This document shows, piece after piece, positions 1 to 64,000 of a stretch of 64,000 nt of DNA; the first letter of the stretch is position 1, and the number at the start of each line of letters is the position of its first letter. The notes under the pieces are model-generated. The model saw only the letters and a program-made list of their open reading frames with translations. It did no database searches and was not told where the DNA came from. The position numbers and the translations under genes are program-made. Source of the stretch: Deltaproteobacteria bacterium (lineage in GTDB: Bacteria > Desulfobacterota > GWC2-55-46 > DRQE01); contig JAJRSM010000044.1 of NCBI GenBank assembly GCA_024278765.1, positions 5,972 through 69,971 on the forward strand. Reading direction: 5' to 3'.

Positions 1-251
1 TTGAATCATGTGTCGTCTCCACATGATTCATCATTCATCTTGGCCGTCATTAAATATTGTTGCTTTTTTACAGGAAGTACGACGGTACAATCACCTACAT
101 AACGCTTTGTTGATCTCGATGCTTATGCCTCGCCGGCACGCTGTTCAGTCTCGACACCAGTTGTGGTATAATTACCAGGAGTTCCGGCTGATTAACAGGG
201 AGGGCGGCGTCTGCCGTCCTTCTCATAAGACGAAAGACAGGAAGCTTTATA

Positions 252-883
252 TGCATGAATATTCTCTTTACGCACAATCAATAATAGGACTTTTGGCCAT
301 ATTGAACCCGCTTGGGATCATACCGATATTCCTGAGCATGCGGGGCGAGCGTAGACAGAGCGAGTGCAACTCCATTGCCCGGGTCACGGCCATCTCCGTT
401 GCTGTGATTCTGGTCCTGTCTATTTGGTTGGGTACCTCAATTCTACATTTTTTCGGAATAAGTATTCCGGCTTTTCGTACAGGCGGCGGGCTGTTGATTA
501 TATTTATGGCTATGGCCATGCTAAACGCGAAGCAAGGTCATGCAAAGCAAGCACCGGGGGAAGCCGACGAGGCGAGTACAAAAGAAAGCATTGCTGTAGT
601 TCCGCTTGCTATACCTCTACTAGCAGGCCCTGGAGCTATCAGTTTGGTGATCTCCGATGCGCATCAAGCGGCGAATATCTCGGATAAGTTTATACTTTGC
701 GCAGGCGTTATCTTGATCGCATGTGTTGTCTGGCTTGCCTTACGACTGGCCGTACCTATTGGAAAACTATTAGGAACTACGGGGATGAATGTAGGCACCC
801 GTATCATGGGGTTGTTACTTGCGGCAATAGGGGTCCAGATGTTCGCTTCGGGTTTGGTCAAGCTGTTGCCGGGACTGGCCTGA
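252..883 (+). CDS. MarC family (UPF0056) integral membrane protein. The ORF track starts at 8, but the conserved MarC sequence begins at MHEYSLYAQSIIGLL.
   Basis: The motif LAILNPLGIIPIFL with multiple hydrophobic helices is typical of the MarC/UPF0056 family. Confidence 0.7.
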
Positions 884-893
884 CGGGGGGTGA

Positions 894-2192
894 GTGGGTA
901 ATTTCAAAGATGAAAAAATAGGACTTAAAGAAGCTGTCTCTATCGGCATAGGCGGCATGGTCGGCGGCGGGATATTTGCAGTTTTGGGGCTGGCCGTTGC
1001 TCTTGCCAAAGGAGGTACGCCGCTTTCTTTTTTATTTGCCGGAGTAATCGCTCTTATTACTTCTTACAGCTATGTGAAACTGTCCTTAAGCTTTCCCGAC
1101 CGGGGAGGTACGGTAAAATTTATCAATAAAGGGTTTGGGCGAGGCGTTTTCAGCGGCGGCATTAATAACTTACTCTGGGTAAGTTATATAATCATGCTCT
1201 CTCTCTATGCCTCGGCATTCGGCTCCTATGCACCGAACCTCTATAAAATCACGGCAAGCCATAGTTTAAATTTTCATATTTATGCCAGCCTTATCATAAT
1301 ACTTGCTACCCTGATCAATTATTACAGTATCAGGGTAGTTGGAATGATCGAATCATATGCTGTGATCATTAAACTTATAATCCTGTTAGGTTTTATAGGT
1401 ATCGGTGCCTATGGGCTCGTTGGCAACGCCAATCTGGAGCAGCTGGATCTCGCTTACTGGGAAAGTCCGTTAAAGCTGGTTGCGGCTGGCATGGTAATTT
1501 TTGTCGCCTATGAAGGGTTTGAGCTCATCGCGAATGCGGCACCGGATATCAAAAACCCACAGAGGAATATTCCCCTGGCTTATTACATCTCTGTTGTTTT
1601 TGTTATCGCTCTCTATTTAGTTATTGCCTTTATCACCGTAGGCTCATTACCTTTTAAAACTATAGCGACTGCGCAAGATTATGTCTTAGCCGAGGCCGCC
1701 AGACCTATGCTTGGTCAGGTTGGCTTTACGATCATCACCTTTGCCGCCTTGGTCTCAACTTTTTCAGCCATAAACGCCTCGCTCTACGGAGGAAGCCGCG
1801 TTAGCTATGAAATTGCCGAAGACGGCGAACTGCCCGGTGAGTTCACAAAACAGTACTGGAATCAACCGGTCGGCCTGTTTATAACGGCGGCGGCAACGCT
1901 TGTCCTTGTAAATACATTGAGACTGGAAAGCATTGCCACAGCGGGCAGTATCGGATTTTTACTTATTTTTGCAGTTGTTAATTTTTCAGGGTTTAAGTTG
2001 GCGGCGCAGATAAAGAGTAAGAAGGTTATACCGTTGTCTGGCTTCGTTCTTTGCGTCCTGGCTATGTCAGCCCTGATCTCTCATACATTTGTTGCTAACA
2101 AAACAGGGTTATTTATCTCTGGAGGTATTGTTACCGGCTGTTTTTTTGTCGAGTATATCTATAAAAGGCAACAGCCGGAAGCAATCTTATAA
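894..2192 (+). CDS. APC-family amino acid permease.
   Basis: The N-terminal GIGGMVGGGIFAVLG motif and about 12 predicted TM helices in 432 aa fit the family. Confidence 0.75.
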   Translation: MGNFKDEKIGLKEAVSIGIGGMVGGGIFAVLGLAVALAKGGTPLSFLFAGVIALITSYSYVKLSLSFPDRGGTVKFINKGFGRGVFSGGINNLLWVSYIIMLSLYASAFGSYAPNLYKITASHSLNFHIYASLIIILATLINYYSIRVVGMIESYAVIIKLIILLGFIGIGAYGLVGNANLEQLDLAYWESPLKLVAAGMVIFVAYEGFELIANAAPDIKNPQRNIPLAYYISVVFVIALYLVIAFITVGSLPFKTIATAQDYVLAEAARPMLGQVGFTIITFAALVSTFSAINASLYGGSRVSYEIAEDGELPGEFTKQYWNQPVGLFITAAATLVLVNTLRLESIATAGSIGFLLIFAVVNFSGFKLAAQIKSKKVIPLSGFVLCVLAMSALISHTFVANKTGLFISGGIVTGCFFVEYIYKRQQPEAIL

Positions 2193-2247
2193 ATCCTATA
2201 CTTTATATTATTCAGCTCTACAAAGGTTTTCTCCTCCATATTGTCGG

Positions 2248-2276
2248 TTGACATATGTCCTTTAATTCCTTATAAT
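2248..2276 (+). promoter_or_regulatory. Near-consensus sigma70 promoter, TTGACA-17 nt-TATAAT, upstream of gmd.
   Basis: TTGACA lies at 2248-2253 and TATAAT at 2271-2276, separated by a 17-nt spacer; this was read directly from the sequence. Confidence 0.6.
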
Positions 2277-2383
2277 TCCTAGGGTTATCCATGTAATATT
2301 GTCTATAATCTGCCTTAGGAGGCTGCTCAGAGCGACTTTTAAGGACCTTTTGCTTTTTTTTGTCATTCGCCAAGGAGTTTTCT

Positions 2384-5969
<3,586 letters not shown>

Positions 5970-5998
5970 TTGACATTTCGCTGAATTGTTTTAATATA
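5970..5998 (+). promoter_or_regulatory. Candidate sigma70 promoter, TTGACA with a TAATAT-like -10, upstream of the oxidoreductase gene.
   Basis: TTGACA lies at 5970-5975 with an AT-rich -10-like hexamer about 17 nt downstream. Confidence 0.35.
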
Positions 5999-6184
5999 TC
6001 CAATGTTATTTATCGTAGACTCTATGTTGTGAAATGTGGGGTTTTTTAAGGATATGGGTTGTATCTAATGCTTTTTTCTTTGAGTTTATACGGAGAAAAA
6101 GGCGCAGCGAGCCGGATTTACAGGTAAGCCATTCATTAAATAACTGACGTAGTTAAATCAATATACATCGGAGACCTTCTTAAT

Positions 6185-7288
6185 ATGAAAAAAATTAAGA
6201 TTTACGGCGCGGGCTCAATCGGTAATCATCTGGCATATGCATCGCGCAACCTGGGTTATGAAGTGTTAATAAGCGATATCGACGGGGATGCCTTACGGCG
6301 AACCAAAGAAGAGATATATCCGGATAGATACGGCGAGTGGGACGACTCGATCAGGCTCTCTCTGGTAAAAGACATCCCTTCTGACGAGCACTTCGATGTT
6401 GTATTTATAGGCACGCCGCCGGACAGTCACATGGCACTTGCCCTTAAGACCCTTAAAGAAGAAAAGTCAAAGGTCTTGCTGATAGAGAAACCTCTATGTA
6501 CGCCTGATCTCAAAGACGCGCAGGCCTTGTTTGAAGCCTCTGAAAATTCTGAGACTACAGTCTTGGTAGGTTATAATCACGGCCTTGGCGAGAATACGGT
6601 TGAGATAGAAAAGCTTTTGGCAGCAGGCACGATAGGTGAGGCTATAACCCTATACGGTGGTATTCATGAGCACTGGGGCGGTATCTTTAAGGCGCATCCG
6701 TGGCTGAGCGGGCCAAGCGATACCTACCTTGGTTTTGCAAGCAGGGGCGGCGGCGCATGCGGCGAGCACTCGCACGGCATTCATATCTGGCAGCATTTTG
6801 CGCATCTGCTCGGTAAGGGCAAGGTCGTAGAGGTAGCGGCGGTAATGGATATTGTTGATGACGGTACGGTTGACTATGATAGTTTTTGTAACCTTAATCT
6901 GCGCACAGAGAAGGGCTTTGCCGGCACCGTTGCGCAGGACGTAATAACCGCACCATCGAAGAAGTATATGAAGTTGCAAGGTGATGAGGGCTTTCTGGAG
7001 TGGCACGTTAATTACAGCAGCGATGGCGATGCCGTCATGACGAGTCGTGACGGCATCGAGCCTGTGACAACTGTATTGCCAAAGATCAGGCCCGATGATT
7101 TTCGTCTGGAAATGGAGCATGTAAATGATATTATAGATGGTAAGATCAAGGACTCTCCGATATCGCTGGAGCGGGGCCTTGATACTATGATGGTGATAGC
7201 CGCTGCGTATCAGGCCAATATAAAGAAGAAGGTTATGCGCATTGATTACTCAAAGGGATATACCCTTGGTGCGATTGAAGCAATTTAG
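6185..7288 (+). CDS. Gfo/Idh/MocA-family NAD(P)-dependent oxidoreductase.
   Basis: An N-terminal Rossmann motif IYGAGSIGNH is followed by the family hallmark VLLIEKPL. Confidence 0.65.
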   Translation: MKKIKIYGAGSIGNHLAYASRNLGYEVLISDIDGDALRRTKEEIYPDRYGEWDDSIRLSLVKDIPSDEHFDVVFIGTPPDSHMALALKTLKEEKSKVLLIEKPLCTPDLKDAQALFEASENSETTVLVGYNHGLGENTVEIEKLLAAGTIGEAITLYGGIHEHWGGIFKAHPWLSGPSDTYLGFASRGGGACGEHSHGIHIWQHFAHLLGKGKVVEVAAVMDIVDDGTVDYDSFCNLNLRTEKGFAGTVAQDVITAPSKKYMKLQGDEGFLEWHVNYSSDGDAVMTSRDGIEPVTTVLPKIRPDDFRLEMEHVNDIIDGKIKDSPISLERGLDTMMVIAAAYQANIKKKVMRIDYSKGYTLGAIEAI

Positions 7289-7320
7289 TTAAAAATAAAT
7301 CAATTAAATGGTGGTATTAA

Positions 7321-8868
7321 ATGAACTTTGAAGGACTCTTTATCTACGATATGGCCAATAATCATCAGGGCGATCTTGGACATGGCCTGAGGATAATAAA
7401 AGATTTTGCCAAGGTCTCCAGTGAAAAAAGCGTACGAGGGGCTATGAAGTTCCAGTACAGGCAGCTTGCGACCTTTATCCACCCTGACTACAGGGACTAC
7501 GAGGGCAATAAGCATCTCTCAAGGTTTATCTCGACCGAGCTGTCTTCGGAGGATTACGGCGTACTTGCAGCCAGCGCAAAGGAGCAGGGGCTGGTAACGA
7601 TATCAACGCCTTTTGATGAAGAGTCGGTTGATCTAATAGAAAAGCTCAGGATAGATATAATAAAGATAGCCAGTTGCTCGGCGCAGGACTGGCCTTTACT
7701 TGAGCGCGTAGCCCTTGCCGGTAAACCTGTGATCTGCTCGACAGCAGGGCTTAATATTACGCAGATAGATGATATCGTAAGCTTCTTTGAGAAGCACGGC
7801 ACAGAGTTCGCTCTGATGCACTGCGTTGCGATCTATCCGACGCCCTTTGATAAGCTTGCGTTGAATCAGATAAAATTGCTGTCGCGTCGTTATCCGCAGG
7901 TTACAATCGGTTTTTCTACGCATGAAGATCCGGATTGCCTCGATGCCGTTAAGATCGCTTACGCAAAAGGTGCGAGGATATTCGAGAGGCATGTCGGGGT
8001 CAATACCGATAAGTATAAGCTTAACGGGTATTCCTCAACGCCTGAGCAGGTAGCTAGCTGGATAGATTCTTATAAAGAAACACTGGACGGTTGCGGCCCT
8101 TCCGGGCGTGCACCGGTTAGCCAGGAGGAAGAGGCGTCTTTACAGTCTCTTTCGCGCGGTGTCTTTTTGAAAAATCCGGTCGCAAAGGGCGAGGAGATTA
8201 AAAGGGATAATGTCGTCTTCTCTATGCCGATCTTAAAAGGCCAGCTAAAGAGCGGGCTCTGGGCTGACGGGCTTATAGCGGATAAAGGTTACAGCGCGGC
8301 AGAGCCGGTGCCTGCGAGCCTTCGTGATATTTCAATGAGCGATCAGGATACAGTTAACCGCACAATCTTGCAAGTCAAGGGTATGCTTAATAACGCCAAG
8401 ATTTTTCTCGGTGATGACTGCTCGGTAGAGCTTTCGCATCACTACGGCTTGGACCGTTTCCGAGAGTTCGGTGCCGTGATAATTGATTGCATAAACAGGG
8501 ACTACTGCAAGAAGCTGATAATACAGCTTCCTCGTCAGAAGCATCCTTATCATTATCATAAAAAGAAGGAAGAGACCTTTCAGGTCCTAAGCGGCAGCGT
8601 CGAGGTCGAGCTGGAGGGCGAGATGCGTACAATGCTTCCGGGCGATAAGTGTCTTGTAGAGCGCGATAAGTGGCACAAGTTCCAGACCCTGCACGGTGTG
8701 ATCTTTGAAGAGGTCTCGACGACGCACTTTAATAATGATTCTTTTTACGAAGACCCTCTTATCAGCGAGATCCCGAGGGAATCGAGGAAGACAAAGATAG
8801 ATCTCGGGCTAAGGTTACAGATGAACTCCGAGCTGCTTGAAGAAGATGATAAAAGTAATTGTCTTTGA
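7321..8868 (+). CDS. NeuB-family nonulosonate (sialic/KDN/Pse-type) synthase with a C-terminal SAF domain and an additional C-terminal cupin domain.
   Basis: A TIM-barrel NeuB core (HCVAIYPTP, GFSTHE) and SAF region are followed by an extra roughly 150-aa cupin (HYHKKKEETFQVLSGSVEVELEGE...GDKCLVERDKWHKF). Confidence 0.75.
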   Translation: MNFEGLFIYDMANNHQGDLGHGLRIIKDFAKVSSEKSVRGAMKFQYRQLATFIHPDYRDYEGNKHLSRFISTELSSEDYGVLAASAKEQGLVTISTPFDEESVDLIEKLRIDIIKIASCSAQDWPLLERVALAGKPVICSTAGLNITQIDDIVSFFEKHGTEFALMHCVAIYPTPFDKLALNQIKLLSRRYPQVTIGFSTHEDPDCLDAVKIAYAKGARIFERHVGVNTDKYKLNGYSSTPEQVASWIDSYKETLDGCGPSGRAPVSQEEEASLQSLSRGVFLKNPVAKGEEIKRDNVVFSMPILKGQLKSGLWADGLIADKGYSAAEPVPASLRDISMSDQDTVNRTILQVKGMLNNAKIFLGDDCSVELSHHYGLDRFREFGAVIIDCINRDYCKKLIIQLPRQKHPYHYHKKKEETFQVLSGSVEVELEGEMRTMLPGDKCLVERDKWHKFQTLHGVIFEEVSTTHFNNDSFYEDPLISEIPRESRKTKIDLGLRLQMNSELLEEDDKSNCL

Positions 8869-9505
8869 TTTTGACGGGACTATTATAGATTCTAATCAGC
8901 TTAAATATGATGCCTTCTTTCGTATCTTTGAGTATGATAAAAGATATAAAAAAATCGTCAAAGACGTGCTTGATCGTTCACGAGAAGAGACTCGTTTTTC
9001 TATCATAGAGCGTATTCTTAGAATTTTCCAACAAGATTTTCCCGGCATCTTACTGGAAGGTGATATAGGTGAGGTCTCACTCTTATATGCCGCTAAGTAT
9101 AACGATATTGTCGAATCTGCGGCTTCAATTTGTCCCGAGATAAGTGGTGCGTCTGATGCTCTTGATTTTTTATTTAGACGCTATCCGCTATACATAAACT
9201 CAGCTACTCCGCTTGAGCCGCTCAGGCGGATTATATCCGAGCGATCGCTGGATGGTTATTTTGTGGATATCTATGGAGCTCCAAGGGCAAAGATTGAAAA
9301 TCTGTCTGAGATATTGTCTAAAGAGAGTGTCGCTGGGAGTGAAATATTAGTCGTTGGTGATGGTGCTGGAGACCTAAAGTCGGCGTTATACTTTAGCGCA
9401 GCTTTTGTAGGTGTTCGCAATGACTTTAATAGATCTTTGGAGTGGAAAAAAGATATGGTTGATGACTTGAGAACATTACCCGATCTGGTTACTTCCATGA
9501 GCTAA
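8837..9505 (+). CDS. HAD-superfamily phosphatase or hydrolase.
   Basis: The N-terminal VIVFDFDGTIIDS (DxDGT) motif and a late VVGDGAGDL motif are HAD signatures. Confidence 0.75.
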   Translation: MKKMIKVIVFDFDGTIIDSNQLKYDAFFRIFEYDKRYKKIVKDVLDRSREETRFSIIERILRIFQQDFPGILLEGDIGEVSLLYAAKYNDIVESAASICPEISGASDALDFLFRRYPLYINSATPLEPLRRIISERSLDGYFVDIYGAPRAKIENLSEILSKESVAGSEILVVGDGAGDLKSALYFSAAFVGVRNDFNRSLEWKKDMVDDLRTLPDLVTSMS

Positions 9506-9532
9506 TATAGTAATTTTTTAAATCTGGCTTCT

Positions 9533-11209
9533 GTGTTTTTCAAGGCCGTATATAAAAGTGAGTCTTTGTCTGTGAATGAAGCTTATATATTAAATAAAGA
9601 TCGGTCAAAGATAACATTACCTTTGCTTATTGTCATTGTACTTGTAATTATGGCTGGTTTTTTCTTGCGCAGCTATAAGCTCTCTGCCGACCTTCCGTAT
9701 AAGGATTTAGGCCCGACTTGGGTTTTTGTCACCGACGAGGGTGCTTACCCGTATAGCGCTGCACATAAAGTTAAGTATGGTTCATGGCGCGTTGAAGATA
9801 CCTACTATGACGGTTGGACTATACGAGGCTATCAACTATGGGTTGAACAGTTTTTCAAGGGCGGAGGCGTTAACCTTACTTCGGCTCGCTTTGCCTCTGT
9901 AGTTGCTTTTACTCTTGCTTTGTTTTTCTTTGCCTTTGCACTTGCAAGGTATACGTCTTCATCTATGTCTGTTTTTTTTACAATATTTGCCGCTTCTAAT
10001 TTTCTTTTGCTTATGTGGTCCAGGTTTGCGAGCCCCTATGCGGTAAGCCTGCTGCCTATGGCTATTATATTTGCATGTTTTCTTATAGCAATGGCCAAAA
10101 AGAGTTACGCAGCCCTGATAACTGCTGGTGTTGTCACTTTCATTGCCTTTACGATAAAAGAGACCTCTATTATTTATCCCTCGATAGTTGTTATCTCGAT
10201 TATCATTGGCGATTGGCTTTATAGTGGTATGCCTCTTCATAGAGCAATCTTCAATAAGAAGGTATTGGTCTACTTGTTGGCATTTTTAATTCCTATGGCT
10301 CTTTATTATATTTTTTTTCTTAATCCAAATGCTACCGAGTGGTGGAATAGTTCTGCAAAACTTCAAAAGGATACGGTTGCTTCTATAGCCAACCTGAACA
10401 ATGCTGTTGCAGAAAATGTCGCAAAGCCGAATGCCTTTTATAAGTTATTTTTTAAGTATCTGGGGGCAAGACATATCCTGGCGTTATGGTTTCTTGCAGC
10501 CATAGGCATGGTAGTAGAAGGTTTACGTTATTTGTTCGCGCCCGGCTACAGGCGTAGCCTCTGGTCTTTGAGTTCTCTATTTATGGCCCTTTGGTTTTTA
10601 GGAATGTCTGTGGGGATGCTTGTTTTAAGGCTTGGCGGAGGCGTGGCAGAGCACTGGAATGTACTTTTTATCCTGCCTGTCTGTTATTTCGGCGCTGTGA
10701 CAGTGGCAAGTCTCTGGGAGATCGGCAAAGGTGCTTTTCTCCGTAGAGGTAGGACTGTAATGGTAGTAGCTGTCTTTTTGACAGCCATTGTTGTCTTCTC
10801 TGATATGAACAGGTACTACGCGTGGGCCACTACGCCGCTTGAAGATGAGGGTTTAAATTTTGCCGCCTCTGATATAGCAGAAAAGATTATGGAAAGGAGA
10901 GAGGGCTCCACTACGATTGTTATGATCGATGCAACATTCACTCTTTTGAGAGAAGAAAAAATTAATACGATTTTTGTGCGTAATTTCAACTTGAAAGATC
11001 TTCCGCGTATCTATAAACGCTGGAAACCCGGGTATATAGTCGTGCCAGATGATGGGGGTACTTTGTATTCTGTTGCTGTCATGCAAGAGCTTGCAGAAAG
11101 AGGGTTTATAGTAAAGCCGATAAATGAGACCTATCTTGGTTTTTTTGATCACAGAGATTTGAGCATGGTTACTTACGAACTTGCATATAGTCCTGCTGAT
11201 AAAACTTAA
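9533..11209 (+). CDS. GT-C fold membrane glycosyltransferase (GT39/ArnT-like), paralog 2.
   Basis: About 11 TM helices precede a soluble C-terminal domain, and the architecture matches ORFs 4461 and 12785. Confidence 0.55.
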   Translation: MFFKAVYKSESLSVNEAYILNKDRSKITLPLLIVIVLVIMAGFFLRSYKLSADLPYKDLGPTWVFVTDEGAYPYSAAHKVKYGSWRVEDTYYDGWTIRGYQLWVEQFFKGGGVNLTSARFASVVAFTLALFFFAFALARYTSSSMSVFFTIFAASNFLLLMWSRFASPYAVSLLPMAIIFACFLIAMAKKSYAALITAGVVTFIAFTIKETSIIYPSIVVISIIIGDWLYSGMPLHRAIFNKKVLVYLLAFLIPMALYYIFFLNPNATEWWNSSAKLQKDTVASIANLNNAVAENVAKPNAFYKLFFKYLGARHILALWFLAAIGMVVEGLRYLFAPGYRRSLWSLSSLFMALWFLGMSVGMLVLRLGGGVAEHWNVLFILPVCYFGAVTVASLWEIGKGAFLRRGRTVMVVAVFLTAIVVFSDMNRYYAWATTPLEDEGLNFAASDIAEKIMERREGSTTIVMIDATFTLLREEKINTIFVRNFNLKDLPRIYKRWKPGYIVVPDDGGTLYSVAVMQELAERGFIVKPINETYLGFFDHRDLSMVTYELAYSPADKT

Positions 11210-12791
11210 TGGTTTGTTCTGTAGCTTTAAGTTTTTTACTCTAATCTCAAAAAGGTTATTTTTCATGTTTATGTTGTTCGGAGGTGATTTTAAATTTTCA
11301 AGTAAGATTGTGCTGCCATGGTTGTGTTTCGTTGTCTTTGCATTTTTTCTGGCTTTTATTGGAGTAATTAGTCTTGCTGCATTATTGATTCTGACAATAT
11401 GTCCTTCTCTGGCTCTGGTTTTTTTATTTTCTCCCAAGGTTGGTTTAATGGTTATTGTGTTAATAAGGACCTCCCTTGATGCCTTTGCTCAAAAAATAAT
11501 ATTGGAGTCTCTTGGGAATACCTACTTTAATCTACAAATGATACTCACTGTGGAGATTATCGTTATATTAAGTGTCATGGTATTTATTTTCTTTATAACA
11601 AGAAAAGCTGAATTTAAAAACTGGTCGTTCCTCTTGGCCGCCGGAGCTTTTTTACTGTATTGTCTGATCTCTGTATTCTTCAGTTCTGATCTTTTTAATG
11701 CCTTGCATGCGTATCTTAGGTATTTGACATGGATACTTCTGATGGTATCGATCTTGATCTTTGTGAAAACAAAAGCAGATATTGACCGTTTTATGGTAGT
11801 AGGAATGATGGCTGCTATACTGCCTGTTTTAAGCGTTTTATGGGATATAGGTAATGGCGCAACCCTTGGGAGTCATTATGGCATTAATGATATTAAAGGC
11901 GTATATGACAATCCGCCTAAAATGGCAAGCGTACTTTTTGCTGTATTGCCGTTTTCAATATTTAAGGTTGAGCAGTCTTTGCAGACAAAGGGTAAGTGGG
12001 GTTGGGAGCGGCTTTCATTGTTTCTTCTTCCAGTTATCTTTATAGGCGTTTTATATACATATTACAGGGCTGTATGGTTAGCCGTTATATCTTCTTTAGC
12101 AATCACAACACTGTATTACATTAAAACTTCCAGACTGTATTTTATTATTTTTATTGTTTTATTATCTTTGTTTGTCTGGCAAAATATTGATCATATCAGG
12201 TTTAAGATGAGAGATTCGCCTTTGCAGTTGATCGAGAAGAAGATGGATGTTCTTTTAAAATTTGTTCAAGTGGAGAAGAAGATGGATATTCCTTTAAAAT
12301 TTGTTCAAGTGGAACATGAAGTCCTTGACTACGGTTCAGGGCGTCTGAGGATCTGGAGCAATATTGTTAATGCCTGGCTTGATGCGCCTATATATAAAAA
12401 AGTCTTCGGTTTCGGCATGTCTTCATCGGTTGAAATGTCGGGGCGCACGAATAAAGCGGGGATTATATCCAATGCGCACAATGATTTCCTTGCACTCTTG
12501 ATAAACCAGGGGGTATTGGGGCTGGGGCTTTTCTTTTGGCTGGTCTATGAAATATTAAGGCCTATACTGGTGCTTTTGAGGAGGGCTAAGGACCCATATT
12601 ATAGATGTCTAGCCGTTGTCTCTTTTTCGTTGATCCTTGCTTGTTTTTTTCTGGCGATGACATTTTTATTGTTGCAAACAATGGCTGTGATGTTTTATGT
12701 TGCAATTTTCTTGGCTCTAACATTGGTAGCCTGTAATTTGAGTATTAAATCCTGTAACGACGATGATAAGGCAGGTACATGTAAGTGGTAG
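11181..12791 (+). CDS. O-antigen ligase (WaaL/Wzy_C) family membrane protein; the true start is probably an internal Met near 11266.
   Basis: The protein is polytopic with a large periplasmic loop and the conserved NAHNDFLALLINQGVLG motif (H-N-D-x-L). Confidence 0.7.
   Translation: MHIVLLIKLNGLFCSFKFFTLISKRLFFMFMLFGGDFKFSSKIVLPWLCFVVFAFFLAFIGVISLAALLILTICPSLALVFLFSPKVGLMVIVLIRTSLDAFAQKIILESLGNTYFNLQMILTVEIIVILSVMVFIFFITRKAEFKNWSFLLAAGAFLLYCLISVFFSSDLFNALHAYLRYLTWILLMVSILIFVKTKADIDRFMVVGMMAAILPVLSVLWDIGNGATLGSHYGINDIKGVYDNPPKMASVLFAVLPFSIFKVEQSLQTKGKWGWERLSLFLLPVIFIGVLYTYYRAVWLAVISSLAITTLYYIKTSRLYFIIFIVLLSLFVWQNIDHIRFKMRDSPLQLIEKKMDVLLKFVQVEKKMDIPLKFVQVEHEVLDYGSGRLRIWSNIVNAWLDAPIYKKVFGFGMSSSVEMSGRTNKAGIISNAHNDFLALLINQGVLGLGLFFWLVYEILRPILVLLRRAKDPYYRCLAVVSFSLILACFFLAMTFLLLQTMAVMFYVAIFLALTLVACNLSIKSCNDDDKAGTCKW
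12226..12310 (+). repeat. In-frame tandem duplication of 39 bp (two 13-codon units, EKKMDVLLKFVQV and EKKMDIPLKFVQV) inside the ligase gene.
   Basis: Two adjacent near-identical 39-nt units differing at three positions were read directly from the sequence. Confidence 0.8.
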
Positions 12792-14140
12792 GGATTAAAG
12801 ATAATATTTTTACCGGTAAGGTGCTGGTACTACTCTTGTTCGCCTTTTTAGTTCGTTTGTTTATGTTGTATTTTTTAGGGGATACCCTTAACTTTGATTT
12901 GGGACATATTGCAAATCTAGAAAATTTACTGGCCGGAAACGGACTTTCGGATACGCTGGTCTCAGCTGACGGTACAACTACCTATCTGCCAACCGCAAGA
13001 GACCTGCCGTTACACGGATTGATGATAGCCGCCACATGGGTCTTGAGTGGTACGCGCAGCTTTATCTTTATCCAGCTGGTACAGATGGCGATCGATAGCT
13101 TTATGCTGGTGCTGGTCTATCTTATCGCCAGGGACCTTTTTGGAGAGAGGGTTGGTTTTTTATCGGCGATTTTATTTGCCTTCTACCTGCCTGAAGCATG
13201 GCTCTCCATCTATGTCAGAAGGGATATATGGGTTTCCTTTGCAACTATTTCTCCATTTTACGTTTGCCTGAAATATATCCGTACCGAGCAAATAAAGTAT
13301 GTAGTTTTAGCTGGAATAACACTTGGTTTGGGGGTTTACTTTAGATCCACCATGTTTTTTTTCCCTGTTGCTATTGGCGTAGCCATGTTGCTCTTTATCC
13401 GCTTTAGAAAGGCCGTTATAGCTGCTGTTATTATGACCGGCATTATAGTTGTATTTTTATCACCCTGGGCTATCAGGAACTATATGGTCTTTGACAGGTT
13501 CGTGCCTACCGAGGTCAACTTTAATCAATCGATCTGGGAGGGCTTTGGTGAGTTTCCAAACCCAGTGGGTGCGGTCAACAATGATGAGGCGACCTTCGAG
13601 CAGATGAGAAAAGAGGGTTTTACCGGTAGGCCTGCTTCATTTGAATATGAGGATTTTCTTGCTCCGAAGGTTAAGAAGGTTTTAAAGGAGCATAAGCTTT
13701 GGTACATAGGGACTATGTTTAGAAGGATTCCCAGGGCACTCCTTGTAAATCGCGTACCATGGGGAGTCTTTCAGGCTCGCACTGACCAGGTGGGTTTTCA
13801 TAAGATATACGCGCACAATAATCAAGAAAAAAGTGTGATAACCTACGCAAAGTATATGCTGAAGGTAAATCCAGGCTTCCTTATTACCAAAATTTTTGAT
13901 ACAGTTATCTTTTTCCTTGCTCTTTTTGGGTTGATTCTAGCACTTAAGGGGCGCAGTTCCAGGCGTAACGCCTTACTATTGACGGCAGCCCCGCTATACT
14001 TTATTATGATACTTATTCCAATTAGAATGGAGGGCAGGTATATTGTTGCTGTCCACTGGACTTTCTTGATATTTATGAGTTTTGCCCTTATTTATCTGAA
14101 AGACAGGTTATTGAGTTATCGCAGCAGGAGAAGGCTTTAG
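12785..14140 (+). CDS. GT-C fold membrane glycosyltransferase (GT39/ArnT-like), paralog 3.
   Basis: The polytopic N-terminus (DxxRDIWVS region) is followed by a C-terminal soluble domain and then TM segments. Confidence 0.55.
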   Translation: MVGIKDNIFTGKVLVLLLFAFLVRLFMLYFLGDTLNFDLGHIANLENLLAGNGLSDTLVSADGTTTYLPTARDLPLHGLMIAATWVLSGTRSFIFIQLVQMAIDSFMLVLVYLIARDLFGERVGFLSAILFAFYLPEAWLSIYVRRDIWVSFATISPFYVCLKYIRTEQIKYVVLAGITLGLGVYFRSTMFFFPVAIGVAMLLFIRFRKAVIAAVIMTGIIVVFLSPWAIRNYMVFDRFVPTEVNFNQSIWEGFGEFPNPVGAVNNDEATFEQMRKEGFTGRPASFEYEDFLAPKVKKVLKEHKLWYIGTMFRRIPRALLVNRVPWGVFQARTDQVGFHKIYAHNNQEKSVITYAKYMLKVNPGFLITKIFDTVIFFLALFGLILALKGRSSRRNALLLTAAPLYFIMILIPIRMEGRYIVAVHWTFLIFMSFALIYLKDRLLSYRSRRRL

Positions 14141-14141
14141 T

Positions 14142-14882
14142 ATGATTGAAAAGAAGAAGTGTAAGGTTGCCGTAGTGATGCCGGCATACAATGCTGCGCA
14201 GACTCTGGTGCGTACCTACAAGGCTATTCCTAAAGGGGTGGTAGATGAGATACTCTTGGTTGACGATAGCAGTCACGATGATACGGTAGAAATCGCCAAG
14301 CTCCTTGGTATAAAGACCATTGTTCATGAAAAAAATGTCGGGTATGGGGGTAATCAAAAGACCTGCTATACTCATGCCCTGGATGATCAATCCGATATTA
14401 TTATAATGCTGCATCCTGATTATCAGTATGATCCCAGCATTATACCTGACCTGATAAAGCCGATAAAAGAAGGCAGGGCCGATGTGGTCTTTGCATCCCG
14501 TATGCTTGGTAATCCGCTAAAGGGAGGAATGCCTCTTTATAAGTTTGTCGCCAATAAGTGTCTTACCAAGTTCCAGAATGTAGTATTTGGCACTAATTAT
14601 TCGGAGTTTCATACAGGATACAGGGCATTTAGCAGCAAGCTTTTGAGGTCATTGTCTTATCATACAAACTCAAATAACTTTATCTTTGATAATGAAATGA
14701 TAGCCCAGATAGTTATGAAGGGCTTTAAGATATATGAGATCCCTGTCAAGACCCGTTACGCTACGGATTCTTCATCGACAAGTTTTAAGACAAGCGTCAT
14801 CTATGGTCTGGGTATTTTAAAGGTCTGTGCAAGGTATTTTTTCCATAAGTATGGGATTAAAAAAGATTCTCTGTTTAATTAA
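14142..14882 (+). CDS. GT2 glycosyltransferase, polyprenyl-phosphate sugar synthase-like (GtrB/ArnC/DPM1-like).
   Basis: VAVVMPAYNAAQTL with a DDSSHDDT (DxD) motif fits the family, and the gene directly follows a GT-C gene. Confidence 0.75.
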   Translation: MIEKKKCKVAVVMPAYNAAQTLVRTYKAIPKGVVDEILLVDDSSHDDTVEIAKLLGIKTIVHEKNVGYGGNQKTCYTHALDDQSDIIIMLHPDYQYDPSIIPDLIKPIKEGRADVVFASRMLGNPLKGGMPLYKFVANKCLTKFQNVVFGTNYSEFHTGYRAFSSKLLRSLSYHTNSNNFIFDNEMIAQIVMKGFKIYEIPVKTRYATDSSSTSFKTSVIYGLGILKVCARYFFHKYGIKKDSLFN

Positions 14883-14924
14883 TATACCTGTGTAACAGGT
14901 TGAGTAAGGGTATCCTATAGGTCT

Positions 14925-15890
14925 ATGGGTTGTTTATTGTGTGGGAGTGCTGGCAAGTATAAAGGTCGCGCCGGATATAATGATTTTGTTGTCTCTGGGC
15001 GTAGCTATGCGATTAAATTCTGCCAAAGATGTAAGATCGGCAAGACAGTACCATTTCCCGATGAAGCAGAGCTCAGGGCTGTCTACTCTAGCGAACAGTA
15101 TAGGGAGGACGACGGTAAGAGGTTTCTGACACCGATAGAGTGGATGGTTCATGCTTTACGGATATTTCGCTGTAGGCGAGTGGAAAGGTGTTCTGAGAAG
15201 GGGCGTGTTCTGGATATAGGATGCGGTAGAAGCGATTTTCTCTCGGTTATGGCAGGGCGTGGCTGGGAGGTAACAGGTCTGGAGATGAACGAGCGTGCGG
15301 CAGATTACGCCAAAGACGCCCTTGGCCTTGACGTTCGAGTTGGAACTTTAAAAGATCAACGCTTTCCAAACGATCACTTTGATGCTGTCACCTTATGGCA
15401 CGTCTTTGAACACTTTCGTGACCCTGCGCTCTTGCTAAAAGAATGTAGACGCATACTTAAGCCAGGGGGGCTCTTGGTCGTAGCCATCCCAAACAGGGCA
15501 AGCCTTCAGGCACGGCTTACGGGTAATGGCTGGTTTCACCTTGATGTGCCGTACCATCTTTACCATTTTTCTCTTGGCAACTTAAAGAAGCTGATAGGTA
15601 AGGGTGGTTTTAAGTATGAGCAGGTTAATAACTATTCTTTTGAGTATAATCCTTACGGTCTTCTTCAGAGTTTTTATAACCGCCTAGGTTTTCGTCGCAA
15701 TCTGCTCTATGATCTGCTCAAGAGGACAAAAGACGGGAGCCCGCGTAGTGCTACTGTGTACTTGCAGATAGCCTGTACGGTTTTGACTCTGCCTGTTATG
15801 GTGCCGCTCTCTGTTCTTTTCTCTTACGCCGAGTCCTTTATGGGGCTGGGAGGTTCGATAGAGATCTATGCACGTAAAGGTAATAAGTAA
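14925..15890 (+). CDS. Class I SAM-dependent methyltransferase with an N-terminal Cys4 zinc ribbon.
   Basis: CLLCGS...CQRCK is followed by the SAM motif I VLDIGCGRSDF. Confidence 0.75.
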   Translation: MGCLLCGSAGKYKGRAGYNDFVVSGRSYAIKFCQRCKIGKTVPFPDEAELRAVYSSEQYREDDGKRFLTPIEWMVHALRIFRCRRVERCSEKGRVLDIGCGRSDFLSVMAGRGWEVTGLEMNERAADYAKDALGLDVRVGTLKDQRFPNDHFDAVTLWHVFEHFRDPALLLKECRRILKPGGLLVVAIPNRASLQARLTGNGWFHLDVPYHLYHFSLGNLKKLIGKGGFKYEQVNNYSFEYNPYGLLQSFYNRLGFRRNLLYDLLKRTKDGSPRSATVYLQIACTVLTLPVMVPLSVLFSYAESFMGLGGSIEIYARKGNK

Positions 15891-15959
15891 GGTAGCACTC
15901 AATAAAAAAACCTTCTGCCAAAGGCGAGTTCTCCCTTACGATACTGTGGAGGTTTACGG

Positions 15960-16751
15960 ATGAGTGAGATGAAGGTTGTGATACTGGCGGGCGGCACAGG
16001 GACGCGCCTTAGTGAAGAGACGTATCTAAAACCCAAGCCGATGGTTGAGATCGGCGGTAAGCCGGTGCTATGGCATCTTATGAAGCTGTACTCCCATTAC
16101 GGGTTTAATGATTTTATCGTCTGCCTCGGGTACAAGGGGTATATGATAAAGGAATATTTTGCCAATTATTTCCTGCATCAAAGTGATGTTACTATAGATA
16201 TCAAGAATAACTCTTTAGATGTGCATCAAAATACCGCAGAGCCGTGGAAAATAACACTGATTGATACCGGCGATGACTCAATGACCGGCGGTAGGGTTAA
16301 GCGTATCCAAAAATATACCGATGATAAGCCGTTTATGTTGACCTATGGTGACGGTCTTGGTGATGTTGATATCGCAGCTTTACTTGAATATCATAAGAGC
16401 CACGGCAGACTTGCAACCGTTACATCTTCTCAGCCATCGGGGCGTTTTGGGGCGTTGACGTTGGATGATAATGGTCAGATAGGGGCTTTTCAAGAAAAGC
16501 CGGACGGAGACGGGGGCTGGATTAATTCAGGTTTTTTTGTAATGGAGCAGGGCATCTTTGCCTATATAGAGGGAGACTCGACTCTGCTTGAAAGAGAGCC
16601 GCTGGAGAGGCTAGCCTCGGATAAAGAACTCTTTGCTTATAAGCATCATGGCTTTTGGAAGCCTATGGATACGCTACGCGATAAAAGAGAGCTGGAAGGG
16701 CTTTGGGACTCCGGCAAACCACCGTGGAAGATCTGGAAGGGACAAAAGTGA
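15960..16751 (+). CDS. rfbF: Glucose-1-phosphate cytidylyltransferase.
   Basis: MKVVILAGGTGTRLSEETYLKPKPMVEIGGKPVLWHLMK is close to the canonical RfbF sequence. Confidence 0.9.
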   Translation: MSEMKVVILAGGTGTRLSEETYLKPKPMVEIGGKPVLWHLMKLYSHYGFNDFIVCLGYKGYMIKEYFANYFLHQSDVTIDIKNNSLDVHQNTAEPWKITLIDTGDDSMTGGRVKRIQKYTDDKPFMLTYGDGLGDVDIAALLEYHKSHGRLATVTSSQPSGRFGALTLDDNGQIGAFQEKPDGDGGWINSGFFVMEQGIFAYIEGDSTLLEREPLERLASDKELFAYKHHGFWKPMDTLRDKRELEGLWDSGKPPWKIWKGQK

Positions 16752-17623
16752 GGATTTTGATCACAGGGGCTACTGGTTTTATTGGCAGCTCTGTTGCTAC
16801 CAGATTATTTGCTGACGGGCACAGACTTACGCTCTTGAAGCGTACAGGCTCGGATACCGGACGTATTAAAGATCTTTTGCACAAGGTCGCTGTCTATGAT
16901 ATTGACGTGCACAGTTTGGAGGAGATCATTGCAGGTGAGACCCCAGAGCTTATTGTGCATCTTGCGACTAATTACGGAAGGTCAGGGGAGAGCCCGATTG
17001 ATATTGTAGAGACAAATATTGGTTTTCCCTCGGCCCTTATTGATGCAGCCCTTAGAAGCGGTTTGAAATACTTTATAAATACCGATACGGCTGCACCGCA
17101 GGAGTATACATTCTACGCCTCTACGAAGAAGGCATTTCTGCATCCGCTTGGTTTTTTCTGTAAGGAAAAGGCCCTTAAGGTCGTAAGCTTAAAGCTTGAG
17201 TATGTTTACGGTCCTGGTGATGACGACAATAAGTTTATACCGTATATGATAAAGAGTGTCCTCTCAGGTGAAGAGGTCGATGCGTCTGGGGGCGAGCAGA
17301 AAAGGGATTTTATACATCTGGATGACGTTGTGGATGCATATGCCAGTGCGGTGGCTTCGATAGTCGAGATGGAAGAGGATTACATCTCTATCGATATTGG
17401 GTCTGGTCAGTCAATTAGCCTTAAAGCCTTTGCTTCTCTGGTCGCCGATTTTTCAACTATTGATATGAAGATCAACTGGGGCGCGCGACCTTACAAGAAA
17501 AATGAGATCTTTGACTCAAAGGCAGATATAACGAAAGCCGAAAAAATACTTGGTTGGCATCCGAAGCGTGCACTGCACGACGTTCTCAAGGATACTGTTG
17601 ATAGCTACAGGCAAGGTGCATGA
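16749..17623 (+). CDS. rfbS: CDP-paratose synthase-like SDR 4-reductase (RfbS/RfbJ family); a GTG start overlapping the rfbF stop is likely.
   Basis: The Rossmann motif VRILITGATGFIGSSV, a length of about 290 aa and its place within the rfbF-G-H-E set support the call. Confidence 0.6.
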
Positions 17624-18738
17624 CTGTGATGAACTGTTTTGATCAGGTCTATAAAGGTAAGAAGGTTTTTTTGACTGGGCACACCGGTTTTAAGGGAGCT
17701 TGGATTTCTTTGTGGCTCATAGAGCTTGGTGCAGAGGTCTTTGGGTATGCTTTAGAGCCACCGACCGAGCCGAGTCTTTTTGAGGCGGCGGGGCTAAAGG
17801 ATAAAATGGTTCATCATGTTGGCGATGTGCGTGATGCAGCTAAACTTAGTGCTGCTCTGCGGGAATTTGCTCCAGAGTTTGTCTTCCATCTTGCGGCTCA
17901 GCCCCTGGTCCGGCTTGGCTATAACGACCCGAAGCTTACCTATGAGACCAATATCATGGGGACGGTCAACCTCTTTGAGGCTGTTAGAGCGTGCCCGTCG
18001 GTAAGGGTAGTTGTAAACGTCACAAGCGATAAGTGTTATGAAAATATTGAGTCGGATTACGGTTATAAAGAAGATGACCCTATGGGTGGTTACGATCCGT
18101 ATAGCTCAAGCAAGGGCTGTGCAGAGCTCGTAACATCTGCCTACAGAAGGTCGTTTTTTAATGATGACGGCAGCGAAGGTGTAGTAGCTCTCTCATCGGC
18201 ACGCGCCGGTAACGTGATAGGCGGCGGAGACTGGGGCGATGATAGGCTCATCCCTGACTGCGTAAGAGCGATAGAGGCCGGCGAGGGTGTACAGATACGC
18301 AACCCAAGGGCCGTTCGTCCGTGGCAGCATGTCTTGGAGCCTCTCTCTGGTTATCTTACGCTCGGTGCGTTAAGCTACAGAAAGAATGCGGCCTATAGCA
18401 CTGGCTGGAACTTCGGCCCAGCTCCGGGCGAGGTGTTGACGGTTGAGGATATCGTAGGGCTTTTGGTGAAAGAGTGGGGCAAGGGTCGTCTGGAGATAGA
18501 TTCTTCCAGCCATCCGCATGAGGCAGGGCTTTTGATGCTTGATTGTAGTAAAGCCGAGGTAGATCTCGGGTGGTGTGCTGCGTGGGACGTCCAGGCGGCG
18601 ATAGAGAAGACAGCGGCCTGGTATAAGGCCTTTTATGAAGGTCAGAGCGTGCAACAGACCTATGATTATACACTCGGTCATATAACGAGCTATATTGAAG
18701 ATGCGCTGAAAAAGGGAATCGAGTGGAGTGGTAAATGA
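17620..18738 (+). CDS. rfbG: CDP-glucose 4,6-dehydratase.
   Basis: KKVFLTGHTGFKGAWISLWL is the canonical RfbG N-terminus. Confidence 0.88.
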   Translation: MTVMNCFDQVYKGKKVFLTGHTGFKGAWISLWLIELGAEVFGYALEPPTEPSLFEAAGLKDKMVHHVGDVRDAAKLSAALREFAPEFVFHLAAQPLVRLGYNDPKLTYETNIMGTVNLFEAVRACPSVRVVVNVTSDKCYENIESDYGYKEDDPMGGYDPYSSSKGCAELVTSAYRRSFFNDDGSEGVVALSSARAGNVIGGGDWGDDRLIPDCVRAIEAGEGVQIRNPRAVRPWQHVLEPLSGYLTLGALSYRKNAAYSTGWNFGPAPGEVLTVEDIVGLLVKEWGKGRLEIDSSSHPHEAGLLMLDCSKAEVDLGWCAAWDVQAAIEKTAAWYKAFYEGQSVQQTYDYTLGHITSYIEDALKKGIEWSGK

Positions 18739-20051
18739 GTAAAACCAAGGCAGCCGAACTAAAGGCTGAGATATTTAAAAAGGTAACCGAGTATTTTGAG
18801 GCTATTCACAGGGTAGAGCGTGAAGCCGTATTTGAGCCGGGTGTTTCAAAGGTACATTACGCAGGGCGTGTCTTTGATGATAGAGATATGATAAACCTTG
18901 TTGACTCAGCGATGGATTTTTGGCTGACGGCAGGGCCTTATGCCAGAGAGCTTGAGAAGAGTATGCGTGAGTTCTTCGGGGCCAGAGGTTTCTATCTGGT
19001 CAACTCCGGCTCTTCTGCAAACCTTGTTATGGTCTCGACGCTTAGGGCCGCCTCTTACAAAGGCCATCTCAAGCTTGGTGATGAGGTGATAACTCCTGCG
19101 GTTACCTTTCCGACGACCCTTACGCCTATCCTGCAGAATCAACTAGTCCCTGTCTTTGTCGATGCAGAGGTTGGCACATATAACATAGATCCGGCCAGGA
19201 TTGAAGAAGCAATAGGCCCTAAGACGCGCGCGATACTGATACCTCATACCCTTGGCAACCCGTGTAAGATGGATACGATAATGGAGATTGCCGCGAGAAA
19301 GGGGTTAGTCGTTTTGGAAGATTGCTGTGACGCACTGGGCTCTAGGTTTGACGGAAAGATGGTAGGAACTTTCGGGGCGATGGCCTCGCTTAGTTTTTAT
19401 CCGGCCCACCACATGACGATGGGTGAGGGCGGTGGGGTCGTTGTAAATAATCCTGAGTTTGATAAGATAGTACTCTCGGTACGTGATTGGGGTAGGGATT
19501 GCTGGTGCGAGCCGGGCCATAGCGGCACATGCGGCGAGAGGTTTACCGGTACCTTCGGCAAGCTGCCAAAGGGGTATGATCATAAATATGTTTACTCCAA
19601 CCACGGCTATAACCTTAAGGTCACTGATATGCAGGCAGCAGTGGGGCTCTCTCAATTTGATAAATTGGCGGGTTTTATAGAAGCCAGAAAAAAGAACTTT
19701 AAATATTATTATACAGAGCTTAGAGCGTTGGAAGATTATCTTGTTCTGCCAAGGTGGGAAGAAAAGGCAGACCCTTCGTGGTTTGCCTTTCCTGTAACGG
19801 TTAAGCAAGGCGTGGATTTTAATTCGCTTATACAGTATTTGGAAGATGCAAAGATAGAGACGCGCAAGGTCTTTGCCGGCAATATTCTGCGCCAGCCAGG
19901 CTTTACCTCAATAGAGCACAGGCTTGGTGGCAGCCTTGAAAATACGGACACGATAATGGACAGGACATTTTTTATAGGCGTCTATCCGGGGCTCACTCAA
20001 CCGATGATGGAGTTTGTTGCAGATACCTTTAAGGGTTTTTTTAGAGGCTAG
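18735..20051 (+). CDS. rfbH: CDP-6-deoxy-D-xylo-4-hexulose 3-dehydrase (E1), a PMP-dependent DegT-family enzyme.
   Basis: The DegT/DnrJ fold, a CxCx7C iron-sulfur motif (DCWCEPGHSGTC) and a 438-aa length match RfbH/DdhC. Confidence 0.85.
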   Translation: MSKTKAAELKAEIFKKVTEYFEAIHRVEREAVFEPGVSKVHYAGRVFDDRDMINLVDSAMDFWLTAGPYARELEKSMREFFGARGFYLVNSGSSANLVMVSTLRAASYKGHLKLGDEVITPAVTFPTTLTPILQNQLVPVFVDAEVGTYNIDPARIEEAIGPKTRAILIPHTLGNPCKMDTIMEIAARKGLVVLEDCCDALGSRFDGKMVGTFGAMASLSFYPAHHMTMGEGGGVVVNNPEFDKIVLSVRDWGRDCWCEPGHSGTCGERFTGTFGKLPKGYDHKYVYSNHGYNLKVTDMQAAVGLSQFDKLAGFIEARKKNFKYYYTELRALEDYLVLPRWEEKADPSWFAFPVTVKQGVDFNSLIQYLEDAKIETRKVFAGNILRQPGFTSIEHRLGGSLENTDTIMDRTFFIGVYPGLTQPMMEFVADTFKGFFRG

Positions 20052-20053
20052 CT

Positions 20054-21082
20054 ATGAAGTATTTGATTACAGGTGGATGTGGTTTTCTGGGTTCTAATCT
20101 AGCCTCAGAGGTTTTGGCACGTGGAGAAGAGCTGTGCATATTTGATAACCTCTCCAGAGAGGGCAGTGAACTGAACCTTGAGTGGTTGCGTAGCAAGGGA
20201 GAGTTTTTACTTGATAAGGGCGACGTACGAGACCTCGGTGTACTCGATAAGATTTTAAATGACTTTACCCCGGATGTTATTTTGCATCTGGCCGGTCAGG
20301 TCGCCATGACAACTTCTATTGCTGATCCCAGGCTTGACTTTGAGATTAATGCCCTTGGTACATTTAATCTGCTTGAGTCAGTCAGGCGAAATTGTCCTGA
20401 GAGTATTGTGATATACTCTTCGACCAATAAGGTCTACGGCGATCTTGAGTACCTTGAGTACAAAGAAGAGCCTACGCGCTATATATGCGAAGAGCGTCCT
20501 GAGGGACTAGGTGAAGATACGACCCTGGAGTTTCATTCTCCTTACGGTTGTTCCAAGGGAGCGGCCGATCAGTACATGCTTGACTACGCCCGTATCTTTG
20601 GGCTTAATACGGTCGTCTTTCGTCATTCGTCGATGTATGGAGGCAGGCAGTTTTCAACCTATGATCAGGGCTGGGTAGGATGGTTTTGTCAGAAGGCCCT
20701 TGAGATAAAGTGCGAGACGTTAAAAGAATCTTTTACAATATCCGGCAACGGTAAGCAGGTCAGAGACGTCCTGCATGCAGAAGATATGAAGCGTCTGTAC
20801 TTTGCAGCGATAGATAATATAAAGGACGCAAGAGGGCAGGCCTTTAATATAGGCGGAGGCATCGATAACAGCCTTTCGCTGCTTGAGCTCTTTGCATTGC
20901 TCGAAGAGATTCTGGATATAAAAATGGTCTATGATATTTTGCCGCCGCGCCGGAGCGATCAGAAGATATTTGTTGCTGACCTTGATAAGGTGCAAAAGCT
21001 TTTAAAGTGGAAGCCTCAGGTAAGTGCCAGGCAGGGGATAGAGAAGATGCTTGCATGGCTTGGTGAGGAAGTTAAGGGGTAA
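20054..21082 (+). CDS. rfbE: CDP-paratose 2-epimerase (CDP-tyvelose epimerase).
   Basis: Very strong resemblance to Salmonella RfbE across HLAGQVAMTTSI, YSSTNKVYGDLE and HSPYGCSKGAADQYMLDYARIFGLNTVVFRHSSMYGGRQF. Confidence 0.9.
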   Translation: MKYLITGGCGFLGSNLASEVLARGEELCIFDNLSREGSELNLEWLRSKGEFLLDKGDVRDLGVLDKILNDFTPDVILHLAGQVAMTTSIADPRLDFEINALGTFNLLESVRRNCPESIVIYSSTNKVYGDLEYLEYKEEPTRYICEERPEGLGEDTTLEFHSPYGCSKGAADQYMLDYARIFGLNTVVFRHSSMYGGRQFSTYDQGWVGWFCQKALEIKCETLKESFTISGNGKQVRDVLHAEDMKRLYFAAIDNIKDARGQAFNIGGGIDNSLSLLELFALLEEILDIKMVYDILPPRRSDQKIFVADLDKVQKLLKWKPQVSARQGIEKMLAWLGEEVKG

Positions 21083-21837
21083 TGGCTAAGATAGATCTGA
21101 GTATAATATTACCTGCTTATAAAGAGGCCGAGAATTTGAAGATTCTATTGCCCAAGATCAACAGCGTTATAAAAGGGCTTGGTCTAAACGGAGAGGTTCT
21201 GATTGTTGATTCAAAGAAACCGCTGGATCACACGCCGCAGGTATGCCGTGATAATAAAGTGAGACACGTGCCGCGTCTTGGCGACGATACATATGGTTCT
21301 GCCGTGCGGACCGGCATAGCTCGCTCTAAGGGCAAGTACGTTGTTTTAATGGATGCCGATGGTTCGCATACGCCGGAGTTTATAGAGAAGCTTTGGGCCT
21401 TAAGAGACAGCAGTGAGATCATCATTGCATCTCGCTATATAGCAGGCGGACATACCCATAACTCATGGCCTCTGGTGGCGATGAGCTATCTTTTGAATAT
21501 TGTTTATTCAAATCTACTCAGATTGCCTGTGACCGATATATCCAATAGCTTCAGGCTCTACCGTGGTGGCAAGCTAAGAAAACTGAGTCTGGACTGCGCA
21601 CATTTTGATATTCAGGAAGAGATACTCGTTAAGCTCCTCTGGAAGTACACGCAGAGCGTCAGTGAGATACCTTACGACTTCAAGAAACGCATTTCAGGCA
21701 AGAGCAAACGCGTCTTTGTTGTATTTGTATATAACTACCTCAAAAGTCTTGTGAAGTTATATAAGTTGAAAAAGAGTTACGGGGTAAAAGGGGCTGTCAA
21801 CCGCCACTTTGCAAATAAGCAGAGGTCAAAGCCGTAG
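21082..21837 (+). CDS. GT2 glycosyltransferase, DPM1/GtrB-like polyprenyl-phosphate sugar synthase.
   Basis: LSIILPAYKEAENL with a LMDADGSH motif fits the family. Confidence 0.75.
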   Translation: MAKIDLSIILPAYKEAENLKILLPKINSVIKGLGLNGEVLIVDSKKPLDHTPQVCRDNKVRHVPRLGDDTYGSAVRTGIARSKGKYVVLMDADGSHTPEFIEKLWALRDSSEIIIASRYIAGGHTHNSWPLVAMSYLLNIVYSNLLRLPVTDISNSFRLYRGGKLRKLSLDCAHFDIQEEILVKLLWKYTQSVSEIPYDFKKRISGKSKRVFVVFVYNYLKSLVKLYKLKKSYGVKGAVNRHFANKQRSKP

Positions 21838-21883
21838 AGCAATCTTAGAATAACTACACTGTTTTTTTACGGATAAAATTATT

Positions 21884-23026
21884 ATGAAGACTCGTTTTAA
21901 GGTCGCTCAAATCGAATTAACAAACCACTGTAATATGAAGTGCCCTTTTTGTCCTCAACCAACGTTGATGACAAGAAAAAAGCTTTTTATGGACTTAGAT
22001 CTATATTATAAAATAATAGACCAGGTTGTTGAAGATAATCTGGCCGACTGTGTTTCGTTGACTGGTCTTGGTGAGCCTACTCTTTATAAAAAATTAATAA
22101 GTGCGGTAGAATATGCAACTGATAAGGGGCTATCTGTAAAGGTCTCGACCAATGGGTTACTTTTGAACGTCGAGACCTTGCTGAACCTTTACAGAGCGCG
22201 TTTGGATAATTTGTTCTTCAGCTTGCAGATAATGGATGAAGAGGCTTACCGTGAAAGGTTGGATGGAAAAAATAAGCAAACCTTTAAAGAGTATTTAGAT
22301 AACCTTAAAGTGATTATCTCAACTCATATACGGAACAATCCACAGACCAAGCTACGTATATCTATCATGGGCAACTGGTATCTGCCACATAAAAATATAT
22401 TGGGACTTAGGTATTTTAATTTATCAACTGATCTGTTGCGTGATTTTATTGAGCCGATCTTCTCTCTTATAGAGAGCGAGAGTTCTTTGAAAAAGAAGAG
22501 TTTAAAGTTGAGCTTGGATGATATAAAGATTCCCAGGTTTTATGAAAATGACAGGGAGTACTGGATACTTGATAATTTGTCACTTGTCCTTAAAGAGGCT
22601 AATGGATGGGCCAATTCTATGGACGCCTCCGATGACTATGTACTTATACCGGCTAAGAAAGGTTTTTGTGTAGCACAAAAAAACATGTTTGAGATTTTTG
22701 CTGACGGTACTGTCTGCCTATGCTGTTTGGATTATGACGCTAAAACAACTTTAGGAAAACTTACGCTTGGTGGGAATGAACGATTGGTAGATATTTTATT
22801 TGAAGGTCGTGGTAAGCAAATTAAGGATAGTTTTGATAAAGGCAATATTATTCTACCGTTTTGCCAGCGATGTCTTGGAAAACGTCGCCATAAAAAGAAA
22901 TTGGTACATTATGGTAATATGATAAGATTTTATCCATTTAAGGTTATGGATGTTATGCTTAAAAATAGAAGTTCATTAATGACGAGAATACGTTATTCTG
23001 TGATCAATAAATTTTTCAAGGTGTAG
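21884..23026 (+). CDS. Radical SAM enzyme with a C-terminal SPASM/twitch Cys-rich domain.
   Basis: CNMKCPFC (CX3CX2C) near the N-terminus and C-terminal Cys clusters (CLCC...CQRC) support the call. Confidence 0.75.
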   Translation: MKTRFKVAQIELTNHCNMKCPFCPQPTLMTRKKLFMDLDLYYKIIDQVVEDNLADCVSLTGLGEPTLYKKLISAVEYATDKGLSVKVSTNGLLLNVETLLNLYRARLDNLFFSLQIMDEEAYRERLDGKNKQTFKEYLDNLKVIISTHIRNNPQTKLRISIMGNWYLPHKNILGLRYFNLSTDLLRDFIEPIFSLIESESSLKKKSLKLSLDDIKIPRFYENDREYWILDNLSLVLKEANGWANSMDASDDYVLIPAKKGFCVAQKNMFEIFADGTVCLCCLDYDAKTTLGKLTLGGNERLVDILFEGRGKQIKDSFDKGNIILPFCQRCLGKRRHKKKLVHYGNMIRFYPFKVMDVMLKNRSSLMTRIRYSVINKFFKV

Positions 23027-23196
23027 GCTGAGGATAATGTTGATGCATGTTGCTGTGAGCGTGTATGTAACTTAGAATCCTTGGGTTTCCAACGCGAAGA
23101 CAAGTTTATAGGTTTGAAAGTAGTCAAATAGGTGGCTGGAGCGTAGCGATTGAAAATTAAGTATATATCACAAGTAGTAAAGATAGAGTTTTTTTT

Positions 23197-23799
23197 ATGG
23201 GACATGATGATATTATTGAAGACGACAGCGTGAAGTCCAAGGGTGCCCTAACTTGCTTGAATGTTGGATGTGGTAATGACATATTAGATGGGTATATTAA
23301 TCTTGATGCTGTAAAATTGGACGGGGTGGATGTTGTCCATGACTTGACCGTCTTTCCATGGCCTTTTGCTGATGATTATTTTGAAGAGATACGTATGATA
23401 AATGTACTTGAGCACTTGCCAGATACAGTCAAGGTCATGGAAGAGTTGTGGAGAATCTCAAAGGACGGAGCTAGCGTAGTCATACGTGTGCCGTACTGGA
23501 ATTGCTGGCAGTCCATAGGCGACCCCACGCACCTTAAGAGTTTTCATCAAAGAACTCTTGATTGCTTTGACCCATCAACGAAACAAGGCATGGAACGTTC
23601 TTATTATACAAAAGCGCGTTTTAAGATCAATTGCATTGGTTATTGGGTGCCTTTACTGCCTATTGAAGATGGTAGGGGCTGGTTTAAAGTAACTAATCCG
23701 GTTGCCAAGTTATTTATGACGGCCTTGTCTACATACCTAAGCAATATAATATGGGGACTGGAGTTTGAATTGATCACTTTAAAACATGAGAGGAAGTGA
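23197..23799 (+). CDS. Class I SAM-dependent methyltransferase.
   Basis: The LNVGCGNDILDGYINLD motif and a length of about 200 aa fit the family. Confidence 0.7.
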   Translation: MGHDDIIEDDSVKSKGALTCLNVGCGNDILDGYINLDAVKLDGVDVVHDLTVFPWPFADDYFEEIRMINVLEHLPDTVKVMEELWRISKDGASVVIRVPYWNCWQSIGDPTHLKSFHQRTLDCFDPSTKQGMERSYYTKARFKINCIGYWVPLLPIEDGRGWFKVTNPVAKLFMTALSTYLSNIIWGLEFELITLKHERK

Positions 23800-24007
23800 C
23801 GGATTTCGCAAGGAAGAGCCTTTTGATTTTGAGTCTCCAAGTGTGACTTTAATGAACTGGACCTTGGGGGGATCTGATAAGGAATATATATAACAGCCTG
23901 CCTGATAACGGTTGCTTTATATTGCTAGAAAAGGTTCTGGGTGACATTCCTATGACCAACAGACTTTTTATTGGAATTAAAATATCATAAGATTTAGAGT
24001 GTAAGAG

Positions 24008-25306
24008 ATGAAATTTGTTGAAAAAGTTTTTTTATTCCTTAAGGTAGAAGTAGCAGTTCACTTGTCTCGTATTGGCTTAAGGTTTATGCTCGCCGCGTTT
24101 ATGGGGCCTGCCAATTATGGTATTTTTGTTCTACTTAAATTAATTCCAGATTATAGTGAAAAGCTTGGTCGATTAGCAGTAGACGATGCAGCTATATATC
24201 TGGCCGGTAAAAAAGAATATCCAGTGAAGGAAGTAGCTTTCACATTGTTTTTTTTAATTCTTTTAATGAGTTTATTGTTTGTAATAATACTCTTATGGCA
24301 ATCGGAACAAATAGGTCAATGGATATTCAAAGATCTAACGATCGACAAGCTTTTGTTATGGATTATAATTATTAGCATTCCGCCGATTTTTTTAATTCGC
24401 TCTATGCTAAAACTTTTTCTTTTCCATGATTCTTTATTGATTTATAACTGTTTAGCTTTTTTACCTTCCTTATTGGGTTTATTGATAGGTTCTATTGCTT
24501 TTATAGTCTTCGATGCTGGTATTATTGGTTTGTTTATCTGTTTTGGAGTTATATATTTTATCGCTTTATTGATAGGTATGTTTTTTTATCTAAAGAATTT
24601 TGGTGTTACGCCTGTCTTTAAACCTGTTTTGGTTGCCAGATTGTTTGGATATGGCGGCAGGTTATATTTAGCAACACTTGCTAATTTTATTAAGAACAGG
24701 GTGGACATATTGATCGTCGCCTATTTTCTCACATCTAAGGAGGTTGGTTACTATGCTTTGGCCTTGTTGGTGATTACCAGCTTTAGCAGAATACCTGCTG
24801 TTGCCTCTATGCTCATATACCCTCTGTTAACTAAAAGAAAGCATGGTGAGGCAGTGAAAATGACAGTTAAAGCATGTAGGCATGTCTTCTTTATAGGTCT
24901 AATTTTTTGTGTCCCTATTTTCTTTGTTGTTAAGATATTAGTTGCTTCTTTCATGCCAAAAGATTATTCACTTGTACCTGGTATTGTACTTCTAGCTTTA
25001 CCAGGTGTGATTTTTACGGGCATCATCCCTTTATTGCAAAGTCATTTTTTTGGAACAGGGCGACCTAGTATTATTACAAAAGCTGTTCTATATAGCGGCA
25101 TTGTTTCTTTAGCGGGCAATTTTTTACTAATACCCAAAATAGGTTTGCTTGGAGCACCAGTGTCTTTTTCAATTTCGTCAATTTTCATGACTGTGTTAAT
25201 CTTAGTCAGATTCCTACAGGTTGAAGGTGTTAAACTAAAAGAGATATTTGCATTTAAGAAGGATGATTTGTCGCTTTATCTCAAATTATTTAAATTACAG
25301 AAATAA
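24008..25306 (+). CDS. wzx: Wzx-type oligosaccharide flippase (MOP/polysaccharide biosynthesis family).
   Basis: About 12 TM helices in 432 aa within a glycan locus support the call. Confidence 0.65.
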   Translation: MKFVEKVFLFLKVEVAVHLSRIGLRFMLAAFMGPANYGIFVLLKLIPDYSEKLGRLAVDDAAIYLAGKKEYPVKEVAFTLFFLILLMSLLFVIILLWQSEQIGQWIFKDLTIDKLLLWIIIISIPPIFLIRSMLKLFLFHDSLLIYNCLAFLPSLLGLLIGSIAFIVFDAGIIGLFICFGVIYFIALLIGMFFYLKNFGVTPVFKPVLVARLFGYGGRLYLATLANFIKNRVDILIVAYFLTSKEVGYYALALLVITSFSRIPAVASMLIYPLLTKRKHGEAVKMTVKACRHVFFIGLIFCVPIFFVVKILVASFMPKDYSLVPGIVLLALPGVIFTGIIPLLQSHFFGTGRPSIITKAVLYSGIVSLAGNFLLIPKIGLLGAPVSFSISSIFMTVLILVRFLQVEGVKLKEIFAFKKDDLSLYLKLFKLQK

Positions 25307-25476
25307 ATTTATTGTGGCTGATATTGTGTCTGTGATCATGAGTGTTTTAAGGGAATTATTGGTTGAAACCTAGCCTCTTAAATGTTGTATATTATAATAC
25401 TCCCCAAAATTTAGACAGCGGCATTTGTTGTATGATGGTCTGCCAAGATCAGTAAGGAGGCAGACGAGATGAAGAA

Positions 25477-25680
25477 GAAGCACGATGCGTCGTTCAAAGC
25501 TAAGGTTGCACTTGAGGCGATAAAGGGTGAGAAGACGCTGCTTAGTTATCAAGCCAGTACGGAGTCCACCCGAACCAGATAGGCCAGTGTAAAAAGCGTC
25601 TTCTGGAGGGTCTTACGAGGTTCTTTTCGGACAAGCGCAAGAAGTCCATATGGATATATAAACCTTTTATAAGAAACTGA
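25477..25680 (+). pseudogene. Frameshifted, truncated remnant of an IS3-family OrfA transposase (HTH_Tnp_1 type).
   Basis: Frame A reads MKKKHDASFKAKVALEAIKGEKTLL and then shifts; frame B continues QYGVHPNQIGQCKKRLLEGLTRFFSDKRKK, which matches the conserved FKAKVALEAL..GEKT...YGVHPNQI.QWKKQLLEG motif of IS3-family OrfA. Confidence 0.65.
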
Positions 25681-25685
25681 TTACT

Positions 25686-26438
25686 ATGACTGATAAAAAT
25701 TCATTGAATCTTTTTAGAGACCTTGATTCGGGTGCTTTTAAAAAGAAATTTATTTGTGAACTGAACTATGAATACAAGCCTCAGTTCAGTGTATTGTCTG
25801 AATTTGCAAGAAACCTGCTGAGTTTGACTTCTCCAGGTGCTATTGTGCTTGATATTGGAGCAGGCCGTTGTCAATGGAAGCGTCTTTTTACCGATTGTAT
25901 GTATATTGGTGTAGATAATTGTGTTGGTGATGATCAGTGGGAGTATAGTGCACTGGATTGTGTCGCTGATATTGCGAACTTGCCGATAAAGAGCAATTCA
26001 GTTGATGTTGTTATTTGCATGGCCGTGCTTGGCCATGTTCCTGAGCCGGGAAGGATTATAAGAGAGGCATATAGAGTCTTAAAACCCGGGGGCAGCTTTT
26101 TTTCTTTAAGTGAATTTGCCAAGGCTGAACATCAGGTGCCTTATGACTTTGTCAGGTTAACTGAGTTTGCACTGAAAAAATATACTGAAGATAGCGGTTT
26201 CTCTGTTGTCGATATATATGGTTCCAATTCATTTTACACATCAATTCTTAATCTTATTGAAAACTATACATGGAAGGTTTCGTATGGAGGGGTGAAGGCG
26301 GTGGTAAGGTTCTTACTTAAATTACTAATAAAATCAGGGTTGTTTGGCTTGCTTTATTGTATGTCGTCACGTAAAAAGACTGATCAGAATAATTTATTCC
26401 CTGTTTATTTTCTTACGCAATGTAAAAAAAATAAATAA
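25686..26438 (+). CDS. Class I SAM-dependent methyltransferase.
   Basis: VLDIGAGRCQW and VLKPGG motifs are present. Confidence 0.7.
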   Translation: MTDKNSLNLFRDLDSGAFKKKFICELNYEYKPQFSVLSEFARNLLSLTSPGAIVLDIGAGRCQWKRLFTDCMYIGVDNCVGDDQWEYSALDCVADIANLPIKSNSVDVVICMAVLGHVPEPGRIIREAYRVLKPGGSFFSLSEFAKAEHQVPYDFVRLTEFALKKYTEDSGFSVVDIYGSNSFYTSILNLIENYTWKVSYGGVKAVVRFLLKLLIKSGLFGLLYCMSSRKKTDQNNLFPVYFLTQCKKNK

Positions 26439-27847
26439 TGAAGACTATTATTCTTAGCATACCCTACACCATGTCGGCAAGGAATATTCTCAGGTCAGAT
26501 ATATTCAGGATCTTGAAGTCTAACTTCAAGGTAGTGGTACTAACGCCTCTTCATGCCGATAATAACTTCAGGCAAGAATTCGCCACTGACAATGTTGTGA
26601 TAAAAGACCTGCCGCGCGTTGAGTCTATTTTTTATAAGCTATTCAGAAGGACGCTTGATATTGTAGAGGGTTATTATTTTACCAGGAAGACCCGTATAGA
26701 GACGCTTCTGATACTTAGGGAATGTCTTAAAAAGACAAAACCTGTTACTTACTGGGTCAGGACGGCTATTGGTTGTTTATTTTCACCATTGCTCGGCACT
26801 CTGCGTACCTTGCAGGGGAGTTTTCTGCAATCTTCTTATTACGACCGCCTGTTTTCTGAGTATGACCCCGTACTCGTTTTCCTGACCCATCCTATAGCGA
26901 TTGAAGAGTTCGCGCCGGCTTTTTATGCTAAGAGGCTAGGCATAAAGTTGGCTGCCATGATACACAGCTGGGATAATGTAACCTCAAAGTCGGGAATAAG
27001 GACAGTTACGTCCAACAGGCCCGGGCGCATGCTACCTCTTGATTTTGATAAGGTCGTAGTATGGAATGATATTATACGTGAGGAACTTACCAGCTATTAC
27101 GGCTATGCAAAGGACGATGTCTCTGCCTTTGGTGTGCCTCAATTTGACTCTTATTATAATTATAAGCCATCATCGCGTAAAGATTTTTTTAAAAAAATAG
27201 GAGCAGACCCTGAAAAAAAACTCATACTCTACGCCGCAGGAAGTTCCTTCTTATTACCAAAACAGGATGAAGTTATAGATATTATCGTAAAGGCTATAAC
27301 TGATGATAAGTTTGCTGCGTCGTCCCAGTTACTTATTAGAGCGCATCCCGGGACGGATATGACTGCTTTACGTAATAAGTTTTCAGGTTGCGCGAAGGTC
27401 TTGTTTTCCGAGCCAGGTATCGCCAATGCAGCCCTGAGGTGCTCTAAGGGCTGGAAACCTGTTGACGGCACGCAGGCCGCTCTTGCCGATATACTTTCTC
27501 ACTGTGACGTTACGGTCAATGTCTCTTCCACGATGAGTCTTGATGCGGCAGTTTTTGATAAGCCAATTGTATGCGTAGGTCTGGACGGCTATAAAAACCT
27601 TCCTTATCACAAGTCTTTACTTAAACACTATGATTTTACTCACTATAAATATGTTATGGATACAGGAGGGGTAAAGCTTGCAAAAACCCCCGAAGAATTG
27701 ATAACATATATAAACGATTATCTACTTGATCCCTCGTTCGATAGCAGTGGCAGAAGAAAGATCAGAGAAGGGCTTTGCTATAACCCTGACGGTAAGGCAG
27801 GTGAGCGAATCGGCAGATATATCTGTGAGTTGGTAGGGGCTGTTTAA
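26438..27847 (+). CDS. Putative GT-B transferase of the CDP-glycerol glycerophosphotransferase/KpsC-like (Glyphos_transf-like) type.
   Basis: Weak motifs resemble the TagF family (KKLILYAAGSS, NVSSTMSLDAAVFDKPIV), the length is 469 aa, and a CMP-sugar synthetase gene lies directly downstream. Confidence 0.4.
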   Translation: MKTIILSIPYTMSARNILRSDIFRILKSNFKVVVLTPLHADNNFRQEFATDNVVIKDLPRVESIFYKLFRRTLDIVEGYYFTRKTRIETLLILRECLKKTKPVTYWVRTAIGCLFSPLLGTLRTLQGSFLQSSYYDRLFSEYDPVLVFLTHPIAIEEFAPAFYAKRLGIKLAAMIHSWDNVTSKSGIRTVTSNRPGRMLPLDFDKVVVWNDIIREELTSYYGYAKDDVSAFGVPQFDSYYNYKPSSRKDFFKKIGADPEKKLILYAAGSSFLLPKQDEVIDIIVKAITDDKFAASSQLLIRAHPGTDMTALRNKFSGCAKVLFSEPGIANAALRCSKGWKPVDGTQAALADILSHCDVTVNVSSTMSLDAAVFDKPIVCVGLDGYKNLPYHKSLLKHYDFTHYKYVMDTGGVKLAKTPEELITYINDYLLDPSFDSSGRRKIREGLCYNPDGKAGERIGRYICELVGAV

Positions 27848-27864
27848 TTATTAGTAACGAGATC

Positions 27865-28054
27865 TTAGGGTTAATAACTGCCCATGGCGGGTCGAAGGCT
27901 GCAAACAAGAACGGTGTTAGGTCTTTGACTGGAGACTTCGAATAATGAGTTTTGAGATTTTAGGGTTGATAACCGCCCATGGCGGGTCGAAGGCTGCAAA
28001 CTAGAATGGTGTTAGGTCTTTGACTGGAGACTTCGAATAATGAGTTTTGAGATT
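27865..28054 (+). repeat. Tandem repeat of two 95-bp units (27865-27959, 27960-28054), with a third unit continuing into the gene from 28055; each unit is the leader plus first about 17 codons of the downstream cytidylyltransferase gene. A 19-codon decoy ORF runs 27945-28004.
   Basis: The period is 95 bp with about 93% identity between units; the decoy reads MSFEILGLITAHGGSKAAN* against the real start MSFEILGLITARGGSKTV. Confidence 0.85.
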
Positions 28055-28765
28055 TTAGGGCTTATAACCGCCCGTGGCGGTTCAAAGACCGTTCCTAAGA
28101 AGAACATTAAGGATCTGGGGGGTAAGCCTCTGCTCGCCTATACCATTGAAGAGGCACGTAAGACAGGGCTAATTAGCAGGCTTATTATTAGCACTGACTG
28201 CGAGGAGATTGCAGCGGTTGCCATGGACTATGGCTGTGAAGTTCCTTTTATGAGGCCTTCCGAGTTTGCCGGCGATATGGTCCAGGATTTGCCTGTTTTT
28301 GAGCATGCTCTTAAGTGGCTTGAAAGGGAAGAGGGGTATAGCTCTGATATGGTCGTGCATCTGAGGCCCACCGCCCCGCTTCGCAGGGTTACGCATATAG
28401 AGGGCGCGATAAAGACGCTCATTGCTCACCCCGATGCCGACTCGGTGCGTTCGGTATGTTTAGCACCCAAGCATCCGCTAAAGATGTGGAGAATTGAAGG
28501 AGACCGGTTGGTCTCTTATATACCTGCCGAGGTAAGCGGAATTAAGGAGTCTTACAATTATCCTCGCCAGAAATTGCCGGAGGCTTACGTGCAGAACGGA
28601 TCGGTCGATGTGATAAGGAGGAAGACTATTACCGATATGGGAACGATGAGTGGTGACCTTATAGTACCGTATGTGATGGAGGAGGAAGATTCTATTAATA
28701 TTGATACTTTCATGGACTTTGCTATGGCTGAGATCTTGCTGCGCGATAGGTTGGCCGAATTTTAA
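28040..28765 (+). CDS. Acylneuraminate (CMP-nonulosonate) cytidylyltransferase family protein.
   Basis: GLITARGGSKTVPKKNIKDLGGKPLLAYTI is the CMP-NeuAc/Pse/Leg/KDN synthetase N-terminal motif. Confidence 0.85.
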   Translation: MSFEILGLITARGGSKTVPKKNIKDLGGKPLLAYTIEEARKTGLISRLIISTDCEEIAAVAMDYGCEVPFMRPSEFAGDMVQDLPVFEHALKWLEREEGYSSDMVVHLRPTAPLRRVTHIEGAIKTLIAHPDADSVRSVCLAPKHPLKMWRIEGDRLVSYIPAEVSGIKESYNYPRQKLPEAYVQNGSVDVIRRKTITDMGTMSGDLIVPYVMEEEDSINIDTFMDFAMAEILLRDRLAEF

Positions 28766-28775
28766 GGGGTAAGTT

Positions 28776-29930
28776 ATGAGAATTGCTATCTCAACTTGCT
28801 CTATGGTTAGTTGTGACAAGGATTTTGCAGGGACAGGGCTCGGAGTTTATCTGGATAACCTGGTCACCTTCCTTCAGAAAGAAGCTTCTGACGATCAGTT
28901 TTATATCTTTATGCCCGAGAGCCAGCGCCGATTTTTCAAAATAAAGCATAAAAACTTCAAAGCTATATATCTCAAGGAGTATACGAACAGGCTCATTCCA
29001 GGGCTTTTGTGGTACTTTTTTTTACTACCTTTGCTTTTGAAACGCTATAAGATAGATTGTCTGCATATACCTGACTTTAGAAGGTTTCCTTTGATAAAGG
29101 TATGTCCTATTGTCTTGACGATTCACGATATGACAAACTTTATAGTCAAAGGTCGTCTGACAACGACCAAGAAGATATATAGATATTTTATTAAGTATGT
29201 CTTCTCTAAATATGCAGACAGGATAGTGACCGTATCTGATAATACAAAGAAAGACGTTGTAAATGTACTCGGGATAGATCCGGCGAAGATTACCGTAGTT
29301 CATAACGGTGTCTCAAAAGAGTTTTGCGTGAGAGAGAGAAAAAGTGCTTTAAAGGAGCTTAAGTCCTTTGACCCACCTGAAAGGTCAATCCTTTACGTCT
29401 CACGGCTTGAGCATCCTTTGAAAAATCATATTACGCTGCTCAGGGCCTACGCAAGGTGCAAAGAAGAGAAAGATTTCGCTCATAAATTGATATTTATAGG
29501 TGAGAGGTGGAGCGGTCATGAGGCTATTTTTGTTGAAATAAAGAGGTTAGGGTTGGGCGGTGATGTCATTATGTTAGAGAAGATATCGTTTAAGGCCCTT
29601 ACTCGTTTTTATAATATAGCAGACCTGTTTGTATTTCCTTCTTTATATGAAGGGTTTGGACTGCCTGCGGTTGAGGCCCTTGCAAGCGGAGTGCCTGTTA
29701 TTGCCTCTGATACCTCTTCTTTAAAAGAGATCGTTGGCGGCTCAGGGCTACTCTTTAAGCCCGGAGATGACCTGAATTTATCTGAGCTGATATTAAAGGT
29801 TTTAGATGATAAAAACCTGCGTAGTGATATGATACAAAAAGGGCTTTCGCGCAGCTCCGAGTATTGTTGGAAGGCCGTGGCATCATCGATGTTAAGTGTC
29901 TATAGATCCAGCGCATCACGGGTTCAATAA
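28776..29930 (+). CDS. GT4 (GT-B fold) glycosyltransferase.
   Basis: The C-terminal FVFPSLYEGFGLPAVEALASGVPVIASD motif matches the EX7E region. Confidence 0.85.
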   Translation: MRIAISTCSMVSCDKDFAGTGLGVYLDNLVTFLQKEASDDQFYIFMPESQRRFFKIKHKNFKAIYLKEYTNRLIPGLLWYFFLLPLLLKRYKIDCLHIPDFRRFPLIKVCPIVLTIHDMTNFIVKGRLTTTKKIYRYFIKYVFSKYADRIVTVSDNTKKDVVNVLGIDPAKITVVHNGVSKEFCVRERKSALKELKSFDPPERSILYVSRLEHPLKNHITLLRAYARCKEEKDFAHKLIFIGERWSGHEAIFVEIKRLGLGGDVIMLEKISFKALTRFYNIADLFVFPSLYEGFGLPAVEALASGVPVIASDTSSLKEIVGGSGLLFKPGDDLNLSELILKVLDDKNLRSDMIQKGLSRSSEYCWKAVASSMLSVYRSSASRVQ

Positions 29931-29931
29931 G

Positions 29932-31407
29932 ATGAAGATAACCCTCATACTAATAGAGATAAGAAGCGATATTCCGGGCTTTACCGGCAATTATTATGAA
30001 GGCGTCGGGGCTGTCTCGGCGGCCTTGGAGGGTGCTGGTAATGAGGTGAGTTTCCTGCACCTGACGCGTACGATGGAGAGGGGCGAGTTCATAGCAAGGC
30101 TTGAGCAGGACCGGCCAGGTATGGTCGCCTTCTCGGCTATGACCAACGGCTTTCATTACGCCAAAGAGATGACCGGCTGGGTAAAGGAATATAGCAAGGA
30201 TGTGATCGTCCTTTGCGGTGGTATTCACGCAACGCTAGACCCTGAGGACGTCATTAAGGTCGGTGCTATCGACTACGTCTGCCGTGGCGAGGGCGAAGAT
30301 CCTATGGTAGAACTTTGCGATGCGCTTGATAATTGCAAGAGCCCTAATTATATCTCCAATATATGGCTTCGAGATGGCAAGAAGGTAATAAGAAATAAGG
30401 TTCGTTCGACATATCAGGATCTGGACCGTTTTCCGCACCCTGATCGTGATATATTTGATTTTGATAATCTTCTGACGACCAAGGAGAGTTTTGCTACCTT
30501 TCTTGGGGGGCGAGGCTGTCCTTTTGCCTGTGCGTACTGTGCCAACCACGGAATGAAGGACCTTTATCCGAATAAGGGGCAGTATATAAGGTTTAAGACC
30601 GTAGACCGCCTAATGGACGAGATAGAGGTTGTTTTAAAGCGTTATCCTTATATTAAATATGTTGCTTTCTCCGATGACATTTTGCCTCTCAAAATCGACT
30701 GGCTGCGCGAGTTCGCCGATAAATACAAGGCGCGTATAAATCGTCCTTTTAAGTGTAATATTAACCCTATGCTCGTAAAAGACGAGACGATATCTCTTCT
30801 GCGTGCCGCCGGGTGTACGATGGTGGAGATCGGCGTTGAGAGCGGTAACGAGCGGATCAGGCGCGAGGTCTTAAACCGTAAGATCACCAACGAGGGGATG
30901 CTCAAGGCGACGCAGTTAATTCGCAGCTATGGGCTTAAGATTGCTACCTATAATATGGTCGGCGTGCCGGGTGAGAGTATTCGTGAGATACGTGATACTA
31001 TAAAGCTCAACGGCCAGATCGGGCCAGAGAAGATGTATGCATTTATCTTTTATCCTTACCCGGGTACGCGTTTACATGCATTTTGCAAGAAGGAAGGACT
31101 CTTGACCTCTTCAAGGTTTGATACCTACGCAGAGGGTACGATACTTAAGAGCAAGACCCTCACGGAAAAAGAGGTCGTCTTTGGCCACAGGTTTTTCAAG
31201 AGCTTTGCCAAGCTATATAAGAAGGCCAACAAGATGCCAAGCCCTCTTAATAAGATTTTGATGAAGTTACTGGATATTATTATTGTTGCAAAGCTGCCGT
31301 ACGGGCTTTTGATATTTACTCACTCGGTACTATACAGGACTGCGAGCTTCATGTACCTGAAGTTTGGCAGATACATCTATAACAGGCAAAAGGCATACTA
31401 CGGATGA
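29932..31407 (+). CDS. B12-binding domain radical SAM enzyme (class B radical SAM, methyltransferase-like).
   Basis: An N-terminal cobalamin-binding-like domain (VIVLCGGIHATLDPED) is followed by a radical SAM core (GGRGCPFACAYC). Confidence 0.75.
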   Translation: MKITLILIEIRSDIPGFTGNYYEGVGAVSAALEGAGNEVSFLHLTRTMERGEFIARLEQDRPGMVAFSAMTNGFHYAKEMTGWVKEYSKDVIVLCGGIHATLDPEDVIKVGAIDYVCRGEGEDPMVELCDALDNCKSPNYISNIWLRDGKKVIRNKVRSTYQDLDRFPHPDRDIFDFDNLLTTKESFATFLGGRGCPFACAYCANHGMKDLYPNKGQYIRFKTVDRLMDEIEVVLKRYPYIKYVAFSDDILPLKIDWLREFADKYKARINRPFKCNINPMLVKDETISLLRAAGCTMVEIGVESGNERIRREVLNRKITNEGMLKATQLIRSYGLKIATYNMVGVPGESIREIRDTIKLNGQIGPEKMYAFIFYPYPGTRLHAFCKKEGLLTSSRFDTYAEGTILKSKTLTEKEVVFGHRFFKSFAKLYKKANKMPSPLNKILMKLLDIIIVAKLPYGLLIFTHSVLYRTASFMYLKFGRYIYNRQKAYYG

Positions 31408-33572
31408 AACAGATTATACAGAACTATAAGACAGGTGAGTTAAAGGTAGAGAACGTCCCAGTGCCGTATCTCAGGCGTGGCGGGGTCTTGGTTAATAACG
31501 AATATTCGCTGATAAGTTCAGGGACAGAGCGCGGCAAGATAGAGATGGCCAGGGCTAATCTTCTGCAGAAGGCACGGCAAAGGCCGGATCTCGTTAAGCA
31601 GGTAATGCATAACGTCAAGAGCGAAGGCCTTGTGCCTACGGCAAAGAAGGTCTTTACCCGTCTGAATACTCCGATAAGCCTTGGTTATTGCTCGGCTGGT
31701 ATTGTCTCTGTCGTAGACGACGCCACAAGTGGCTTTAAAGTTGGCGACCGCGTGGCATGTGTTGGAGAGGGCTTTGCCTGCCACGCCGAGGTCGTCTATA
31801 TTCCGGGCGGCCTACTGGTAAAGGTCCCTGACGAGCTTACGCTTGATAAGGCCTCTTTCGCTCCACTCGGAGCAATTGCCATGCAGGGGGTCAGGTTGGC
31901 TGAGGTCGGACTTGGCGATAAGGTCGTTGTTCTGGGGCTGGGCCTGATAGGTCAACTCACAGTACAGCTCCTAAAGGCATCGGGTTGCCACGTGATTGGC
32001 GTGGATATCGATGACGAGAAGGTCGCTATGGCTACCGAGTTCGGAACTGATATGGCACTGAACCTGAAAGAGGCGGATACGGAACTTGGCGTAGAGGGCT
32101 TTACCTTTTCACGCGGCGCGGATGTCGTTATCATCACGGCATCAGCATCGACGAGCCAGCCAATAGAGACCGCCGGTAAGCTTTGCAGGGAAAAAGGCAA
32201 GGTCGTTCTGGTGGGCGCTGTGCCAATAGAGTTGCCGAGAAAAGAATACTATGAAAAGGAGCTGGACTTTGTCGTCTCCCGCGCCTTTGGCCCGGGCTCT
32301 TATGACGAATCCTATATCGGCGGTACTGATTATCCTTACGGCTATGTGCGCTGGACGGTTCAGAGGAATATGGAAGAGGTAATGAACCTTATGGTTAGCG
32401 GTAAGGTTCTGGTAGATAAACTCATAAGTGGCAGGTTTAAAATAGACGATGCTGTTAAGGCCTACGAGCTTGTGAGAAAGCCAGAGGGTATTGTTATGGG
32501 CGTACTCTTTGAGTACGACGGTAAGCCAGCGGTGCCGGGCAGGATAATGATATCGCAGAAGGCAGGTAAAACGCGTAGTAATGCCCGCTCCGTCGGTTTT
32601 ATCGGGGCAGGGAACTTTGCGCAGAGCTATCTTCTGCCTGAGCTAAAGAAAGCAGGTGGCATGGAGTTGCGCGGGGTTGCGACCAACAGACCGATTAGCT
32701 CCGACAGTGTTAGCCGCAAGTTCGGCTTTAACTACGGGACCTGCAATCATAGCGAGATATTAAAAGACAATGATATAGATACTATATTTATAGCAACGCG
32801 CCATGACTTGCACGGCCCTCTGACGGCACAGGCCTTGCGTGCCGGGAAATCCGTCTTTGTAGAAAAACCGCTTGCCCTGAATCTGGACGAATTAACTGAG
32901 ATAACTCAGGCGTACGGCGCAGCCGATAGCCCCTACCTTATGGTAGGTTTTAACAGAAGGTTCTCGCCGCTATCGGTTAAGTTAAAGAAGCATTTTGAGA
33001 GTATAAAGACGGCCAAGGCAATCAACTTTCGCGTTAATGCAGGGCCTTTGCCGCCCGACCACTGGCTCTTGGATCCGGTAGAAGGAGGGGGACGTATAAT
33101 CGGCGAGGGGTGCCATTTTATAGATTATCTCCAGTTTGTGACAGGGGCCAGACCGGTAAGGGTATATGCTGTATCAATGGACGGAAAGACGCGTGAAGCA
33201 GCGCAGAACGTACAGATAACAATTGATTTCTCTGATGGCTCGGTCGGTAATATTGCCTATATAGCCGACGGAGATCCGTCTTTTTCCAGAGAATATCTAG
33301 AGGTCTTCGGTGGTGGTAGAGTTGCCGTGCTGGATGATTTTAAGAAACTGACCTTGAGTGCCAAGGGTAAAGAAAAGGTCCATACCCTGCGCGGTAAGGA
33401 TATGGGGTATGGTGGTGAGATAAGCGAGGTCATAAAGACATTGACAGGTGGCGGCCCGGCCCCTATATCCTTTGCAGATCTGGTTGCAACGACGCTTACG
33501 AGCTTTGCCGTCAATGAGTCTTTGGTAACCGCTGCACCCGTGACTATCGCATTGGAGGTCTCTGGTGAGTAG
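31404..33572 (+). CDS. Bi-domain oxidoreductase with an N-terminal zinc-type MDR alcohol dehydrogenase fused to a C-terminal Gfo/Idh/MocA dehydrogenase.
   Basis: The N-terminus has GDRVACVGEGFACHAEVV plus a GLGLIGQL Rossmann; the C-terminus has VGFIGAGNFA and FVEKPL. Confidence 0.75.
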   Translation: MKQIIQNYKTGELKVENVPVPYLRRGGVLVNNEYSLISSGTERGKIEMARANLLQKARQRPDLVKQVMHNVKSEGLVPTAKKVFTRLNTPISLGYCSAGIVSVVDDATSGFKVGDRVACVGEGFACHAEVVYIPGGLLVKVPDELTLDKASFAPLGAIAMQGVRLAEVGLGDKVVVLGLGLIGQLTVQLLKASGCHVIGVDIDDEKVAMATEFGTDMALNLKEADTELGVEGFTFSRGADVVIITASASTSQPIETAGKLCREKGKVVLVGAVPIELPRKEYYEKELDFVVSRAFGPGSYDESYIGGTDYPYGYVRWTVQRNMEEVMNLMVSGKVLVDKLISGRFKIDDAVKAYELVRKPEGIVMGVLFEYDGKPAVPGRIMISQKAGKTRSNARSVGFIGAGNFAQSYLLPELKKAGGMELRGVATNRPISSDSVSRKFGFNYGTCNHSEILKDNDIDTIFIATRHDLHGPLTAQALRAGKSVFVEKPLALNLDELTEITQAYGAADSPYLMVGFNRRFSPLSVKLKKHFESIKTAKAINFRVNAGPLPPDHWLLDPVEGGGRIIGEGCHFIDYLQFVTGARPVRVYAVSMDGKTREAAQNVQITIDFSDGSVGNIAYIADGDPSFSREYLEVFGGGRVAVLDDFKKLTLSAKGKEKVHTLRGKDMGYGGEISEVIKTLTGGGPAPISFADLVATTLTSFAVNESLVTAAPVTIALEVSGE

Positions 33573-34344
33573 TGGTGGCGCAGCTTTGCATGCTGGTAAG
33601 GTCGATATCCTCGGCATGCACTTTGATCCTCTGACTATGGACGAGGCGTTGGCTCGTATTGATGGTTTTGTTCTGGAGGGCGGTCCTCACAAGATTTTTA
33701 CTCCGAATGTCGCCCTTTTTGTCTGGTCTCGCTCCAAGCCGTGCCAGAAACGTTTCTACGATAGCTGTGACCTCTTACCTGTTGATGGCAGAGGGCTATA
33801 TTATGCATCAAGGCTCTTGGGTACACCTGTGCCGGAGGTCTTGAGCGCGGTCTTTATATTCTTTAAAATACTGGAGATTGCACCGAAAAAAGGGTATAAA
33901 TTATACTTCCTCGGTACAAAGGACGATATACTGAATAAGGCCGTAAAAGAGGCCCGTAAAAAGTATCCCGGGATAAAGATAGTAGGAGCTAGAAACGGCT
34001 ATTTTGATGAGTCAGATGAGGCGGAGGTCGCAGAAGATATCCGTGCCTCAGGTGCTGACATGCTTTTTTTAGGGATGAGTAGCCCTAAAAAAGAAGATTT
34101 TGTCATTAGGAATCTGGATCGCACCGGGGTCTCTGTCTGTCTGGGTGTTGGCGGTAGCTTTGACGTGCTGGCAGGGATCTACCATCTGGCCCCCGACTGG
34201 GTAGCAAAGGCCGGTATAGAATGGCTATATCGTCTTATACAAGAGCCAAGGCGGATGTGGAAAAGATATCTTACGACCAACTCTGTCTTTGCCTACCTGC
34301 TTATAAAAGAACTTATAAAAAGACCTTTTAGGAGAGTTTTATGA
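33565..34344 (+). CDS. WecG/TagA/CpsF-family (GT26) glycosyltransferase.
   Basis: VDILGMHFDPLTMDEALARI and PVDGRGL are family motifs. Confidence 0.8.
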   Translation: MSSGGAALHAGKVDILGMHFDPLTMDEALARIDGFVLEGGPHKIFTPNVALFVWSRSKPCQKRFYDSCDLLPVDGRGLYYASRLLGTPVPEVLSAVFIFFKILEIAPKKGYKLYFLGTKDDILNKAVKEARKKYPGIKIVGARNGYFDESDEAEVAEDIRASGADMLFLGMSSPKKEDFVIRNLDRTGVSVCLGVGGSFDVLAGIYHLAPDWVAKAGIEWLYRLIQEPRRMWKRYLTTNSVFAYLLIKELIKRPFRRVL

Positions 34345-35402
34345 ATGACAAGGATTACTTAGAGGCATATAAAGGCAAGAAAATTCTCGTAACCGGCGGT
34401 GCCGGTGCTATAGGCAGTAATCTTGTAAGGGCTCTGGCCGGTACAGGGGCCGCGATGATAATGGTCCTTGACAACCTGGTCTCGGGTGAACGCTGGAACC
34501 TGCCTGATCTGCCAAATATCATGTTTATCGAGGGCGATATCTGTGATGAGGTAAAGCTTAAGAGGGTCTTTTTTGAGCAGCCTGATTACGTCTTTCATCT
34601 TGCTGCATTTTTTGCCAATCAGAACTCGGTCGATCACCCCGAGAGCGACCTTGATGTAAATGGCATGGGTACGCTCAGGCTGTTGGAGTATTCGCAGATG
34701 ACCAAGCCCACGCGTTTTGTATACGCTTCTTCCGGCTGCTCTATCTACGGTAGTGCCGCGCCGTTGCCGCTTAAAGAAGAATTTATGAGCATGCATCTGA
34801 GTACACCTTACCAGATAACCAAGATGCTCGGTGAGCTTTACTGTAACTTCTTTTATCATCACTACGAACTGCCGGTAGTAAAGGCAAGGTTCTTTAACTC
34901 TTACGGCCCGGGCGAGGTTCCGGGGCAGTACCGTAACGTTATACCGAACTTTATCTACTGGGCGATGAAGGGCGTAGCCCTTCCGATTACAGGCACGGGC
35001 GAGGAGACGCGTGACTTTACTTATGTCGGCGATCTGGTAGACGGATTGCTAAGGGCAGGACACTTTGATGCTGCAATCGGGCAAGAGTTTAATCTGGCCT
35101 CCGGTAAAGAGACGCAGATAGTGGATCTAGCCAATATGATAAATGATATTGTTGGTAATGAAGCGGGCATTAACTTTGTTAGTAAAAGAAAGTGGGATAC
35201 AAAGAGTAGGTTGAGGGCCTCCGTTGACAGGGCCAGTGAGTTGATCGGGTACGACCCGCAGACCGAGTTTAAAGAAGGTCTGGCTGAGGCCATAAAGTGG
35301 TTTAAAGATAACTGGGATCTGGTCAATGCGGCTGCCTCATTCGGCCCGGGGATGACCTCGGCTGTAAGGGACGCAAAAGATAAGGATAAAGCGAGTTGTT
35401 AA
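34341..35402 (+). CDS. NAD-dependent sugar-nucleotide epimerase/dehydratase (SDR).
   Basis: The Rossmann motif KILVTGGAGAIGSNLV and the YxxxK region are present. Confidence 0.75.
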   Translation: MNDKDYLEAYKGKKILVTGGAGAIGSNLVRALAGTGAAMIMVLDNLVSGERWNLPDLPNIMFIEGDICDEVKLKRVFFEQPDYVFHLAAFFANQNSVDHPESDLDVNGMGTLRLLEYSQMTKPTRFVYASSGCSIYGSAAPLPLKEEFMSMHLSTPYQITKMLGELYCNFFYHHYELPVVKARFFNSYGPGEVPGQYRNVIPNFIYWAMKGVALPITGTGEETRDFTYVGDLVDGLLRAGHFDAAIGQEFNLASGKETQIVDLANMINDIVGNEAGINFVSKRKWDTKSRLRASVDRASELIGYDPQTEFKEGLAEAIKWFKDNWDLVNAAASFGPGMTSAVRDAKDKDKASC

Positions 35403-36532
35403 AGGCCCTAATAGTCTTTGGCACAAGGCCGGAGGCCATAAAGATGGCACCGCTGGTCTTGGAGTTTATGCGGCGACCCGATATAGAATGCAAGGTCTGC
35501 GTAACGGCGCAGCACAGGGAGATGCTGGATCAGATACTAAAGGTATTTGACATTACCCCTGATTATGACCTTGATATTATGCGGAAGGATCAAGATCTCT
35601 TTGACGTAACCTCAGCCGTATTACTTAATATCAAGGATGTTATAAATGAGGTTGCCCCTGATATAGTGCTGGTGCAGGGTGATACAACAACGGCAATGGC
35701 AACGGCTATGGCGGCCTTCTACCTGAAGGTCCCGGTTGGTCATGTCGAAGCCGGGCTTCGCACCGGTGATAAGGCAGCACCTTTCCCAGAAGAGATCAAC
35801 AGGCGCATAGTAAGTACTATGGCCGATTATCATTTTGTCCCTACCGAGTGGTCAAAGGGTAATCTGATAGCTGAAAATATCGCAGAGCAAGATATATATG
35901 TAACCGGGAATACCGTAGTTGATGCTTTGCTTGAGGTCTCAGGGAGGGCACGCACTGCTTCGGCAGAGCATTTCAAAGGTCTTTTTGATTTTATAGATGA
36001 GACGAGAAGGATCATCCTTATAACCGGGCATAGGCGAGAGAACTTCGGGGAGGGCTTTAAAGAAATATGCGCTGCTATAAGAGAGCTTGCAGAGAGCTTC
36101 CCTGACTGTGATTTTATATACCCGGTGCACCTGAACCCGAATGTCAGAAGGCCAGTTGATGAGATACTCGGGGCTGAAGACCTGAAGAATATTTACCTTA
36201 TCGAGCCGCTTGAGTATGAGCCGTTTGTATATTTGCTTGGCAAGGCGTACCTGATACTAACTGATTCCGGCGGTATTCAGGAAGAGGCTCCGAGCCTTGG
36301 TAAGCCTGTTCTTGTAATGCGCGAAGTTACGGAAAGACCAGAGAGTATTGATGCAGGCTCTGCCATACTGGTAGGGGCAGGACGCGAGAGGATAGTTAAA
36401 GAGGTCTCCCGGTTATTAAATAACGCCTCAGCTTATAACGAGATGGCCAAGGTTCATAACCCGTATGGTAATGGTAAGGCATCTCTAAGTATCTCTGATA
36501 TATTGACAAAAGATCATAGTAATCTTATTTAA
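35396..36532 (+). CDS. wecB: UDP-N-acetylglucosamine 2-epimerase (non-hydrolysing).
   Basis: KALIVFGTRPEAIKMAPLV, HVEAGLRT and DSGGIQEEAPSLGKPVLVMR are WecB motifs. Confidence 0.88.
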   Translation: MLKALIVFGTRPEAIKMAPLVLEFMRRPDIECKVCVTAQHREMLDQILKVFDITPDYDLDIMRKDQDLFDVTSAVLLNIKDVINEVAPDIVLVQGDTTTAMATAMAAFYLKVPVGHVEAGLRTGDKAAPFPEEINRRIVSTMADYHFVPTEWSKGNLIAENIAEQDIYVTGNTVVDALLEVSGRARTASAEHFKGLFDFIDETRRIILITGHRRENFGEGFKEICAAIRELAESFPDCDFIYPVHLNPNVRRPVDEILGAEDLKNIYLIEPLEYEPFVYLLGKAYLILTDSGGIQEEAPSLGKPVLVMREVTERPESIDAGSAILVGAGRERIVKEVSRLLNNASAYNEMAKVHNPYGNGKASLSISDILTKDHSNLI

Positions 36533-36562
36533 AGTTCATATCTATCCTGTAGGAGTAGCCAG

Positions 36563-37981
36563 GTGAAGGCAAGACATTTTTCACTGCGCCCGTTGGCGAT
36601 ATTTCTTGATATCATAACCATACTGCTGTCCTTTTACGTCTCTTTTATTCTGCGTGGTGTGCTTCTGCGTTTTTATCAGTTCGGCAATGTTACAGAGTTG
36701 CATGATTACGTCTACGTCTTGATAATTGTCCTTGCCGGTTCAATATGGCTTCTGACTATTTTTGGTGCTTACAAAAAACCTATGTTTGTCTCTCTATGGA
36801 AGGAGCTACAGATAGTTGTAAAGGTCGTAGTCCTGGGTTCGTTGATACTTTTTGCAGGTATTTTCTTTTTGCAGCTGGATGTATCGTTCCTACCAAGAAC
36901 CTTTATGCTGCTCTTTTTACTGGTCAACTTTTCTATCTTAATCTTTCAAAAGACGATTATGTATTCTCTTATGAGCAGAGAACGTATGAAGGGAGTCGGT
37001 CTTCAGAGTGCCATTGTAGTTGGCGACGGTGATGGGGTTGCGCGTTTCTTGCATACGTTAAAGGTTCATCCCGAGTATGGCTTGAAGGCAATCGGTGTTT
37101 TCTGTGATGACGAATCAACCGCCTCTACAGTTAAGGATTTAGCTACACTTGGCCCTGTAGAAGGGTTAGGAGACTTTCTTCACAAAAACCATGTTGACGA
37201 GGTTATTATTATACCTGAGAAAGACGTTAATATAGAGGAAATATTAGTGGTCTGTGAAGAAGAAGGTGTCAAGACAAGGATCGTGCCGGATCTTCTAAAC
37301 AGGCTTGATATTGATGTCGCGCTCGACAGACTTGGCGATATGATTGCTATTAATCTTTACGGTCATCATGAAAAAGAATGGCAGATATTCTTTAAGCGTG
37401 CTATGGATATTACCGTATCCGCAATAATGATCTTATTGCTTTCACCAATCTTAATAGCGATATCTATTGCTATTAAGATAAACTCTCCGGGGCCTGTCTT
37501 TTACCATTGGAGGGTCATGGGTTTTAATAAAAAGCCCTTTACAAGCTGGAAGTTCAGGACGATGATCGTTAATGCCGATGAGATGAAAAAAGAGCTTATC
37601 AAAGAAAATGAAATGAGCGGCCCTGTCTTTAAGATCAAGAACGACCCGAGGATCACCCCTATCGGGCGGGTTCTCAGGAGGTTCAGCATGGATGAACTAC
37701 CTCAGCTCTTCAGTGTCCTAAAAGGGGATATGAGCCTTGTCGGCCCAAGGCCTCCACTGGTATCAGAGGTGGAAAAATTCGAACGTTGGCATGGCAAGAA
37801 ACTTCGGATCAAACCTGGGATAACGTGCCTCTGGCAGGTAAGCGGACGAAATGCGATAAAAGATTTTGACGAGTGGGTACGCCTGGATGTAAAATATATT
37901 GAGAACTGGTCGCTCTGGCTGGATATTAAAATATTATTTAAGACAATACCAGCTGTCTTTTTGGAACAGGACATTAACTAA
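36563..37981 (+). CDS. Polyprenyl-phosphate hexose-1-phosphate transferase, a WbaP/PglC-family priming glycosyltransferase.
   Basis: TM helices, a CoA-binding-like domain and a C-terminal 'bacterial sugar transferase' domain (FKIKNDPRITPIGRVLRRFSMDELPQLFSVLKGDMSLVGPRP) are present. Confidence 0.88.
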   Translation: MKARHFSLRPLAIFLDIITILLSFYVSFILRGVLLRFYQFGNVTELHDYVYVLIIVLAGSIWLLTIFGAYKKPMFVSLWKELQIVVKVVVLGSLILFAGIFFLQLDVSFLPRTFMLLFLLVNFSILIFQKTIMYSLMSRERMKGVGLQSAIVVGDGDGVARFLHTLKVHPEYGLKAIGVFCDDESTASTVKDLATLGPVEGLGDFLHKNHVDEVIIIPEKDVNIEEILVVCEEEGVKTRIVPDLLNRLDIDVALDRLGDMIAINLYGHHEKEWQIFFKRAMDITVSAIMILLLSPILIAISIAIKINSPGPVFYHWRVMGFNKKPFTSWKFRTMIVNADEMKKELIKENEMSGPVFKIKNDPRITPIGRVLRRFSMDELPQLFSVLKGDMSLVGPRPPLVSEVEKFERWHGKKLRIKPGITCLWQVSGRNAIKDFDEWVRLDVKYIENWSLWLDIKILFKTIPAVFLEQDIN

Positions 37982-37982
37982 G

Positions 37983-38045
37983 ATGAAGCTACTCGTGACC
38001 GGCGGAGCCGGAAGAAGTGTTTGCTACAGGCAGGATATTAAATGA
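37983..38045 (+). other. Twenty-codon upstream ORF (MKLLVTGGAGRSVCYRQDIK) formed by a partial duplication of the 5' end of the downstream epimerase gene; its stop overlaps the real start (ATGA).
   Basis: Nucleotides 37983-38012 are about 85% identical to 38042-38071. Confidence 0.6.
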
Positions 38046-39175
38046 AGATACTTGTAACCGGCGGAGCCGGGTTTATTGGCTCTCATACTGTTGACGCACT
38101 TTTGCTTAAAGGGCATGAGGTGCGTATCCTCGATAGCTTTGAGAAACCAGTACATCTTAAGGGCAGGCCGAGCTATATACCAAAAGAGGTCGAGGTCATT
38201 GAGGGCGACGTGCGTGATAAGGCTGCGTGGGAAGAAGCCCTTGTTGGTATCGATGCAGTCTATCATTTTGCTGCTTATCAGGATTATCTGCCGGATTTTT
38301 CCAAGTTCTTTCATGTCAATAGCGTTGGGACTTCTTTGCTTTACGAGGTCGCTGTTGAACGTAAACTGCCGCTTCAGAAGGTAGTCGTAGCCTCTTCGCA
38401 GGCGGTATACGGCGAGGGCAGGCATAACTGCCCTGCCTGCAAGACGGCGTATTACCCTGATATCCGCAGTTCTGATGTCATGGATCGTGCGCAGTGGAAT
38501 CATAGGTGTCCTACCTGTAAAGGCCCTTTAGAGTTCAGTCAGACCGATGAGTCCCGTATAAATCCGCAGAACCAATACGCACTTAGTAAATATACGCAAG
38601 AACTTATAGCCATTAACTTTGGTCGTCGTTATAATATACCAACAGCTGCTATGCGCTACTCTATCGTACAGGGGCCGAGACAATCTTTTTATAATGCTTA
38701 TTCTGGGGCGTGTAGGATTTTCTGTCTGAGATATTTCTTTGATCGGTCTCCGGCGATATACGAGGACGGCAACCAAGTACGTGACTTTGTAAATATCAAG
38801 GATGTTGTAGCAGCCAATATTGCTGTTCTTGAAAGTGATAAGGCCGATTACGAGGTCTTTAATGTTGGCGGAGGCCATGCCTATACCGTCTTCGAGTTTG
38901 ACGCGACCGTCAGGAAGGTCTTTGGTAAAGAGGCCATGGCGCCGCGCATCCCAGGTGAATATAGGTTTGGCGATACTCGTCATATATTATCAGATGTGAG
39001 TAAACTTAAAGCCCTTGGCTGGAAGCCCGAATCTACGCCCGAGGATAGCGTAAGAGAATATATGGAGTGGTTAAAGAGTCAGGTCGATATCGAAGACGTC
39101 CTGGATTACGCAGAGCAGAAGATGAAGGATATGGATGTGGTTAGAAAGGCTGACCTAAAAGGAGATACCCTATGA
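38042..39175 (+). CDS. NAD-dependent epimerase/dehydratase (SDR) carrying an inserted CxxC...CxxC zinc-ribbon segment.
   Basis: MKILVTGGAGFIGSH is the SDR N-terminus; the insertion reads NCPACKTAYYPD...HRCPTCKG. Confidence 0.75.
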   Translation: MKILVTGGAGFIGSHTVDALLLKGHEVRILDSFEKPVHLKGRPSYIPKEVEVIEGDVRDKAAWEEALVGIDAVYHFAAYQDYLPDFSKFFHVNSVGTSLLYEVAVERKLPLQKVVVASSQAVYGEGRHNCPACKTAYYPDIRSSDVMDRAQWNHRCPTCKGPLEFSQTDESRINPQNQYALSKYTQELIAINFGRRYNIPTAAMRYSIVQGPRQSFYNAYSGACRIFCLRYFFDRSPAIYEDGNQVRDFVNIKDVVAANIAVLESDKADYEVFNVGGGHAYTVFEFDATVRKVFGKEAMAPRIPGEYRFGDTRHILSDVSKLKALGWKPESTPEDSVREYMEWLKSQVDIEDVLDYAEQKMKDMDVVRKADLKGDTL

Positions 39176-40161
39176 TAATCACCCAGACGCCTTTGCGGAT
39201 CAGTCTTTTTGGCGGAGGTACGGACTTTAAGGATTTCTACCAGAAAGACGGCGGAGCTGTCTTGAGTCTTGGTATTGATAAGTATATCTACGTAATAGTC
39301 AAAGAGCGTTTTGATGAAGATATCTATATAAATTATTCCAAAAAAGAAATTGTAAAGTGTGTTGACGATATCGAGCATGAGCTTGTAAAAGAGTCGATGC
39401 GAAAGACCGGTGTAAAGGCCGGTATAGAGATAACGACCTTGGCTGATATACCCAGCGAGGGTAGTGGGCTTGGCTCGTCATCAAGTGTTACCGTAGGGCT
39501 TTTAAATGCCCTCTATGCCTATCAGGGTGAGCAGGTAACGCTTGAGCAGCTGGCACGTGAGGCATGTGAGATAGAGATTGATATCCTAGGCAAGCCAATC
39601 GGCGTGCAGGATCAGTATATAGCCGCCTACGGAGGTTTGCGTTTTATCGAGTTTAGTAAAGATGGTAGTATTACCGTTGAGCGGATGCCGCTGAAGGAAG
39701 AAGAAAAGAGGCGGCTCGTATCAAACTTACTAATATTCTATACGGGTAAGACCCGCAGCTCTTCTAATGTATTGACTGAGCAGAAGGCGAATATAGGTAA
39801 GAGGCTGACAGAACTTGGCACGATAAAAGATCTTGCATATAGTGCAAAAGAGCAGATACTCGCAGGTGATATCGATAATGTCGGTGCTCTGATGCAGAAG
39901 GGTTGGGAGGCTAAAAAGAAGCTCGCCTCTAATGTGACGACCCCGGAGATAGACGAGCTATACGCTAAGGCAATCGTTGCCGGCGCGCTCGGTGGTAAGA
40001 TTTCAGGGGCAGGCTCTGGTGGTTTTTTGCTTCTGTATTGCCCACGTGAGGTGCAGAACTCAGTACGCGAGGCGATGAACGGCCATATGGAGTTGCCTTT
40101 CCTACTTAGCCGAGACGGCAGTAAGGTGATATTTAACAACAGAGGCTATGAGTGGAAATGA
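39172..40161 (+). CDS. GHMP-family sugar kinase (D-glycero-D-manno-heptose 7-phosphate kinase HddA-like).
   Basis: The GHMP motif PSEGSGLGSSSSVTVG is present, and the gene sits between an epimerase and nucleotidyltransferase/GmhA genes. Confidence 0.7.
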   Translation: MIITQTPLRISLFGGGTDFKDFYQKDGGAVLSLGIDKYIYVIVKERFDEDIYINYSKKEIVKCVDDIEHELVKESMRKTGVKAGIEITTLADIPSEGSGLGSSSSVTVGLLNALYAYQGEQVTLEQLAREACEIEIDILGKPIGVQDQYIAAYGGLRFIEFSKDGSITVERMPLKEEEKRRLVSNLLIFYTGKTRSSSNVLTEQKANIGKRLTELGTIKDLAYSAKEQILAGDIDNVGALMQKGWEAKKKLASNVTTPEIDELYAKAIVAGALGGKISGAGSGGFLLLYCPREVQNSVREAMNGHMELPFLLSRDGSKVIFNNRGYEWK

Positions 40162-40859
40162 AGGCCGTTCTGCTCGCCGCAGGGAAGGGGACAAGGCTGC
40201 GCCCATTGACCGATTCAGTGCCAAAGTGTCTGATCCCTATCGGCGGCGAGCCAATGCTCACCATATGGTTGCGTTTGCTGAAGAAACATGGTATAGAAGA
40301 AGTCCTTATTAATACGCATTATCACGCAGAGCGAGTAGATGATTTTCTGGCCAGTGATGATTCCGGGGTCAAGGTCAAGGCCGTATACGAAGAAGAGCTA
40401 CTTGGTAGCGCCGGTACGGTACTGGCAAATAGAGATTTTTTCAGAGATGAAAAAGATTTTTTTATTATCTATGCCGACAACCTGACCAATATGAATATTA
40501 CTAAGATGGCAAAATTTCACCGGTGCAATAACAAAAAAGGCCTTCTTACTATGGGGCTGCACAGGGCTACGAACCCGCAGGCCTGCGGCATAGCAGGCAC
40601 TGACAAGGACGGTCTGATAACGTCTTTTGTAGAGAAGCCGGAGCACCCTGAATCTAACCTTGCAAATGCCGGTGTATACGTCGCTGGCCAAGAGATCTTC
40701 GACTATATACCGCAGAGAAAAGGGGTTGTGGACCTTGGTTTTGATCTTCTGCCGATTTTGGTCAATAAGATGTATGGCTATGAAATAGAAGAATACCTTT
40801 TGGATATCGGTACGTTAGATAACTACGAACGCGCTAACAAAGAGTGGAGCAACGAATGA
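40152..40859 (+). CDS. Sugar-1-phosphate nucleotidyltransferase (HddC-like heptose-1-P guanylyltransferase candidate).
   Basis: MKAVLLAAGKGTRLRPLTDSVPKCLIPIGGEPML is the family's N-terminal motif. Confidence 0.75.
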   Translation: MEMKAVLLAAGKGTRLRPLTDSVPKCLIPIGGEPMLTIWLRLLKKHGIEEVLINTHYHAERVDDFLASDDSGVKVKAVYEEELLGSAGTVLANRDFFRDEKDFFIIYADNLTNMNITKMAKFHRCNNKKGLLTMGLHRATNPQACGIAGTDKDGLITSFVEKPEHPESNLANAGVYVAGQEIFDYIPQRKGVVDLGFDLLPILVNKMYGYEIEEYLLDIGTLDNYERANKEWSNE

Positions 40860-41449
40860 GTAAAGATTTTTTCGACCACTATATAGAAGAAGAACAGAGG
40901 CTGCTTGGCGAGATCTCGGAGGCGGAGTTTAATAAGGTGATAGAGCTCTTTCAGACTGCTTATGAAGATGGCAGGCAGGTCTTTGTCTTTGGCAATGGCG
41001 GCAGCGGCTCGACGGCCTCGCACTTTGCCTGCGATATCAATAAAGGGGTCTCCTACGGCCATGACAAACGCTTTAAGGTTATCTGCCTCAATGACAATAT
41101 AGCGACAATACTCGCCTATGCCAATGACACCTCGTATAATGATATTTTTGTTGAGCAGCTTAAGAACTTCATGCAGCCTGGAGATCTGGTCTTTGGAATA
41201 TCCGGCAGTGGAAACTCAGAGAATGTCCTGCGTGCTGTGGAGTATGGTAATGGTAACAGTGCGATAACATTAGGTTTTACAGGCTTTTCGGGTGGCAGGC
41301 TTGGTAAGGTTGCCGAATTATCTATAAATGTGGCCTCAGAAGATATGCAGAAGATCGAGGATATACACCTAATTATGACCCATATGATAATGCAGAGTTT
41401 CTGTAAGAAACTAGGCCTGCCTTGTAAAAAAGACGGTGAAAAGAGCTAA
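40844..41449 (+). CDS. gmhA: SIS-domain sedoheptulose-7-phosphate isomerase.
   Basis: VFVFGNGGSGSTASHFACD and a length of about 200 aa match GmhA. Confidence 0.85.
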   Translation: MEQRMSKDFFDHYIEEEQRLLGEISEAEFNKVIELFQTAYEDGRQVFVFGNGGSGSTASHFACDINKGVSYGHDKRFKVICLNDNIATILAYANDTSYNDIFVEQLKNFMQPGDLVFGISGSGNSENVLRAVEYGNGNSAITLGFTGFSGGRLGKVAELSINVASEDMQKIEDIHLIMTHMIMQSFCKKLGLPCKKDGEKS

Positions 41450-41452
41450 GTT

Positions 41453-42058
41453 GTGAATGAATGCACTATATATTTGATCCGTCACGGCGAGATACTTTCT
41501 AATAAAGACGACGTCTATGCCGGCTGGAGTGGTGAAGAACTTACTGAGCAGGGGCGAGCCTCTGCCCAGAACCTCGGTAAAGAGGCCAAAGACTGGAGTA
41601 TTGAGGCTATCTATACCAGCCCTATCAGAAGGGCCGTTCAGACGGCAGAAATAATCAATAGCTATCTCGGTAAAGAACTCTTTACCGAGGATGGTTTGAA
41701 AGAGATAAAGATGGGGCCTTGGGAAGGGCTGCGTATCGGTGATGTTGAGGAGCGTTTCCCTGAAGATTTCAAAACATGGCAAACAAGGCCAGGCGATTTA
41801 AGGGTAGAGGGCAGAGAGACACTGGAAGAGTTGCAAAGAAGAACTGTAACTGCGGTGATGAAGATATTTAAAGCCCACAGCGGTGCTGTCCTTGCCGTAA
41901 CCCATGTAGCTATAATTCGTGTACTTTTTCTTTACTATAACTACAGGCCTTTAAACGATTATAAGAAGATAGATGTCCCAAACCTCTCGGTCTTTAAACT
42001 CACCTTATCATCCGGATCCGGCGGGTCCGGGAAGAGCGCGAGTTTTACTCCTTTATAA
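41453..42058 (+). CDS. Histidine phosphatase (phosphoglycerate mutase-like) family protein.
   Basis: IYLIRHGE is the catalytic His motif. Confidence 0.75.
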   Translation: MNECTIYLIRHGEILSNKDDVYAGWSGEELTEQGRASAQNLGKEAKDWSIEAIYTSPIRRAVQTAEIINSYLGKELFTEDGLKEIKMGPWEGLRIGDVEERFPEDFKTWQTRPGDLRVEGRETLEELQRRTVTAVMKIFKAHSGAVLAVTHVAIIRVLFLYYNYRPLNDYKKIDVPNLSVFKLTLSSGSGGSGKSASFTPL

Positions 42059-42373
42059 CTGTAAAAATAATTATTCCCAATTGATGAACATACCTATTAA
42101 TTTATTGCTGTAATTGCCTGATATAATTAGTATAAATTGTCTTTTATATTTAACTTCTGCATTCAGCCATGTCGCATAATGAATATTATGTCAAGTACGA
42201 TGAAGGGGCTCATCATGATGGATCTTGGTTTCTATCCCTTCGGTATTGTCTTAGGCTGGTATCACAATAAAATCTAGAAAAAACTATCTGCTAAATAATT
42301 AAAATATTCTGCCCTGCTTATATCAGATCCAGGCCGATAATTTAAGAGGCCAGTCTTAAAATTAAGATTTGAT

Positions 42374-43285
42374 TTATCCCCTTGGATGCGCCTTCTTGTG
42401 CAGTTGTTTGAGCCTCTCTGCCCTGACGTGTGTATAGATCTGGGTCGTTGAGATATCACTATGACCAAGCATTTCCTGGACAGATCTGAGGTCTGCGCCA
42501 CGCTCCAGCAGATGTGTAGCAAATGAATGGCGTAGTATATGCGGCTTAACTCTGTTTTTTTCTATTCCGGCTACCAGGGCCATCTTTTTGATAATAAGCC
42601 AGTAGTTCTGGCGAGTCATGGCAGAGCCTAGTCTGGTAATAAAGAGGTACTTTGATGTGCCGCGCCCTTTGAGTTTACCCTCTCTTTCGCCCTCTATATA
42701 GGCCTGCAAGCACTTCATGGCCACCTCTCCTATAGGTACAAGTCTTTCCTTTTCACCCTTGCCTATGGCCCTTATATAGCCTTTCTGGAGGTTTATGTCA
42801 TTTAGCCTGAGCCCTGTAAGCTCGGAGACTCGAAGCCCGGTGGCATAAAGTAGCTCGATCATGGCTTTATCTCTAAGCGAGTTCTTTTCATCTTTGCTGC
42901 TTGCCCTAAGAAGCTCATCTACCTCTGCTATAGAAAGGTACTGAGGAAGACGTCTTGGCTCTTTAGGCAGGTCGATCAAAGAGCAAGGTGAAGACTCTAA
43001 ATAACCCTGTTTAATCAGGTACTTATATAAACCTCTCAGGGATATCATAGCCCTAGAGCAACTCCTGCTCTTGAGCCCTCGTAGCCGCATGCTAAGGATA
43101 TATTCCCTCAGGTCAGTCGGTTTTATCAGTAATAGATCTAGATTATTCTCGGTAAGGTATGCGCTAAAGGCACGGAGGTCTCTTCTGTAGGCAGATGCAG
43201 TGTTCTTTAAAAGTCCTTTTTCAGTAATAATAACGGTGATATAGGATTCGATTAGCTGAAGGTTATCACCTGTTTGTAGAGCCAT
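42374..43285 (-). CDS. xerD: Site-specific tyrosine recombinase XerD.
   Basis: The C-terminal HILRHSFATHLLERGADLRSVQEMLGHSDISTTQIYTHV motif is XerD-like. Confidence 0.85.
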   Translation of the reverse strand: MALQTGDNLQLIESYITVIITEKGLLKNTASAYRRDLRAFSAYLTENNLDLLLIKPTDLREYILSMRLRGLKSRSCSRAMISLRGLYKYLIKQGYLESSPCSLIDLPKEPRRLPQYLSIAEVDELLRASSKDEKNSLRDKAMIELLYATGLRVSELTGLRLNDINLQKGYIRAIGKGEKERLVPIGEVAMKCLQAYIEGEREGKLKGRGTSKYLFITRLGSAMTRQNYWLIIKKMALVAGIEKNRVKPHILRHSFATHLLERGADLRSVQEMLGHSDISTTQIYTHVRAERLKQLHKKAHPRG

Positions 43286-43300
43286 ATTGCCCTCCCCCGA

Positions 43301-45964
43301 TTAATTAAGAACATCCATTATGGTCTTCTTAATATTATCTACCTTGGTCTCGTCGTTGATCTTCTGGTTAAAGATATCCCTGATATAGAAGATATCAGAG
43401 GCTGTATCCCCTTTTGTCGAGACCTTGGCGATGTGGATTATAACCCCCATTGATGTTAGCGCGGAGCTTATCATATATAGCAGGCCGAGCCTGTCTTCGG
43501 TATGAATCTCAAGGACGGTAAAGATATCCGAGACGTCATTATCTACCTCGATACGGACAGGAACAGCAGGCTTTATCTTCTTATCCAAAATTGACGGGCG
43601 TATATTCTCTATCAGGCTCTCTACCTTGATCTTACCGCTTATCAGGTCTTTGAGGTTCTCTCCAATCCTGTCAATCTTTATATCATCGGTTAAGAGCTTT
43701 CCGTAGACGGTATTGACCTGCAAGAGATCAAGGGCCACGCCGTTTCTAAGGGTATTGATCTGTGCGCCGAGGATGTTAATAGAATTAGCCATCATAACGC
43801 CGGTTATCATGGCAAAGAGTCCGGAGGTATCCAGGGTCGTTATGACAAGCTCGGTGTACTCACGCTCTTCTATCTGGCGAACTTTTACGATCAAGGAGCT
43901 TTTATCTAGCTCTTTTATATATTCTATATGGTTCAGTACCGCCTCGGGGCTATTGGAGAAGGCATACCTTGGTGGTAGCTGCTTCATATGCTGCTCGATC
44001 TCAGCGGCCGTTATGTTGGTGTCTTCATCAAGGCGGGCGCGTGCCAGAATACGGCTCTTGAGCTTATCGAGCCGTACCGACATATGAGTAGGCTCAAATG
44101 CACCTTTCTCAAGGACTGCGCGAGCTTTAAAATAGAGTTCTTGGAAGAGTGTCCCCTTCCACTCACTCCATACCTCGGGCCCGACGGCCTTTACATCGGC
44201 AAAGGTCAAGAGATATAAAAGATCCAGACGTTCATCATCACCTACTGTTTTGGCAAAGTCTATTATGAGCTTTTCGTCATGCAGATCGCGATATTGCGCT
44301 GTATTGGCGAGGATCAGGTGCTCACGTACGAGAAAGGTAACGAGCTCAATACTTTCTTTTTTAAAGCCTATACGAGAGCATATTTCAGGGACCATTGCGG
44401 CACCTTTTAGGGCATGGCCGCTGCCGTGTGCCTTACCGATATCATGCAGAAGTATAGCGATAGAGAGCTCTGCGCGTTGCTCGACGTCTTCTAGCAAGGC
44501 TGTCAGCAGTTTGTGGCGGTTGCTGTACTCGTCCCAGAGTTTTTCAAGCTCTCGGATGGCAAATATTGAGTGCGCATCAACGGTATAGATATGATATAGG
44601 TCATGCTGTACTTTGCATCTGACCTCGGCAAACTCGGGGATATAGGTATCAAGGACCTTCAGGCGATGCATAATGTCGAGGGTCTCAAAGAGGTTTTCTC
44701 CGATAAGGATACGACGAAAAGACTTTCCAGCGTCCTTGTCGGTAGAAAGCTCAAGGCCGGGCTTGATAATGGCCTCCAGTATCAGGTCTTGCGTCTTTCT
44801 ATCTATTTTTGCACCGTAGTCCTGTGCGTATTCAAAGACGTGAATAAGATTTGCTGGACTGCACAGAAAGACGTCCTCGACACTAGCCGACATAACATGG
44901 TTAGTTATTACGAAGTCCGTGCTTGGTCTGAGTTCTTCGATGGGTTCAGAGGATTTAATCAAGGCTATTTTGGGCTCAAGGCAGCGCGAGATTATAAGCT
45001 CTGAGATAGCACTTATATTGGTGGCGTGCAGGTAGTAATTGCGCATAAAAGTCTCGACTGCCAGCTCGCGCTCAGCATCAAAGTGCCCTCTTATCTGCGC
45101 CATCCTTTCTTGTACGTCAAAGGTTAGCCTGTCTTTCTTTCGCCCGCTCTGAAAATGTATGCCGTTCCTGACCCAGTGAAGATAGTCAACAGAGTTTTCC
45201 AGAGATTCTTTCTCCGCGCCGCTCATAACGCCTTCTTCAAGTGCGCTGAAGTAACCACGCTTGGTGGCCTTTGCTATCCAGAGTGCAGCATGTAAGTCGC
45301 GTAGCCCCCCCTGGCTTTCTTTTACATTTGGTTCAAGTACGTATATGGAATCGCCGAATTTTTTATGACGCGCGGCTTTTTCTTGCAGTTTTGACTCTAT
45401 AAAATCACCAGAGCCACGCTTAGAGAATATCACGGCCTCGTACTTGGTCAGAAGCTTATCATAGAGCTTTTTATCACCAAAGAGAAAGCGCGAGTCTATC
45501 ATCGCAGTCATTGTCTTGGTATCTTCTATCGTAATATTAAGGGCGTCTTTGATGCTCCTTATGCTAAAGCCCATATCAAGGCCCGCGTCACTTAAGACGT
45601 AGAGGATAGATTCCGCGATCTCTTCAATTTCTTTAGTCCTTTTTTTATTATAGAGCAACATCAGATCAATATCCGAGTGGATATTAAGCTCCCCTCTTCC
45701 GTAACCGCCAAGGGCTACAAAGGCAACATTGTTGTTTTCAGGGAGCTTTGCCGTGACCTTCTTAAAGAGGGTTAGCAGGAGTTCATCCATTATAGCGGTA
45801 TGCTCAAGCGTGATTGATAGCCCCTGGAGGCTACTCAGGTGCTTCTCTCGCAGCTCCAAGCGTACGGTGCTGAGATACTGCTTCACCTTTAAAGATAGTG
45901 CGGTGTTGCCTTCTGTTCCGAGTATTGTCAGGATGGTCTGTACTCCCGGCGTGGTTGTTGACAT
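43301..45964 (-). CDS. glnD: [Protein-PII] uridylyltransferase / uridylyl-removing enzyme.
   Basis: A nucleotidyltransferase domain, HD domain and two ACT domains across 887 aa match GlnD. Confidence 0.85.
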   Translation of the reverse strand: MSTTTPGVQTILTILGTEGNTALSLKVKQYLSTVRLELREKHLSSLQGLSITLEHTAIMDELLLTLFKKVTAKLPENNNVAFVALGGYGRGELNIHSDIDLMLLYNKKRTKEIEEIAESILYVLSDAGLDMGFSIRSIKDALNITIEDTKTMTAMIDSRFLFGDKKLYDKLLTKYEAVIFSKRGSGDFIESKLQEKAARHKKFGDSIYVLEPNVKESQGGLRDLHAALWIAKATKRGYFSALEEGVMSGAEKESLENSVDYLHWVRNGIHFQSGRKKDRLTFDVQERMAQIRGHFDAERELAVETFMRNYYLHATNISAISELIISRCLEPKIALIKSSEPIEELRPSTDFVITNHVMSASVEDVFLCSPANLIHVFEYAQDYGAKIDRKTQDLILEAIIKPGLELSTDKDAGKSFRRILIGENLFETLDIMHRLKVLDTYIPEFAEVRCKVQHDLYHIYTVDAHSIFAIRELEKLWDEYSNRHKLLTALLEDVEQRAELSIAILLHDIGKAHGSGHALKGAAMVPEICSRIGFKKESIELVTFLVREHLILANTAQYRDLHDEKLIIDFAKTVGDDERLDLLYLLTFADVKAVGPEVWSEWKGTLFQELYFKARAVLEKGAFEPTHMSVRLDKLKSRILARARLDEDTNITAAEIEQHMKQLPPRYAFSNSPEAVLNHIEYIKELDKSSLIVKVRQIEEREYTELVITTLDTSGLFAMITGVMMANSINILGAQINTLRNGVALDLLQVNTVYGKLLTDDIKIDRIGENLKDLISGKIKVESLIENIRPSILDKKIKPAVPVRIEVDNDVSDIFTVLEIHTEDRLGLLYMISSALTSMGVIIHIAKVSTKGDTASDIFYIRDIFNQKINDETKVDNIKKTIMDVLN

Positions 45965-45980
45965 AATATTATCAGTATCC

Positions 45981-47216
45981 TTATCCGGCGCCTTTGCCGT
46001 CCATGTAATTTATAATGCCTTTGGTAATGCCCTTTGTGATCTCTCTGAGGTATTTATCGGTCTTCAGTCTCTTCTCGTCCTTTGGGTTACTTATAAAAGA
46101 TACCTCGACCAAGACGCTTGGCATATTGGCATTTACCAGTACATAAAAGAGCGCGCCCTTTACGCCGTTGCTTTTGACACCCTTGTATTTTCTCTGTAAC
46201 CCCTTTGATAAAGTCTGCTGAATATTGGTTGCAAGCCTGATGCTCTCCTGCTGGTTGCCGGTACTCTCAAGATCTCTGAGGATATAGCCCAAAACATCAT
46301 TCATCTCGGCTGGCGTTGTCTTATTCTCACGCGCCGCAACCCTAATGGCGTCTTTATCCTGTGTATACCTGAGGTAATAGGTCTCAACCCCAGTTGCAGC
46401 TCTTCTGGGACTTGCATTAACATGGATCGAGACAAAGAGGTCGGCCTCCTTGGAGTTTGCTATGGCCGTGCGTTCATCAAGAGGCAGGTATTTATCCCTT
46501 GTTCTTGTGAGTATTATCTTGGGCTTTTTGCCGTATTTTTTCTGGAGTTCTTTTGCCAGATCCTTCTTCAGCATCTTTGCGATCTTTAAGGTAACGATCT
46601 TTTCCTGAAGCTTTCTCTTACCTATTGCTCCGGGGTCTTTACCGCCGTGCCCCGGATCAATGACGATTGTACGTATTCCGTTTGGTTTTTTTATAACGGG
46701 CTTTTCCGGCTTTGGCGTCTTTACCTTCTCTACCCCTGATACTACTGGTGGCTCGGTTTTTGCCGCAGGGGCCTGACGCGCACCTTTACCAAAGATATCA
46801 ATGACTATCCGGTTGGGCCCTGACAAAGGAAAGACCTTATAATCCTTTAACGACTCAATATCAAGGACCACACGTACGGTCTTGTTATCGAACTGCCCGG
46901 CCCTTGCGACCTTTAACAGACCGTCATTGATCGGAATCATCCTCTGGATATTTTTACCCAGGCGAGCCCCTTTTATATCGACATAGAAGCGACGGGGTTT
47001 CTTTATCGAAGGATCTTTCCGAAGCAGATGCGATTTAAAGTCGGCCTTTTTATCCAGTGTTATAACGACACGGGTATAGTTCTTTGAAGAGAAATGCCTG
47101 ATCTCTTTGACAGTTACCTTTGCCGCATCCGCACAGGCAGCGGCGAAAAGAACCGCGAAGAAGACAAAGACGGACAATAAGATAATGGCTATTCGTATAT
47201 TATATCTGGGTCTCAA
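45981..47216 (-). CDS. N-acetylmuramoyl-L-alanine amidase with an N-terminal AMIN domain (AmiC-like).
   Basis: A signal peptide and AMIN domain precede the amidase_3 motif IVIDPGHGGKDPGAIG. Confidence 0.85.
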   Translation of the reverse strand: MRPRYNIRIAIILLSVFVFFAVLFAAACADAAKVTVKEIRHFSSKNYTRVVITLDKKADFKSHLLRKDPSIKKPRRFYVDIKGARLGKNIQRMIPINDGLLKVARAGQFDNKTVRVVLDIESLKDYKVFPLSGPNRIVIDIFGKGARQAPAAKTEPPVVSGVEKVKTPKPEKPVIKKPNGIRTIVIDPGHGGKDPGAIGKRKLQEKIVTLKIAKMLKKDLAKELQKKYGKKPKIILTRTRDKYLPLDERTAIANSKEADLFVSIHVNASPRRAATGVETYYLRYTQDKDAIRVAARENKTTPAEMNDVLGYILRDLESTGNQQESIRLATNIQQTLSKGLQRKYKGVKSNGVKGALFYVLVNANMPSVLVEVSFISNPKDEKRLKTDKYLREITKGITKGIINYMDGKGAG

Positions 47217-47217
47217 T

Positions 47218-49929
47218 TTAGTCCTTTACTTTTATCATTCTGAGCTGGGTGAGTTGGGTCTTGAGCTGGCTCAGCAGGTTCAGTCCCTCAAGCGGGGTAA
47301 GCTGGTCTATATCTGTTGATAATAGTCTTTCTATTACCTCACCTTCTTTTGGCTTTGGTTCTGGCTCTGGGACTAAGGCTACGCCGTCAGCCTGACCCAT
47401 CTTCTGGTCTCTGGAGTTTGCTCTGGACGGGTAAATACCGGGCAAAGGCGGAGTCTGAATTACCTGTTTTTTCCTGGTCCCTGCGATCCTTGGCAGTCCC
47501 GCTTCGTTAAGCTCATCGCTTTCTAGGTTTGCAAGGACCTCTTTTGCTCGTGCGATGACCTCTGGCGGTAGTCCTGCCAGCCGCCCCACCTGAATCCCGT
47601 AGCTGGAGCTTGCTCCGCCAGGGACGATTTTCCTCAGAAAGATAATCCTGTCTTCAAATTCTTTAACAGTCATATTATAGTTTTTGACGCGCTCCTTTGT
47701 CAAGGAAAGCTCTGTAAGCTCGTGATAATGCGTGGCAAATAAGGCCTTTGTAGCTCCAATCGGTCTGTCGTGTAGATACTCGACCACGGCCCATGCAATG
47801 CTTAGGCCATCAAAGGTCGATGTGCCTCGCCCTATCTCATCGAGGATTATAAGGCTTTTTTCAGTAGCATTATTAAGGATATTGGCCGTCTCGGTCATCT
47901 CGACCATAAAGGTACTCTGGCCTCGTGAGATATCATCGGAAGCACCGACGCGTGTAAATATCCTATCGACCACACCGATTGTAGCCTTTGTAGCCGGGAC
48001 AAAGCAGCCTGCCTGCGCCATAAGAACAATAAGGGCAACTTGTCTGATATAGGTCGATTTACCAGCCATATTAGGGCCGGTTAAGAGGATTATCTGGCTC
48101 GTCTTACTACCTAAAAATAGGTCATTTGGTGTAAAGGGCTCTCTGCTGGCCTTCTCAATTACAGGGTGGCGGCCTTCTTTGATCTCTATCAGGTCGTTGT
48201 CGTTTATAACCGGCCTTACGTAGTCCATCTCTACAGATACGAGCGCGAATGATATAAGGGCGTCAAGCGTTGCGATCTGTGCCGCTGATTGCTGGATCCT
48301 TCCAATATGGACTCGTACTTTATTAAGGATCTCGCCGTAAAGGGTAAGTTCCAGCGTCTTTGCTTTGTCTTCCGCCGATAAGAGGCGCACCTCCCATTCC
48401 TTAAGCTCCGGGGTTATAAAGCGTTCGGCATTAACGAGCGTCTGTTTTTTGATGTATTCTTCGGGGACATTAGCACTCTTGGCACGGCTGACCTCGATAT
48501 AATAACCAAAGACCTTGTTGTACCTGACCTTCAGGGTATGGATACCGGTGCGTTTACGTTCTTTTAGCTCAAGCTCTTTTAGCCAGTCTTTACCGAGGCT
48601 TGAGGTATCGCGCAGTTCATCCAGATCTGCATTGAAACCCTCTTTTATAAAGCCGCCTTCCCTTGTTATGTGAGGCGCGTCCTCTCTGATAGATTCTTCA
48701 ATTAGCTCTGTTACTTCCCTTACCGGATCAAGCCTCTCTGACAAGTCTTTAATAAGGGTTGAGGTAAAGGTCGCAAGCGTCTTTTTAAGCGGACTAATCT
48801 GAAGCAGCGAGTCCTTGAGACTAAAGAGTTCTCTAGGGCCTACGACCCCGATTGAGACCCGCCCTGTTATCCTCTCGATATCCGAGATCTTTTTTAGGCT
48901 CGTTGTAAGTGAGCTTACGAGCAGGCGGTCTTTTGTAAGCTCCTCTACGCCGTCGTGGCGGGCGATGATCCGAGTCTTATCCATAAGAGGTCTGATCAGC
49001 CAGTTCTTCAGACGCCGCGCCCCCATCGAGCAAGATGTCCTATCCAGATAATCCAGCAGGCTTCCCTTGCGTTGCATATCCCGGGTGTTTTCGATTATCT
49101 CCAGGTTTCTGCGCGTATGATAGTCAAGGGTCAGGTACTTATCACCGTAATAAGGCCTGCACTGCTTTACATGGGTAAGCTCGGCTCGCTGCGTGTCTTT
49201 GACGTAATGCAGTAGTGCGCCAGCGGCCCTGATACCCTCGGTATGCCTTGAAAGACCAAAGCCGTCGAGGGTCGCCAGATCAAAGTGTTGCAAAAGCCGC
49301 TCTGTACAGATCTTCAGCTTTAGGTCGTAGTCCGTAATGATAGAGATGTTTTTAATAGGTAGGGGTGAGCTGCCATCAGTCGTAGCCGAAAGCTCTTCCA
49401 TGCACTGCTGGCTGGTAACCAACTCGCTCGGAGCTAGACGTGCGAGTTCTTCAATCAGGTTCGGAAGGCCACCTGTCTCGGTCACCATGAACTCGCCGGT
49501 GGTGATATCCATATAGGCCAGACCGCCACGCCCCTGATTAAGAGATAGTGCTGCTATATAGTTGTTGGCCTTGGAGTCCAGCAGTTCAGCGTCAAGGGCC
49601 GTGCCCGGTGTGATTATACTGGTTACGGCCCTGCGAACAACTCCTTTTGCAGTAGCCGCGTCCTCCATCTGATCGCAGATAGCGACTTTGTAGCCTTCTT
49701 TTACGAGCTTTCCGCAGTAGCCCTTTGCGGCATGAAACGGCACACCGCACATAGGGATCTTCTTTTCTTTATCGCGCGAGGTAAGGGCTATACCCAGCAC
49801 CTCGGCCGCTATCTTTGCGTCCTCAAAGAACATCTCATAGAAGTCGCCCATCCTGAAAAAAAGCAGGGCATCCGGGTGCTCTGCCTTGATATCAAGGAAC
49901 TGCCTCATAGCCGGTGTTATCTTCTCCAT
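47218..49929 (-). CDS. mutS: DNA mismatch repair protein MutS; the start is assigned to MEKITPAMRQF.
   Basis: The N-terminal TPMMRQ-like motif, the Walker A GPNMAGKST and a length of about 900 aa match MutS. Confidence 0.92.
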   Translation of the reverse strand: MEKITPAMRQFLDIKAEHPDALLFFRMGDFYEMFFEDAKIAAEVLGIALTSRDKEKKIPMCGVPFHAAKGYCGKLVKEGYKVAICDQMEDAATAKGVVRRAVTSIITPGTALDAELLDSKANNYIAALSLNQGRGGLAYMDITTGEFMVTETGGLPNLIEELARLAPSELVTSQQCMEELSATTDGSSPLPIKNISIITDYDLKLKICTERLLQHFDLATLDGFGLSRHTEGIRAAGALLHYVKDTQRAELTHVKQCRPYYGDKYLTLDYHTRRNLEIIENTRDMQRKGSLLDYLDRTSCSMGARRLKNWLIRPLMDKTRIIARHDGVEELTKDRLLVSSLTTSLKKISDIERITGRVSIGVVGPRELFSLKDSLLQISPLKKTLATFTSTLIKDLSERLDPVREVTELIEESIREDAPHITREGGFIKEGFNADLDELRDTSSLGKDWLKELELKERKRTGIHTLKVRYNKVFGYYIEVSRAKSANVPEEYIKKQTLVNAERFITPELKEWEVRLLSAEDKAKTLELTLYGEILNKVRVHIGRIQQSAAQIATLDALISFALVSVEMDYVRPVINDNDLIEIKEGRHPVIEKASREPFTPNDLFLGSKTSQIILLTGPNMAGKSTYIRQVALIVLMAQAGCFVPATKATIGVVDRIFTRVGASDDISRGQSTFMVEMTETANILNNATEKSLIILDEIGRGTSTFDGLSIAWAVVEYLHDRPIGATKALFATHYHELTELSLTKERVKNYNMTVKEFEDRIIFLRKIVPGGASSSYGIQVGRLAGLPPEVIARAKEVLANLESDELNEAGLPRIAGTRKKQVIQTPPLPGIYPSRANSRDQKMGQADGVALVPEPEPKPKEGEVIERLLSTDIDQLTPLEGLNLLSQLKTQLTQLRMIKVKD

Positions 49930-49934
49930 TGTTG

Positions 49935-52160
49935 CTATACCATCCAGTGTATATTCTCGTAGTCTGTATCCGGTAAGTCTATTACAATAACGCCCTTTGT
50001 CGGCCACCGCATCTGTCCGTGTTCTTTGGCATCGAGCTCAAGATATAGCTTTAGCTCCGAGCCCGGTGCGGCACCGAGCATGGCAAAGTCCAGACCAATC
50101 TCTATGATATCACCTGTAGCGAGCATTGCTATATCAGAATCTTCCTGCCAACCTTCATCTGTCTTTTTTAAGAGTTTACCTGAACTCTTATTACCCTCTA
50201 CTGTAATCTTTATCTTTAGATGCTCGGGATGCAGCAACCTGAGCGTCAATGACCAGGGCTTATTAAAAGGAAAGAGCCCCATTGTATAGTCAAGGCGCAA
50301 GAAAAAAGTCTGCAAGTTAAAGCCGTAAAAGACCGTATCGATAAGACCAACCGCCACGCCTTCGCTATGCATAGCTCCGCTTGCGTGTGTGCGTTCTATC
50401 TTGCAGGCCGAGAGCCACTCAAAGTAATTTGTCACCTCACCGTCAAAGACGGCCTGCATAAAGCCTGTTGGTATAGTACTGGGCCTTTGCTCCCAGAGTG
50501 TAGATATTATCGGGATATCAAAGCTGGGTGGATGTTCTCGTCCGATAAGGCTGAATACCTTTATAAGATGGGCACGGAAGAGATAATCAAAGTCCTCGGC
50601 ACTTAGTGTTGTGTGGTCATCGCCATACCACCAGAACCAGTCACTACCCTCTGCCGCGTATATGGCCTCCCATGCGGCTTTTATATCCTCACTCTTGCTT
50701 AAGGACATCTCCTCGCTAAGAGAATCCTCGTACTCTACCAGAGCCGCACGCGCCTCGCTTATCATATCCCACGCGGCATTGTCTTCTGCGTGCCCTATCC
50801 AAATATTGAAGTTATGATTTATCCAGGAGCCACTATGAATACGCTCGATCTTCTCTGGCGTAACCTTACCGGAGGCAAAGAACTCGCCCGGCGTTACGCA
50901 GTTTATTCGGTCGTCTTCGGTTAAGGTTTTATAGAGAAGACGCAGGAAGTCACGGCCATCATTTTCATAATATTCCCATGCATTCTCGCCATCAAGAATG
51001 ATATTAACCAGATGCGAATCCGGGTCATCTAGATTTTGATGAATCTGCGAGAGCCTTGTCATAAAGTCAGCTACGGCCTTGTCCGCGTCCATTTGTGAGT
51101 ACTCAAAACCTATAAGGTCAGAGAGGACCTTATCTCTAAAAACGACCCCCAACTCGCCGTGCTGCGTATCCAAAGAATACGGCCTGTAGATAAGGCCGTC
51201 CATGCAGACGCCGTTTGATGATCGCAAGATAGGTTTATTTAAAGACCTTGATAATATCTCCTCATCCGTACCTATCCACTTTATACCGGCCTCTGCGACA
51301 AGCGGGGCCATCTCCATAGAGACCGAACCCTCTGAGGGCCACATCCCGTCGGGTAAGACCCCGAAGGTCTCTTTATGTAGTAGCACGGCCTTTCTTATCT
51401 GCTCGCGTGCGTCTTCTGGATGTATAAATCTCTTGCGCGGCAGTGAGATATCGGGCGAGCCCTCTTTGGCCGAATCACTATCGCAGAGCAGTGGAAGGAT
51501 CGGATGGTAATACGGAGAGGTCGTAAGCTCTACGATTCCCTTGCCCCTCATTTCCGCGTATTTTGGCAGGATGCTCTGCATAATCTCGATCTGTTTTTTT
51601 AGTAAGGTCGCTTTGTCTTGTTCAGAAAAGCCACGGCCTTTTTTAACTAGCCCTGCCAGCCACGGGTCATTTATAATATGCATCGGGTCTATCCAGGAAA
51701 GATTGAATAGTACTTGCAGGTCCAGGTAATCTTGCTCTGTGAAAAAACGTAACGCAACAATAAGGTCTTCATGAGCAGATGAAAAGCCGCGCAGTTTCAG
51801 CATCTCCCTGTATTGTTCAACAGGGTTGACCATCCTCTCCCAGTTAGACTGAAAGAAGCGGTCCAGCATAAAGTATTTATCTTCCTGCGTAAGTTGGCTG
51901 GCCTTTTTAAGGCTGACTTGCCTGTACCTGTCCTTTACAGACGGCGAACAATAATCCTTTATCTGCTCGATCAGGGAAGGCACAAGATTGAAGCTCTGGT
52001 GGATCTCAGGAAATTCTTCGAGGATCGCGACCATATCATAGTAATCTTTCGTGCCATGAAAAAGCACCCATGGCAGGATAAAATCAGATGTGACCGGGTC
52101 TTTATACAAGGGCTGATGCATGTGCCATAAAAAAGATATATTCAGCTTTTTGTCAGCCAT
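49935..52160 (-). CDS. Glycoside hydrolase family 57 protein (alpha-glucan processing).
   Basis: The N-terminus NISFLWHMHQPLY is the GH57 signature. Confidence 0.8.
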   Translation of the reverse strand: MADKKLNISFLWHMHQPLYKDPVTSDFILPWVLFHGTKDYYDMVAILEEFPEIHQSFNLVPSLIEQIKDYCSPSVKDRYRQVSLKKASQLTQEDKYFMLDRFFQSNWERMVNPVEQYREMLKLRGFSSAHEDLIVALRFFTEQDYLDLQVLFNLSWIDPMHIINDPWLAGLVKKGRGFSEQDKATLLKKQIEIMQSILPKYAEMRGKGIVELTTSPYYHPILPLLCDSDSAKEGSPDISLPRKRFIHPEDAREQIRKAVLLHKETFGVLPDGMWPSEGSVSMEMAPLVAEAGIKWIGTDEEILSRSLNKPILRSSNGVCMDGLIYRPYSLDTQHGELGVVFRDKVLSDLIGFEYSQMDADKAVADFMTRLSQIHQNLDDPDSHLVNIILDGENAWEYYENDGRDFLRLLYKTLTEDDRINCVTPGEFFASGKVTPEKIERIHSGSWINHNFNIWIGHAEDNAAWDMISEARAALVEYEDSLSEEMSLSKSEDIKAAWEAIYAAEGSDWFWWYGDDHTTLSAEDFDYLFRAHLIKVFSLIGREHPPSFDIPIISTLWEQRPSTIPTGFMQAVFDGEVTNYFEWLSACKIERTHASGAMHSEGVAVGLIDTVFYGFNLQTFFLRLDYTMGLFPFNKPWSLTLRLLHPEHLKIKITVEGNKSSGKLLKKTDEGWQEDSDIAMLATGDIIEIGLDFAMLGAAPGSELKLYLELDAKEHGQMRWPTKGVIVIDLPDTDYENIHWMV

Positions 52161-52169
52161 AAAAAATAA

Positions 52170-53438
52170 CTACTCCATCCTAAAGACGCGGAGCACTCCC
52201 TTTGAATTTACAAAAGCCAAAACCTTTCCTTTACCACCAACCTCTAGTGCTGTGATAGGTTGCTTGAACTCTTCCGTCCATGACTCATCTCCTGTTGCTA
52301 TATGATAGGTCGACACATGACCGTAGTTGCGCTTGAGGTACTTTAGGTCAAAGGGGATTTTAATTGAACTCGACAAAACCACGAGATGATCTCCCAACAA
52401 CTCCATGGCCGAGGGTTTACCGTGGTTAAGGTCTGTACTCCAGAGGACTTCCCCTGTACTGAGATTTACCTGCACAAGAAGTTCTTCGCCAAGCAGGTAT
52501 ATATTCTCGCCTTTGACGATAAAATCAATTGTCTTTATTATAGGATAAGACTCTTTGATCTCGCCGTCTTCCTGATCAATGAGCAGAACAATGCCGCTGT
52601 CGTCTATAATAAAAAGCTTATCATCGGTTAGAACAACTCTGCGACGAGAATGGTCCTTGACATTAATCTTTGAACTTATAACCTTCCTGCTCCAGCGCTC
52701 TTTACCCCTTGCTCCGCCCAGGCATGTCAGCGAGCCGTTGGCAAGAAGAACAAAGACCTTTCTTCCTCGGTCTGAGTCACAAACTATAGGTGACGTTATA
52801 ATACGCGGCAAAACATAGTGCGGTGCGATTGCGCTGTAGCTCCAGATCTTCTTACCGCTTCTGCGGTCCAGGACATAGACGCGGTCTTCGGTAGAGGTAA
52901 AGTAGACATATTCTTTTGTCAAAAGCGGAGCCGCTATAATCTCCGAGCGTGCTTTAAAGTTCCAGAGCTCTTTGCCTGTTTCTTTATCCAGACAATGCAG
53001 CACTCCGGTGATAGTACCAAAGCATACCATTTTGCCTTCAACAGCTGCGTCGCCGTCGATTGCAGAGGCCGTCTTAAAACTCCAACGCAGATCTCCTGAG
53101 GAAAGATCCAGACTATAAAAAATCTTCTTGGCTGACCCCACATAAAGCGTATCTGCGGTTATGGTAGGTCTGCTGGAAATTCCGTGTTTACCTATCTTAC
53201 CTAATTTACCCCATGGCGACTTTGCACTGAGTTTCTTCTTCCACTCAGCCGTTACTCTAAGCCTTATCGAGTTCTGCGAGCGGCTTGTTTTTTTACTAAT
53301 TACAAAGGCATTGGAACTGTCTTGATTCTTACTGGCAGCATCAGCAACGCTCGTGAAGCTGAGCAAGAAAAAGACAAAAAGTATTGATAACGCCATTGTA
53401 GTTCTATAGTATATGTTTTTTGATAATATCTTCTGCAT
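52170..53438 (-). CDS. PQQ-like beta-propeller repeat lipoprotein (BamB-like).
   Basis: A signal peptide precedes repeated propeller blades with W/G motifs. Confidence 0.65.
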   Translation of the reverse strand: MQKILSKNIYYRTTMALSILFVFFLLSFTSVADAASKNQDSSNAFVISKKTSRSQNSIRLRVTAEWKKKLSAKSPWGKLGKIGKHGISSRPTITADTLYVGSAKKIFYSLDLSSGDLRWSFKTASAIDGDAAVEGKMVCFGTITGVLHCLDKETGKELWNFKARSEIIAAPLLTKEYVYFTSTEDRVYVLDRRSGKKIWSYSAIAPHYVLPRIITSPIVCDSDRGRKVFVLLANGSLTCLGGARGKERWSRKVISSKINVKDHSRRRVVLTDDKLFIIDDSGIVLLIDQEDGEIKESYPIIKTIDFIVKGENIYLLGEELLVQVNLSTGEVLWSTDLNHGKPSAMELLGDHLVVLSSSIKIPFDLKYLKRNYGHVSTYHIATGDESWTEEFKQPITALEVGGKGKVLAFVNSKGVLRVFRME

Positions 53439-54054
53439 TTATCCTCATTTTTGCATAGTTGTTTTTGTCAAGGCCGGCACCAAGTGCAACGTTTCTGGAA
53501 AACTCTTCTGTTAAAAACTCTGTTGGCGAATGCAGGTCAGAGTTAAGAACCATCTCTACATTAAAGCGGCATGCCATCGCACCTACATGACCATTAGTAA
53601 GACTGTGCCCCTTACGCGCACTTATCTCAAAGTATACACCTTTTTCTGCCGCAAGCCTGCATTCGGCCTCATTAATAAGACCTGGATGAGCCAGTATATC
53701 AACACCTGCATCGATTGCGGCCAGATTTGTCCCACCAGGCACTGGCTCTACGATTGACTCACCGTGGCATATAACAAGGTCTGCACCAAGCCTGCGAGCA
53801 AAGATAGTCATCTCCCCGATATCAGCAGGCCTCAGATGGGTTAACTCAACGCCTGCCAATACCTTTACGCCTTCTGCGGCGGTGAGGTTACCAGTAAACT
53901 TTAAGAGGTTTTCTATCACGGCCTCTATATTAGAGCGGTCAACATGGTCGGTGATCGCCAGTGCCTTGTACCCGGCTCGTCCAGCCCTTGATACCAACTC
54001 TGCTGGAACAAGCTCGCCGTCAGAATGTATTGTATGCATATGCAGATCTATCAT
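53404..54054 (-). CDS. PHP-domain phosphoesterase.
   Basis: MIDLHMHTIHSDG is the PHP N-terminal His motif. Confidence 0.75.
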   Translation of the reverse strand: MIDLHMHTIHSDGELVPAELVSRAGRAGYKALAITDHVDRSNIEAVIENLLKFTGNLTAAEGVKVLAGVELTHLRPADIGEMTIFARRLGADLVICHGESIVEPVPGGTNLAAIDAGVDILAHPGLINEAECRLAAEKGVYFEISARKGHSLTNGHVGAMACRFNVEMVLNSDLHSPTEFLTEEFSRNVALGAGLDKNNYAKMRINAEDIIKKHIL

Positions 54055-55622
54055 AATGAATGCACCCTTGATGTCACAAACCTCTCGCCTGAGATATCCA
54101 GCAGTAACCTTTGAAATATTTCAAATGCCATCTTATTATCTGAACTAGAAAGGCTATAGATATTTTCTTCTTTTTTAACACCAAGGCCTTTGCAATACTC
54201 ATCAAGTACTTGGCTCTCCGGCTCAGTTGCCCCCAGATTAATATGGACAACCGGGACGCGCCGCTTTGAAAGAATAACGTCTTTACCAGCCTTAAGTCTC
54301 GAAAGAAGCTGCGCATCGGTAGAGTCCCAGAGAATAATCAGGCCTAAAATATTGGTAGAGAAAGCCCTCAAAAAAGGCCCCATACGTGCGGCCAGTGGTG
54401 TTGAAAAGAGCGTTACCTCCATATTACCATAAAGCTTAATAGATCCTATCTCACCGATGACCCTGCTGCTCTCCGCACCACCACTGACGATTGGACTCTT
54501 TGAGTTTAGAGAAAAATCAGGTATAAACTTAAGCGTATGTGCCAACGTCTTTGCCAGATCAGGAGAGGAAGAGAGTATTAGCACCTTACCGTAGTCTGCA
54601 AGCATCATCTCCGACCAGTTGGAGATGACCTTCTCTTTTATCTTGATGGCCTGTGCAGGGGTAACCGTCTGAGTACTATCGATTATTTTATCAGCCTCTA
54701 TCTCGAGCTCTTTTAGAATATCCCTATCCAGCAGCTTAGCGATAGTACTATAGACCTCATAATCGGTAAAACTACAGTGCTCTATCACATCACCGACACG
54801 CGGATAATATTCAACGAGCTTCAGCACCTCATACATCACCGGCTTAAGCCCTGTCGGTAGTGCGTTGGTATCTACATTAGTACCGATCCTGAGATCAATG
54901 CTCGGAAACTTATCTCTTGAGTTTTCCAGTTCATCAAGCTGGCGCATAGCCTCCATTAGCAAGTGGTTTGTTCTGGCCTTGACCTTACGCCCTAGGCCTA
55001 ACCTTAAAGGACGAAACTCAAAGACTCCGTCCTTCCAGGTAAGTAATCTAAAGAGGGCTTTTTCTCTTTCCACCTTACCGCATACGGCGTTATATATCTC
55101 GCCGTCCTTTACATAGACTGCTCCGTACAAATCGCCTTTCGTTAGATTTAGTTCGCCTTCATTTTTATTCATATGAAGCATCTGCAAAATATCGACAAGA
55201 GGAACTCTGGATAATTTACCCTGGATCTCTTTATCTCCCATCTTCCGTGCGTTGGCCGAGCATGCAAAAGAACGCTTAATCTGTTCATGCAGTTCTTCCC
55301 ACAAAAAAGGACGGGTAACAAAGATATCTACTCCCACGTTAAAACCTTTTATATACAGTGGCCTGTTGGAGATAAAAAGAAAAGGAACGCCCGAGGTATA
55401 AGGGTTGTTGCGCAGTATTCTAAATAGATGTGAGCCCTCAATCAGCGGCAGCTGACAATCAACGATCACCAGCGACGGCAACTCATCAAGAGCTAGCTCC
55501 ATTGCCTTCGCGCCATTGGTAGCCATGGTATACGGATATTTGGCTCGCTCAAGAAAACCTATAAACTCTGTAAAGTCCTCTTGGCTTTTAAGGGCCAAGA
55601 GAATCTTTTTTTCTTTACCCAT
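54051..55622 (-). CDS. Response regulator receiver domain protein with a DUF4388-like central region.
   Basis: The REC domain has an acidic pocket and phospho-acceptor at LVIVDCQLP; the central LQMLHMNKNEGELNL segment resembles DUF4388. Confidence 0.6.
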   Translation of the reverse strand: MGKEKKILLALKSQEDFTEFIGFLERAKYPYTMATNGAKAMELALDELPSLVIVDCQLPLIEGSHLFRILRNNPYTSGVPFLFISNRPLYIKGFNVGVDIFVTRPFLWEELHEQIKRSFACSANARKMGDKEIQGKLSRVPLVDILQMLHMNKNEGELNLTKGDLYGAVYVKDGEIYNAVCGKVEREKALFRLLTWKDGVFEFRPLRLGLGRKVKARTNHLLMEAMRQLDELENSRDKFPSIDLRIGTNVDTNALPTGLKPVMYEVLKLVEYYPRVGDVIEHCSFTDYEVYSTIAKLLDRDILKELEIEADKIIDSTQTVTPAQAIKIKEKVISNWSEMMLADYGKVLILSSSPDLAKTLAHTLKFIPDFSLNSKSPIVSGGAESSRVIGEIGSIKLYGNMEVTLFSTPLAARMGPFLRAFSTNILGLIILWDSTDAQLLSRLKAGKDVILSKRRVPVVHINLGATEPESQVLDEYCKGLGVKKEENIYSLSSSDNKMAFEIFQRLLLDISGERFVTSRVHSL

Positions 55623-56650
55623 TACAGCATCTCCTGTAGCGAGTAATCCTGTTGAAACTTCTCAATAAGGGCCTCTACAATGTACGGATCACTTGTATGA
55701 AAACAACTATGCGCGTCTCCCCAGCTCTCATTACAGAATATCCCGTAGGCCGTATCTTCATTTAAAAATAGGGTAAAATATGTATTAAGTAACCTATTGT
55801 CTGAGAGAAGCAATGCCGTAGCAGAGCCAATCTGTTTTTTCTTGTCCTCACCTTGACCGACTATAGATATCTTTGTATTTGTTTTATTGATCGAGTGCAA
55901 AGAACTGATAATAGGTAGGTCTTCACTGTACTTCTTTATCCCCATATAAAGAATGCCACGGCTGCGATGGTTACGTACTACCTCCTGCAAGATCGTTGTA
56001 TTGAGGGTCTCGATAAAAGAATTTGGCAGGTCGTGGTCAGCCCCTATGTAAAAGGTCGAATAGTCTTTTTCTTCAAGCTCGTTACCGGTCAGTGCCGCTG
56101 CCATCTCCCAGAAGAGTTTACCGCGAAAATCCAGGCGTTCAAGCAAAGAATCCATTCGCTCTTGGATTCGTCTGGTCGCTACGGCCACAAGCTCTCCGTA
56201 GCCATTGGCGTCTTTCGGGTATGTTGCCTGAGAATATATAATAGTTGCGTAAGGCTCTGTCTTTGTACAGAACTCCAAGGCGCGAGCGAGTTTACGAATC
56301 GCAATAAGTGAGTCAAAGTATGCCGTATGCGGCAGTATTAATATTACTCTCTTGTCTTCAAGAATTCCGGTTATATCACAGCCGCGTATTACCTTGTTAG
56401 TAGTCCTTACGAGGATCTTCAGGAATTCAAGAAGACCTTTACGCGACGGTATTTTTTTGCCATGATAAAAGGACTCGACATGAATTACGATTACAGAGAA
56501 AGAGCTACCGTACCTCTCAGAGCGCAACGTCTCGAGCCTGCCGTACTCATTTATAAAATACGAGTCGTAGAGACGCGCATCCCCGATCTTTGAGGAATCT
56601 GCGGTAAGAGAAAAATCTGTTTTTTCAGCGTTGTTTTTTGCCTGGGCCAT
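55622..56650 (-). CDS. Degenerate GGDEF-like domain protein (catalytic motif replaced, with a C-terminal domain of unknown function).
   Basis: RYGSSFSVIVIHVESF ... LEDKRVILILPHT aligns to the GGDEF fold but lacks the GG(D/E)EF motif. Confidence 0.45.
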   Translation of the reverse strand: MAQAKNNAEKTDFSLTADSSKIGDARLYDSYFINEYGRLETLRSERYGSSFSVIVIHVESFYHGKKIPSRKGLLEFLKILVRTTNKVIRGCDITGILEDKRVILILPHTAYFDSLIAIRKLARALEFCTKTEPYATIIYSQATYPKDANGYGELVAVATRRIQERMDSLLERLDFRGKLFWEMAAALTGNELEEKDYSTFYIGADHDLPNSFIETLNTTILQEVVRNHRSRGILYMGIKKYSEDLPIISSLHSINKTNTKISIVGQGEDKKKQIGSATALLLSDNRLLNTYFTLFLNEDTAYGIFCNESWGDAHSCFHTSDPYIVEALIEKFQQDYSLQEML

Positions 56651-56704
56651 TTATATATATCGCAACCGGGAATCTGTATAGTGGTAATGCTGAAGCAGTG
56701 GTGC

Positions 56705-57259
56705 TTACATCTTGTATTTGCCAAATGCCTCAGGGCTAAGATCTTCCAGCATTTCCGAAGCAGACTCAACACCTGCCACCTCGTCTTCTGCATCTGCGAT
56801 AGACTGTATTACCGCTTTGCTGCCCTGCCCGATATCCTCAGAACGTTCTATCACATCAACCGATACAAGTATAGGAGCAGCCATTCTAAGTGCTACTGCC
56901 ATGGCATCGCTTGGTCTGGAATCGATGCAGTGGGCATAACCATTGTTATCTTCCATAAATATACTTGCATAATAGACGTTATCTACCAAATCGTTGATCT
57001 CTACTCTTTCAACCGTTGTACCTGTTTTCTTCATTAAGGTCTTTATAAGATCGTGAGTCATTGGACGGGTGAACTTCACCTCCTCCATCTCAGCCGCTAT
57101 CGCACTGGCCTCCAGTGCCCCGATCCAGATAGGCAGAACAATCGAAGAATCGTCACGGCCTTTAAGTATTACGATTGGTGCATTTGTAAACGGATCTATA
57201 GTAATACCTGTTACCTTCATATCGATGAGTTTTGCTTTCAATGTAGTCTTCATAAGCAT
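56705..57259 (-). CDS. Bifunctional nuclease (DUF151) family protein.
   Basis: MKVTGITIDPFTNAPIVILKGRDDSSIVLPIWIG is the family's N-terminus. Confidence 0.75.
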   Translation of the reverse strand: MLMKTTLKAKLIDMKVTGITIDPFTNAPIVILKGRDDSSIVLPIWIGALEASAIAAEMEEVKFTRPMTHDLIKTLMKKTGTTVERVEINDLVDNVYYASIFMEDNNGYAHCIDSRPSDAMAVALRMAAPILVSVDVIERSEDIGQGSKAVIQSIADAEDEVAGVESASEMLEDLSPEAFGKYKM

Positions 57260-58623
57260 TCTCCTCTGAGTGAATTTGCGTAAGCACCGACAATTGAAAT
57301 ACTGGCGATATCACCGGCAACTATATTTTTAGTTGAAAAATTCACAACCCTGTTGCACGGTGTTCTTCCAGTAAGCTCCGACGCATCCGCCTTGCTACGT
57401 CCCTCGACCAATACCATCTGATCTGTGCCAACCAAGGCGCGACTCTTTCGTTTGCCGATCTCTTTTTGAAGCTCTTGGAGCGTAGAGAGCCTTTTTTTTG
57501 CAATATCAGGCTCGATATGATCGGCCGTAAATTCCTCTGCCTTTGTCCCCGGCCTGACGGAGTATTTAAAAGAAAAAATTCCGTCAAACTCTACTTCTTT
57601 AACTATATTCATTGTAGCAGCAAAATCAGACTCGTCTTCGCCCGGGAACGCTACAATTATATCAGTTGTTATGGCCATATCGGGATATAACTTCTTTAAA
57701 AGATTAATTTTAGCCATATATGAACCGCTTGTATAGCCCCGCCCCATGCGCCCTAGGACCTTATCTGAGCCGGACTGAAGTGGTAGGTGAAGGCTTTTTA
57801 CGAGCTTTTCTTCTTCTCCGTATAGGTAAATCAGCTCCTCGGAGATATCCTTTGGGTGAGAGGTCACAAACCGTACCCTCTCTATTCCACCAATCAGACA
57901 AATGCGCTTGATAAGCCCTGGAAAGCTCACCTCACCTACGTAAGAATTTACATTCTGTCCTATAAGGGTTATCTCTTTCGTCCCTGCGCCGGCCAGTGCG
58001 TTAACCTCTTTTTCTATATCAGCAAGGCTTCGACTGACCTCACGACCCCTGACATACGGTACGATACAATACGTACAAAAGTTGTTACAGCCGCGCATGA
58101 TACTTACAAAAAACTTTATTTTATTTTTATAGCTATCTGCATTTAAAGCATATTCATCAGGTGAGAAGCCGTCATACATCTCGGTTGTGCTTCTGCGTTT
58201 ACCTCCGCCGCGTATCTGACTAACTATAGCTGATATTTTATGGACGTTGTGCGTGCCTACTACCATATCGACATATGGCATTCTTTTAAGCAACCCTTCG
58301 CCGCCTTGCTGCGCGACACAGCCACTTATCCCTAGTATAAGCTCAGGCTTTTCCGTTTTAAGCTCTCTGTACCTGCCTGCAGAGCTATAGACCTTCTGCT
58401 CGGCCTTATCACGTACACTACAAGTATTTAAGATAATCAGGTCGGCCTTTTTCGGATCTTCTGTCTCTATAAAATCCGAGTCCGCGAGAAGACTGACCAT
58501 CCGCTCGGAGTCTCCTACATTCATCTGACAGCCAAAGGTCTCGATAAAGACGTATTTTACTGCTTTGTCATCGCTCTTGGCAATATTTATACCGACTTGG
58601 CCGGATCCAGGGTTATTCTTCAT
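57250..58623 (-). CDS. miaB: tRNA-i6A37 methylthiotransferase.
   Basis: The UPF0004 N-terminus (FIETFGCQMN), the radical SAM core (CNNFCTYC) and a TRAM domain are present. Confidence 0.9.
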   Translation of the reverse strand: MKNNPGSGQVGINIAKSDDKAVKYVFIETFGCQMNVGDSERMVSLLADSDFIETEDPKKADLIILNTCSVRDKAEQKVYSSAGRYRELKTEKPELILGISGCVAQQGGEGLLKRMPYVDMVVGTHNVHKISAIVSQIRGGGKRRSTTEMYDGFSPDEYALNADSYKNKIKFFVSIMRGCNNFCTYCIVPYVRGREVSRSLADIEKEVNALAGAGTKEITLIGQNVNSYVGEVSFPGLIKRICLIGGIERVRFVTSHPKDISEELIYLYGEEEKLVKSLHLPLQSGSDKVLGRMGRGYTSGSYMAKINLLKKLYPDMAITTDIIVAFPGEDESDFAATMNIVKEVEFDGIFSFKYSVRPGTKAEEFTADHIEPDIAKKRLSTLQELQKEIGKRKSRALVGTDQMVLVEGRSKADASELTGRTPCNRVVNFSTKNIVAGDIASISIVGAYANSLRGECL

Positions 58624-58656
58624 AGATAAAGGTTTTATAATATATATCCAAGGTGA

Positions 58657-59211
58657 TTATATTTTATTCTTCTCAACCTCGTCCTTAGGAGGTCTGACTA
58701 TCCAAGCACCGGGCTGTTTAAATCTCTTCGATATTATGGCAGAGGTCTTTTTGGCATCCGTTGCTGTATTGAAAAAACCAACCCTTACTCTATGCCAGTT
58801 AACATCGTCCTTTATAAAGGTCGTTACGTAAGCATTATAGCCGGCACTATCTATGGCTCGCTCTAGACGTCTTGCATATTTTTCGCCGTGAAATGACGCT
58901 ACGTGTATAGCATATACCCCACGCTTTACAGCCTTCGCCGTAGCGGCCTTCGCCGTGGCAGCTTTAGCTGGGGCAGCTAAAGCTGGGGCAGCTAAAGCTG
59001 GGGCCGTAGTAGTCTGAGTGCTAGCAGCAGGCTTTGTCGGGTCAGTTACACGGATGCTTTTGCGTACAACCATGTCATCGGTCTCAGGCGTCTCGCCTCC
59101 AGATGATAGAAAAAATATTATCGCCCCACCGCTTATAATTATCAACGCAGCGATGATCAGGAAAAGCCGACTATTCTTTGCCTTTGAATTGGTATTTAAT
59201 CTATTGTTCAC
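58657..59211 (-). CDS. SPOR-domain peptidoglycan-binding protein with an N-terminal TM anchor and an Ala/Pro-rich repeat linker.
   Basis: The C-terminal SPOR fold (YAIHVASFHGEKYARRL...WHRVRVGFF) and the linker APALAAPALAAPAKAATAKAATAKA are present. Confidence 0.8.
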   Translation of the reverse strand: MNNRLNTNSKAKNSRLFLIIAALIIISGGAIIFFLSSGGETPETDDMVVRKSIRVTDPTKPAASTQTTTAPALAAPALAAPAKAATAKAATAKAVKRGVYAIHVASFHGEKYARRLERAIDSAGYNAYVTTFIKDDVNWHRVRVGFFNTATDAKKTSAIISKRFKQPGAWIVRPPKDEVEKNKI

Positions 59212-59291
59212 ATGGGCCTCCGTTTAGAGGTTGGCAAGCTATTATAGTACCTATCAATATACGTTATACTATGGATAAGGCCATGTCAAAG

Positions 59292-59320
59292 AAAAAAACC
59301 CCGGGTCACCCCGGGGTTTT
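59292..59320 (-). terminator. Rho-independent terminator hairpin (7-bp GC stem CCCCGGG/CCCGGGG, 4-nt loop) flanked by an A-tract and a T-tract; it may act in both directions.
   Basis: The sequence AAAAAAACCCCGGGTCACCCCGGGGTTTT was read directly; it lies downstream of the aclA stop on the minus strand. Confidence 0.7.
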
Positions 59321-59399
59321 ATATCGTTGATTTCATTGACCTTTATCAACTATCATAGCCTGATAAAAACCCTTGTCTAGGTTTTGATGACTACCAGTT

Positions 59400-62111
59400 C
59401 TATCTTACATACAAGCATTTGCTCGCTGCAGTCCTGGTATCCATATTCCTACCCCTATTGGTATGATCATCTACCTCAGCGGCGCAACCTAGCATACGAC
59501 CAAAAAGGAAGGTCGTAAATGCCGCTGTCTCGACTTCTTCATCTGAGATTGTTCCCTCGATAAATGGTTTCCAGACGATCTTCAGTAGTATTACGGCGAT
59601 AACAGCATCGATGTTTACGCAGTAAACGTCTTTCGTAACCTTTGACTCAAATAGTGAGTTCACTAAATTGCTATAGAAGTCCAGGAAGATATTGTATATA
59701 CCCTTCTCCTCAAAAAGCTCGGTCACGAAACGCTCGCGCGGATCATAGTTAACCGGCTTACCTTTAAAGATCGGATGATTAACGCAAGGTATCTTCTTAT
59801 ACTCGATATTACCGATTGACTTCTGCTCGGCCTTATAAGCCTTGTACCAGTCGGCGTATTTACTTGAGATAGCCTTAAGGTCAAGGCCGTGCTTAGAGCT
59901 TGCCGGGTCTTTCAGCCCCTCTTCCTTGAACCTCTCGATAAGGAATGCAATTGCCTCATAACCATTACCACCGTGAGCAAAGCCGGTATGAGTCATAAAG
60001 CCGATCATGGCCTTATTAATCTGTACACGCTCGGTCTCAGCCGGACCGTCGGCACTTACCCCGCCCTTTGCTCCCTGAGCAGATATCGTACCTGGGCCGT
60101 TGGTGATGATAAGCCCTAAGAGCATTGAGAACTCAAAGAGCTCGTCGTCTGTTGGTTTGCGTCCGATCAAAGCCAAGAAGGCCGTCTCGGTAAAGCCCCA
60201 GTCGGCTACAAGCTCTTTATTATCAATACCACAAAAGCTGGTATCGGTATGCTTCTTTTCAGCAACGCTACAGCCGACCATCGTCGAGAAGATCCTTGAG
60301 TGCCACGAAAGTGTAGTAAGCGTTGCTTTACTGATATCCTTGGTCATATAAGCGTTCCATGCAAGGGTCGTCCAGATAGCGGCCAAAAGCGCACTACTTG
60401 ACGGCTTACCATCAGCGGCTTCTATTACAAAGTTAACAAATACCGAGGGCCTGTCCATACCTTCCAGAGCATCTTTAAGCATAATGCCTCTGGCACATGG
60501 GTTAGGATAGGAAAGAGCGGCCTTATTGTCATCGGTGAGTTCTTTTAAAATACCGGAGTAATCAAAGTCCTCGCTAGGGTTCACAAGGCCTGTGTGCTGA
60601 AACTTGTCGATAAGTATCTTGGTCGTTGCGATTGAGTCCTTGACCTTACCCTTACCAACGATTGCAACAGCCGCTGAGAGTACGGTATTTGGGGAGTTGC
60701 CATTTTCGCGTGCGGCATTGGCAGCGATAAGCGAAATATCGTTATTGTGATTTACAAAAGAGTTCAGAGCGATATTGGCAAGCCTTTTGCCATATGCATC
60801 CGGATACTCTTTAAGAAGCGAGAATACGAGGTTTTCTTCTAAGGTGCGCTTTGAGGCCTCTAGTATTGAGAGTCCGTGGATCTTGGAGACCTGGGTCTTT
60901 GGATCCATCATTGAAGCACCACTTGTATCCTTCATTGTCTGGCGAGGAAGCTGCGCTCCCTTCTGCCTCGATATTACTTCAATCTGCTCACCATAAGGAG
61001 ATATCGCCTTGATAGGCTGTACATCCAGTTCCTTAGGAAGCTTATAACCCGCAGTGCTTGAGAACCAACACTTAAGCGAGAGGTCTCCTCTGGGCGCAAA
61101 ATCAGAGTCTATGCCGTTTAGTTTCTGTACAGCCGACAATGCCTCAGGGATATAGGCGATATTAACAACAACAGCACCCTTCTTGGAGACTACTGGATTC
61201 TCAGGTGTGTAGATGTCTTTGACACCAAAGTAATCCATAAACCATTTTTCTTTGGCCTTTGCGTCATCCCCTGAGCCAGCCAGACTTCCTGCGTGACCAC
61301 AGGCCTTGGAGAGTCTTGCCTTCCAGCGACCGACTATGCAGGCAACCGTTGGTTTTGTAATGTTAAGATCATGCTCGTAGTACCCACCAGGCTCTACGTA
61401 TATGACGGCTGAAGTAGACCTGTCGTCATTGTCAAGAGCGTGGAAGAACTCGGCTGGGCCGTAATGAATGTACACGTCCTTACCGCTTGATAGGCTAGTC
61501 GTAGTTCCCCAGCCCTGCGTTAAGAGATAAACAGCAATTGTTGTAGTGAAGTTACCTGAGTTGGAAAAAAGCGCAACCGAACCCTTAACCAGAGACTCTT
61601 TAGGATTACTCCCTCCTAGAGCTCCACCAATGCGAACGTTATTCCACGCATCAGCTATTCCCAAGCAATTTGCACCGAAGACATCTACGCCATTTGTCTG
61701 ACATATCGCACGTATTGTCCTACTGTCGCTTACCGCGACCTTTTCAGTAAGGATAACGACCTTTTTAAGGTCCGGGTTAAAGCGTACCGCCTCGGCCACA
61801 CCGTCTTTAACACCGCTTGGCGGAAGATAGACGACCAGGGTATTGAATTTATGACCGGCCTCCATGCCTTCTTTGATCGAGTTATAGACCGGTATGGGAC
61901 CGGCCTTTGTCTCAAGCTTTTGTCCTGATTTACCTGGACCTGTTCCAAAGACTATGTTCTGCCCTGAGAACTCATGGCTAACAGGGGTAACCGTACGGCT
62001 CTCGTTGCCAAGGATATTAAGCACGCAGACCGTGTCTTCTTTTGTTGCCATCTCTGCCAGTGAATTAACACCTAAAAAGTATGGAAAACTCTTTACGCCC
62101 TCTTTATGCAT
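59400..62111 (-). CDS. aclA: ATP-citrate lyase alpha subunit (CoA-binding/phospho-His domain plus citrate synthase-like domain); at 903 aa it is unusually long.
   Basis: It contains an SCS-alpha-like domain with the catalytic His context ACGHAGSLAGSG and a C-terminal citrate-synthase-like domain, and it follows an ATP-grasp beta subunit gene. Confidence 0.75.
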   Translation of the reverse strand: MHKEGVKSFPYFLGVNSLAEMATKEDTVCVLNILGNESRTVTPVSHEFSGQNIVFGTGPGKSGQKLETKAGPIPVYNSIKEGMEAGHKFNTLVVYLPPSGVKDGVAEAVRFNPDLKKVVILTEKVAVSDSRTIRAICQTNGVDVFGANCLGIADAWNNVRIGGALGGSNPKESLVKGSVALFSNSGNFTTTIAVYLLTQGWGTTTSLSSGKDVYIHYGPAEFFHALDNDDRSTSAVIYVEPGGYYEHDLNITKPTVACIVGRWKARLSKACGHAGSLAGSGDDAKAKEKWFMDYFGVKDIYTPENPVVSKKGAVVVNIAYIPEALSAVQKLNGIDSDFAPRGDLSLKCWFSSTAGYKLPKELDVQPIKAISPYGEQIEVISRQKGAQLPRQTMKDTSGASMMDPKTQVSKIHGLSILEASKRTLEENLVFSLLKEYPDAYGKRLANIALNSFVNHNNDISLIAANAARENGNSPNTVLSAAVAIVGKGKVKDSIATTKILIDKFQHTGLVNPSEDFDYSGILKELTDDNKAALSYPNPCARGIMLKDALEGMDRPSVFVNFVIEAADGKPSSSALLAAIWTTLAWNAYMTKDISKATLTTLSWHSRIFSTMVGCSVAEKKHTDTSFCGIDNKELVADWGFTETAFLALIGRKPTDDELFEFSMLLGLIITNGPGTISAQGAKGGVSADGPAETERVQINKAMIGFMTHTGFAHGGNGYEAIAFLIERFKEEGLKDPASSKHGLDLKAISSKYADWYKAYKAEQKSIGNIEYKKIPCVNHPIFKGKPVNYDPRERFVTELFEEKGIYNIFLDFYSNLVNSLFESKVTKDVYCVNIDAVIAVILLKIVWKPFIEGTISDEEVETAAFTTFLFGRMLGCAAEVDDHTNRGRNMDTRTAASKCLYVR

Positions 62112-62158
62112 AACTCTTCCGTCCTATGTTTGTTTTTTAAAGTTCATTAAATATTTTT

Positions 62159-63451
62159 TTAAACAGATGCCATCTCTGGAGTCGCGCCTGTCATCTTCTT
62201 CTCCATCATTGCCGCACCTTCTTTTGCCATCCACTCATCGGCCCTGTGCGCGTAGTTAACTACCTCGCTCATGGCACTGTCATGGCCAAAGATCTTATAA
62301 GGCAGCTTTAACTGATCAAGCGTGTCCTTCATGTAATTAAGGCCACGAATCAGATTTGGCCCGCCTCTACCAACGACGACAAAGAGCGGGGTTGGCCCGT
62401 ACTCCTGGAAGTGTGATCGAAGGGCATCTGCCATTGCTCTGAAGGTCTCGTATATATCGGTATTATTGGCCTTACCACCGATTATAAAGAGCACGTTAGA
62501 TTGCTTGAGCCAGTACTTAAATACTATCCGTGAGATGTCATTCATCTTCGCGTATGGCGGGTTGCCACCAAAGTCAGATGATATCGTCGCCTTCTCACCA
62601 AGCAGCTCTGTTACCAGTGCGTTTGCTCCGCCGCCAAAGGTCGGTGCTGTTATCGTACCCTTTGGGTTAATTACAAAAACATCGCTCTGGCCCTGATAGG
62701 TTCTGAGCTGGTTGATCTCCTGCTCAAACTCCGAATAATCGGATGCAAAAAGATGGCTTGGTAGATCAAGCCTTGTCCATGCCGGGTCGTCTTGGTCAAA
62801 AGATCCTTTAAAGTCACAGGCAACAGGTGTGAGCCTGCCCTTCTTATTAGGTGACATGCGTATAGGATTAAGCTCCAGCATATTCATTCCGTAGTTGTTA
62901 TAAAGTGTCCATAGCTTTGGAAGGTTTTGAACCAGCGGGCTGATTAGAGCCTTTGGTGCGCCGAGTGCCTCCAGAGCATTAAGTACGTGATAGCTCTTAA
63001 GACCTGTAAGCGGATCAAAAGGCACTTCCTGAATCTTCTCAGGAGGCAGCTCTTCGATATCCACTCCGCCGTGATGGGTTATGGTCATCATCGGTGCGCG
63101 GTACTGTGTTGAATCTGAGATTGAAAAATATATTTCGTGCTCTGCTGGTACAGAGCCCTCGAAGGTAACGCCGTCGGCCTTTGCGCACTCATTGCCGACA
63201 ACATGCTCGGCAAAGTAAAGACGTTCTTTTTCCTCAAGCGCATGCGTTATATCCGTTGCGCGTCCGATAAGTCCTGATTTGCCTTTCTTACCAACGCCGC
63301 CTTTGAAGATAGGCTTGATAAAGACAGCTCCGCAATCATTGATGAGTTCCTTGATCTCATCCACACTTGCCTCTGGCCCTAAGACCTTGGCAACTGGATA
63401 ATCGACCTTTTTAAGAAGCTTCTGCCCCCAAAGTAGTCCTGTAAGTTGCAT
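62159..63451 (-). CDS. aclB: ATP-citrate lyase beta subunit (ATP-grasp, succinyl-CoA synthetase beta-like).
   Basis: An ATP-grasp N-terminus and an SCS-beta-like ligase C-terminus in 430 aa, directly upstream of aclA, support the call. Confidence 0.75.
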   Translation of the reverse strand: MQLTGLLWGQKLLKKVDYPVAKVLGPEASVDEIKELINDCGAVFIKPIFKGGVGKKGKSGLIGRATDITHALEEKERLYFAEHVVGNECAKADGVTFEGSVPAEHEIYFSISDSTQYRAPMMTITHHGGVDIEELPPEKIQEVPFDPLTGLKSYHVLNALEALGAPKALISPLVQNLPKLWTLYNNYGMNMLELNPIRMSPNKKGRLTPVACDFKGSFDQDDPAWTRLDLPSHLFASDYSEFEQEINQLRTYQGQSDVFVINPKGTITAPTFGGGANALVTELLGEKATISSDFGGNPPYAKMNDISRIVFKYWLKQSNVLFIIGGKANNTDIYETFRAMADALRSHFQEYGPTPLFVVVGRGGPNLIRGLNYMKDTLDQLKLPYKIFGHDSAMSEVVNYAHRADEWMAKEGAAMMEKKMTGATPEMASV

Positions 63452-63496
63452 CTCGTACCTCCGAAGTTCTGTGATTGGCTAATTTATAATTATATT

Positions 63497-63531
63497 GCCG
63501 TCTGAGTCGAGTGTCGCTCGACTCAGACGGC
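63497..63531 (-). terminator. Long inverted repeat (14-bp stem GCCGTCTGAGTCGA/TCGACTCAGACGGC) downstream of the IDH stop.
   Basis: Read directly from the sequence; it lies in the intergenic region between the IDH stop (63563) and the aclB start (63451). Confidence 0.5.
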
Positions 63532-63562
63532 ATAAGTGTTAAAACTACCTCTAGTTTTAGTT

Positions 63563-64000
63563 CTAGACAGTCTCGACTGAGAGACTATCCATAATCTTAT
63601 TGAATGTAGCACTCGGACGCATGGCCTTTGCTAACTTCTCAGGTGACGGGTGGAAGTAACCGCCCATATCTACAGGGCTACCCTGAGCTGCGAGCAACTC
63701 ACCGAAGATCTGGGCCTCATTGCGCTGAAGCTCCATTGCTACGCTATCAAAACGAGACTTAAGCTCTGCGTCATCGGTTTGAGCGGCAAGTGCCTCGGCC
63801 CAGTACATGGCCAGGTAAAAATGACTGCCACGGTTATCTAGCTCACCGCATTTGCGCGATGGTGACTTGTTGCTATCAAGGAACTTACAGTTTGCCTCGC
63901 CAAGAGTCTTGGAGAAGAGCTTTGCCTTATCATTACCTGTAGCATTACCAAGGTGCTCAAAAGATTCCGCAAGAGCCAAGAACTCACCAAGAGAATCCCA
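63563..64000 (-). CDS. icd: Monomeric NADP-dependent isocitrate dehydrogenase, C-terminal part only (the gene runs off the window edge).
   Basis: The C-terminal [14 protein letters not shown] and the motif before it ([17 protein letters not shown]) match monomeric IDH. Confidence 0.75.

Follow-up and report, generated by a model that had tools for sequence, protein, structure and literature searches.

A NeuB-family synthase fused to a D-lyxose/D-mannose-isomerase-type cupin, in a conserved cassette predicted to make a CMP-activated sugar acid

What is made by a NeuB-family synthase that carries a cupin at its C-terminus and is encoded between an oxidoreductase and a phosphatase? The question is raised by a three-gene unit in a 64,000-nucleotide stretch of DNA from a Deltaproteobacteria bacterium (contig JAJRSM010000044.1), the whole of which is hereafter called the window. 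Its interest lies in the fact that sialic-acid-like sugars shape the contact of bacteria with hosts, phages and surfaces. According to mass-spectrometric surveys, KDN-type acids are reportedly widespread in environmental bacteria, while the genes are said to be known for few organisms.

The gene order that an earlier note had read from the window, a Gfo/Idh/MocA oxidoreductase followed by the NeuB-cupin gene and an overlapping HAD phosphatase, was recovered, ORF positions included (Table 1). Counted from its TTG start, the HAD ORF shares 32 nt with the 3' end of the synthase gene; from an alternative in-frame ATG at 8846 (MIKVIVFDFDGT) the overlap is 23 nt. A 215-nt gap precedes the oxidoreductase gene and contains the promoter-like site, where the three-gene unit may begin.

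Table 1. Features of the cassette and its surroundings in the window
Feature	Coordinates	Strand	Product or extent	Remark
Putative promoter-like site	5970..5997	+	TTGACA, 16 nt, TAATAT	consensus scan, 10/12 matches
Gfo/Idh/MocA oxidoreductase gene	6185..7288	+	367 aa	first of conserved cassette
NeuB + SAF + cupin fusion gene	7321..8868	+	515 aa	
NeuB-type TIM barrel + SAF/AFP-like part	7321..8325	+	residues 1-335 of the fusion	
D-lyxose/D-mannose-isomerase-type cupin part	8326..8868	+	residues 336-515 of the fusion	
HAD-IA phosphatase gene	8837..9505	+	222 aa	TTG start; third in cassette
TagB/Glyphos_transf-like glycosyltransferase gene	26438..27847	+		PF04464 at E 3.8e-10
NeuA/PseF-like CMP-sugar-acid cytidylyltransferase gene	28040..28765	+		CTP_transf_3 PF02348; fourth cassette gene

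Residues 41-231 of the fusion match NeuB (PF03102; E 5.6e-40, 137.8 bits against a cut-off of 22.1), and PDB 3g8r matches residues 5-333 at E 1.3e-89. Foldseek found 3g8r together with NmNeuB, PseI and SpsE, the last three at E 1e-21 to 1e-23, with an alignment that spans nearly all of NmNeuB (340 of 348 columns). The reach of the 3g8r alignment to residue 333 and the coverage of NmNeuB by the Foldseek alignment both support a SAF-like domain between the NeuB part and the cupin. Residues K43/Q45, K115/S118, S140, H201 and E222/H224 are invariant in the family, a count made over 25 members for K43/Q45 and K115/S118. In the SpsE alignment, 'FSDH' stands opposite 'FSTH' (H201) and 'EKHF' opposite 'ERHV' (E222, H224), and the fusion keeps both the divalent-metal His pair and the PEP-binding Lys/Ser, whose roles I take to be those described in the NmNeuB literature. 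Two further basic residues of the NeuB part, R47 and R68, are invariant and are absent from B. subtilis SpsE. M302 stands where the 'LRPG' of SpsE has an Arg, which is presumably the N-acetyl-contacting Arg of the NmNeuB SAF domain (cf. the R314A/K entries 4ipi and 4ipj). The fusion scores 131 bits with the N-acetylneuraminate synthase equivalog (TIGR03569, cut-off 399.65) and 124.8 bits with the pseudaminic acid synthase PseI equivalog (TIGR03586, cut-off 340.25). The core groups with neither of the two, both scores lying far under the cut-offs; a tight grouping with the PseI/LegI families had been named by the earlier note as evidence against its own reading.

The C-terminal domain is a sugar isomerase. 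Cupin_2 matches residues 404-455 of the fusion (E 1.7e-8), the Lyx_isomer family (PF07385) scores 22.2 bits against a cut-off of 20.8 with no single stretch significant, and profile searches match the domain to 2y0o and 7nzo at E of about 5e-9. With a model of the domain (pLDDT 85.5, pTM 0.80), the best nine PDB matches returned by Foldseek are all D-lyxose isomerases (174-222 aligned columns, TM 0.62-0.67), and the match is full-length, extending to the N-terminal helix outside the cupin barrel. The active site was compared with that of TsLI, whose reference set comprises the Mn-binding His, His, Glu and His and the catalytic or substrate-binding Lys, Lys, Glu and Asp. K398, H411, H413, K416, E418, H452 and E464 correspond to TsLI K62, H75, H77, K86, E88, H143 and E156 and are all invariant; TsLI D163 corresponds to N471, a position that is Asn or Asp across the family, and an invariant Asp (D473) follows two residues on. 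The eight residues with which TsLI binds its sugar are strictly or almost strictly conserved, whereas in this family conservation does not extend to R175, the residue that keeps hexoses out of TsLI; it is replaced by E483 in the window protein. H373 and H374, as well as R489, K490 and T491 in the C-terminal extension, are invariant residues specific to the family. The fused cupin is therefore a full-length D-lyxose/D-mannose-isomerase domain with its metal-binding and catalytic residues intact, and not a regulatory cupin deprived of them, as the earlier note had allowed might be found. That note had been right about an extra C-terminal domain and had put its size at roughly 150 aa; because the N-terminal helix typical of D-lyxose isomerases belongs to it, the domain measures about 175 aa (residues about 340-515). 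The proposed kinship with type-II phosphomannose isomerases has to be given up: PF01050 gave no match to the window protein at E below 0.01, and archaeal phosphomannose-isomerase cupins align with the domain model over about 90 columns only. An RmlC-type epimerase was likewise rejected, none being present among the 50 Foldseek matches listed, of which the sole one described with an RmlC-like cupin fold is 3fjs (rank 50, E 6e-5).

The phosphatase predicted from the DxDGT motif also stands. Its product matches HAD_2 (E 2e-11, 44.8 bits) and TIGR01549 (29.1 bits, cut-off 23.3), and motifs I-IV are present as D11/D13 (DxDGT), S122/T124, K152 and D175/D179, all at least 90% conserved in 60 orthologues. 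The enzyme is of the capped HAD-IA type. The KdsC/BT1713 (C0) type was considered and rejected, no such model being among the NCBIfam matches of the product; the sole match in a PDB search was a COG0546 phosphatase (9e-5). As judged from its sequence, the first gene encodes an NAD-dependent member of the Gfo/Idh/MocA family: GFO_IDH_MocA (PF01408) matches at E 2.6e-11 and is accompanied by the C-terminal domain PF22725, and the Rossmann motif GAGSIGNH and an EKP motif are invariant in orthologues. Model and homologue searches found no characterised close homologue.

The earlier note took the fusion for an architecture not yet described. By contrast, it is abundant and automatically annotated as 'SpsE/mannose-6-phosphate isomerase-like cupin', and PDB 3G8R represents one such protein cut down to its N-terminal part. 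The architecture is thus already known from database annotation; its function is undescribed, the literature search having returned no functional study of the fusion. It is present in at least 467 species genomes from more than ten phyla, with carriers in Thermodesulfobacteriota, Alphaproteobacteria, Bacteroidota, Bacillota, Actinomycetota, Planctomycetota, Verrucomicrobiota and CPR phyla, and thousands of database proteins have the architecture at 55-63% identity, which places the fusion far beyond chance. Automatic annotation names it N-acetylneuraminate synthase, a label that is probably wrong for thousands of entries. Gene context was scored in 50 non-redundant loci flanked by at least 3.5 kb on each side. 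The oxidoreductase accompanies the fusion in 46 of them, the HAD in 44 (it is absent from about 12%) and a cytidylyltransferase in 48; all three are found in 39, and the order Gfo, NeuB-cupin, HAD, cytidylyltransferase in 37. The HAD and the oxidoreductase are therefore conserved partners of the fusion, as had been supposed. One protein (P0251) is a natural NeuB-cupin-HAD triple fusion, and two Bacteroidota loci (L042 and L045) keep the fusion, the HAD and the cytidylyltransferase with no Gfo gene nearby. No aminotransferase, acetyltransferase or NeuC belongs to the conserved cassette. Domain identities, intact catalytic residues and conservation of gene order across phyla are direct observations.

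A sister subfamily of about 45% identity, which the earlier note did not mention, adjoins NDP-hexose genes and a gene for a TPP enzyme and has no cytidylyltransferase; the fused enzyme therefore does not lead to a CMP-activated glycosyl donor in every case.

The fourth cassette gene, also absent from the earlier note, is displaced in the window to about 18.5 kb downstream of the three-gene unit, where it neighbours the TagB-like transferase gene. Its product matches CTP_transf_3 at E 2.3e-19 (70.5 bits, cut-off 22.6) and the CMP-Neu5Ac synthetase 6ifd at E 2.9e-30, against 1.9e-7 for KdsB; with 143 bits against a cut-off of 205.7 it is not a PseF equivalog. It shares an orthologue cluster with the cassette-adjacent genes of 64 loci and is 45-60% identical to those of loci L019, L045, L042, L021 and L066. 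The TagB-like protein is a candidate transferase for the CMP-activated sugar acid. It scores 73.7 bits, under the cut-off of 200, with the nonulosonic-acid transferase family of BFO_1060, and BFO_1060/Tanf_01245 are transferases of Pse/Leg derivatives. TagB-like or BFO_1060-like homologues adjoin the cassette in 10 loci, and TIGR04396 genes, which also count as nonulosonic-acid-transferase-like, stand beside it in 40 of 83.

Very probably the cassette provides the cell surface with a sialic-acid-like sugar acid, which it builds in CMP-activated form. I consider it rather probable that the four genes together lead to a non-aminated 3-deoxy-2-ulosonic acid, CMP-activated and destined for a surface glycan, with KDN or a close relative as the likeliest product. 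I infer the substrates, the order of the steps and the role of the oxidoreductase as follows. Starting from a 2-ketose that is probably phosphorylated, such as fructose-6-P, the metal-dependent cupin would form a lyxo- or manno-configured aldose, which would be handed to the fused NeuB domain for irreversible condensation with PEP. The HAD would then dephosphorylate; its simplest substrate would be the ulosonate phosphate, on which the phosphatases of the KDN-9-P and Kdo-8-P routes act, and the route would include one phosphorylated intermediate. The cytidylyltransferase would form the CMP-sugar, the TagB-like transferase would attach the sugar to a glycan, and the oxidoreductase would probably alter one stereocentre or hydroxyl, or prepare the ketose. 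Besides the domain architecture, the catalytic residues, the conserved gene order and the triple fusion, several observations agree with such a route: the window cytidylyltransferase is far nearer to CMP-sialic acid synthetases than to KdsB, genes resembling nonulosonic-acid transferases adjoin the cassette, and amino-sugar genes are absent from the cassette, the 2-epimerase of the window being WecB (501 bits, against 106 for NeuC). M302, in place of the presumed N-acetyl-contacting Arg, agrees with it too. A pathway made up of a KDN-9-P synthase, a phosphatase and a CMP-Kdn synthetase has been characterised (PMC6200933), and in Serratia marcescens KDN depends on a NeuB that carries a sugar-phosphate isomerase/epimerase domain (PMC9000132). 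Other observations speak against it. Conversion of fructose-6-P to KDN needs no oxidoreductase, yet the Gfo gene is as conserved as the others; the HAD is missing from some loci and is not of the KdsC/BT1713 type; the sister subfamily does without a cytidylyltransferase; and the substrates of characterised D-lyxose isomerases are free sugars rather than phosphates. For this last reason the mannose-6-P intermediate of the earlier note is not supported by family membership, whereas its idea of substrate supply, with an isomerase providing the aldose and a phosphatase removing the phosphate, is the best reading available.

Since the characterised members of the cupin family use unphosphorylated sugars, the phosphatase could also act before the isomerase. 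The HAD would then free a ketose from its phosphate (fructose from fructose-6-P, for instance), the cupin would turn it into a free aldose (mannose or lyxose) and NeuB would make the free ulosonic acid, an order that I hold to be possible but rather unlikely. It would suit the free-sugar specificity of all characterised D-lyxose isomerases and the conservation, complete or nearly so, of the eight TsLI sugar-binding residues; bacterial NeuB-type enzymes (NeuB, PseI, LegI) generally condense unphosphorylated aldoses, and the triple fusion is equally compatible with it. KDN formation through the Serratia NeuB-isomerase fusion needs NeuA and NeuB only, a phosphatase being unmentioned in the paper (PMC9000132). 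An anionic substrate, however, would be suited by some invariant basic residues, R47 and R68 of the NeuB domain and R489/K490 of the cupin extension, which are absent from B. subtilis SpsE or from the D-lyxose isomerases. A phosphatase yielding free fructose or xylulose would moreover be wasteful, and I know of no precedent for it in such pathways. The carbon chain is a separate matter. If a pentulose or its phosphate were isomerised to D-lyxose or its phosphate, the product would be an eight-carbon octulosonate (a Kdo isomer), or an acid of another length, instead of a C9 KDN-type acid. The nearest relatives of the cupin are indeed D-lyxose isomerases, one of which strongly prefers a pentose, and the four steps, from isomerase through synthase and phosphatase to cytidylyltransferase, follow one another just as those of KdsD, KdsA, KdsC and KdsB do. 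An octulosonate is nevertheless improbable in view of a cytidylyltransferase that resembles PseF and the CMP-sialic acid enzymes much more than it does KdsB, of adjacent transferases resembling those for nonulosonic acids, and of the loss of the hexose-excluding Arg (E483 in the window protein).

The constancy of the oxidoreductase, for which a plain KDN route has no role, can be turned into an argument that the cupin supplies no substrate at all and instead tailors the sugar together with the Gfo/Idh/MocA enzyme: in the ulosonate or its precursor a hydroxyl would be oxidised, and an enediol-type keto-isomerisation or epimerisation would come next. Cupin keto-isomerases are common in deoxysugar pathways. 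Oxidoreductases, for their part, epimerise C8 of nonulosonic acids (AciE, EpaA/EpaB; PMC12053666). The fusion to the synthase and the full set of aldose-ketose isomerase residues argue on the contrary for direct hand-over of a substrate, and the two Bacteroidota loci with no Gfo gene nearby indicate that the cupin works without this partner; I regard tailoring as doubtful. Least of all should one expect a synthase of the usual kind, for Neu5Ac, pseudaminic acid or legionaminic acid, to which a cupin merely happens to be attached. The automatic annotation says so, but the scores fall far below the equivalog cut-offs (131 against 400 for NeuB, 125 against 340 for PseI), the conserved cassette contains no NeuC, PseB/C or LegB/C, and the SAF-domain Arg is a Met, which together make this very improbable.

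The cassette, found in hundreds of species of very different phyla, is a candidate for the missing KDN route or for a new sugar. Fusion would let the irreversible PEP condensation pull an unfavourable ketose-aldose equilibrium, and an enzyme of this kind could be of use for making KDN-type acids enzymatically from inexpensive ketoses. More tentatively, the product may be a CMP-activated sugar acid not yet described and distinct from KDN, Kdo, Neu, Leg and Pse. The Gfo/Idh/MocA enzyme and the lyxose-isomerase domain would determine its stereochemistry or oxidation state, and it would be displayed on the cell surface in more than ten bacterial phyla, CPR included. NeuB-cupin would then serve generally as a module that turns a ketose into a 2-keto-3-deoxy acid, and in the sister subfamily it would feed a TPP-dependent enzyme for branched or extended deoxysugars, for example of flagellin or O-antigen.

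Comparison with known systems brings out what the cassette shares and what sets it apart. NmNeuB and C. jejuni PseI have the TIM barrel, the SAF fold and the metal-binding His pair in common with the fusion at 20-25% identity; they differ from it in their NeuC or Pse context, in the SAF-domain Arg, which is Met in the fusion, and in Glu134 (numbering presumably as in the NmNeuB literature), whose place is taken by Ser120. The 'SpsE' of Chromobacterium violaceum and its subfamily share the NeuB+SAF+cupin architecture and have 44-45% whole-protein identity to the window protein; the crystal structure (PDB 3G8R) is confined to the N-terminal 350 residues. The SpsE gene, however, follows those for an NDP-hexose nucleotidyltransferase, a 4,6-dehydratase and DegT and precedes that for a TPP enzyme, with no cytidylyltransferase, and the first His of its cupin HxH is a Gln. 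YdaE of B. subtilis (2Y0O), TsLI of Thermofilum (7NZO) and Z5688 of E. coli (3KMH) share the fold, the metal ligands and the catalytic Lys/Glu with the fused cupin; they are free-standing, catabolic enzymes of free sugars, whereas the fused cupin is joined to a synthase and carries H373, H374, R489, K490 and T491. The Kdo pathway follows the same four-step logic of ketose-P to aldose-P isomerisation, PEP condensation, dephosphorylation and CMP activation. The cassette has a cupin instead of a SIS isomerase, NeuB instead of a synthase of the DAHP/KDO8P family, HAD-IA instead of KdsC and a NeuA-like enzyme instead of KdsB, with an oxidoreductase in addition. The KDN-9-P route of B. thetaiotaomicron (BT1714 synthase, BT1713 phosphatase, CMP-Kdn synthetase), like that of Prymnesium parvum, resembles the cassette in combining a NeuB-family synthase with a dedicated phosphatase and with a synthetase for the CMP-sugar acid, and the BT1714/BT1713 route likewise dispenses with amino-sugar steps (PMC6200933). 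The cassette differs from it by the fusion of the synthase to a D-lyxose-isomerase cupin, by a capped HAD-IA in place of a KdsC-type C0 HAD, and by an oxidoreductase that is integral to it; family membership gives no support to mannose-6-P, the substrate of that route, as the substrate of the cassette. In the KL1/KL2 capsule loci of Serratia marcescens, finally, a NeuB of 747 aa (NeuB plus a COG1082 domain) and the NeuA cytidylyltransferase are needed for a KDN-rich capsule (PMC9000132). The isomerase domain is there a xylose-isomerase-like TIM barrel rather than a cupin, and the paper describes no phosphatase or oxidoreductase in the locus, but the principle of fusing synthase and isomerase is the same (PMC9000132).

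Reading frames for the oxidoreductase (hereafter Gfo), the NeuB-cupin fusion and the HAD phosphatase lie where the earlier note had placed them. ORF positions and Pfam matches agree with its account of a Gfo/Idh/MocA gene preceding the fusion and a HAD gene overlapping it, and a NeuB core and a C-terminal cupin do reside in one protein, which carries Cupin_2 at residues 404-455 (E 1.7e-8) plus a weak D-lyxose isomerase match. Counted from the TTG start of the HAD gene, the overlap is 32 nt; an in-frame ATG at 8846 offers an alternative start (MIKVIVFDFDGT), with which it becomes 23 nt. The 215-nt gap 5' of the Gfo gene holds a promoter-like TTGACA-16-TAATAT, a pattern match alone. The HAD motifs are conserved, as are the Rossmann and EKP motifs of the oxidoreductase, and both enzymes are therefore expected, from their sequences, to be active. 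Single-sequence and profile searches of the PDB and NCBIfam with the oxidoreductase gave weak matches to uncharacterised or unrelated Gfo/Idh/MocA enzymes, from which no substrate could be inferred.

Table. Coordinates of features in the window and in homologous loci (positions are those of the locus named)
Feature	Locus	Position	Strand	Remarks
GDP-mannose 4,6-dehydratase and GDP-fucose-synthase-like gene	window	2360-4464		
PMT_2/ArnT-like membrane glycosyltransferase	window	4461-5969		
Gfo/Idh/MocA oxidoreductase	window	6185-7288	+	367 aa; PF01408 E 2.6e-11; PF22725
NeuB-cupin fusion	window	7321-8868	+	515 aa; PF03102 residues 41-231, E 5.6e-40
HAD_2/HAD-IA hydrolase	window	8837-9505	+	222 aa
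Membrane protein	window	9533-11209		558 aa; no family match
Wzy_C/O-antigen-ligase-like protein	window	11181-12791		
PMT_2/ArnT-like membrane glycosyltransferase	window	12785-14140		
GT2	window	14142-14882		
CDP-3,6-dideoxyhexose gene set	window	15960-21082		RfbF, RfbG, RfbH above NCBIfam equivalog cut-offs; two SDR enzymes
Radical SAM/SPASM protein	window	21884-23026		
Methyltransferase	window	25686-26438		directly 5' of TagB-like transferase
TagB/Glyphos_transf-like protein	window	26438-27847		adjoins cytidylyltransferase; sub-threshold BFO_1060 family match
Cytidylyltransferase	window	28040-28765		orthologue cluster of cassette copies
B12-binding radical SAM enzyme	window	29896-31407		candidate C- or P-methyltransferase type
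Zinc-type alcohol dehydrogenase fused to second Gfo/Idh/MocA domain	window	31404-33572		722 aa
Divergent GDP-heptose-pathway-like cassette	window	39172-42058		
XerC/D-type tyrosine recombinase	window	42374-43285	-	end of ~40-kb plus-strand glycan cluster
ATP-citrate-lyase/citryl-CoA-synthetase-like, two genes	window	59400-63451	-	Citrate_bind, ATP-grasp_2, CoA_binding, Succ_CoA_lig
Carbamoyltransferase	L030	11537-13255		in or beside cassette
SAM methyltransferase	L020	5063-5932		in or beside cassette
SAM methyltransferase	L042	4829-5557		in or beside cassette
SAM methyltransferase	L045			in or beside cassette
Sister-subfamily locus	L084	10001-13320		fusion between NDP-hexose genes and TPP enzyme
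Sister-subfamily locus	L085	6751-17846		as L084
Sister-subfamily locus	L086	6849-16549		as L084
Sister-subfamily locus	L087	1576-8448		as L084

Of the solved structures, by far the closest to the synthase half is the C. violaceum 'probable SpsE' (3g8r; residues 5-333, E 1.3e-89), with SpsE, NmNeuB, Leptospira NeuB and PseI next at 1e-13 to 1e-25. A fold search with an AlphaFold model of the fusion (mean pLDDT 81.4) ranks the relatives as sequence does, the alignments extending over the SAF/AFP domain; the pTM of this full-length model is 0.51, so that the relative placement of NeuB and cupin is unreliable. With the NeuB equivalog model the fusion reaches 131 bits, where the cut-off is 400, and with that of PseI 125 bits, where it is 340. 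Judged by scores so far under both cut-offs, the window synthase forms part of a clade of its own within the NeuB family, and does not group with the PseI equivalog; a tight grouping with PseI/LegI families is what the earlier note had named as speaking against its proposal. The metal-binding His pair, H201 and H224, and the Lys and Ser positions that bind PEP are invariant among the aligned family members. Ser120 occupies the Glu position of the classical 'KIxSxE' and Met302, in the SAF domain, the Arg position of the SpsE 'LRPG'. This Arg, R314 in NmNeuB (compare PDB 4ipi, 4ipj), touches the N-acetyl group, and its loss fits a substrate that lacks N-acetylation.

A profile built on the last 180 residues of the fusion matches the D-lyxose isomerases 2y0o and 7nzo (E about 5e-9) in an alignment that takes in the helical region N-terminal to the barrel, whereas other cupins match a 45-residue core only. 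The top nine PDB fold matches of a domain-only model (pLDDT 85.5, pTM 0.80) are all D-lyxose/D-mannose isomerases (2y0o, 7nzo/p/q, 3kmh/3mpb; 174-222 aligned columns, TM 0.62-0.67), while small archaeal phosphomannose isomerase (PMI) cupins align over about 90 columns. There is no RmlC-type epimerase among the 50 fold matches listed, and one 'RmlC-like cupin fold' entry ranks 50. In the Thermofilum D-lyxose isomerase (TsLI, 7nzo) the residues that bind sugar and Mn are K62, H75, H77, K86, E88, H143, E156 and D163 (PMC8378251). Their equivalents in an HMM alignment are K398, H411, H413, K416, E418, H452, E464 and N471/D473, which, position 471 excepted, are invariant in 25 family members. Given this fold match and these intact residues, the cupin is predicted to act as an aldose-ketose isomerase on lyxo/manno-configured sugars, with its catalytic competence retained. 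A degenerate or regulatory cupin, which the earlier note had named as a refutation of its proposal, is contradicted by the retained metal and sugar residues; its view of the domain as a sugar isomerase stands, except that the domain belongs to the D-lyxose isomerase family and not to the type-II PMI kind.

Neighbouring genes were counted by tblastn with the window proteins in 50 non-redundant loci having at least 3.5 kb on either side, since spurious antisense ORFs displace real genes in GC-rich loci, where counts from ORF clustering are too low. The fusion is adjoined by a Gfo orthologue in 46 of the 50 loci, by the HAD gene in 44 and by a CTP_transf_3 cytidylyltransferase in 48; all three partners occur together in 39, and 37 have the order Gfo, NeuB-cupin, HAD, cytidylyltransferase. 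In the window, membrane proteins come after the HAD gene and the cytidylyltransferase lies apart. It shares 45-60% identity with the copies in the cassettes of L019, L045, L042, L021 and L066, and matches CMP-Neu5Ac synthetases at E 2.9e-30, as against 1.9e-7 for KdsB. The BFO_1060 family, weakly matched by the neighbouring TagB-like protein, includes Tannerella forsythia transferases of Pse/Leg derivatives (PMC5420450). The cassette has a TagB-like homologue beside it in 10 other loci; in 40 its neighbour is instead the 'surface carbohydrate biosynthesis protein' TIGR04396, likewise a weak BFO_1060 match. NeuB, cupin and HAD are joined in a single chain of 723 aa in one database protein (P0251), which indicates that the phosphatase belongs to the same pathway. 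No aminotransferase, acetyltransferase or hydrolysing 2-epimerase is part of the cassette. In one locus (L017), considered as an aminated variant, fusion and cytidylyltransferase are separated by an SDR gene and a DegT gene, but these are of the PseB/PseC type and belong to a pseudaminic acid pathway interleaved with the cassette, and the locus is therefore uninformative. Tailoring genes often lie in or beside the cassette (Table), a sign that the sugar acid may occur in O-carbamoylated or O-methylated form.

Taken together, the genes on both sides of the three-gene unit (4461-14882; Table) suggest glycan assembly steps at the outer face of the membrane. The CDP-3,6-dideoxyhexose set is complete, so the same surface-glycan cluster also makes a dideoxyhexose; several unusual tailoring enzymes of the cluster (two of radical SAM type and the alcohol dehydrogenase fusion) are listed in the Table. 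The GDP-heptose-like cassette encodes an HddA-like GHMP kinase (166 bits, cut-off 600), a nucleotidyltransferase, a GmhA-like SIS isomerase (107 bits, cut-off 209) and, in place of the expected GmhB-type HAD, an enzyme of the histidine phosphatase family. At about 42000 both gene orientation and GC skew change, and at higher coordinates lie the housekeeping genes GlnD, AmiC-like amidase, MutS, GH57 and BamB. The ATP-citrate-lyase-like genes hint that this Thermodesulfobacteriota organism has a reductive TCA cycle.

A search of 5.8 billion proteins with the fusion returned thousands of matches, of which the best 120 are all NeuB+Cupin_2(+Lyx_isomer) proteins of 502-535 aa with 57-63% identity, except one at 92%. 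Some bear the name 'sialic acid synthase SpsE/mannose-6-phosphate isomerase-like protein (cupin superfamily)'. Among one-genome-per-species contigs, at least 467 stretches carry the gene for a relative; they represent Thermodesulfobacteriota, Alphaproteobacteria, Bdellovibrionota, Planctomycetota, Bacteroidota, Bacillota, Actinomycetota, Verrucomicrobiota, Kiritimatiellia, Marinimicrobia and CPR phyla; the closest there (95% identity) is from an uncultured Thermodesulfobacteriota MAG, and one of the cultured carriers is Desulfofustis glycolicus DSM 9705. The cupin domain alone had 755 matches among 1.84 billion representatives, most with the domain at about 340-500 in proteins about 500 aa long. 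A protein search of a plasmid collection gave nothing at E below 1e-20. The parent of 3G8R, a 495-aa C. violaceum NeuB-SAF-cupin fusion (P0121), is among the relatives; the structure ('putative spore coat polysaccharide biosynthesis protein E') comprises about the first 350 residues, the cupin having been left out of the construct. The architecture is thus not undescribed in the databases, contrary to the earlier note, and in the literature no study of it was found, 3G8R being named in passing at most.

The C. violaceum protein belongs to a sister subfamily (495-497 aa, same architecture, 44-45% identical to the window protein) with members in Azoarcus sp. KH32C, a Gemmatimonadaceae MAG and others, in which Gln replaces the first cupin His. 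Here a different gene order is conserved: NTP-transferase, 4,6-dehydratase, usually DegT, fusion, a TPP enzyme of ~600 aa, then methyltransferases and SDRs, and this context contains no cytidylyltransferase. The Azoarcus cluster is close to a flagellin gene. A 414-aa fragment (P0296) has the cupin joined to the N-terminal and middle domains of a TPP enzyme. Since the product of the fusion is an alpha-keto acid, it may also be a substrate of a TPP-dependent enzyme, and the sister context suggests such a use in deoxysugar tailoring. A CMP-sugar reading is therefore not freely extended to the whole family; the window, whose cassette is of the cytidylyltransferase type, is still covered by it.

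The phosphorylated nonulosonate route proposed in the earlier note is supported in part. Domain identities, intact catalytic residues and gene linkage are established; substrates, order of steps and product I infer to be as follows. The cupin would convert a 2-ketose, probably phosphorylated, to a manno/lyxo aldose, which the fused NeuB domain would trap by condensation with PEP; the HAD enzyme would take off the phosphate, and the NeuA-like enzyme would form a CMP-sugar for the TagB-like transferase. KDN or something closely related to it is the likeliest product. Ordinary Neu5Ac synthesis was rejected because the window has a single 2-epimerase, a WecB of the non-hydrolysing kind with a WecG/TagA transferase next to it. 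Pentuloses could give a C8 product, but the NeuA-like cytidylyltransferase and the lack of conservation of TsLI R175 both argue for hexoses. Known members of the D-lyxose isomerase family use free sugars, and the phosphatase may therefore act before the isomerase, in an unphosphorylated route; the extra invariant basic residues R47, R68 and R489/K490 lean slightly towards an anionic substrate, although they prove nothing.

A plain route from Fru-6-P to KDN needs no dehydrogenase, yet Gfo is conserved like the other cassette genes. It may epimerise or oxidise the sugar, epimerisation having a precedent in AciE and EpaA/EpaB, which act on C8 of nonulosonic acids (PMC12053666), or it may prepare the ketose. 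Bacteroidota loci have the cassette without Gfo, and the fusion can therefore work without it.

The locus is neither a categorically new system nor a unique architecture, but belongs to a variant of the PEP-dependent ulosonic-acid pathways that is widespread and uncharacterised. In its logic the cassette follows the Kdo pathway (isomerase, then PEP-condensing synthase, phosphatase and cytidylyltransferase), using enzymes of unrelated families, and it likewise follows the KDN-9-P route known from Bacteroides thetaiotaomicron and Prymnesium parvum (PMC6200933). The capsule NeuB of Serratia marcescens, which is needed for a KDN-rich capsule, also carries a fused sugar-phosphate isomerase/epimerase domain (PMC9000132), but one of a different fold from that of the window fusion.

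Follow-up and report, generated by a model that had tools for sequence, protein, structure and literature searches.

To our knowledge, radical SAM chemistry on sugars has been worked out almost wholly in antibiotic pathways, through the enzymes BtrN, DesII, BlsE, NeoN, and HygY. Radical SAM genes are frequent annotations in the capsule and O-antigen loci of anaerobes, where they are uncharacterized. One such gene lies in the capsule-associated cluster of Campylobacter jejuni HS:19 (PMC8743553). Among the studied enzymes, BtrN (PDB 4M7T/4M7S) is the 2-deoxy-scyllo-inosamine dehydrogenase of the butirosin pathway and has a carbohydrate-like substrate, while the cytosylglucuronate decarboxylase BlsE and the TDP-4-amino-4,6-dideoxyglucose deaminase DesII act on nucleoside- or nucleotide-linked sugars. 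NeoN and HygY are small twitch-type sugar epimerases of aminoglycoside pathways, and in HygY a cysteine that is not a cluster ligand, Cys183, reportedly returns a hydrogen atom. In NeoN it is the non-ligand Cys249 that is reported to give the hydrogen atom back (as cited in PMC10991966). [quoted passage not shown] BtrN is a twitch radical SAM dehydrogenase whose auxiliary cluster is ligated by four cysteines and is thought to serve as electron acceptor (PMC9012708, PMC10337720).

Here we describe a radical SAM gene in a 64-kb stretch of DNA (hereafter the window) from an uncultured lineage of Thermodesulfobacteriota, probably a sulfate reducer and presumed to be anaerobic. The best explanation as a whole, and one that we place slightly on the probable side, is that the gene encodes a twitch radical SAM enzyme of a BtrN-related family that modifies a sugar precursor of a surface glycan. 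We found no characterized ortholog of the protein, and a function for it would be the first assigned within its family.

A twitch-class radical SAM gene

The gene is an intact open reading frame on the forward strand (21884..23026) with an ATG start and a predicted product of 380 aa, and these boundaries coincide exactly with those given in the initial annotation; the antisense frame is crowded with stop codons. Pfam scores place its identity far beyond chance, with Radical_SAM matching residues 10-161 (1.1e-19; 71.7 bits against a cutoff of 29.5) and SPASM matching residues 262-330 more marginally (7e-5; 23.5 bits against 21.5). The CX3CX2C motif that had been noted is present as C16-N-M-K-C20-P-F-C23 (codons at 21929..21952, forward strand). 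It is invariant in an alignment of 40 homologs and presumably ligates the SAM-binding [4Fe-4S] cluster; the corresponding cysteines of BtrN carry the identical numbers, C16, C20, and C23 (PMC9012708). In the same alignment the SAM-binding positions G63, E64, P65, T89, N90, and S113 are invariant or at least 90% conserved, and G63-E64-P65 and T89-N90 align with the YGEP and TNG of BtrN. The gene is predicted to encode a functional twitch-class radical SAM enzyme of an uncharacterized family.

C-terminal to the core, the protein contains six cysteines (C262, C278, C280, C281, C327, and C330). Conservation delimits a twitch-type auxiliary domain here (22667..22873, forward strand), with the pattern C262-x12-G275-x4-C280, C281, D283 ... 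C327-x2-C330. Among the 40 homologs, C262, G275, C280, D283, C327, and C330 never vary, and C281 is kept in at least 90%. The auxiliary cysteines conserved across the family number only four or five and follow the pattern Cx12Gx4C...CxxC; the protein has neither the second-cluster motif CX5CX3C nor any cysteine beyond C330. With conservation limited to C262-x12-G-x4-C280 and C327xxC330, and no motif for a second cluster, the domain is of the twitch type and not a full SPASM domain, which would have seven or eight cysteines and two clusters. The auxiliary cysteine domain proposed in the initial annotation is therefore present, but as a single, twitch-type cluster site. One fully cysteine-ligated auxiliary [4Fe-4S] cluster is likely to reside on C262, C280, C327, and C330.

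The composition of this domain bears on whether the enzyme could instead be a RiPP maturase or anSME-like protein maturase, acting on a peptide or protein and linked to the surrounding glycan locus by nothing but chance. Such maturases typically carry a Pfam SPASM domain, and the full SPASM enzymes anSME, PqqE, SuiB, and SkfB share with our protein the radical SAM core and the first-half motif Cx9-15Gx4C ... CxxC; SuiB and SkfB are also among its Foldseek matches. No NCBIfam model scored above, or near, its own cutoff, but the matches below cutoff include a tungsten-cofactor enzyme maturase, PqqE, and the sactipeptide maturase StsB. Some homologs are fused to TPR or sulfotransferase domains, and these fusions could point to protein substrates. 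Against this, the protein has one auxiliary cluster site where anSME, PqqE, and SuiB have two, lacking the second-cluster cysteines. It has no N-terminal recognition domain (RRE or PqqD-like) and no further Pfam domains at E <= 1; CX3CX2C begins at residue 16, which leaves no room for such a domain. No peptide or protein partner gene is apparent, and the window contains no sulfatase, protease, or RiPP transporter. The initial annotation had named membership of a RiPP maturase subfamily with a cognate precursor peptide nearby as what would refute its reading; none of the small open reading frames in 23000-25700 or in the flanking intergenic regions is precursor-like, an absence of evidence that, like the missing recognition domain, tells against the RiPP version. 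Taken together, we regard a peptide or protein substrate as very unlikely.

Two further segments distinguish the protein. A variable insertion of ~90 aa (residues ~165-255; 22376..22648, forward strand) lies in the linker region between core and twitch domain and is poorly conserved in the alignment; here the pLDDT of the AF2 model, 85.8 on average, falls to 55-84. The C-terminal tail (residues 336-380; 22889..23023, forward strand) is basic and hydrophobic, with 11 K/R and 1 D/E, and is modeled as a helix from 339 to 379 with low pLDDT toward its end. A net positive charge is retained in the tails of nearly all homologs, and the tail may associate the enzyme with the membrane. We had also considered a strongly amphipathic membrane anchor and dropped it, as the hydrophobic moment is just 0.37, a moderate value.

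A family related to BtrN

Searching with a profile of the 40 homologs placed BtrN first (3.6e-31; 111.7 bits), 20 orders of magnitude ahead of the next structure, BlsE (9.5e-12). BtrN aligns to the family profile in two stretches, positions 7-124 and 254-326, which correspond to the core and the twitch domain. In this alignment C262, C280, C327, and C330 fall on BtrN C169, C187, C232, and C235 (BtrN numbers counted from the printed alignment), that is, on the C of MSC, the C of LPC, and CknC, which we take to be the auxiliary-cluster ligands of BtrN. The three cysteines of the core motif and the four of the twitch domain are thus common to both proteins. Foldseek with the AF2 model likewise ranked BtrN first (6.3e-12, target TM 0.71), followed by BlsE (1.9e-11) and DesII (2.7e-11), and the predicted fold resembles that of solved twitch enzymes. 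On the strength of sequence and fold comparison, BtrN, an oxidizer of a sugar-like ring, is the nearest studied relative of the family. The closest characterized relatives are carbohydrate-modifying, in agreement with the sugar chemistry proposed in the initial annotation.

Orthology to BtrN as a dehydrogenase of its DOIA substrate was rejected: the single-sequence search gave BtrN 28.5 bits (8.4e-6), no better than GDGT-MAS or PqqE, the identity in the structural alignment is ~16%, and the twitch region alone did not match BtrN significantly by BLASTP (E = 0.065). The two proteins also differ in the ~90-aa insertion and the basic tail of ~45 aa, both extra to BtrN, and in Cys281, which is Phe188 in BtrN. 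The genomic context is different as well, with a cell-surface glycan locus in place of 2-deoxystreptamine pathway genes; neither these nor butirosin genes occur among the annotated open reading frames of the window.

The best single-sequence match in the PDB was GDGT-MAS (2.6e-6), a lipid-modifying enzyme, and this raises the idea that the basic helix seats the enzyme at the membrane, where its target would be a membrane lipid, or the polyprenyl or lipid portion of a lipid-linked intermediate, instead of the sugar ring. The family-wide conservation of the basic tail, the neighboring glycosyltransferase that is predicted to make a lipid-linked sugar, and homologs (among the matches listed) that, in MAGs of Nitrospirota, deltaproteobacteria, and anammox bacteria, have B12 radical SAM genes and a DedA/VTT-domain protein close by are in keeping with it. 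However, the GDGT-MAS match is confined to residues 6-142, the generic radical SAM core, whereas the profile search favors BtrN by the margin given above; moreover, the tail's hydrophobic moment is unremarkable and the protein has no transmembrane segment. A lipid substrate therefore seems to us unlikely, though the least improbable of the substrates other than sugars.

Resemblance to the other sugar enzymes is looser. BlsE and DesII score no better in Foldseek than SuiB or MoaA (TM 0.4-0.55), and their substrates, a uronic acid and a 4-amino sugar, are not made by the genes adjoining the radical SAM gene. DesII is not known to have an auxiliary cluster, and this, together with the lack of an amino-sugar precursor from the adjoining genes, makes a DesII-like deamination unlikely. 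A DesII-like deaminase was accordingly set aside: the auxiliary cysteine site is present, and the DegT-family neighbor is RfbH (617 bits) rather than a DesI-type aminotransferase (119 bits against a cutoff of 650). The likeness to NeoN and HygY is drawn from the literature rather than from an alignment. By analogy with these two enzymes, the conserved Cys281, which stands next to a cluster ligand, could act as a hydrogen donor.

The glycan locus and candidate substrates

The gene lies within a glycan locus of ~40 kb (2360 to 42058), all on one strand. Its placement between a GT2 gene and a methyltransferase gene, as originally noted, holds up, with Glycos_transf_2 upstream and Methyltransf_11/Methyltransf_23 downstream. 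In the canonical route to CDP-tyvelose, RfbF, RfbG, RfbH (E1), E3, a paratose synthase, and a tyvelose 2-epimerase take part, and E1 and E3 are both needed (PMC7851689). The genes upstream of ours, all on the forward strand, match parts of this scheme. They encode RfbF, a glucose-1-phosphate cytidylyltransferase (15960..16751; TIGR02623, 423.5 bits against a cutoff of 300); an SDR of 306 aa (16703..17623; Pfam Epimerase 4e-34), whose PDB matches are only generic and GalE-like and which is a candidate CDP-paratose synthase, that is, a 4-ketoreductase; RfbG, a CDP-glucose 4,6-dehydratase (17620..18738; TIGR02622, 470.5 bits against 278); RfbH, a CDP-6-deoxy-4-keto-glucose 3-dehydrase (18735..20051; NF011936, 617.7 bits against 423); and a CDP-tyvelose (paratose) 2-epimerase (20054..21082; two PDB entries titled CDP-tyvelose 2-epimerase match it, 9rl0 at 522.9 bits and 1orr at 473.6 bits). 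With RfbF, RfbG, and RfbH above their equivalog cutoffs, the adjoining pathway is predicted to be that of CDP-tyvelose, in a cassette that looks complete. The presence in this cassette of an NAD-dependent 2-epimerase for tyvelose was counted against the sugar proposal.

The 64-kb window revealed no Fe-S flavoprotein reductase of the E3/RfbI type, and the radical SAM gene comes directly after the rfb block. One might therefore imagine that its product is an electron-transfer partner for 3-deoxygenation, which in an anaerobe would stand in beside RfbH for the E3 that the canonical pathway requires. But the SAM-binding motifs are all conserved, as in a true radical SAM catalyst, homologs are widespread without RfbH, and the GC3 of the gene is unlike that of the rfb block; moreover, the gene for E3 could lie in another part of the genome, or a general ferredoxin or flavodoxin system could do its work. 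Of all the readings weighed here, we find this one the hardest to credit.

The cassette is followed by a gene for a GT2 of 251 aa (21082..21837, forward strand; Pfam Glycos_transf_2 1.1e-20) of the polyprenyl-phosphate glycosyltransferase type (DPMS/ArnC/GtrB-like). Its highest-scoring NCBIfam models, none of which reaches its cutoff, all describe polyprenyl-phosphate sugar synthases, and its PDB matches are exclusively DPMS (83 bits), ArnC, and GtrB. The genes from RfbF to this GT2 form an overlapping block that ends 46 bp upstream of the radical SAM gene. Downstream follow a small class I methyltransferase-like protein of 200 aa (23197..23799, forward strand; Methyltransf_11 23.5 bits against a cutoff of 21.2, and Methyltransf_23) and a Wzx-like flippase (24008..25306, forward strand; Polysacc_synt_3, Pfam 1.2e-7). 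A GT-C glycosyltransferase (12785..14140, forward strand; Pfam PMT_2 7.4e-12) could use a polyprenyl-phosphate sugar on the periplasmic side, and the locus has a second GT-C at 4461-5969. A second radical SAM gene, of the cobalamin-binding class B, lies at 29896..31407 on the forward strand (Pfam B12-binding 4.7e-21, Radical_SAM 1.2e-26). An IS3 transposase remnant suspected at 25469-25582 was unsupported, its only match being Pfam HTH_72 at E = 0.076.

The position of the radical SAM gene directly after the CDP-tyvelose cassette and a polyprenyl-phosphate glycosyltransferase yields a short and concrete list of candidate substrates. The likeliest substrate would be a precursor of the surface glycan made by this locus. 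The first candidate would be the 3,6-dideoxyhexose (paratose or tyvelose) of the adjoining cassette, acted on either as a CDP-sugar or in polyprenyl-phosphate-linked form after transfer by the DPMS/ArnC-type GT2; the second would be the sugar handled by the small methyltransferase next door. If the enzyme works as BtrN does, SAM would be cleaved reductively to a 5'-deoxyadenosyl radical that takes a hydrogen from a C-H of the sugar ring. In a dehydrogenase, the substrate radical would then lose a proton and hand an electron over to the auxiliary cluster, leaving a keto sugar; in an epimerase, the conserved extra Cys281 would quench the radical from the opposite face. Dehydrogenation or epimerization is the chemistry that we tentatively propose. 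A full-text literature search found no work joining radical SAM enzymes with tyvelose, and the envelope of this uncultured lineage of Thermodesulfobacteriota may contain a rare sugar that is new.

The gene order also recalls ArnC-ArnD-ArnE/F-ArnT and GacI-GacK-GacL, lipid-linked systems for side-chain decoration in which, as here, a polyprenyl-phosphate GT2 is accompanied by a modifying enzyme, a flippase, and a GT-C; we know of no radical SAM enzyme in either. On one further model, which we offer as speculative and unlikely, a membrane-peripheral radical SAM enzyme would remodel a polyprenyl-phosphate-linked 3,6-dideoxyhexose at the cytoplasmic face, after the GT2 has acted and before flipping and transfer by a GT-C. 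The flippase, for its part, may merely be a repeat-unit Wzx. If the model is true, the enzyme would be a radical counterpart of ArnD; among radical SAM enzymes it would be the first to act on a lipid-linked sugar in the decoration of envelope glycans, and its product would be a sugar so far undescribed, for example, an oxidized, epimerized, or further branched tyvelose.

Origin of the gene and related loci

GC3 drops from 0.51 in the GT2 gene to 0.37 in the radical SAM gene (GC 0.36), and intergenic gaps are wider from there on, so the gene may not have arrived with the rfb block or be co-translated with it. These features, together with an in-frame stop in the closest relative of the gene, in locus L090, would suit a horizontally acquired passenger without function in the glycan locus. 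On the other hand, no catalytic or cluster residue is missing from the full-length reading frame, and the gene is on the same strand as its upstream neighbor and 46 bp away from it. Low GC is usual for serotype-specific genes in glycan loci, and the adjoining flippase and methyltransferase genes share it. We therefore judge a non-functional passenger to be quite improbable.

A word-indexed homolog search with the radical SAM protein returned itself and weak N-terminal matches only, and a metagenome scan with the single protein as query gave no close relatives; the family has thousands of relatives in the radical SAM superfamily, 21 of them with E below 1e-30. In a genome scan with the family alignment, the homologs among the matches listed were all at most 33% identical to our protein. 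These homologs of ~30% identity (80 genomes, among the matches listed) are mostly outside glycan loci, with neighbors that include LeuA, a methyltransferase, ABC-F, rubrerythrin, TPR proteins, and IMPDH. A conserved association with rfb genes was dropped, as none was seen in the 80 homolog loci among the matches listed. The relative in L090, at 64% identity, is the only one found that is closer than this group. L090 covers the downstream side only, where the methyltransferase is retained (56% identical to the product of 23197..23799), making it the sole neighbor also conserved beside this relative. Pairing of the two genes across the wider family was dropped, being limited to L090. The GC3 break, the non-glycan neighborhoods of homologs, and the L090 stop were likewise counted against the sugar proposal.

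Comparison with loci of similar architecture favors modification of a glycan sugar as the role of the enzyme. L091, L092, L094, and L095 have a backbone in common with our locus and vary exactly at the slot of the radical SAM gene, so that the gene sits in an exchangeable section of the cell-surface sugar locus; this position makes an unusual sugar modification probable, with genomic context indicating the sugar as substrate. Of the non-canonical modification proposed in the initial annotation, then, the radical SAM enzyme with an auxiliary cluster in a glycan locus stands, but the action on a sugar comes from context. The small methyltransferase has 217 homologs, and its pairing with the flippase is conserved in L091, L094, and L095, where no radical SAM gene accompanies it. 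In L090, L092, and L093 the small methyltransferase gene is followed by one for a B12 radical SAM enzyme, and the glycan loci L092 and L096, which are of like type, carry distant radical SAM/SPASM genes of their own.

The radical SAM core and its auxiliary site

The gene at 21884-23026 (+) is an ATG-initiated open reading frame of 380 aa, and the strand opposite it contains many stop codons and no open frame. The protein carries C16-x3-C20-x2-C23 and matches Pfam Radical_SAM at 1.1e-19 over residues 10-161; together with the neighbouring genes, these features bear out the initial annotation of a radical SAM gene between a GT2 and a methyltransferase. The Pfam SPASM match is marginal (7e-5, 23.5 bits versus a cutoff of 21.5, residues 262-330). 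An NCBIfam search with the 380-aa protein returned nothing near cutoff, and its top match, a tungsten-cofactor enzyme maturase (91 bits versus 380), is confined to the N-terminal core.

An exhaustive HMMER search yielded 21 cluster representatives at E below 1e-30, all full-length proteins of 320-390 aa with identities of about 25-33%, along with one C-terminal fragment that is 64% identical. In an alignment of 40 single-domain homologues, from which conservation was read, C16, C20, C23, G63, E64, C262, G275, C280, D283, C327 and C330 are invariant and C281 is conserved in at least 90%, giving the auxiliary pattern C-x12-G-x4-C ... C-x2-C. The window protein has no cysteine beyond C330 and so lacks the CX5CX3C half, to which the second SPASM cluster binds. 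Thus, of the SPASM/twitch auxiliary clusters first proposed, an auxiliary cysteine site of the twitch type stands, while a full SPASM enzyme, which would need more than this single site, is ruled out. The protein is very probably a twitch radical SAM enzyme, and it is intact, with one auxiliary site of the BtrN type. The retention of all key residues makes a non-functional passenger unlikely. A function as a maturase of RiPPs or proteins is also unlikely, given the one auxiliary site; the initial annotation would have yielded to a RiPP maturase with a cognate precursor nearby, and we found neither a precursor ORF near the gene nor a recognition domain.

Relation to BtrN

When the 40-homologue profile was run against all PDB sequences, the top match was BtrN, the twitch radical SAM dehydrogenase of butirosin biosynthesis (3.6e-31, 111.7 bits), followed by BlsE (9.5e-12) and then MoaA, SkfB, GDGT-MAS and PqqE. 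The alignment with BtrN spans both the core and the twitch domain, and the cysteines of its MSC...G-x4-C and CknC motifs (169, 187, 232, 235) align with C262, C280, C327 and C330. The radical SAM cysteines of BtrN are likewise C16/C20/C23, and its auxiliary cluster is ligated by four cysteines (PMC9012708, PMC10337720). An AlphaFold2 model (mean pLDDT 85.8, pTM 0.86) compared with the PDB by Foldseek also has BtrN as its best match (6.3e-12, target TM 0.71), ahead of BlsE, DesII, SuiB, MoaA and viperin at similar E-values.

The window protein taken singly finds BtrN at 8.4e-6, no better than GDGT-MAS or PqqE and with only the core aligned. BLASTP against BtrN aligns the core at 30% over 67 aa (2e-10) and gives no significant alignment for the twitch segment alone. 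HMMER places the protein within the profiled family over residues 9-354. Because the single-sequence and twitch-only matches are weak whereas the profile match is strong, the link to BtrN is a property of the family. By these comparisons BtrN is the closest characterized relative, and the window enzyme may work like BtrN without being its orthologue, an assignment we rejected because the two proteins are too dissimilar and the neighbouring genes do not fit. A DesII-like enzyme was also rejected for the window protein.

Several features set the family apart from BtrN. Although D283 matches BtrN Asp190, the position of Cys281 is occupied in BtrN by Phe188, and BtrN lacks both the variable ~90-aa insertion (residues about 165-255) and the basic helix present at the C-terminus of the family. 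The tail of the window protein contains 11 K/R versus 1 D/E and has a hydrophobic moment of only 0.37; nearly all family members have a net positive tail. This basic tail, the core similarity to GDGT-MAS and the occurrence of some homologues in lipid-type neighbourhoods make a lipid-directed enzyme possible.

A hypervariable cassette in a surface-glycan locus

Every gene from 2360 to 42058 lies on the + strand, and together they form a glycan locus that includes WecG, a priming transferase, a Wzx-like flippase (starting at 24008), a Wzy-like protein, several methyltransferases and a TagF-like glycerophosphotransferase, and ends with a heptose-nucleotide set at 38042-42058 (SDR, GHMP kinase, nucleotidyltransferase, SIS isomerase and histidine phosphatase). 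Two GT-C transferases (PMT_2; 4461-5969 and 12785-14140) and two small DPMS-like GT2 proteins (14142-14882 and 21082-21837) suggest that lipid-linked side-chain decoration runs along two separate branches; identity between the two GT2 proteins is only 20%. The gene at 7321-8868 (+), flanked by those for a GFO oxidoreductase and a HAD phosphatase, encodes a NeuB-family (sialic-acid-synthase-like) domain with a cupin domain fused at its C-terminus.

The genes immediately upstream of the radical SAM gene form a compact block, spaced by -49 to +2 bp, and encode RfbF (423 bits, above the equivalog cutoff), a 306-aa SDR, RfbG (470 bits), RfbH/E1 (18735-20051; 618 bits), a CDP-tyvelose 2-epimerase (523 bits to PDB 9rl0, 474 bits to 1orr) and the 251-aa GT2 at 21082-21837. 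The set from RfbF to the 2-epimerase is the canonical CDP-paratose/tyvelose route (PMC7851689). The only PDB relatives of the GT2 are dolichol-phosphate mannose synthase (83 bits), ArnC and GtrB, and its top NCBIfam matches are all polyprenyl-phosphate sugar synthases, each below cutoff; the GT2 would transfer the sugar to polyprenyl phosphate. E3, the RfbI/DdhD-type Fe-S flavoprotein reductase, was not found among the ORFs annotated in the 64-kb window. Although RfbH/E1 is present, no electron donor for the 3-deoxygenation step (pathway: PMC7851689) can be seen in the locus. It would be speculative to cast the radical SAM enzyme as a stand-in for E3.

Related loci, located via homologues of the small class I methyltransferase-like protein directly downstream of the radical SAM gene (23197-23799, +), reveal a backbone common to the window and four metagenomic loci (L091, L092, L094 and L095): GT2, GT-C, methyltransferase, variable slot, small methyltransferase, flippase, methyltransferase and glycerophosphotransferase. 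Where the fetched contig reaches further, in L091, an ADH-GFO fusion and WecG follow. The slot is empty in L091 and L092, holds YdjC and methyltransferases in L094 and a FemAB-like protein, YdjC and GNAT in L095, and in the window holds the rfb block, the GT2 and the radical SAM gene. The radical SAM gene is part of a decoration cassette that is hypervariable in this surface-glycan locus. L092 and a further contig, L096, have rSAM/SPASM genes of their own that are only distantly related (31% and 25% identity), and thus radical SAM enzymes recur as accessories of such loci.

The comparison covers window positions 12785-34344, with one hypervariable slot between the methyltransferase and the small methyltransferase-flippase pair. 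The 722-aa zinc alcohol dehydrogenase and GFO/IDH/MocA oxidoreductase fusion at 31404-33572 (+) is kept in L091 (13639-15831) as a 730-aa protein followed by WecG, and the position equivalent to the NeuB-cupin gene is occupied in L092 by the distant rSAM/SPASM gene.

Third-position composition divides the segment: GC3 stays at 0.47-0.52 across the genes from RfbF to the GT2, then falls to 0.37 in the radical SAM gene; the small methyltransferase has 0.43, the flippase 0.30 and the methyltransferase after it 0.33. The radical SAM gene therefore groups in composition with the methyltransferase-flippase segment and not with the rfb block. Intergenic gaps in the radical SAM-flippase segment are unusually long (46, 170, 208 and 379 bp). 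The low-GC island extends over 21884-26438; within it, we found no support for reading a 37-codon ORF (25469-25582) as an IS3 OrfA N-terminus, Pfam giving only HTH_72 at E = 0.076. A XerC/D-type tyrosine recombinase (42374-43285, -) follows the heptose-nucleotide set, and gene orientation and GC skew both flip there. Beyond it, MutS (47218-50007, -) is 54-57% identical to proteins from Thermodesulfobacteriota/'Deltaproteobacteria' MAGs, with a best named match of 77% from a hydrothermal vent metagenome; this puts the host among uncultured members of those groups, in a lineage that is presumably anaerobic.

Candidate chemistry, relatives and a second radical SAM gene

In regard to chemistry, the 5'-deoxyadenosyl radical would take hydrogen from a sugar C-H. 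The resulting sugar radical might then yield a ketone by oxidation via the auxiliary cluster, as it does in BtrN, or an epimer after quenching by Cys281. In NeoN and HygY, the substrate radical is quenched by a cysteine to yield an epimer. We lean slightly toward a glycan precursor of the window's own locus as the substrate, and consider no single reaction type more likely than not. Candidate substrates are the paratose/tyvelose unit, as a CDP-sugar or a polyprenyl-phosphate sugar, or alternatively whatever the adjacent methyltransferase may act on.

The best 80 genomic homologues listed (~30% identity; Desulfomonile, Nitrospina, cyanobacteria, Acidobacteriota and Anaerolineae) lie mostly outside glycan loci, so an association with the rfb pathway does not hold for the family at large. 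Recurrent neighbours among these 80 are rubrerythrin in cyanobacteria and TPR proteins in Desulfomonile; the Nitrospina homologues listed always have LeuA and a methyltransferase upstream and often an ABC-F protein downstream. Homologues P0022, P0033, P0051, P0069, P0088 and P0101 are fused to GT4-like or sulfotransferase domains or to long TPR arrays.

A literature search found no paper with both 'radical SAM' and 'tyvelose', and a single, unrelated match for 'radical SAM', 'O-antigen' and 'SPASM' together. Uncharacterized radical SAM genes are on record in a capsule-associated gene cluster of Campylobacter jejuni HS:19 (PMC8743553), and a radical SAM gene in such a locus will not surprise a specialist. 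What appears to be new is that a twitch enzyme resembling BtrN, but carrying an insertion, a basic tail and one more conserved cysteine, has probably been taken into cell-surface glycan synthesis. The gene is a well-defined test case for radical SAM roles in envelope glycan biosynthesis.

The closest relative of the enzyme is a 64% identical fragment at L090:2-664, followed by a 56% identical small-methyltransferase orthologue and then a B12 radical SAM gene. The contig ends upstream, its coverage is 3.8x, and an in-frame stop at the equivalent of about residue 173 means that the copy is a pseudogene or that its sequence is in error. In three contigs, the small methyltransferase is directly followed by a B12 radical SAM gene (L090:1238-2812, L092:8595-10205 and L093:944-2461). 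The window itself encodes a cobalamin-binding class B radical SAM enzyme at 29896-31407 (+; Pfam B12-binding and Radical_SAM), with HpnJ, BchE and PhpK-type families as its best NCBIfam matches, all under cutoff. The placement of a B12 radical SAM gene beside the small methyltransferase suggests that the same glycan undergoes radical C-methylation or a comparable reaction.

Follow-up and report, generated by a model that had tools for sequence, protein, structure and literature searches.

What is the origin, and what might be the use, of extra copies of a gene's own translation start standing in tandem in front of that gene? The question is raised by a cytidylyltransferase gene in the 64,000-nt stretch of DNA analysed here (the window), at which the leader, the start codon and the first codons recur at a period of 95 nt (Table 1).

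The ORF behind the repeat matches PF02348 (CTP_transf_3) with 70.5 bits against a cut-off of 22.6 (E 2.3e-19) and has 7750 homologues, and all columns that are invariant among 20 relatives are present in it, the conserved N-terminal ARGGSK included; judged by its sequence, it is a genuine member of this family of CMP-sugar synthetases. The best NCBIfam model is PseF at 143 bits, which is below the cut-off of 205.7. The control over a "terminal sugar" that the earlier note ascribed to the enzyme is a role predicted from family membership only. The gene sits in a 42-kb polysaccharide cluster on the same strand that contains NeuB-like synthase, HAD phosphatase, aminotransferase, dehydratase, Wzy-like, flippase-like and initiating phosphotransferase genes, and that is flanked by the chromosomal housekeeping genes for MutS, GlnD, MiaB, BamB and XerD. 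The NeuB-family synthase and the HAD phosphatase are likely the source of the acidic sugar that the cytidylyltransferase is predicted to activate.

The array at the start of the cytidylyltransferase gene

The only long-period array that Tandem Repeats Finder detected in the window spans 27859-28087 (period 95, 2.4 copies, 92% matches, score 388), and a repeat search placed three in-register 95-nt copies with starts at 27846, 27941 and 28036 and with 100, 89 and 60% identity to the first, bearing out the tandem duplication of leader and start region described in the earlier note. We refer to these copies as A, B and C. Copy A, the degraded outermost unit, begins 2 nt past the stop codon of the upstream glycosyltransferase (GT) gene and opens with ATT AGT AAC, where the version with a start codon reads ATG AGT TTT; its reading frame closes in TAATG, which overlaps the ATG of copy B. 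Copy B is a full decoy unit with an ORF of 19 codons (27945-28004, product MSFEILGLITAHGGSKAAN*) that is closed by the TAG stop at 28002-28004 because of an AAG-to-TAG change relative to copy A. The decoy ORF with an in-frame stop, which had been reported for the middle copy, is thus present, and 35 nt separate its stop from the real ATG. The 3' part of copy B doubles as the leader of the real gene, its GGAGAC being at 28026-28031. Copy C is the start of the real gene. Because no other unit runs on into the remainder of the gene, the Shine-Dalgarno (SD) motif and ATG of this last unit form the working start, and the true start of the cytidylyltransferase is the last ATG, at 28040. The statement that every unit carries both GGAGAC and ATG holds for two units (27931-27936 with 27945, and 28026-28031 with 28040) and fails for copy A, which has ATT.

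Copies A and B are identical at 86 of 95 positions, with seven of the nine differences within the first 30 nt, while copy B and the gene agree at 45 of the first 52 nt (87%) and their identity falls sharply beyond. Counted in codons, identity between decoy and gene is clear for 17 codons, the length given in the earlier note, and is followed by weaker in-register similarity up to about codon 25 (~28114). Every unit, and also the gene, contains the palindrome CCGCC-NNN-GGCGG; besides the occurrence listed in Table 1, it is found at 27878-27890 (imperfect) and at 28068-28080.

Table 1 Features at and around the array in the window (positions on the forward numbering of the 64,000-nt stretch).
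Feature	Position	Strand	Basis or remark
NeuB-family synthase fused to a cupin domain	7321-8868		Family match
HAD phosphatase, overlaps the NeuB-family synthase gene	8837-9505		Family match
Upstream glycosyltransferase (GT), 469 aa, Glyphos_transf / BFO_1060-like	26438-27847	+	Stop TAA 27845-27847
Probable left edge of the first unit, native SD/spacer GGTAGGGGCTGTTTAATT	27830-27849	+	Weak evidence; now the 3' end of the GT gene
Copy A, degraded outermost unit	27850-27944	+	Alignment, repeat search
Copy B, full decoy unit	27945-28039	+	ATG at 27945, GGAGAC at 27931-27936
Palindrome CCGCC-NNN-GGCGG	27973-27985	.	Encodes the A-R/H-G-G motif; alignment columns 29-41 (near-)invariant
Part of the gene shared with the decoys	28040-28091	+	Unit-gene alignment
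Cytidylyltransferase (CMP-sugar synthetase family), 241 aa	28040-28765	+	PF02348

By blastn, no second copy of the unit or of the leader was found in the 64-kb window or in the loci and flanks of the relatives described below, the only matches being the array itself and the orthologous gene starts. Tandem repeats of other kinds occur in the window: a 39-bp repeat at 12234-12313 (2.1 copies, 95% matches), in frame with 13 codons per unit, lies within a Wzy_C / O-antigen-ligase-like ORF (11181-12791), and a 15-bp repeat at 58957-59004 (3.2 copies, 93% matches) lies within a minus-strand ORF (58657-59211).

An array of this kind might be produced during assembly, by strain variants or read errors being concatenated in tandem. 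In agreement with this idea, the window apparently comes from an environmental assembly, the contig of one relative (L003, below) stops inside its array, and the units of another (L001) are 99% identical, with exact repeats of 196 nt. The window copies, however, differ from one another (nine mismatches in 95 positions for A against B, seven in 52 for B against the gene), and no exact repeat at period 95 exceeds 53 nt, so that the assembled path is unambiguous; in addition, homologous arrays that differ from the one in the window are present in three independent assemblies from other samples. An artefact is scarcely credible on this evidence, and the array is real.

Arrays in the closest relatives and a single start in the outgroup

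The loci of the three closest relatives, L001, L002 and L003, encode cytidylyltransferases with 84-85% amino acid identity to that of the window, and each was seen once, in other samples (GCA_964493925.1, GCA_900491125.1 and JGI 3300003877, L003 being the JGI contig). In all three, a homologous array lies directly upstream of the orthologous gene. L001 has a degraded first copy, two full decoys and the real start (period 95, 3.1 copies, 99% matches in Tandem Repeats Finder), L002 has nothing but one leader between its degraded first copy and the real start, and L003 has at least two full decoys and a partial unit (period 94, 3.1 copies), with the contig ending inside the array. With N for the segment containing the first 17 codons, N' for its degraded counterpart at the outer end and L for the SD-bearing leader of 43 nt, the states can be written as N'-L-N in L002, N'-L-N-L-N in the window, N'-L-N-L-N-L-N in L001 and ...L-N-L-N-L-N in L003, corresponding to one, two, three and at least three leader segments, respectively. 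All units and the four gene starts align without gaps except for one 1-nt deletion. The clade is known from these four genomes, and how far the L001 count and the single leader of L002 can be relied on hinges on assembly quality: the L001 count is uncertain because its units are 99% identical with 196-nt exact repeats, and copy numbers taken from assemblies are in general lower bounds because the array breaks short-read assemblies, as at the contig end of L003 (L003:1-241).

The most direct evidence for a change in copy number comes from L002 and L003, which are collinear over 6723 nt (L002:3233-9955, L003:242-6964) with 229 mismatches (96.6% identity) and which have a four-fold-site identity of 0.94-0.99 in three neighbouring genes, yet contain one and at least three leader segments, respectively. 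The locus therefore behaves as a variable-number tandem repeat (VNTR), and the copy-number change for which the earlier note had proposed to look is seen across the genomes compared, with one, three and at least three leader segments against two in the window. Between the window and the relatives, four-fold-site identity is ~0.5 in four genes, which is near saturation. The two outcomes that had been set against each other, a variable array and an old, invariant one, thus both apply in part, because the array is old, being shared by lineages with saturated synonymous sites, but is variable rather than invariant. Within a genome, the units are 90-100% identical, whereas the leaders are 57-72% identical between lineages.

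Several features of these loci bear the marks of exchange within or next to the repeat. The first unit of L001 (L001_u1) is chimeric and is the same as the second and third units from column 27 on, beside the CCGCC-NNN-GGCGG palindrome; this switch suggests that gene conversion or exchange has left a junction within the repeat. Chimeric units of the relatives likewise switch partner beside the palindrome, which may be a crossover point. The first copy of L001 (1375-1469) is of the MSFEILG type, as in the other array-bearing genomes, and its decoys and working start (1470-1754) read (M)NYNILG, like the MNYEILA of the array-less outgroup (L085:5001-5060). The mismatches between L002 and L003 are dense in blocks that fall within the first 500 nt of the cytidylyltransferase gene, its 5' two thirds, and within the Glyco_transf_9 gene (1100-1600), and these blocks look like recombination tracts that start at or beside the array.

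Gene content around the array also differs. An extra gene for a 461-aa B12-binding radical-SAM (rSAM) protein lies between the GT gene and the array in L001 (1-1359) and L002 (1409-3146), and the window is without it; this gene is a later insertion between GT and N' in these two relatives. In L002 it is preceded by an AT-rich spacer of 350 nt, and the L001 and L002 proteins are only 29% identical to the rSAM protein encoded behind the cytidylyltransferase gene in the outgroup. On the downstream side, the flanking gene is GT4 in some members of the clade and Glyco_transf_9 in others. As a separate observation on gene starts, the ORF at 29896-31407 of the window has a mechanically assigned GTG start at 29896 that overlaps the preceding gene; residue 13 pairs with the first methionine of the L002 orthologue (90% identity), so that translation probably begins at the ATG at 29932.

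Outside the clade, an enzyme profile run against the GTDB species representatives gave 80 loci at 45-62% identity. None of these 80 more distant loci has a long-period repeat at the gene, and a search upstream of each for a second copy of the initial 75 nt of that gene gave no significant match; for the four clade members, the E-values of this test range from 7e-4 to 8e-16. An exact-pattern scan of metagenome contigs for the conserved leader motif gave no contig beyond one already found, and a protein search with the product of the decoy ORF gave no further members. The nearest outgroup (P0005, locus L085) is 62% identical in the enzyme and shares the unusual ITARGG motif. Here the stop codon of the orthologous GT gene is followed by 12 nt with GGAG and then by the ATG, as a single start. 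The window GT is 57% identical to the GT in front of this single-start gene and 59% identical to the GT of L002. Because L085 is array-less and has this layout, the ancestral state is a single start right behind the GT gene. Copy A of the window occupies the position of this ancestral start, with the junction between the GT gene and the first copy kept.

Origin and retention of the repeat unit

The sequence comparisons suggest that the unit is probably a plain tandem duplication of the region from about -20 to +75 around the start codon, a reading that fits because the end of the unit resembles the native upstream sequence while its middle resembles codons 20-25. The tests of these boundaries are weak and partly post hoc. 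In columns 58-75, the units match the gene in register at 48% of positions against 27 +/- 7% (p ~0.005, for a range chosen post hoc), and in the range set a priori, columns 53-75, the match has p = 0.03. Columns 76-95 do not match the gene. At the other end, the 20 nt upstream of copy A (GGTAGGGGCTGTTTAATT) resemble the end of the leader in L002 and L003 (GGCAGGGGCTTCGAATA), with a local score of 16 that 0.85% of window tiles reach, and in this alignment the TAA stop of the GT gene pairs with the GAA that precedes TAATG in the units. We also considered the whole leader as a diverged copy of codons 18-32 and rejected this option, as the similarity of unit and gene over columns 53-95 as a whole is not above that of shuffles and the signal is confined to columns 58-75.

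The earlier note had alternatively proposed a scar of cassette exchange. On this view, an incoming gene with its own leader would have displaced a resident cytidylyltransferase allele through an illegitimate join just after the conserved segment coding for ITARGG, leaving the degraded first copy as what remains of the old allele, and unequal crossing-over between the remnant and the new start would later have made the extra units. This scenario would account for the sharp fall in similarity of decoy and gene past column 52 and for the absence of similarity above shuffles over columns 53-95 overall. It would also be in line with the variation in flanking genes (the extra B12-rSAM gene in L001 and L002, and GT4 versus Glyco_transf_9 downstream), with the divergence blocks of L002 and L003 that start at the array and with L001, in which the first copy is of the MSFEILG type and the working start is MNYNILG, like that of the outgroup. 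However, neither the in-register match of columns 58-75 to codons 20-25 nor the resemblance of the native sequence before copy A to the leader end is expected if the leader is foreign, and the location of the ancestral start, which in L085 is exactly at the position of copy A, is predicted by both models. An exchange scar is therefore less likely than a plain duplication as the origin of the array, and taken by itself we hold it to be distinctly unlikely. What stands of the proposal is that recombination junctions cluster at the array, while the unit itself fits a plain duplication.

Returning to plain duplication, we consider it rather likely that the array is a near-neutral minisatellite that arose by one such event and has been kept from collapse by its start-less outermost copy. 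In this model, a single tandem duplication of ~95 bp, covering some 20 nt in front of the start codon and the gene up to about codon 25, would have taken place in the common ancestor of the small clade, within the operon context of the GT and cytidylyltransferase genes. The outermost copy would have lost its start codon and later its SD context. From then on the array could not collapse to one copy, because recombination between N' and N would yield a gene without a proper start, and selection for the enzyme would keep N'-L-N as the floor state. Above this floor, unequal crossing-over, slippage and gene conversion would add, remove and homogenise units, by the general mechanism for unit gain, loss and homogenisation (PMC3899988). 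The internal copies would act as decoy starts that give rise to functionless peptides of 19-34 residues, with an effect on the expression of the real gene that is probably small and without detectable selection. Such a lock-in would account for the retention of the array in the four members, for their differing copy numbers, for the chimeric first units and for the clustering of the differences between copies A and B at the 5' end. An observation that speaks against a neutral reading is that all four clade members keep at least one extra copy and three of them keep more, which could reflect selection for the array.

Tests for function and comparison with known systems

A regulatory role had been suggested for the array, and our searches did not support it. 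In an Rfam scan of 27600-28300 at E <= 10, only chance-level matches were obtained, none inside the array and none better than E = 4, and in a scan of 27000-29000 there was neither a promoter-like site on the + strand within the array nor a terminator. Compared with its shuffles, the window unit is more stably folded (z = -2.7), its fold comprising a leader hairpin and a second hairpin across the AUG. For L001, L002 and L003, the folding z-scores of the units are ~0, no better than shuffles, and RNAalifold on seven units, which gave a covariation term of ~0 and several broken pairs, showed no conserved fold. We therefore rejected RNA structure as a clade-wide feature, the fold of a single unit being significant only in the window and without covariation, and we also rejected a leader-peptide attenuator or riboswitch-type RNA, for which Rfam match, terminator and conserved fold are all lacking.

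Conservation of the leader between the window and L002/L003 is somewhat higher than that of four-fold sites (0.70-0.72 versus ~0.5), which speaks against neutrality. It is the last 20 nt of the leader, the SD and spacer, that are constrained: 12 of 19 columns are invariant, versus a fraction of 0.34 at four-fold sites (p = 0.008; three deep lineages). In the middle of the leader (the CTGC...GTGTTA blocks), constraint is not significant when compared with three-way invariance at four-fold sites (p = 0.12). A constraint limited to the SD and spacer would be expected of any ordinary working 5' UTR.

The positions of the decoy ORFs bear on a more specific proposal, in which the array is a heritable translational rheostat. 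Ribosomes loaded on a decoy would terminate near or over the next start and there re-initiate or block initiation, so that gain or loss of units would tune the amount of CMP-sugar synthetase and hence the capping of the surface glycan. An SD-like motif and a start codon are retained in each of the internal units. The frame of copy A closes in TAATG on the next start, the decoy ORFs of L001 (25 codons) leave 17 nt to the following start, and those of L003 (34 codons) run over it by 11 nt, which is the layout of coupled leader cistrons and of the ORFs in mycobacterial interspersed repetitive units (MIRUs; PMC12548453). Copy number differs between two closely related strains, and the array is retained in all four clade members, both as a rheostat would have it. 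On the other hand, the stop lies at a different position in each lineage, and in the window stop-start coupling is broken because copy A has no start and the 19-codon ORF of copy B, the decoy beside the real start, stops 35 nt early; coupling has thus not been maintained. Constraint is confined to the SD and spacer, no RNA structure is conserved, and, with the whole array in front of the working ATG, a change in copy number cannot switch the real ORF by frameshift. The intact SD and AUG of the internal units need no selection, since these units are young copies of a working start. We thus regard a rheostat as unlikely. A selected, recombination-driven dial, in which the number of decoy sites sets the translation rate of the CMP-sugar synthetase through delivery of or interference with ribosomes, appears to us highly doubtful; were it true, it would provide heritable, reversible variation in the acidic-sugar content of the surface polysaccharide and would represent minisatellite phase variation acting via translation initiation and not via reading frame or promoter. 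With the promoter, terminator, Rfam family and conserved fold not found and with coupling broken in the window, the array is most likely without a dedicated function.

The near-neutral minisatellite that we favour has counterparts among known repeats, each of which it resembles only in part. The unit is longer than 10 nt, its copies stand head to tail and are homogenised, and their number varies among related strains as judged from assemblies, as in minisatellites. Like bacterial minisatellites and VNTRs, the array consists of head-to-tail units of 94-95 nt in variable number and causes an assembly break. Unlike in these, the unit is a gene's own initiation region together with its first codons, each copy being a decoy start; minisatellites are otherwise anonymous intergenic sequences or in-frame coding repeats, whereas the unit length here is not a multiple of three.

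Two systems share the arrangement of short ORFs around a downstream start. MIRUs are tandem units of less than 100 nt in intercistronic positions, with an ORF that ends at or over the downstream start (PMC12548453). The array, too, is intercistronic and lies at a start codon; in the window, the TAATG layout is seen only in the frame of copy A, which has no start codon. MIRUs, in contrast, are dispersed, apparently mobile and unrelated to the genes that flank them, while the array is confined to a single locus within the 64-kb window and its unit derives from the flanking gene, to the 5' end of which its first 52 nt are 87% identical; moreover, coupling is variable here and has been lost in the window. 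In leader-cistron or bicistronic designs, a short upstream ORF delivers ribosomes to the next cistron (PMC12548453). The decoys resemble these in being short ORFs with their own SD, with the SD of the next cistron in their 3' end and with a stop near the next AUG, but differ from them in that there is no evidence of selection or function and in that the stop, depending on lineage, is 35 or 17 nt before the next start or overlaps it by 11 nt.

Two further comparisons arise from the kind of locus in which the array lies. Its attachment to a gene that modifies a surface polysaccharide recalls the simple-sequence-repeat (SSR) contingency loci in surface-glycan genes of Haemophilus, Neisseria and Campylobacter, in which units of 1-9 nt switch expression by frameshift or by promoter spacing and for which hypermutability is a feature. 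We rejected an assignment of the array to this class, given a unit of 95 nt that lies wholly upstream of the ATG and no promoter-like site on the + strand in the array. Gene remnants also occur at recombination junctions of polysaccharide loci such as those for O-antigen and capsule. As in these, a truncated, start-less 5' fragment is found here at a boundary of differing gene content; unlike them, it belongs to a tandem array with a conserved period, and its leader seems to derive from native sequence and not from a foreign allele. In the literature that we searched, we found no direct precedent for an array that is built from a gene's own initiation region and is conserved yet variable in copy number.

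The locus thus offers a natural example, from uncultured bacteria, of a small tandem duplication across a start codon that may have become trapped and then have behaved like a minisatellite. In practical terms, the array breaks or confuses assemblies of this locus, and it could serve as a strain marker. If copy number were to tune translation, the array would constitute a new kind of contingency locus, generating surface-glycan variation via decoy initiation; nothing that we found requires this.

Two observations concern the organisms themselves. On the minus strand at 59400-63451, the window encodes a 903-aa protein with succinyl-CoA-ligase-alpha-like and citryl-CoA-lyase-like parts, next to a 430-aa beta-like subunit; the pair looks like an ATP-citrate-lyase-type enzyme and, as far as sequence likeness can tell, hints at an autotroph that uses the reverse TCA cycle. 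One of the close relatives comes from a hydrothermal vent metagenome.

Follow-up and report, generated by a model that had tools for sequence, protein, structure and literature searches.

The gene at positions 29,932 to 31,407 of the analysed stretch of 64,000 nucleotides (the window) codes for a cobalamin-type radical SAM enzyme (B12-rSAM) of a clade that is uncharacterised, widespread and often encoded beside glycosyltransferases. Its intact architecture and motifs, its place in the operon and the association of the whole family with glycosyltransferases speak for glycan tailoring, and the best explanation, advanced tentatively, is that the enzyme C-methylates a sugar of the envelope glycan at an unactivated sp3 carbon. 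The addition of a methyl group to carbon cannot be demonstrated by sequence alone, and a C-methylated sugar is a reasonable prior rather than a supported conclusion.

Domain architecture and cofactor-binding motifs

The open reading frame, which lies on the forward strand in the DNA of a hydrothermal-vent bacterium and ends at 31407, offers two candidate starts, GTG at 29896 and ATG at 29932. The true start is the ATG, since alignments with homologues 486-491 aa long begin at residue 1 and cover 100 %. The resulting 491-aa protein combines a B12-binding domain (PF02310, residues 24-128, E 4.4e-21, scoring 75 bits with the cutoff at 32) with a radical SAM core (PF04055, residues 193-359, E 1.1e-26), and the Pfam matches of this gene and of its neighbours are far beyond chance. 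The gene and its parts are as follows:

29932-31407, + strand, gene encoding a class B (cobalamin-type) radical SAM enzyme, 491 aa, orphan clade (open reading frame; Pfam B12-binding and Radical_SAM)
29932-30336, + strand, N-terminal Rossmann-type cobalamin-binding domain, about residues 1-135 (PF02310, 75 bits; secondary structure of the model)
30127-30147, + strand, A66-F-S68-A-M70-T-N72, the 'downstream Cbl-binding motif' after beta3 (translation)
30217-30222, + strand, G96-G97, the Gly-Gly motif ending beta4, dimethylbenzimidazole-tail pocket (translation)
30286-30297, + strand, G119-E-G-E122, the Gly-Glu motif starting alpha5 (translation)
30508-31008, + strand, radical SAM core, residues 193-359 (PF04055, E 1.1e-26)
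30517-30540, + strand, C196-x3-C200-x2-C203, ligands of the SAM-cleaving [4Fe-4S] cluster (translation; 40 of 40 members)
31165-31401, + strand, C-terminal helical region, residues 412-490, with poor sequence conservation (model; hydrophobicity profile)

The AlphaFold2 model of the whole protein has a pLDDT of 94.4. In its cobalamin domain, five parallel strands with flanking helices are modelled at a pLDDT above 95, and the N-terminal domain by itself matches the B12-domain structure 4q37. The CxxxCxxC motif (C196/C200/C203), invariant in 40 of 40 family members, is encoded within 30511-30546, which reads RGCPFACAYCAN. The C-terminal region is moderately hydrophobic, with the best 19-mer (Kyte-Doolittle 1.81) at residue 449; a membrane anchor at this end was rejected, the hydrophobicity being borderline and not kept across the family, and it stays a weak hint.

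The structures of OxsB, TsrM and TokK served to define the hallmarks of base-off cobalamin binding, namely GG, GE, (G/A)-x-(S/T)-x-X and a long loop (PMC9204698), and the full set is present in the window protein. Specifically, G96 is kept in 40 of 40 members and G97 in 36 of 40, with beta4 spanning residues 92-96 in the model; G119-E-G-E122 is found in at least 36 of 40, with alpha5 beginning at residue 122. The motif after beta3 follows the same pattern as its TokK counterpart, A70-x-S72-x-Y74-x-W76 (PMC9204698); across the 40 members its first position is A or G in 38, S68 is kept in 35 and S or T occupies position 71 in all 40, while position 72 is N in 15 and H in 15. The beta1-alpha1 loop of the window protein measures 14-15 residues and holds no His; a His occurs in this loop in some other family members. 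A degenerate or absent B12 motif can thus be set aside, as GG, GE, A-x-S-x-X and the long His-free loop are all intact, and the initial annotation as a class B radical SAM enzyme is confirmed by PF02310, PF04055 and CxxxCxxC. Judged by these motifs, the protein probably does bind cobalamin; the N-terminal domain on its own is no proof of binding, as AprD4 has a Rossmann-like N-domain yet no cobalamin (PMC12931638). In the 64-kb window there is no gene for cobalamin biosynthesis or uptake and no Rfam match of any RNA element, cobalamin riboswitches included, which counts against the methylase reading.

The polysaccharide locus and the family-wide gene context

The gene is part of a compact operon, all on one strand, within a 40-kb polysaccharide locus of the Wzx/Wzy type, which builds an envelope glycan, and the surface-glycan setting proposed earlier is in this respect correct. 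Predicted internal promoters (29, against a shuffled expectation of 20.7 ± 4.9) and terminators (12, against 11.0 ± 3.7) are at or near chance. The relevant features of the locus are:

14925-15890, + strand, class-I SAM methyltransferase (Methyltransf_23, 2.8e-27)
21884-23026, + strand, second radical SAM enzyme, radical SAM plus SPASM without a B12 domain (domain search)
23197-23799, + strand, borderline class-I methyltransferase-like open reading frame (Methyltransf_11, 23.5 bits against a cutoff of 21.2)
25686-26438, + strand, class-I SAM methyltransferase (Methyltransf_11, 6.9e-15)
28776-29930, + strand, GT4 glycosyltransferase in a variable slot (Glycos_transf_1, 9e-33; Glyco_transf_4, 2e-21)
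29932-40945, + strand, collinear block shared with locus L086, nucleotide identity about 77-81 % (L086 ends there)
31404-33572, + strand, two-domain oxidoreductase of 722 aa, MDR/ADH_zinc_N plus GFO/IDH/MocA (ATGA, overlap of its ATG with the B12-rSAM stop)

Of the three class-I methyltransferases counted in the initial annotation, those at 14925 and 25686 are solid, but the one at 23197 is only borderline, with Methyltransf_23 under its cutoff and no NCBIfam match. The GT4 neighbour lies directly upstream as described, its stop codon 1 nt from the ATG of the B12-rSAM gene. This adjacency is incidental, because a GT9 gene occupies the same slot in L086, a locus whose B12-rSAM is 91 % identical to the window protein. 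Homology between the two loci resumes exactly at the B12-rSAM start codon, so that the B12-rSAM belongs to the conserved right-hand block. This block opens with the B12-rSAM, the oxidoreductase, WecG/TagA, an SDR epimerase and a UDP-GlcNAc 2-epimerase, and continues with a Bac_transf initiating transferase, an SDR, a GHMP kinase, a nucleotidyltransferase and the start of a SIS gene; the pairing of the B12-rSAM with the two-domain oxidoreductase is thereby retained in L086.

Across the family, six of the eight close homologues (at least 40 % identity) lie in polysaccharide loci, and the genes at positions ±1 and ±2 (263 genes, 72 loci) comprise 47 glycosyltransferases (18 %), 20 further B12-rSAM paralogues and 11 class-I methyltransferases; glycosyltransferases make up about 1-2 % of the genes of a typical genome. 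Such frequent glycosyltransferase neighbours suggest that the B12-rSAM probably modifies a sugar. GT9-like genes are found in 15 of 76 loci, mostly on the strand of the B12-rSAM and one to three genes away from it; in L020, L023, L014, L056 and L086 the stop codon of one gene overlaps the start codon of the other, and overlapping pairs recur in several phyla. Moreover, 20 of 74 loci (27 %) carry two to four B12-rSAM homologues, in tandem for instance in L001, L088, L022 and L052. Sets such as BotRMT1-3 or PctJ/N/O methylate different sites of one product. Each of these sets is a case of several B12-rSAM methylases in one pathway (PMC12931638).

Three other associations were considered and rejected. 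A conserved module of B12-rSAM and class-I methyltransferase is not apparent, since the methyltransferases adjoining the B12-rSAM in other loci (L003, L004, L087, L089, L090) are not orthologous to each other and share only the generic SAM-binding region. The pair with the two-domain oxidoreductase is not general either: it is restricted to L086, and the remaining three matches among 87 loci score weakly (33-52 bits) and lie far off (5-10 kb from the B12-rSAM). A link to the heptose pathway is weak, SIS/GmhA-like genes occurring in six of 87 loci and only one of these six having a GT9.

The context also bears on whether the substrate is a glycan at all. A substrate of another nature (lipid, cofactor or peptide), with the gene's location here being incidental, would agree with the close homologues in L089 and L091, where the gene stands alone among unrelated genes, with the roughly 40 % of more distant family loci in which no glycosyltransferase or nucleotide-sugar gene was detected within 10 kb, and with the 100 bits scored by a 'ladderane' lipid-modifying B12-rSAM profile. 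Conversely, the gene is embedded in its operon through overlapping or 1-nt junctions, the collinearity with L086 begins at its start codon, inside the glycan block, and glycosyltransferases are far more frequent among the near neighbours of the family than in a typical genome; a non-glycan substrate is improbable.

Proposed sugar C-methylation and competing readings

According to the preferred reading, sugar C-methylation, the substrate is probably a sugar, either a free nucleotide-sugar or lipid-linked, and the outcome would be methyl transfer. The [4Fe-4S] cluster at C196/C200/C203 would reductively cleave SAM to yield a 5'-deoxyadenosyl radical, which would take a hydrogen atom from a sugar carbon; the sugar radical would then receive a methyl group from methylcobalamin, which the N-terminal Rossmann domain would bind base-off and His-off, and the cob(II)alamin would be reduced and re-methylated by a second SAM.

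Precedents for sugar C-methylation in this enzyme class are GenK, GenD1 and MoeK5 (PMC9204698), and C-methyltransferases are present in every group of the sequence similarity network that has a characterised member (PMC12931638). GenK and GenD1 (gentamicin) and Fms7 (fortimicin) are cobalamin radical SAM enzymes that C-methylate unactivated aminosugar carbons (PMC9204698). GenK was named in the initial annotation, alongside Fom3-type enzymes. By description, their substrates are free pseudo-oligosaccharide antibiotics, whereas the present clade is found in the glycan loci of anaerobes, beside GT9 or GT4 genes. MoeK5, from the moenomycin pathway of Streptomyces ghanaensis, is listed as a single-site Csp3 methylase in lipid-linked oligosaccharide biosynthesis and shares its place in the sequence similarity network with Fom3 and HpnJ (PMC9204698; PMC12931638). 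By description it is alike in being a cobalamin radical SAM enzyme and a network neighbour of HpnJ, the best profile of the window protein, and unlike in serving actinomycete secondary metabolism rather than an envelope-glycan locus. The target of MoeK5 is a uronic-acid unit.

An assignment to a curated family was rejected, as no NCBIfam profile reached its cutoff in a scan of the window protein and 40 clade members; GenK, GenD1 and MoeK5 are not among the NCBIfam hits. The best profile is HpnJ (TIGR03471; 123.3 bits against a cutoff of 577.6; best E among the 40 clade members 3e-50), followed by BchE (TIGR02026; 116.9 against 481) and PhpK (TIGR04479; 109.4 against 600), and the AprD4 family (NF033070) reaches 77.5 bits against 500 over residues 156-431 only. 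The non-methylating HpnJ and BchE therefore lead the methylase PhpK narrowly, with all three far below cutoffs of 481-600 bits, so that clustering with non-methylating families is neither established nor dismissed. Hopanoid-pathway annotations (hpnI, hpnK, squalene-hopene cyclase) are absent from the annotated open reading frames of the window, and no photosynthesis genes were found in it. The best match among solved structures is AprD4 (PDB 6fd2), both by sequence (E 9e-17, leaving the N-terminal domain of the window protein uncovered) and by fold (E 2e-22, TM 0.67). TsrM, MgmA, TokK, CysS and OxsB share the fold of the model (TM 0.61-0.72, normalised to the query), with the same Rossmann domain, radical SAM barrel, C-terminal domain and GG, GE and A/G-x-S/T-x-X motifs, but they are only 14-18 % identical to the window protein in sequence and their substrates are a carbapenem, pantetheinyl or peptide, tryptophan and nucleoside compounds. 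The fold ranking does not separate the methylases from OxsB or AprD4. No structural features clearly separate methylases from non-methylases (PMC12931638). Since the profile ranking is ambiguous, the C-methylated sugar of the initial annotation stays a prior: the glycan context and the intact motifs stand, but methyl transfer to carbon is unsupported by sequence. The failure to reach a curated family, the proximity of the non-methylases HpnJ and BchE and the rank of AprD4 among structures all count against methylation.

The main rival is a radical rearrangement or dehydration of the sugar followed by a redox step, which we regard as unlikely though not negligible. The enzyme could act through HpnJ-like ring contraction, AprD4-like 1,2-diol dehydration or oxidation, and the translationally coupled oxidoreductase (31404-33572) would handle a keto or radical-derived product, as AprD3 does after AprD4. 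HpnJ and BchE as the top curated profiles, AprD4 with a bound aminosugar substrate as the best PDB match, the ATGA overlap with the 722-aa oxidoreductase and its retention in L086, and a GFO/IDH/MocA gene near another close homologue all point this way. On the other hand, every profile falls 4-5 fold short of its cutoff and stays within 15 bits of PhpK, a methylase, L086, nearly identical, is the one locus where the family has the two-domain oxidoreductase beside it, and the paralogue arrays suit multi-site methylation better than rearrangement. AprD4 itself acts together with a distinct NAD(P)H reductase, and the AprD4/AprD3 pair (apramycin C3' deoxygenation) is comparable in its aminosugar substrate and in a reductase partner that recalls the coupled oxidoreductase. 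AprD4 is a non-methylating sugar diol dehydratase without cobalamin (PMC12931638), whereas the window protein retains all the cobalamin motifs, and the AprD4 profile leaves residues outside 156-431 unmatched. HpnJ, proposed to contract the ring of the hopanoid-glycoside glucosamine (cyclitol-ether formation) rather than to methylate it (PMC9204698), is alike in its two-domain layout and in acting on a lipid-attached sugar, but the score is far below its cutoff and the window is without hopanoid annotations.

Methylation of a substituent that is not a carbohydrate (an acyl, amino-acid, glycerol or phosphonate group on the glycan), possibly a PhpK-like P-methylation, is doubtful in the extreme: PhpK ranks third among the profiles with 109 bits and the CDP-glycerol-type phosphotransferase and cytidylyltransferase encoded in the locus (26438, 28040) make non-sugar substituents likely, but the PhpK score is far under the 600-bit cutoff, the annotated genes of the window include neither a PEP mutase nor any further phosphonate gene, and the family-wide partners are glycosyltransferases rather than phosphonate genes.

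A possible radical layer of envelope-glycan chemistry

Beyond the single locus, it is conceivable, and we put it forward with caution, that this large, phylogenetically broad and uncharacterised cobalamin radical SAM clade tailors the envelope glycans of anaerobic bacteria and archaea, forming modules with GT9 or GT4 transferases. With similar reserve, its targets may be the LPS core or O-antigen, S-layer or archaeal glycans, and its products C-methyl-branched or radically rearranged sugars. To our knowledge, radical B12-dependent chemistry of such kind is so far known only from antibiotics, cofactors and lipids. Radical SAM enzymes dependent on B12 are reviewed for antibiotics, cofactors, lipids and peptides (PMC9204698; PMC12931638), the words 'polysaccharide', 'glycan' and 'sugar' are absent from the main text of the 2026 review, and literature searches on B12-rSAM enzymes in O-antigen, capsule and S-layer loci yielded no characterised surface-polysaccharide member. 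Should the clade not act on envelope glycans, the gene would be one more B12-rSAM without an assigned function. If it does, a radical, B12-dependent layer of glycan chemistry would exist in primary cell-envelope biosynthesis, and in many anaerobes, with candidate phyla and DPANN archaea among them, the surface sugars would bear rearranged or carbon-methyl residues, mistaken for O-methyl in mass spectrometry. The structure of the glycan would then depend on the B12 supply, and the recurrent pairs of GT9 and B12-rSAM genes would offer a defined way into the functional assignment of one unexplored group of a superfamily of 83,589 sequences.

The radical SAM gene and its cofactor scaffold

The ORF at 29932-31407 (+) encodes a 491-aa protein with B12-binding (4e-21) and Radical_SAM (1e-26) Pfam domains, and ATG 29932 is preferred to an upstream GTG as the true start because homologues align from residue 1. 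The cysteines C196/C200/C203 (numbered by this protein) are invariant across 40 aligned family members and the gene lies in a polysaccharide locus, bearing out the initial annotation of a B12-dependent radical SAM (B12-rSAM) gene in a glycan locus. Base-off, His-off cobalamin binding in this class has been defined from the OxsB, TsrM and TokK structures (PMC9204698), and all four features listed there are found in the target protein and kept across the family. Specifically, these are a long beta1-alpha1 loop of 14-15 residues, without a His ligand in the window protein (His is present in some family members), the (G/A)-x-(S/T)-x-X motif downstream of beta3 (A66-F-S68-A-M70-T-N72), the beta4 Gly-Gly (G96 in 40/40 members, G97 in 36/40), and the Gly-Glu that opens alpha5 (G119-E-G-E122, 36/40 or more). 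Since, moreover, the AlphaFold2 prediction carries very high confidence (pLDDT 94.4, pTM 0.90) and the isolated B12 domain matches that of 4q37, the B12 motif is intact, and not degenerate as the initial annotation had allowed for.

When the A-x-S-x-X-x-X motifs are matched, a register obtained from the motifs and not from structural superposition, position 72 (nt 30145-30147) pairs with TokK Trp76, the residue closest to cobalt. The window protein has Asn at this position, and across the family Asn and His each occur in 15/40 members; where it is His, cobalamin could be bound His-on in some family members.

Family assignment

No curated family fits the target protein, and all NCBIfam scores fall under the cutoff; the 40 family members reproduce the same profile order, with no member near any cutoff.

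NCBIfam profile scores of the target protein
HpnJ: 123 bits (cutoff 578)
BchE: 117 bits (cutoff 481)
PhpK: 109 bits (cutoff 600)
Ladderane-type lipid enzyme: 100 bits (cutoff 360)
AprD4: 77.5 bits (cutoff 500), residues 156-431 only

By sequence, the closest solved structure is AprD4, in a match confined to the rSAM half, while a fold search returns AprD4, TsrM, MgmA, TokK, CysS and OxsB as equivalent (E 1e-22 to 1e-18, query-normalised TM 0.61-0.72). The B12-rSAM superfamily is put at 83,589 sequences, divided among over 100 network groups (PMC12931638, a 2026 review). An exhaustive search at E<=1e-30 recovers 4,177 representatives (50 %-identity); among the best 150 full-length matches, only one exceeds 50 % identity and none bears a functional name. 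The clade is an uncharacterised orphan.

Genomic company

The gene is embedded in a single long same-strand polysaccharide locus (about 2.3 to 42 kb, + strand).

Other genes of the window locus
7321-8868 (+): NeuB-type nonulosonate/ulosonate synthase with C-terminal cupin domain, 515 aa
next gene (+): HAD phosphatase
9533-11209 (+): 558-aa ORF, no match in Pfam or NCBIfam
21884-23026 (+): second radical SAM gene, radical SAM + SPASM, 380 aa
start 28040 (+): PseF-like cytidylyltransferase
38042-42058 (+): heptose-type nucleotide-sugar set (SDR, GHMP kinase, nucleotidyltransferase, SIS isomerase)
in the locus (+): GDP-mannose dehydratase and epimerase/reductase
in the locus (+): two PMT_2 (GT-C) proteins
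in the locus (+): Wzy_C protein and Polysacc_synt_3 flippase
in the locus (+): two GT2 enzymes and one GT4
in the locus (+): Glyphos_transf protein
in the locus (+): nucleotidyltransferase, SDR and DegT set for an amino-deoxy sugar
in the locus (+): WecG/TagA, UDP-GlcNAc 2-epimerase and Bac_transf initiating transferase

The NeuB-cupin fusion scores far under the NeuB and PseI cutoffs. The last gene of the heptose-type set encodes a member of the histidine phosphatase superfamily (His_Phos_1, 1.7e-49); the pathway's usual phosphatase, GmhB, is HAD-type. The radical SAM/SPASM protein falls in no curated family (top profile a tungsten-cofactor maturase, 91 bits against a cutoff of 380), and 12/87 loci have a protein matching it (phmmer E<=1e-5) no more than 10 kb from a B12-rSAM homologue, the one in L087 being annotated Radical_SAM + SPASM. 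G+C drops to 0.36-0.38 over 22001-26000, against about 0.45-0.50 in other parts of the window. The stretch holds the flippase together with two methyltransferase genes, one borderline and the other at 25686; such a dip is typical of the serotype-specific core that glycan loci exchange laterally. The minus-strand half carries housekeeping genes (XerD-like integrase, GlnD, AmiC, MutS, BamB, MiaB, ATP-citrate-lyase-like genes); its adjoining pair at 59400-63451 (-) resembles ATP-citrate lyase/citryl-CoA synthetase subunits (Citrate_bind + ATP-grasp_2; CoA_binding + Succ_CoA_lig) and may indicate a reductive TCA cycle in this hydrothermal-vent bacterium.

Six of the eight homologues at 40-91 % identity sit within polysaccharide loci, and the other two stand alone.

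Gene content of homologue loci
L086 (91 %-identical homologue): cytidylyltransferase, GT9, rSAM, oxidoreductase, WecG and onward
L001: PglF-like dehydratase, three tandem B12-rSAMs, GT4
L003: methyltransferase, rSAM, GT4
L087: methyltransferases, rSAM-SPASM, GT4
L088: DegT, WbqC, PIG-L, two tandem B12-rSAMs, Wzy
L090: methyltransferase, GFO/IDH/MocA, GT2, GT4

BLASTN of L086 against the window finds homology over the cytidylyltransferase gene (27859-28740), restarting precisely with the start codon of the rSAM gene (29932) and extending to 40945, the end of L086. Between these flanks, which share about 78-81 % nucleotide identity, a single glycosyltransferase gene is swapped as a cassette (GT4 at 28776-29930 in the window, an unrelated GT9 at 961-2145 in L086), with the right breakpoint exactly on the start codon. 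Therefore, the GT4 singled out by the initial annotation does adjoin the rSAM gene, but as an accident of a variable slot; the rSAM gene is part of the conserved right-hand block, with the initiating steps Bac_transf, 2-epimerase and WecG. The left edge of the common sequence is marked by a 95-nt tandem repeat (27859-28087, 2.4 copies, 92 % matches; in L086, 1-293, period 94, 3.1 copies), which repeats the 5' leader of the cytidylyltransferase gene (real start 28040) together with that gene's opening ~16 codons, the upstream copy forming a 19-codon mini-ORF (ATG 27945, MSFEILGLITAHGGSKAAN*).

The wider set, obtained by scanning a single genome for each species, comprises 80 loci at 28-39 % identity, nearly all from MAGs of Planctomycetota, Desulfobacterota, Chloroflexota, Actinomycetota, Acidobacteriota, Omnitrophota, CPR and DPANN archaea. 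Genes were predicted with a simple caller that reproduced database gene calls, and the neighbours at ±1 and ±2 in 72 loci (n=263) were searched against Pfam. Glycosyltransferases account for 47/263 (GT4 16, GT2 14, GT9 17), B12-rSAM paralogues for 20 and class-I methyltransferases for 11. A typical genome devotes about 1-2 % of its genes to glycosyltransferases, which makes the enrichment roughly ten-fold. Two to four B12-rSAM paralogues occur in 20/74 loci, and GT9-like genes in 15/76, mostly co-directional and one to three genes from the rSAM; overlapping stop and start codons join the GT9 and B12-rSAM genes in Syntrophorhabdus, Scalinduaceae, Omnitrophota and the L086 locus. The glycan link is strong in the near clade and only statistical in the wider family, because in about 40 % of distant loci single-sequence detection fails to recognise a glycan gene closer than 10 kb.

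The reaction and its alternatives

The enzyme would C-methylate a sugar through the canonical class B cycle. This reading is tentatively favoured because the dual-cofactor scaffold is intact, C-methylases are most of the characterised B12-rSAM members, paralogues form arrays, and C-methylation of sugars has precedents in GenK, GenD1 and MoeK5 (PMC9204698). The candidate C-methylated sugar of the initial annotation is partly supported: the cofactor scaffold and the glycan context suit it, but no curated family fits and non-methylase profiles score highest. That profile order (HpnJ and BchE ahead of PhpK), with the AprD4 match, would suit a non-methylating radical step on the sugar, such as HpnJ-like ring contraction or AprD4-like dehydration, with a coupled oxidoreductase completing the redox chemistry; the rSAM stop codon indeed overlaps (ATGA) the ATG of a 722-aa MDR + GFO/IDH/MocA oxidoreductase gene. 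However, the margins between profiles are tiny and the two-domain oxidoreductase is paired with the rSAM only in the near-identical L086 locus, being absent from the others, which weakens this alternative; it is the main rival, and only somewhat less probable than C-methylation. A substrate other than a glycan is improbable for a gene embedded in the operon, and methylation of phosphorus or of a non-sugar substituent more so, as the window's annotated genes include none for phosphonates.

Class-I methyltransferases beside homologues elsewhere are orthologous neither to one another nor to those of the window; they indicate methyl-rich glycans in general and argue against a fixed two-gene module of rSAM and class-I methyltransferase. 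The genomic company of this uncharacterised B12-rSAM clade points to envelope-glycan tailoring, and the target gene is a reasonable choice for biochemistry, though unsurprising to specialists.
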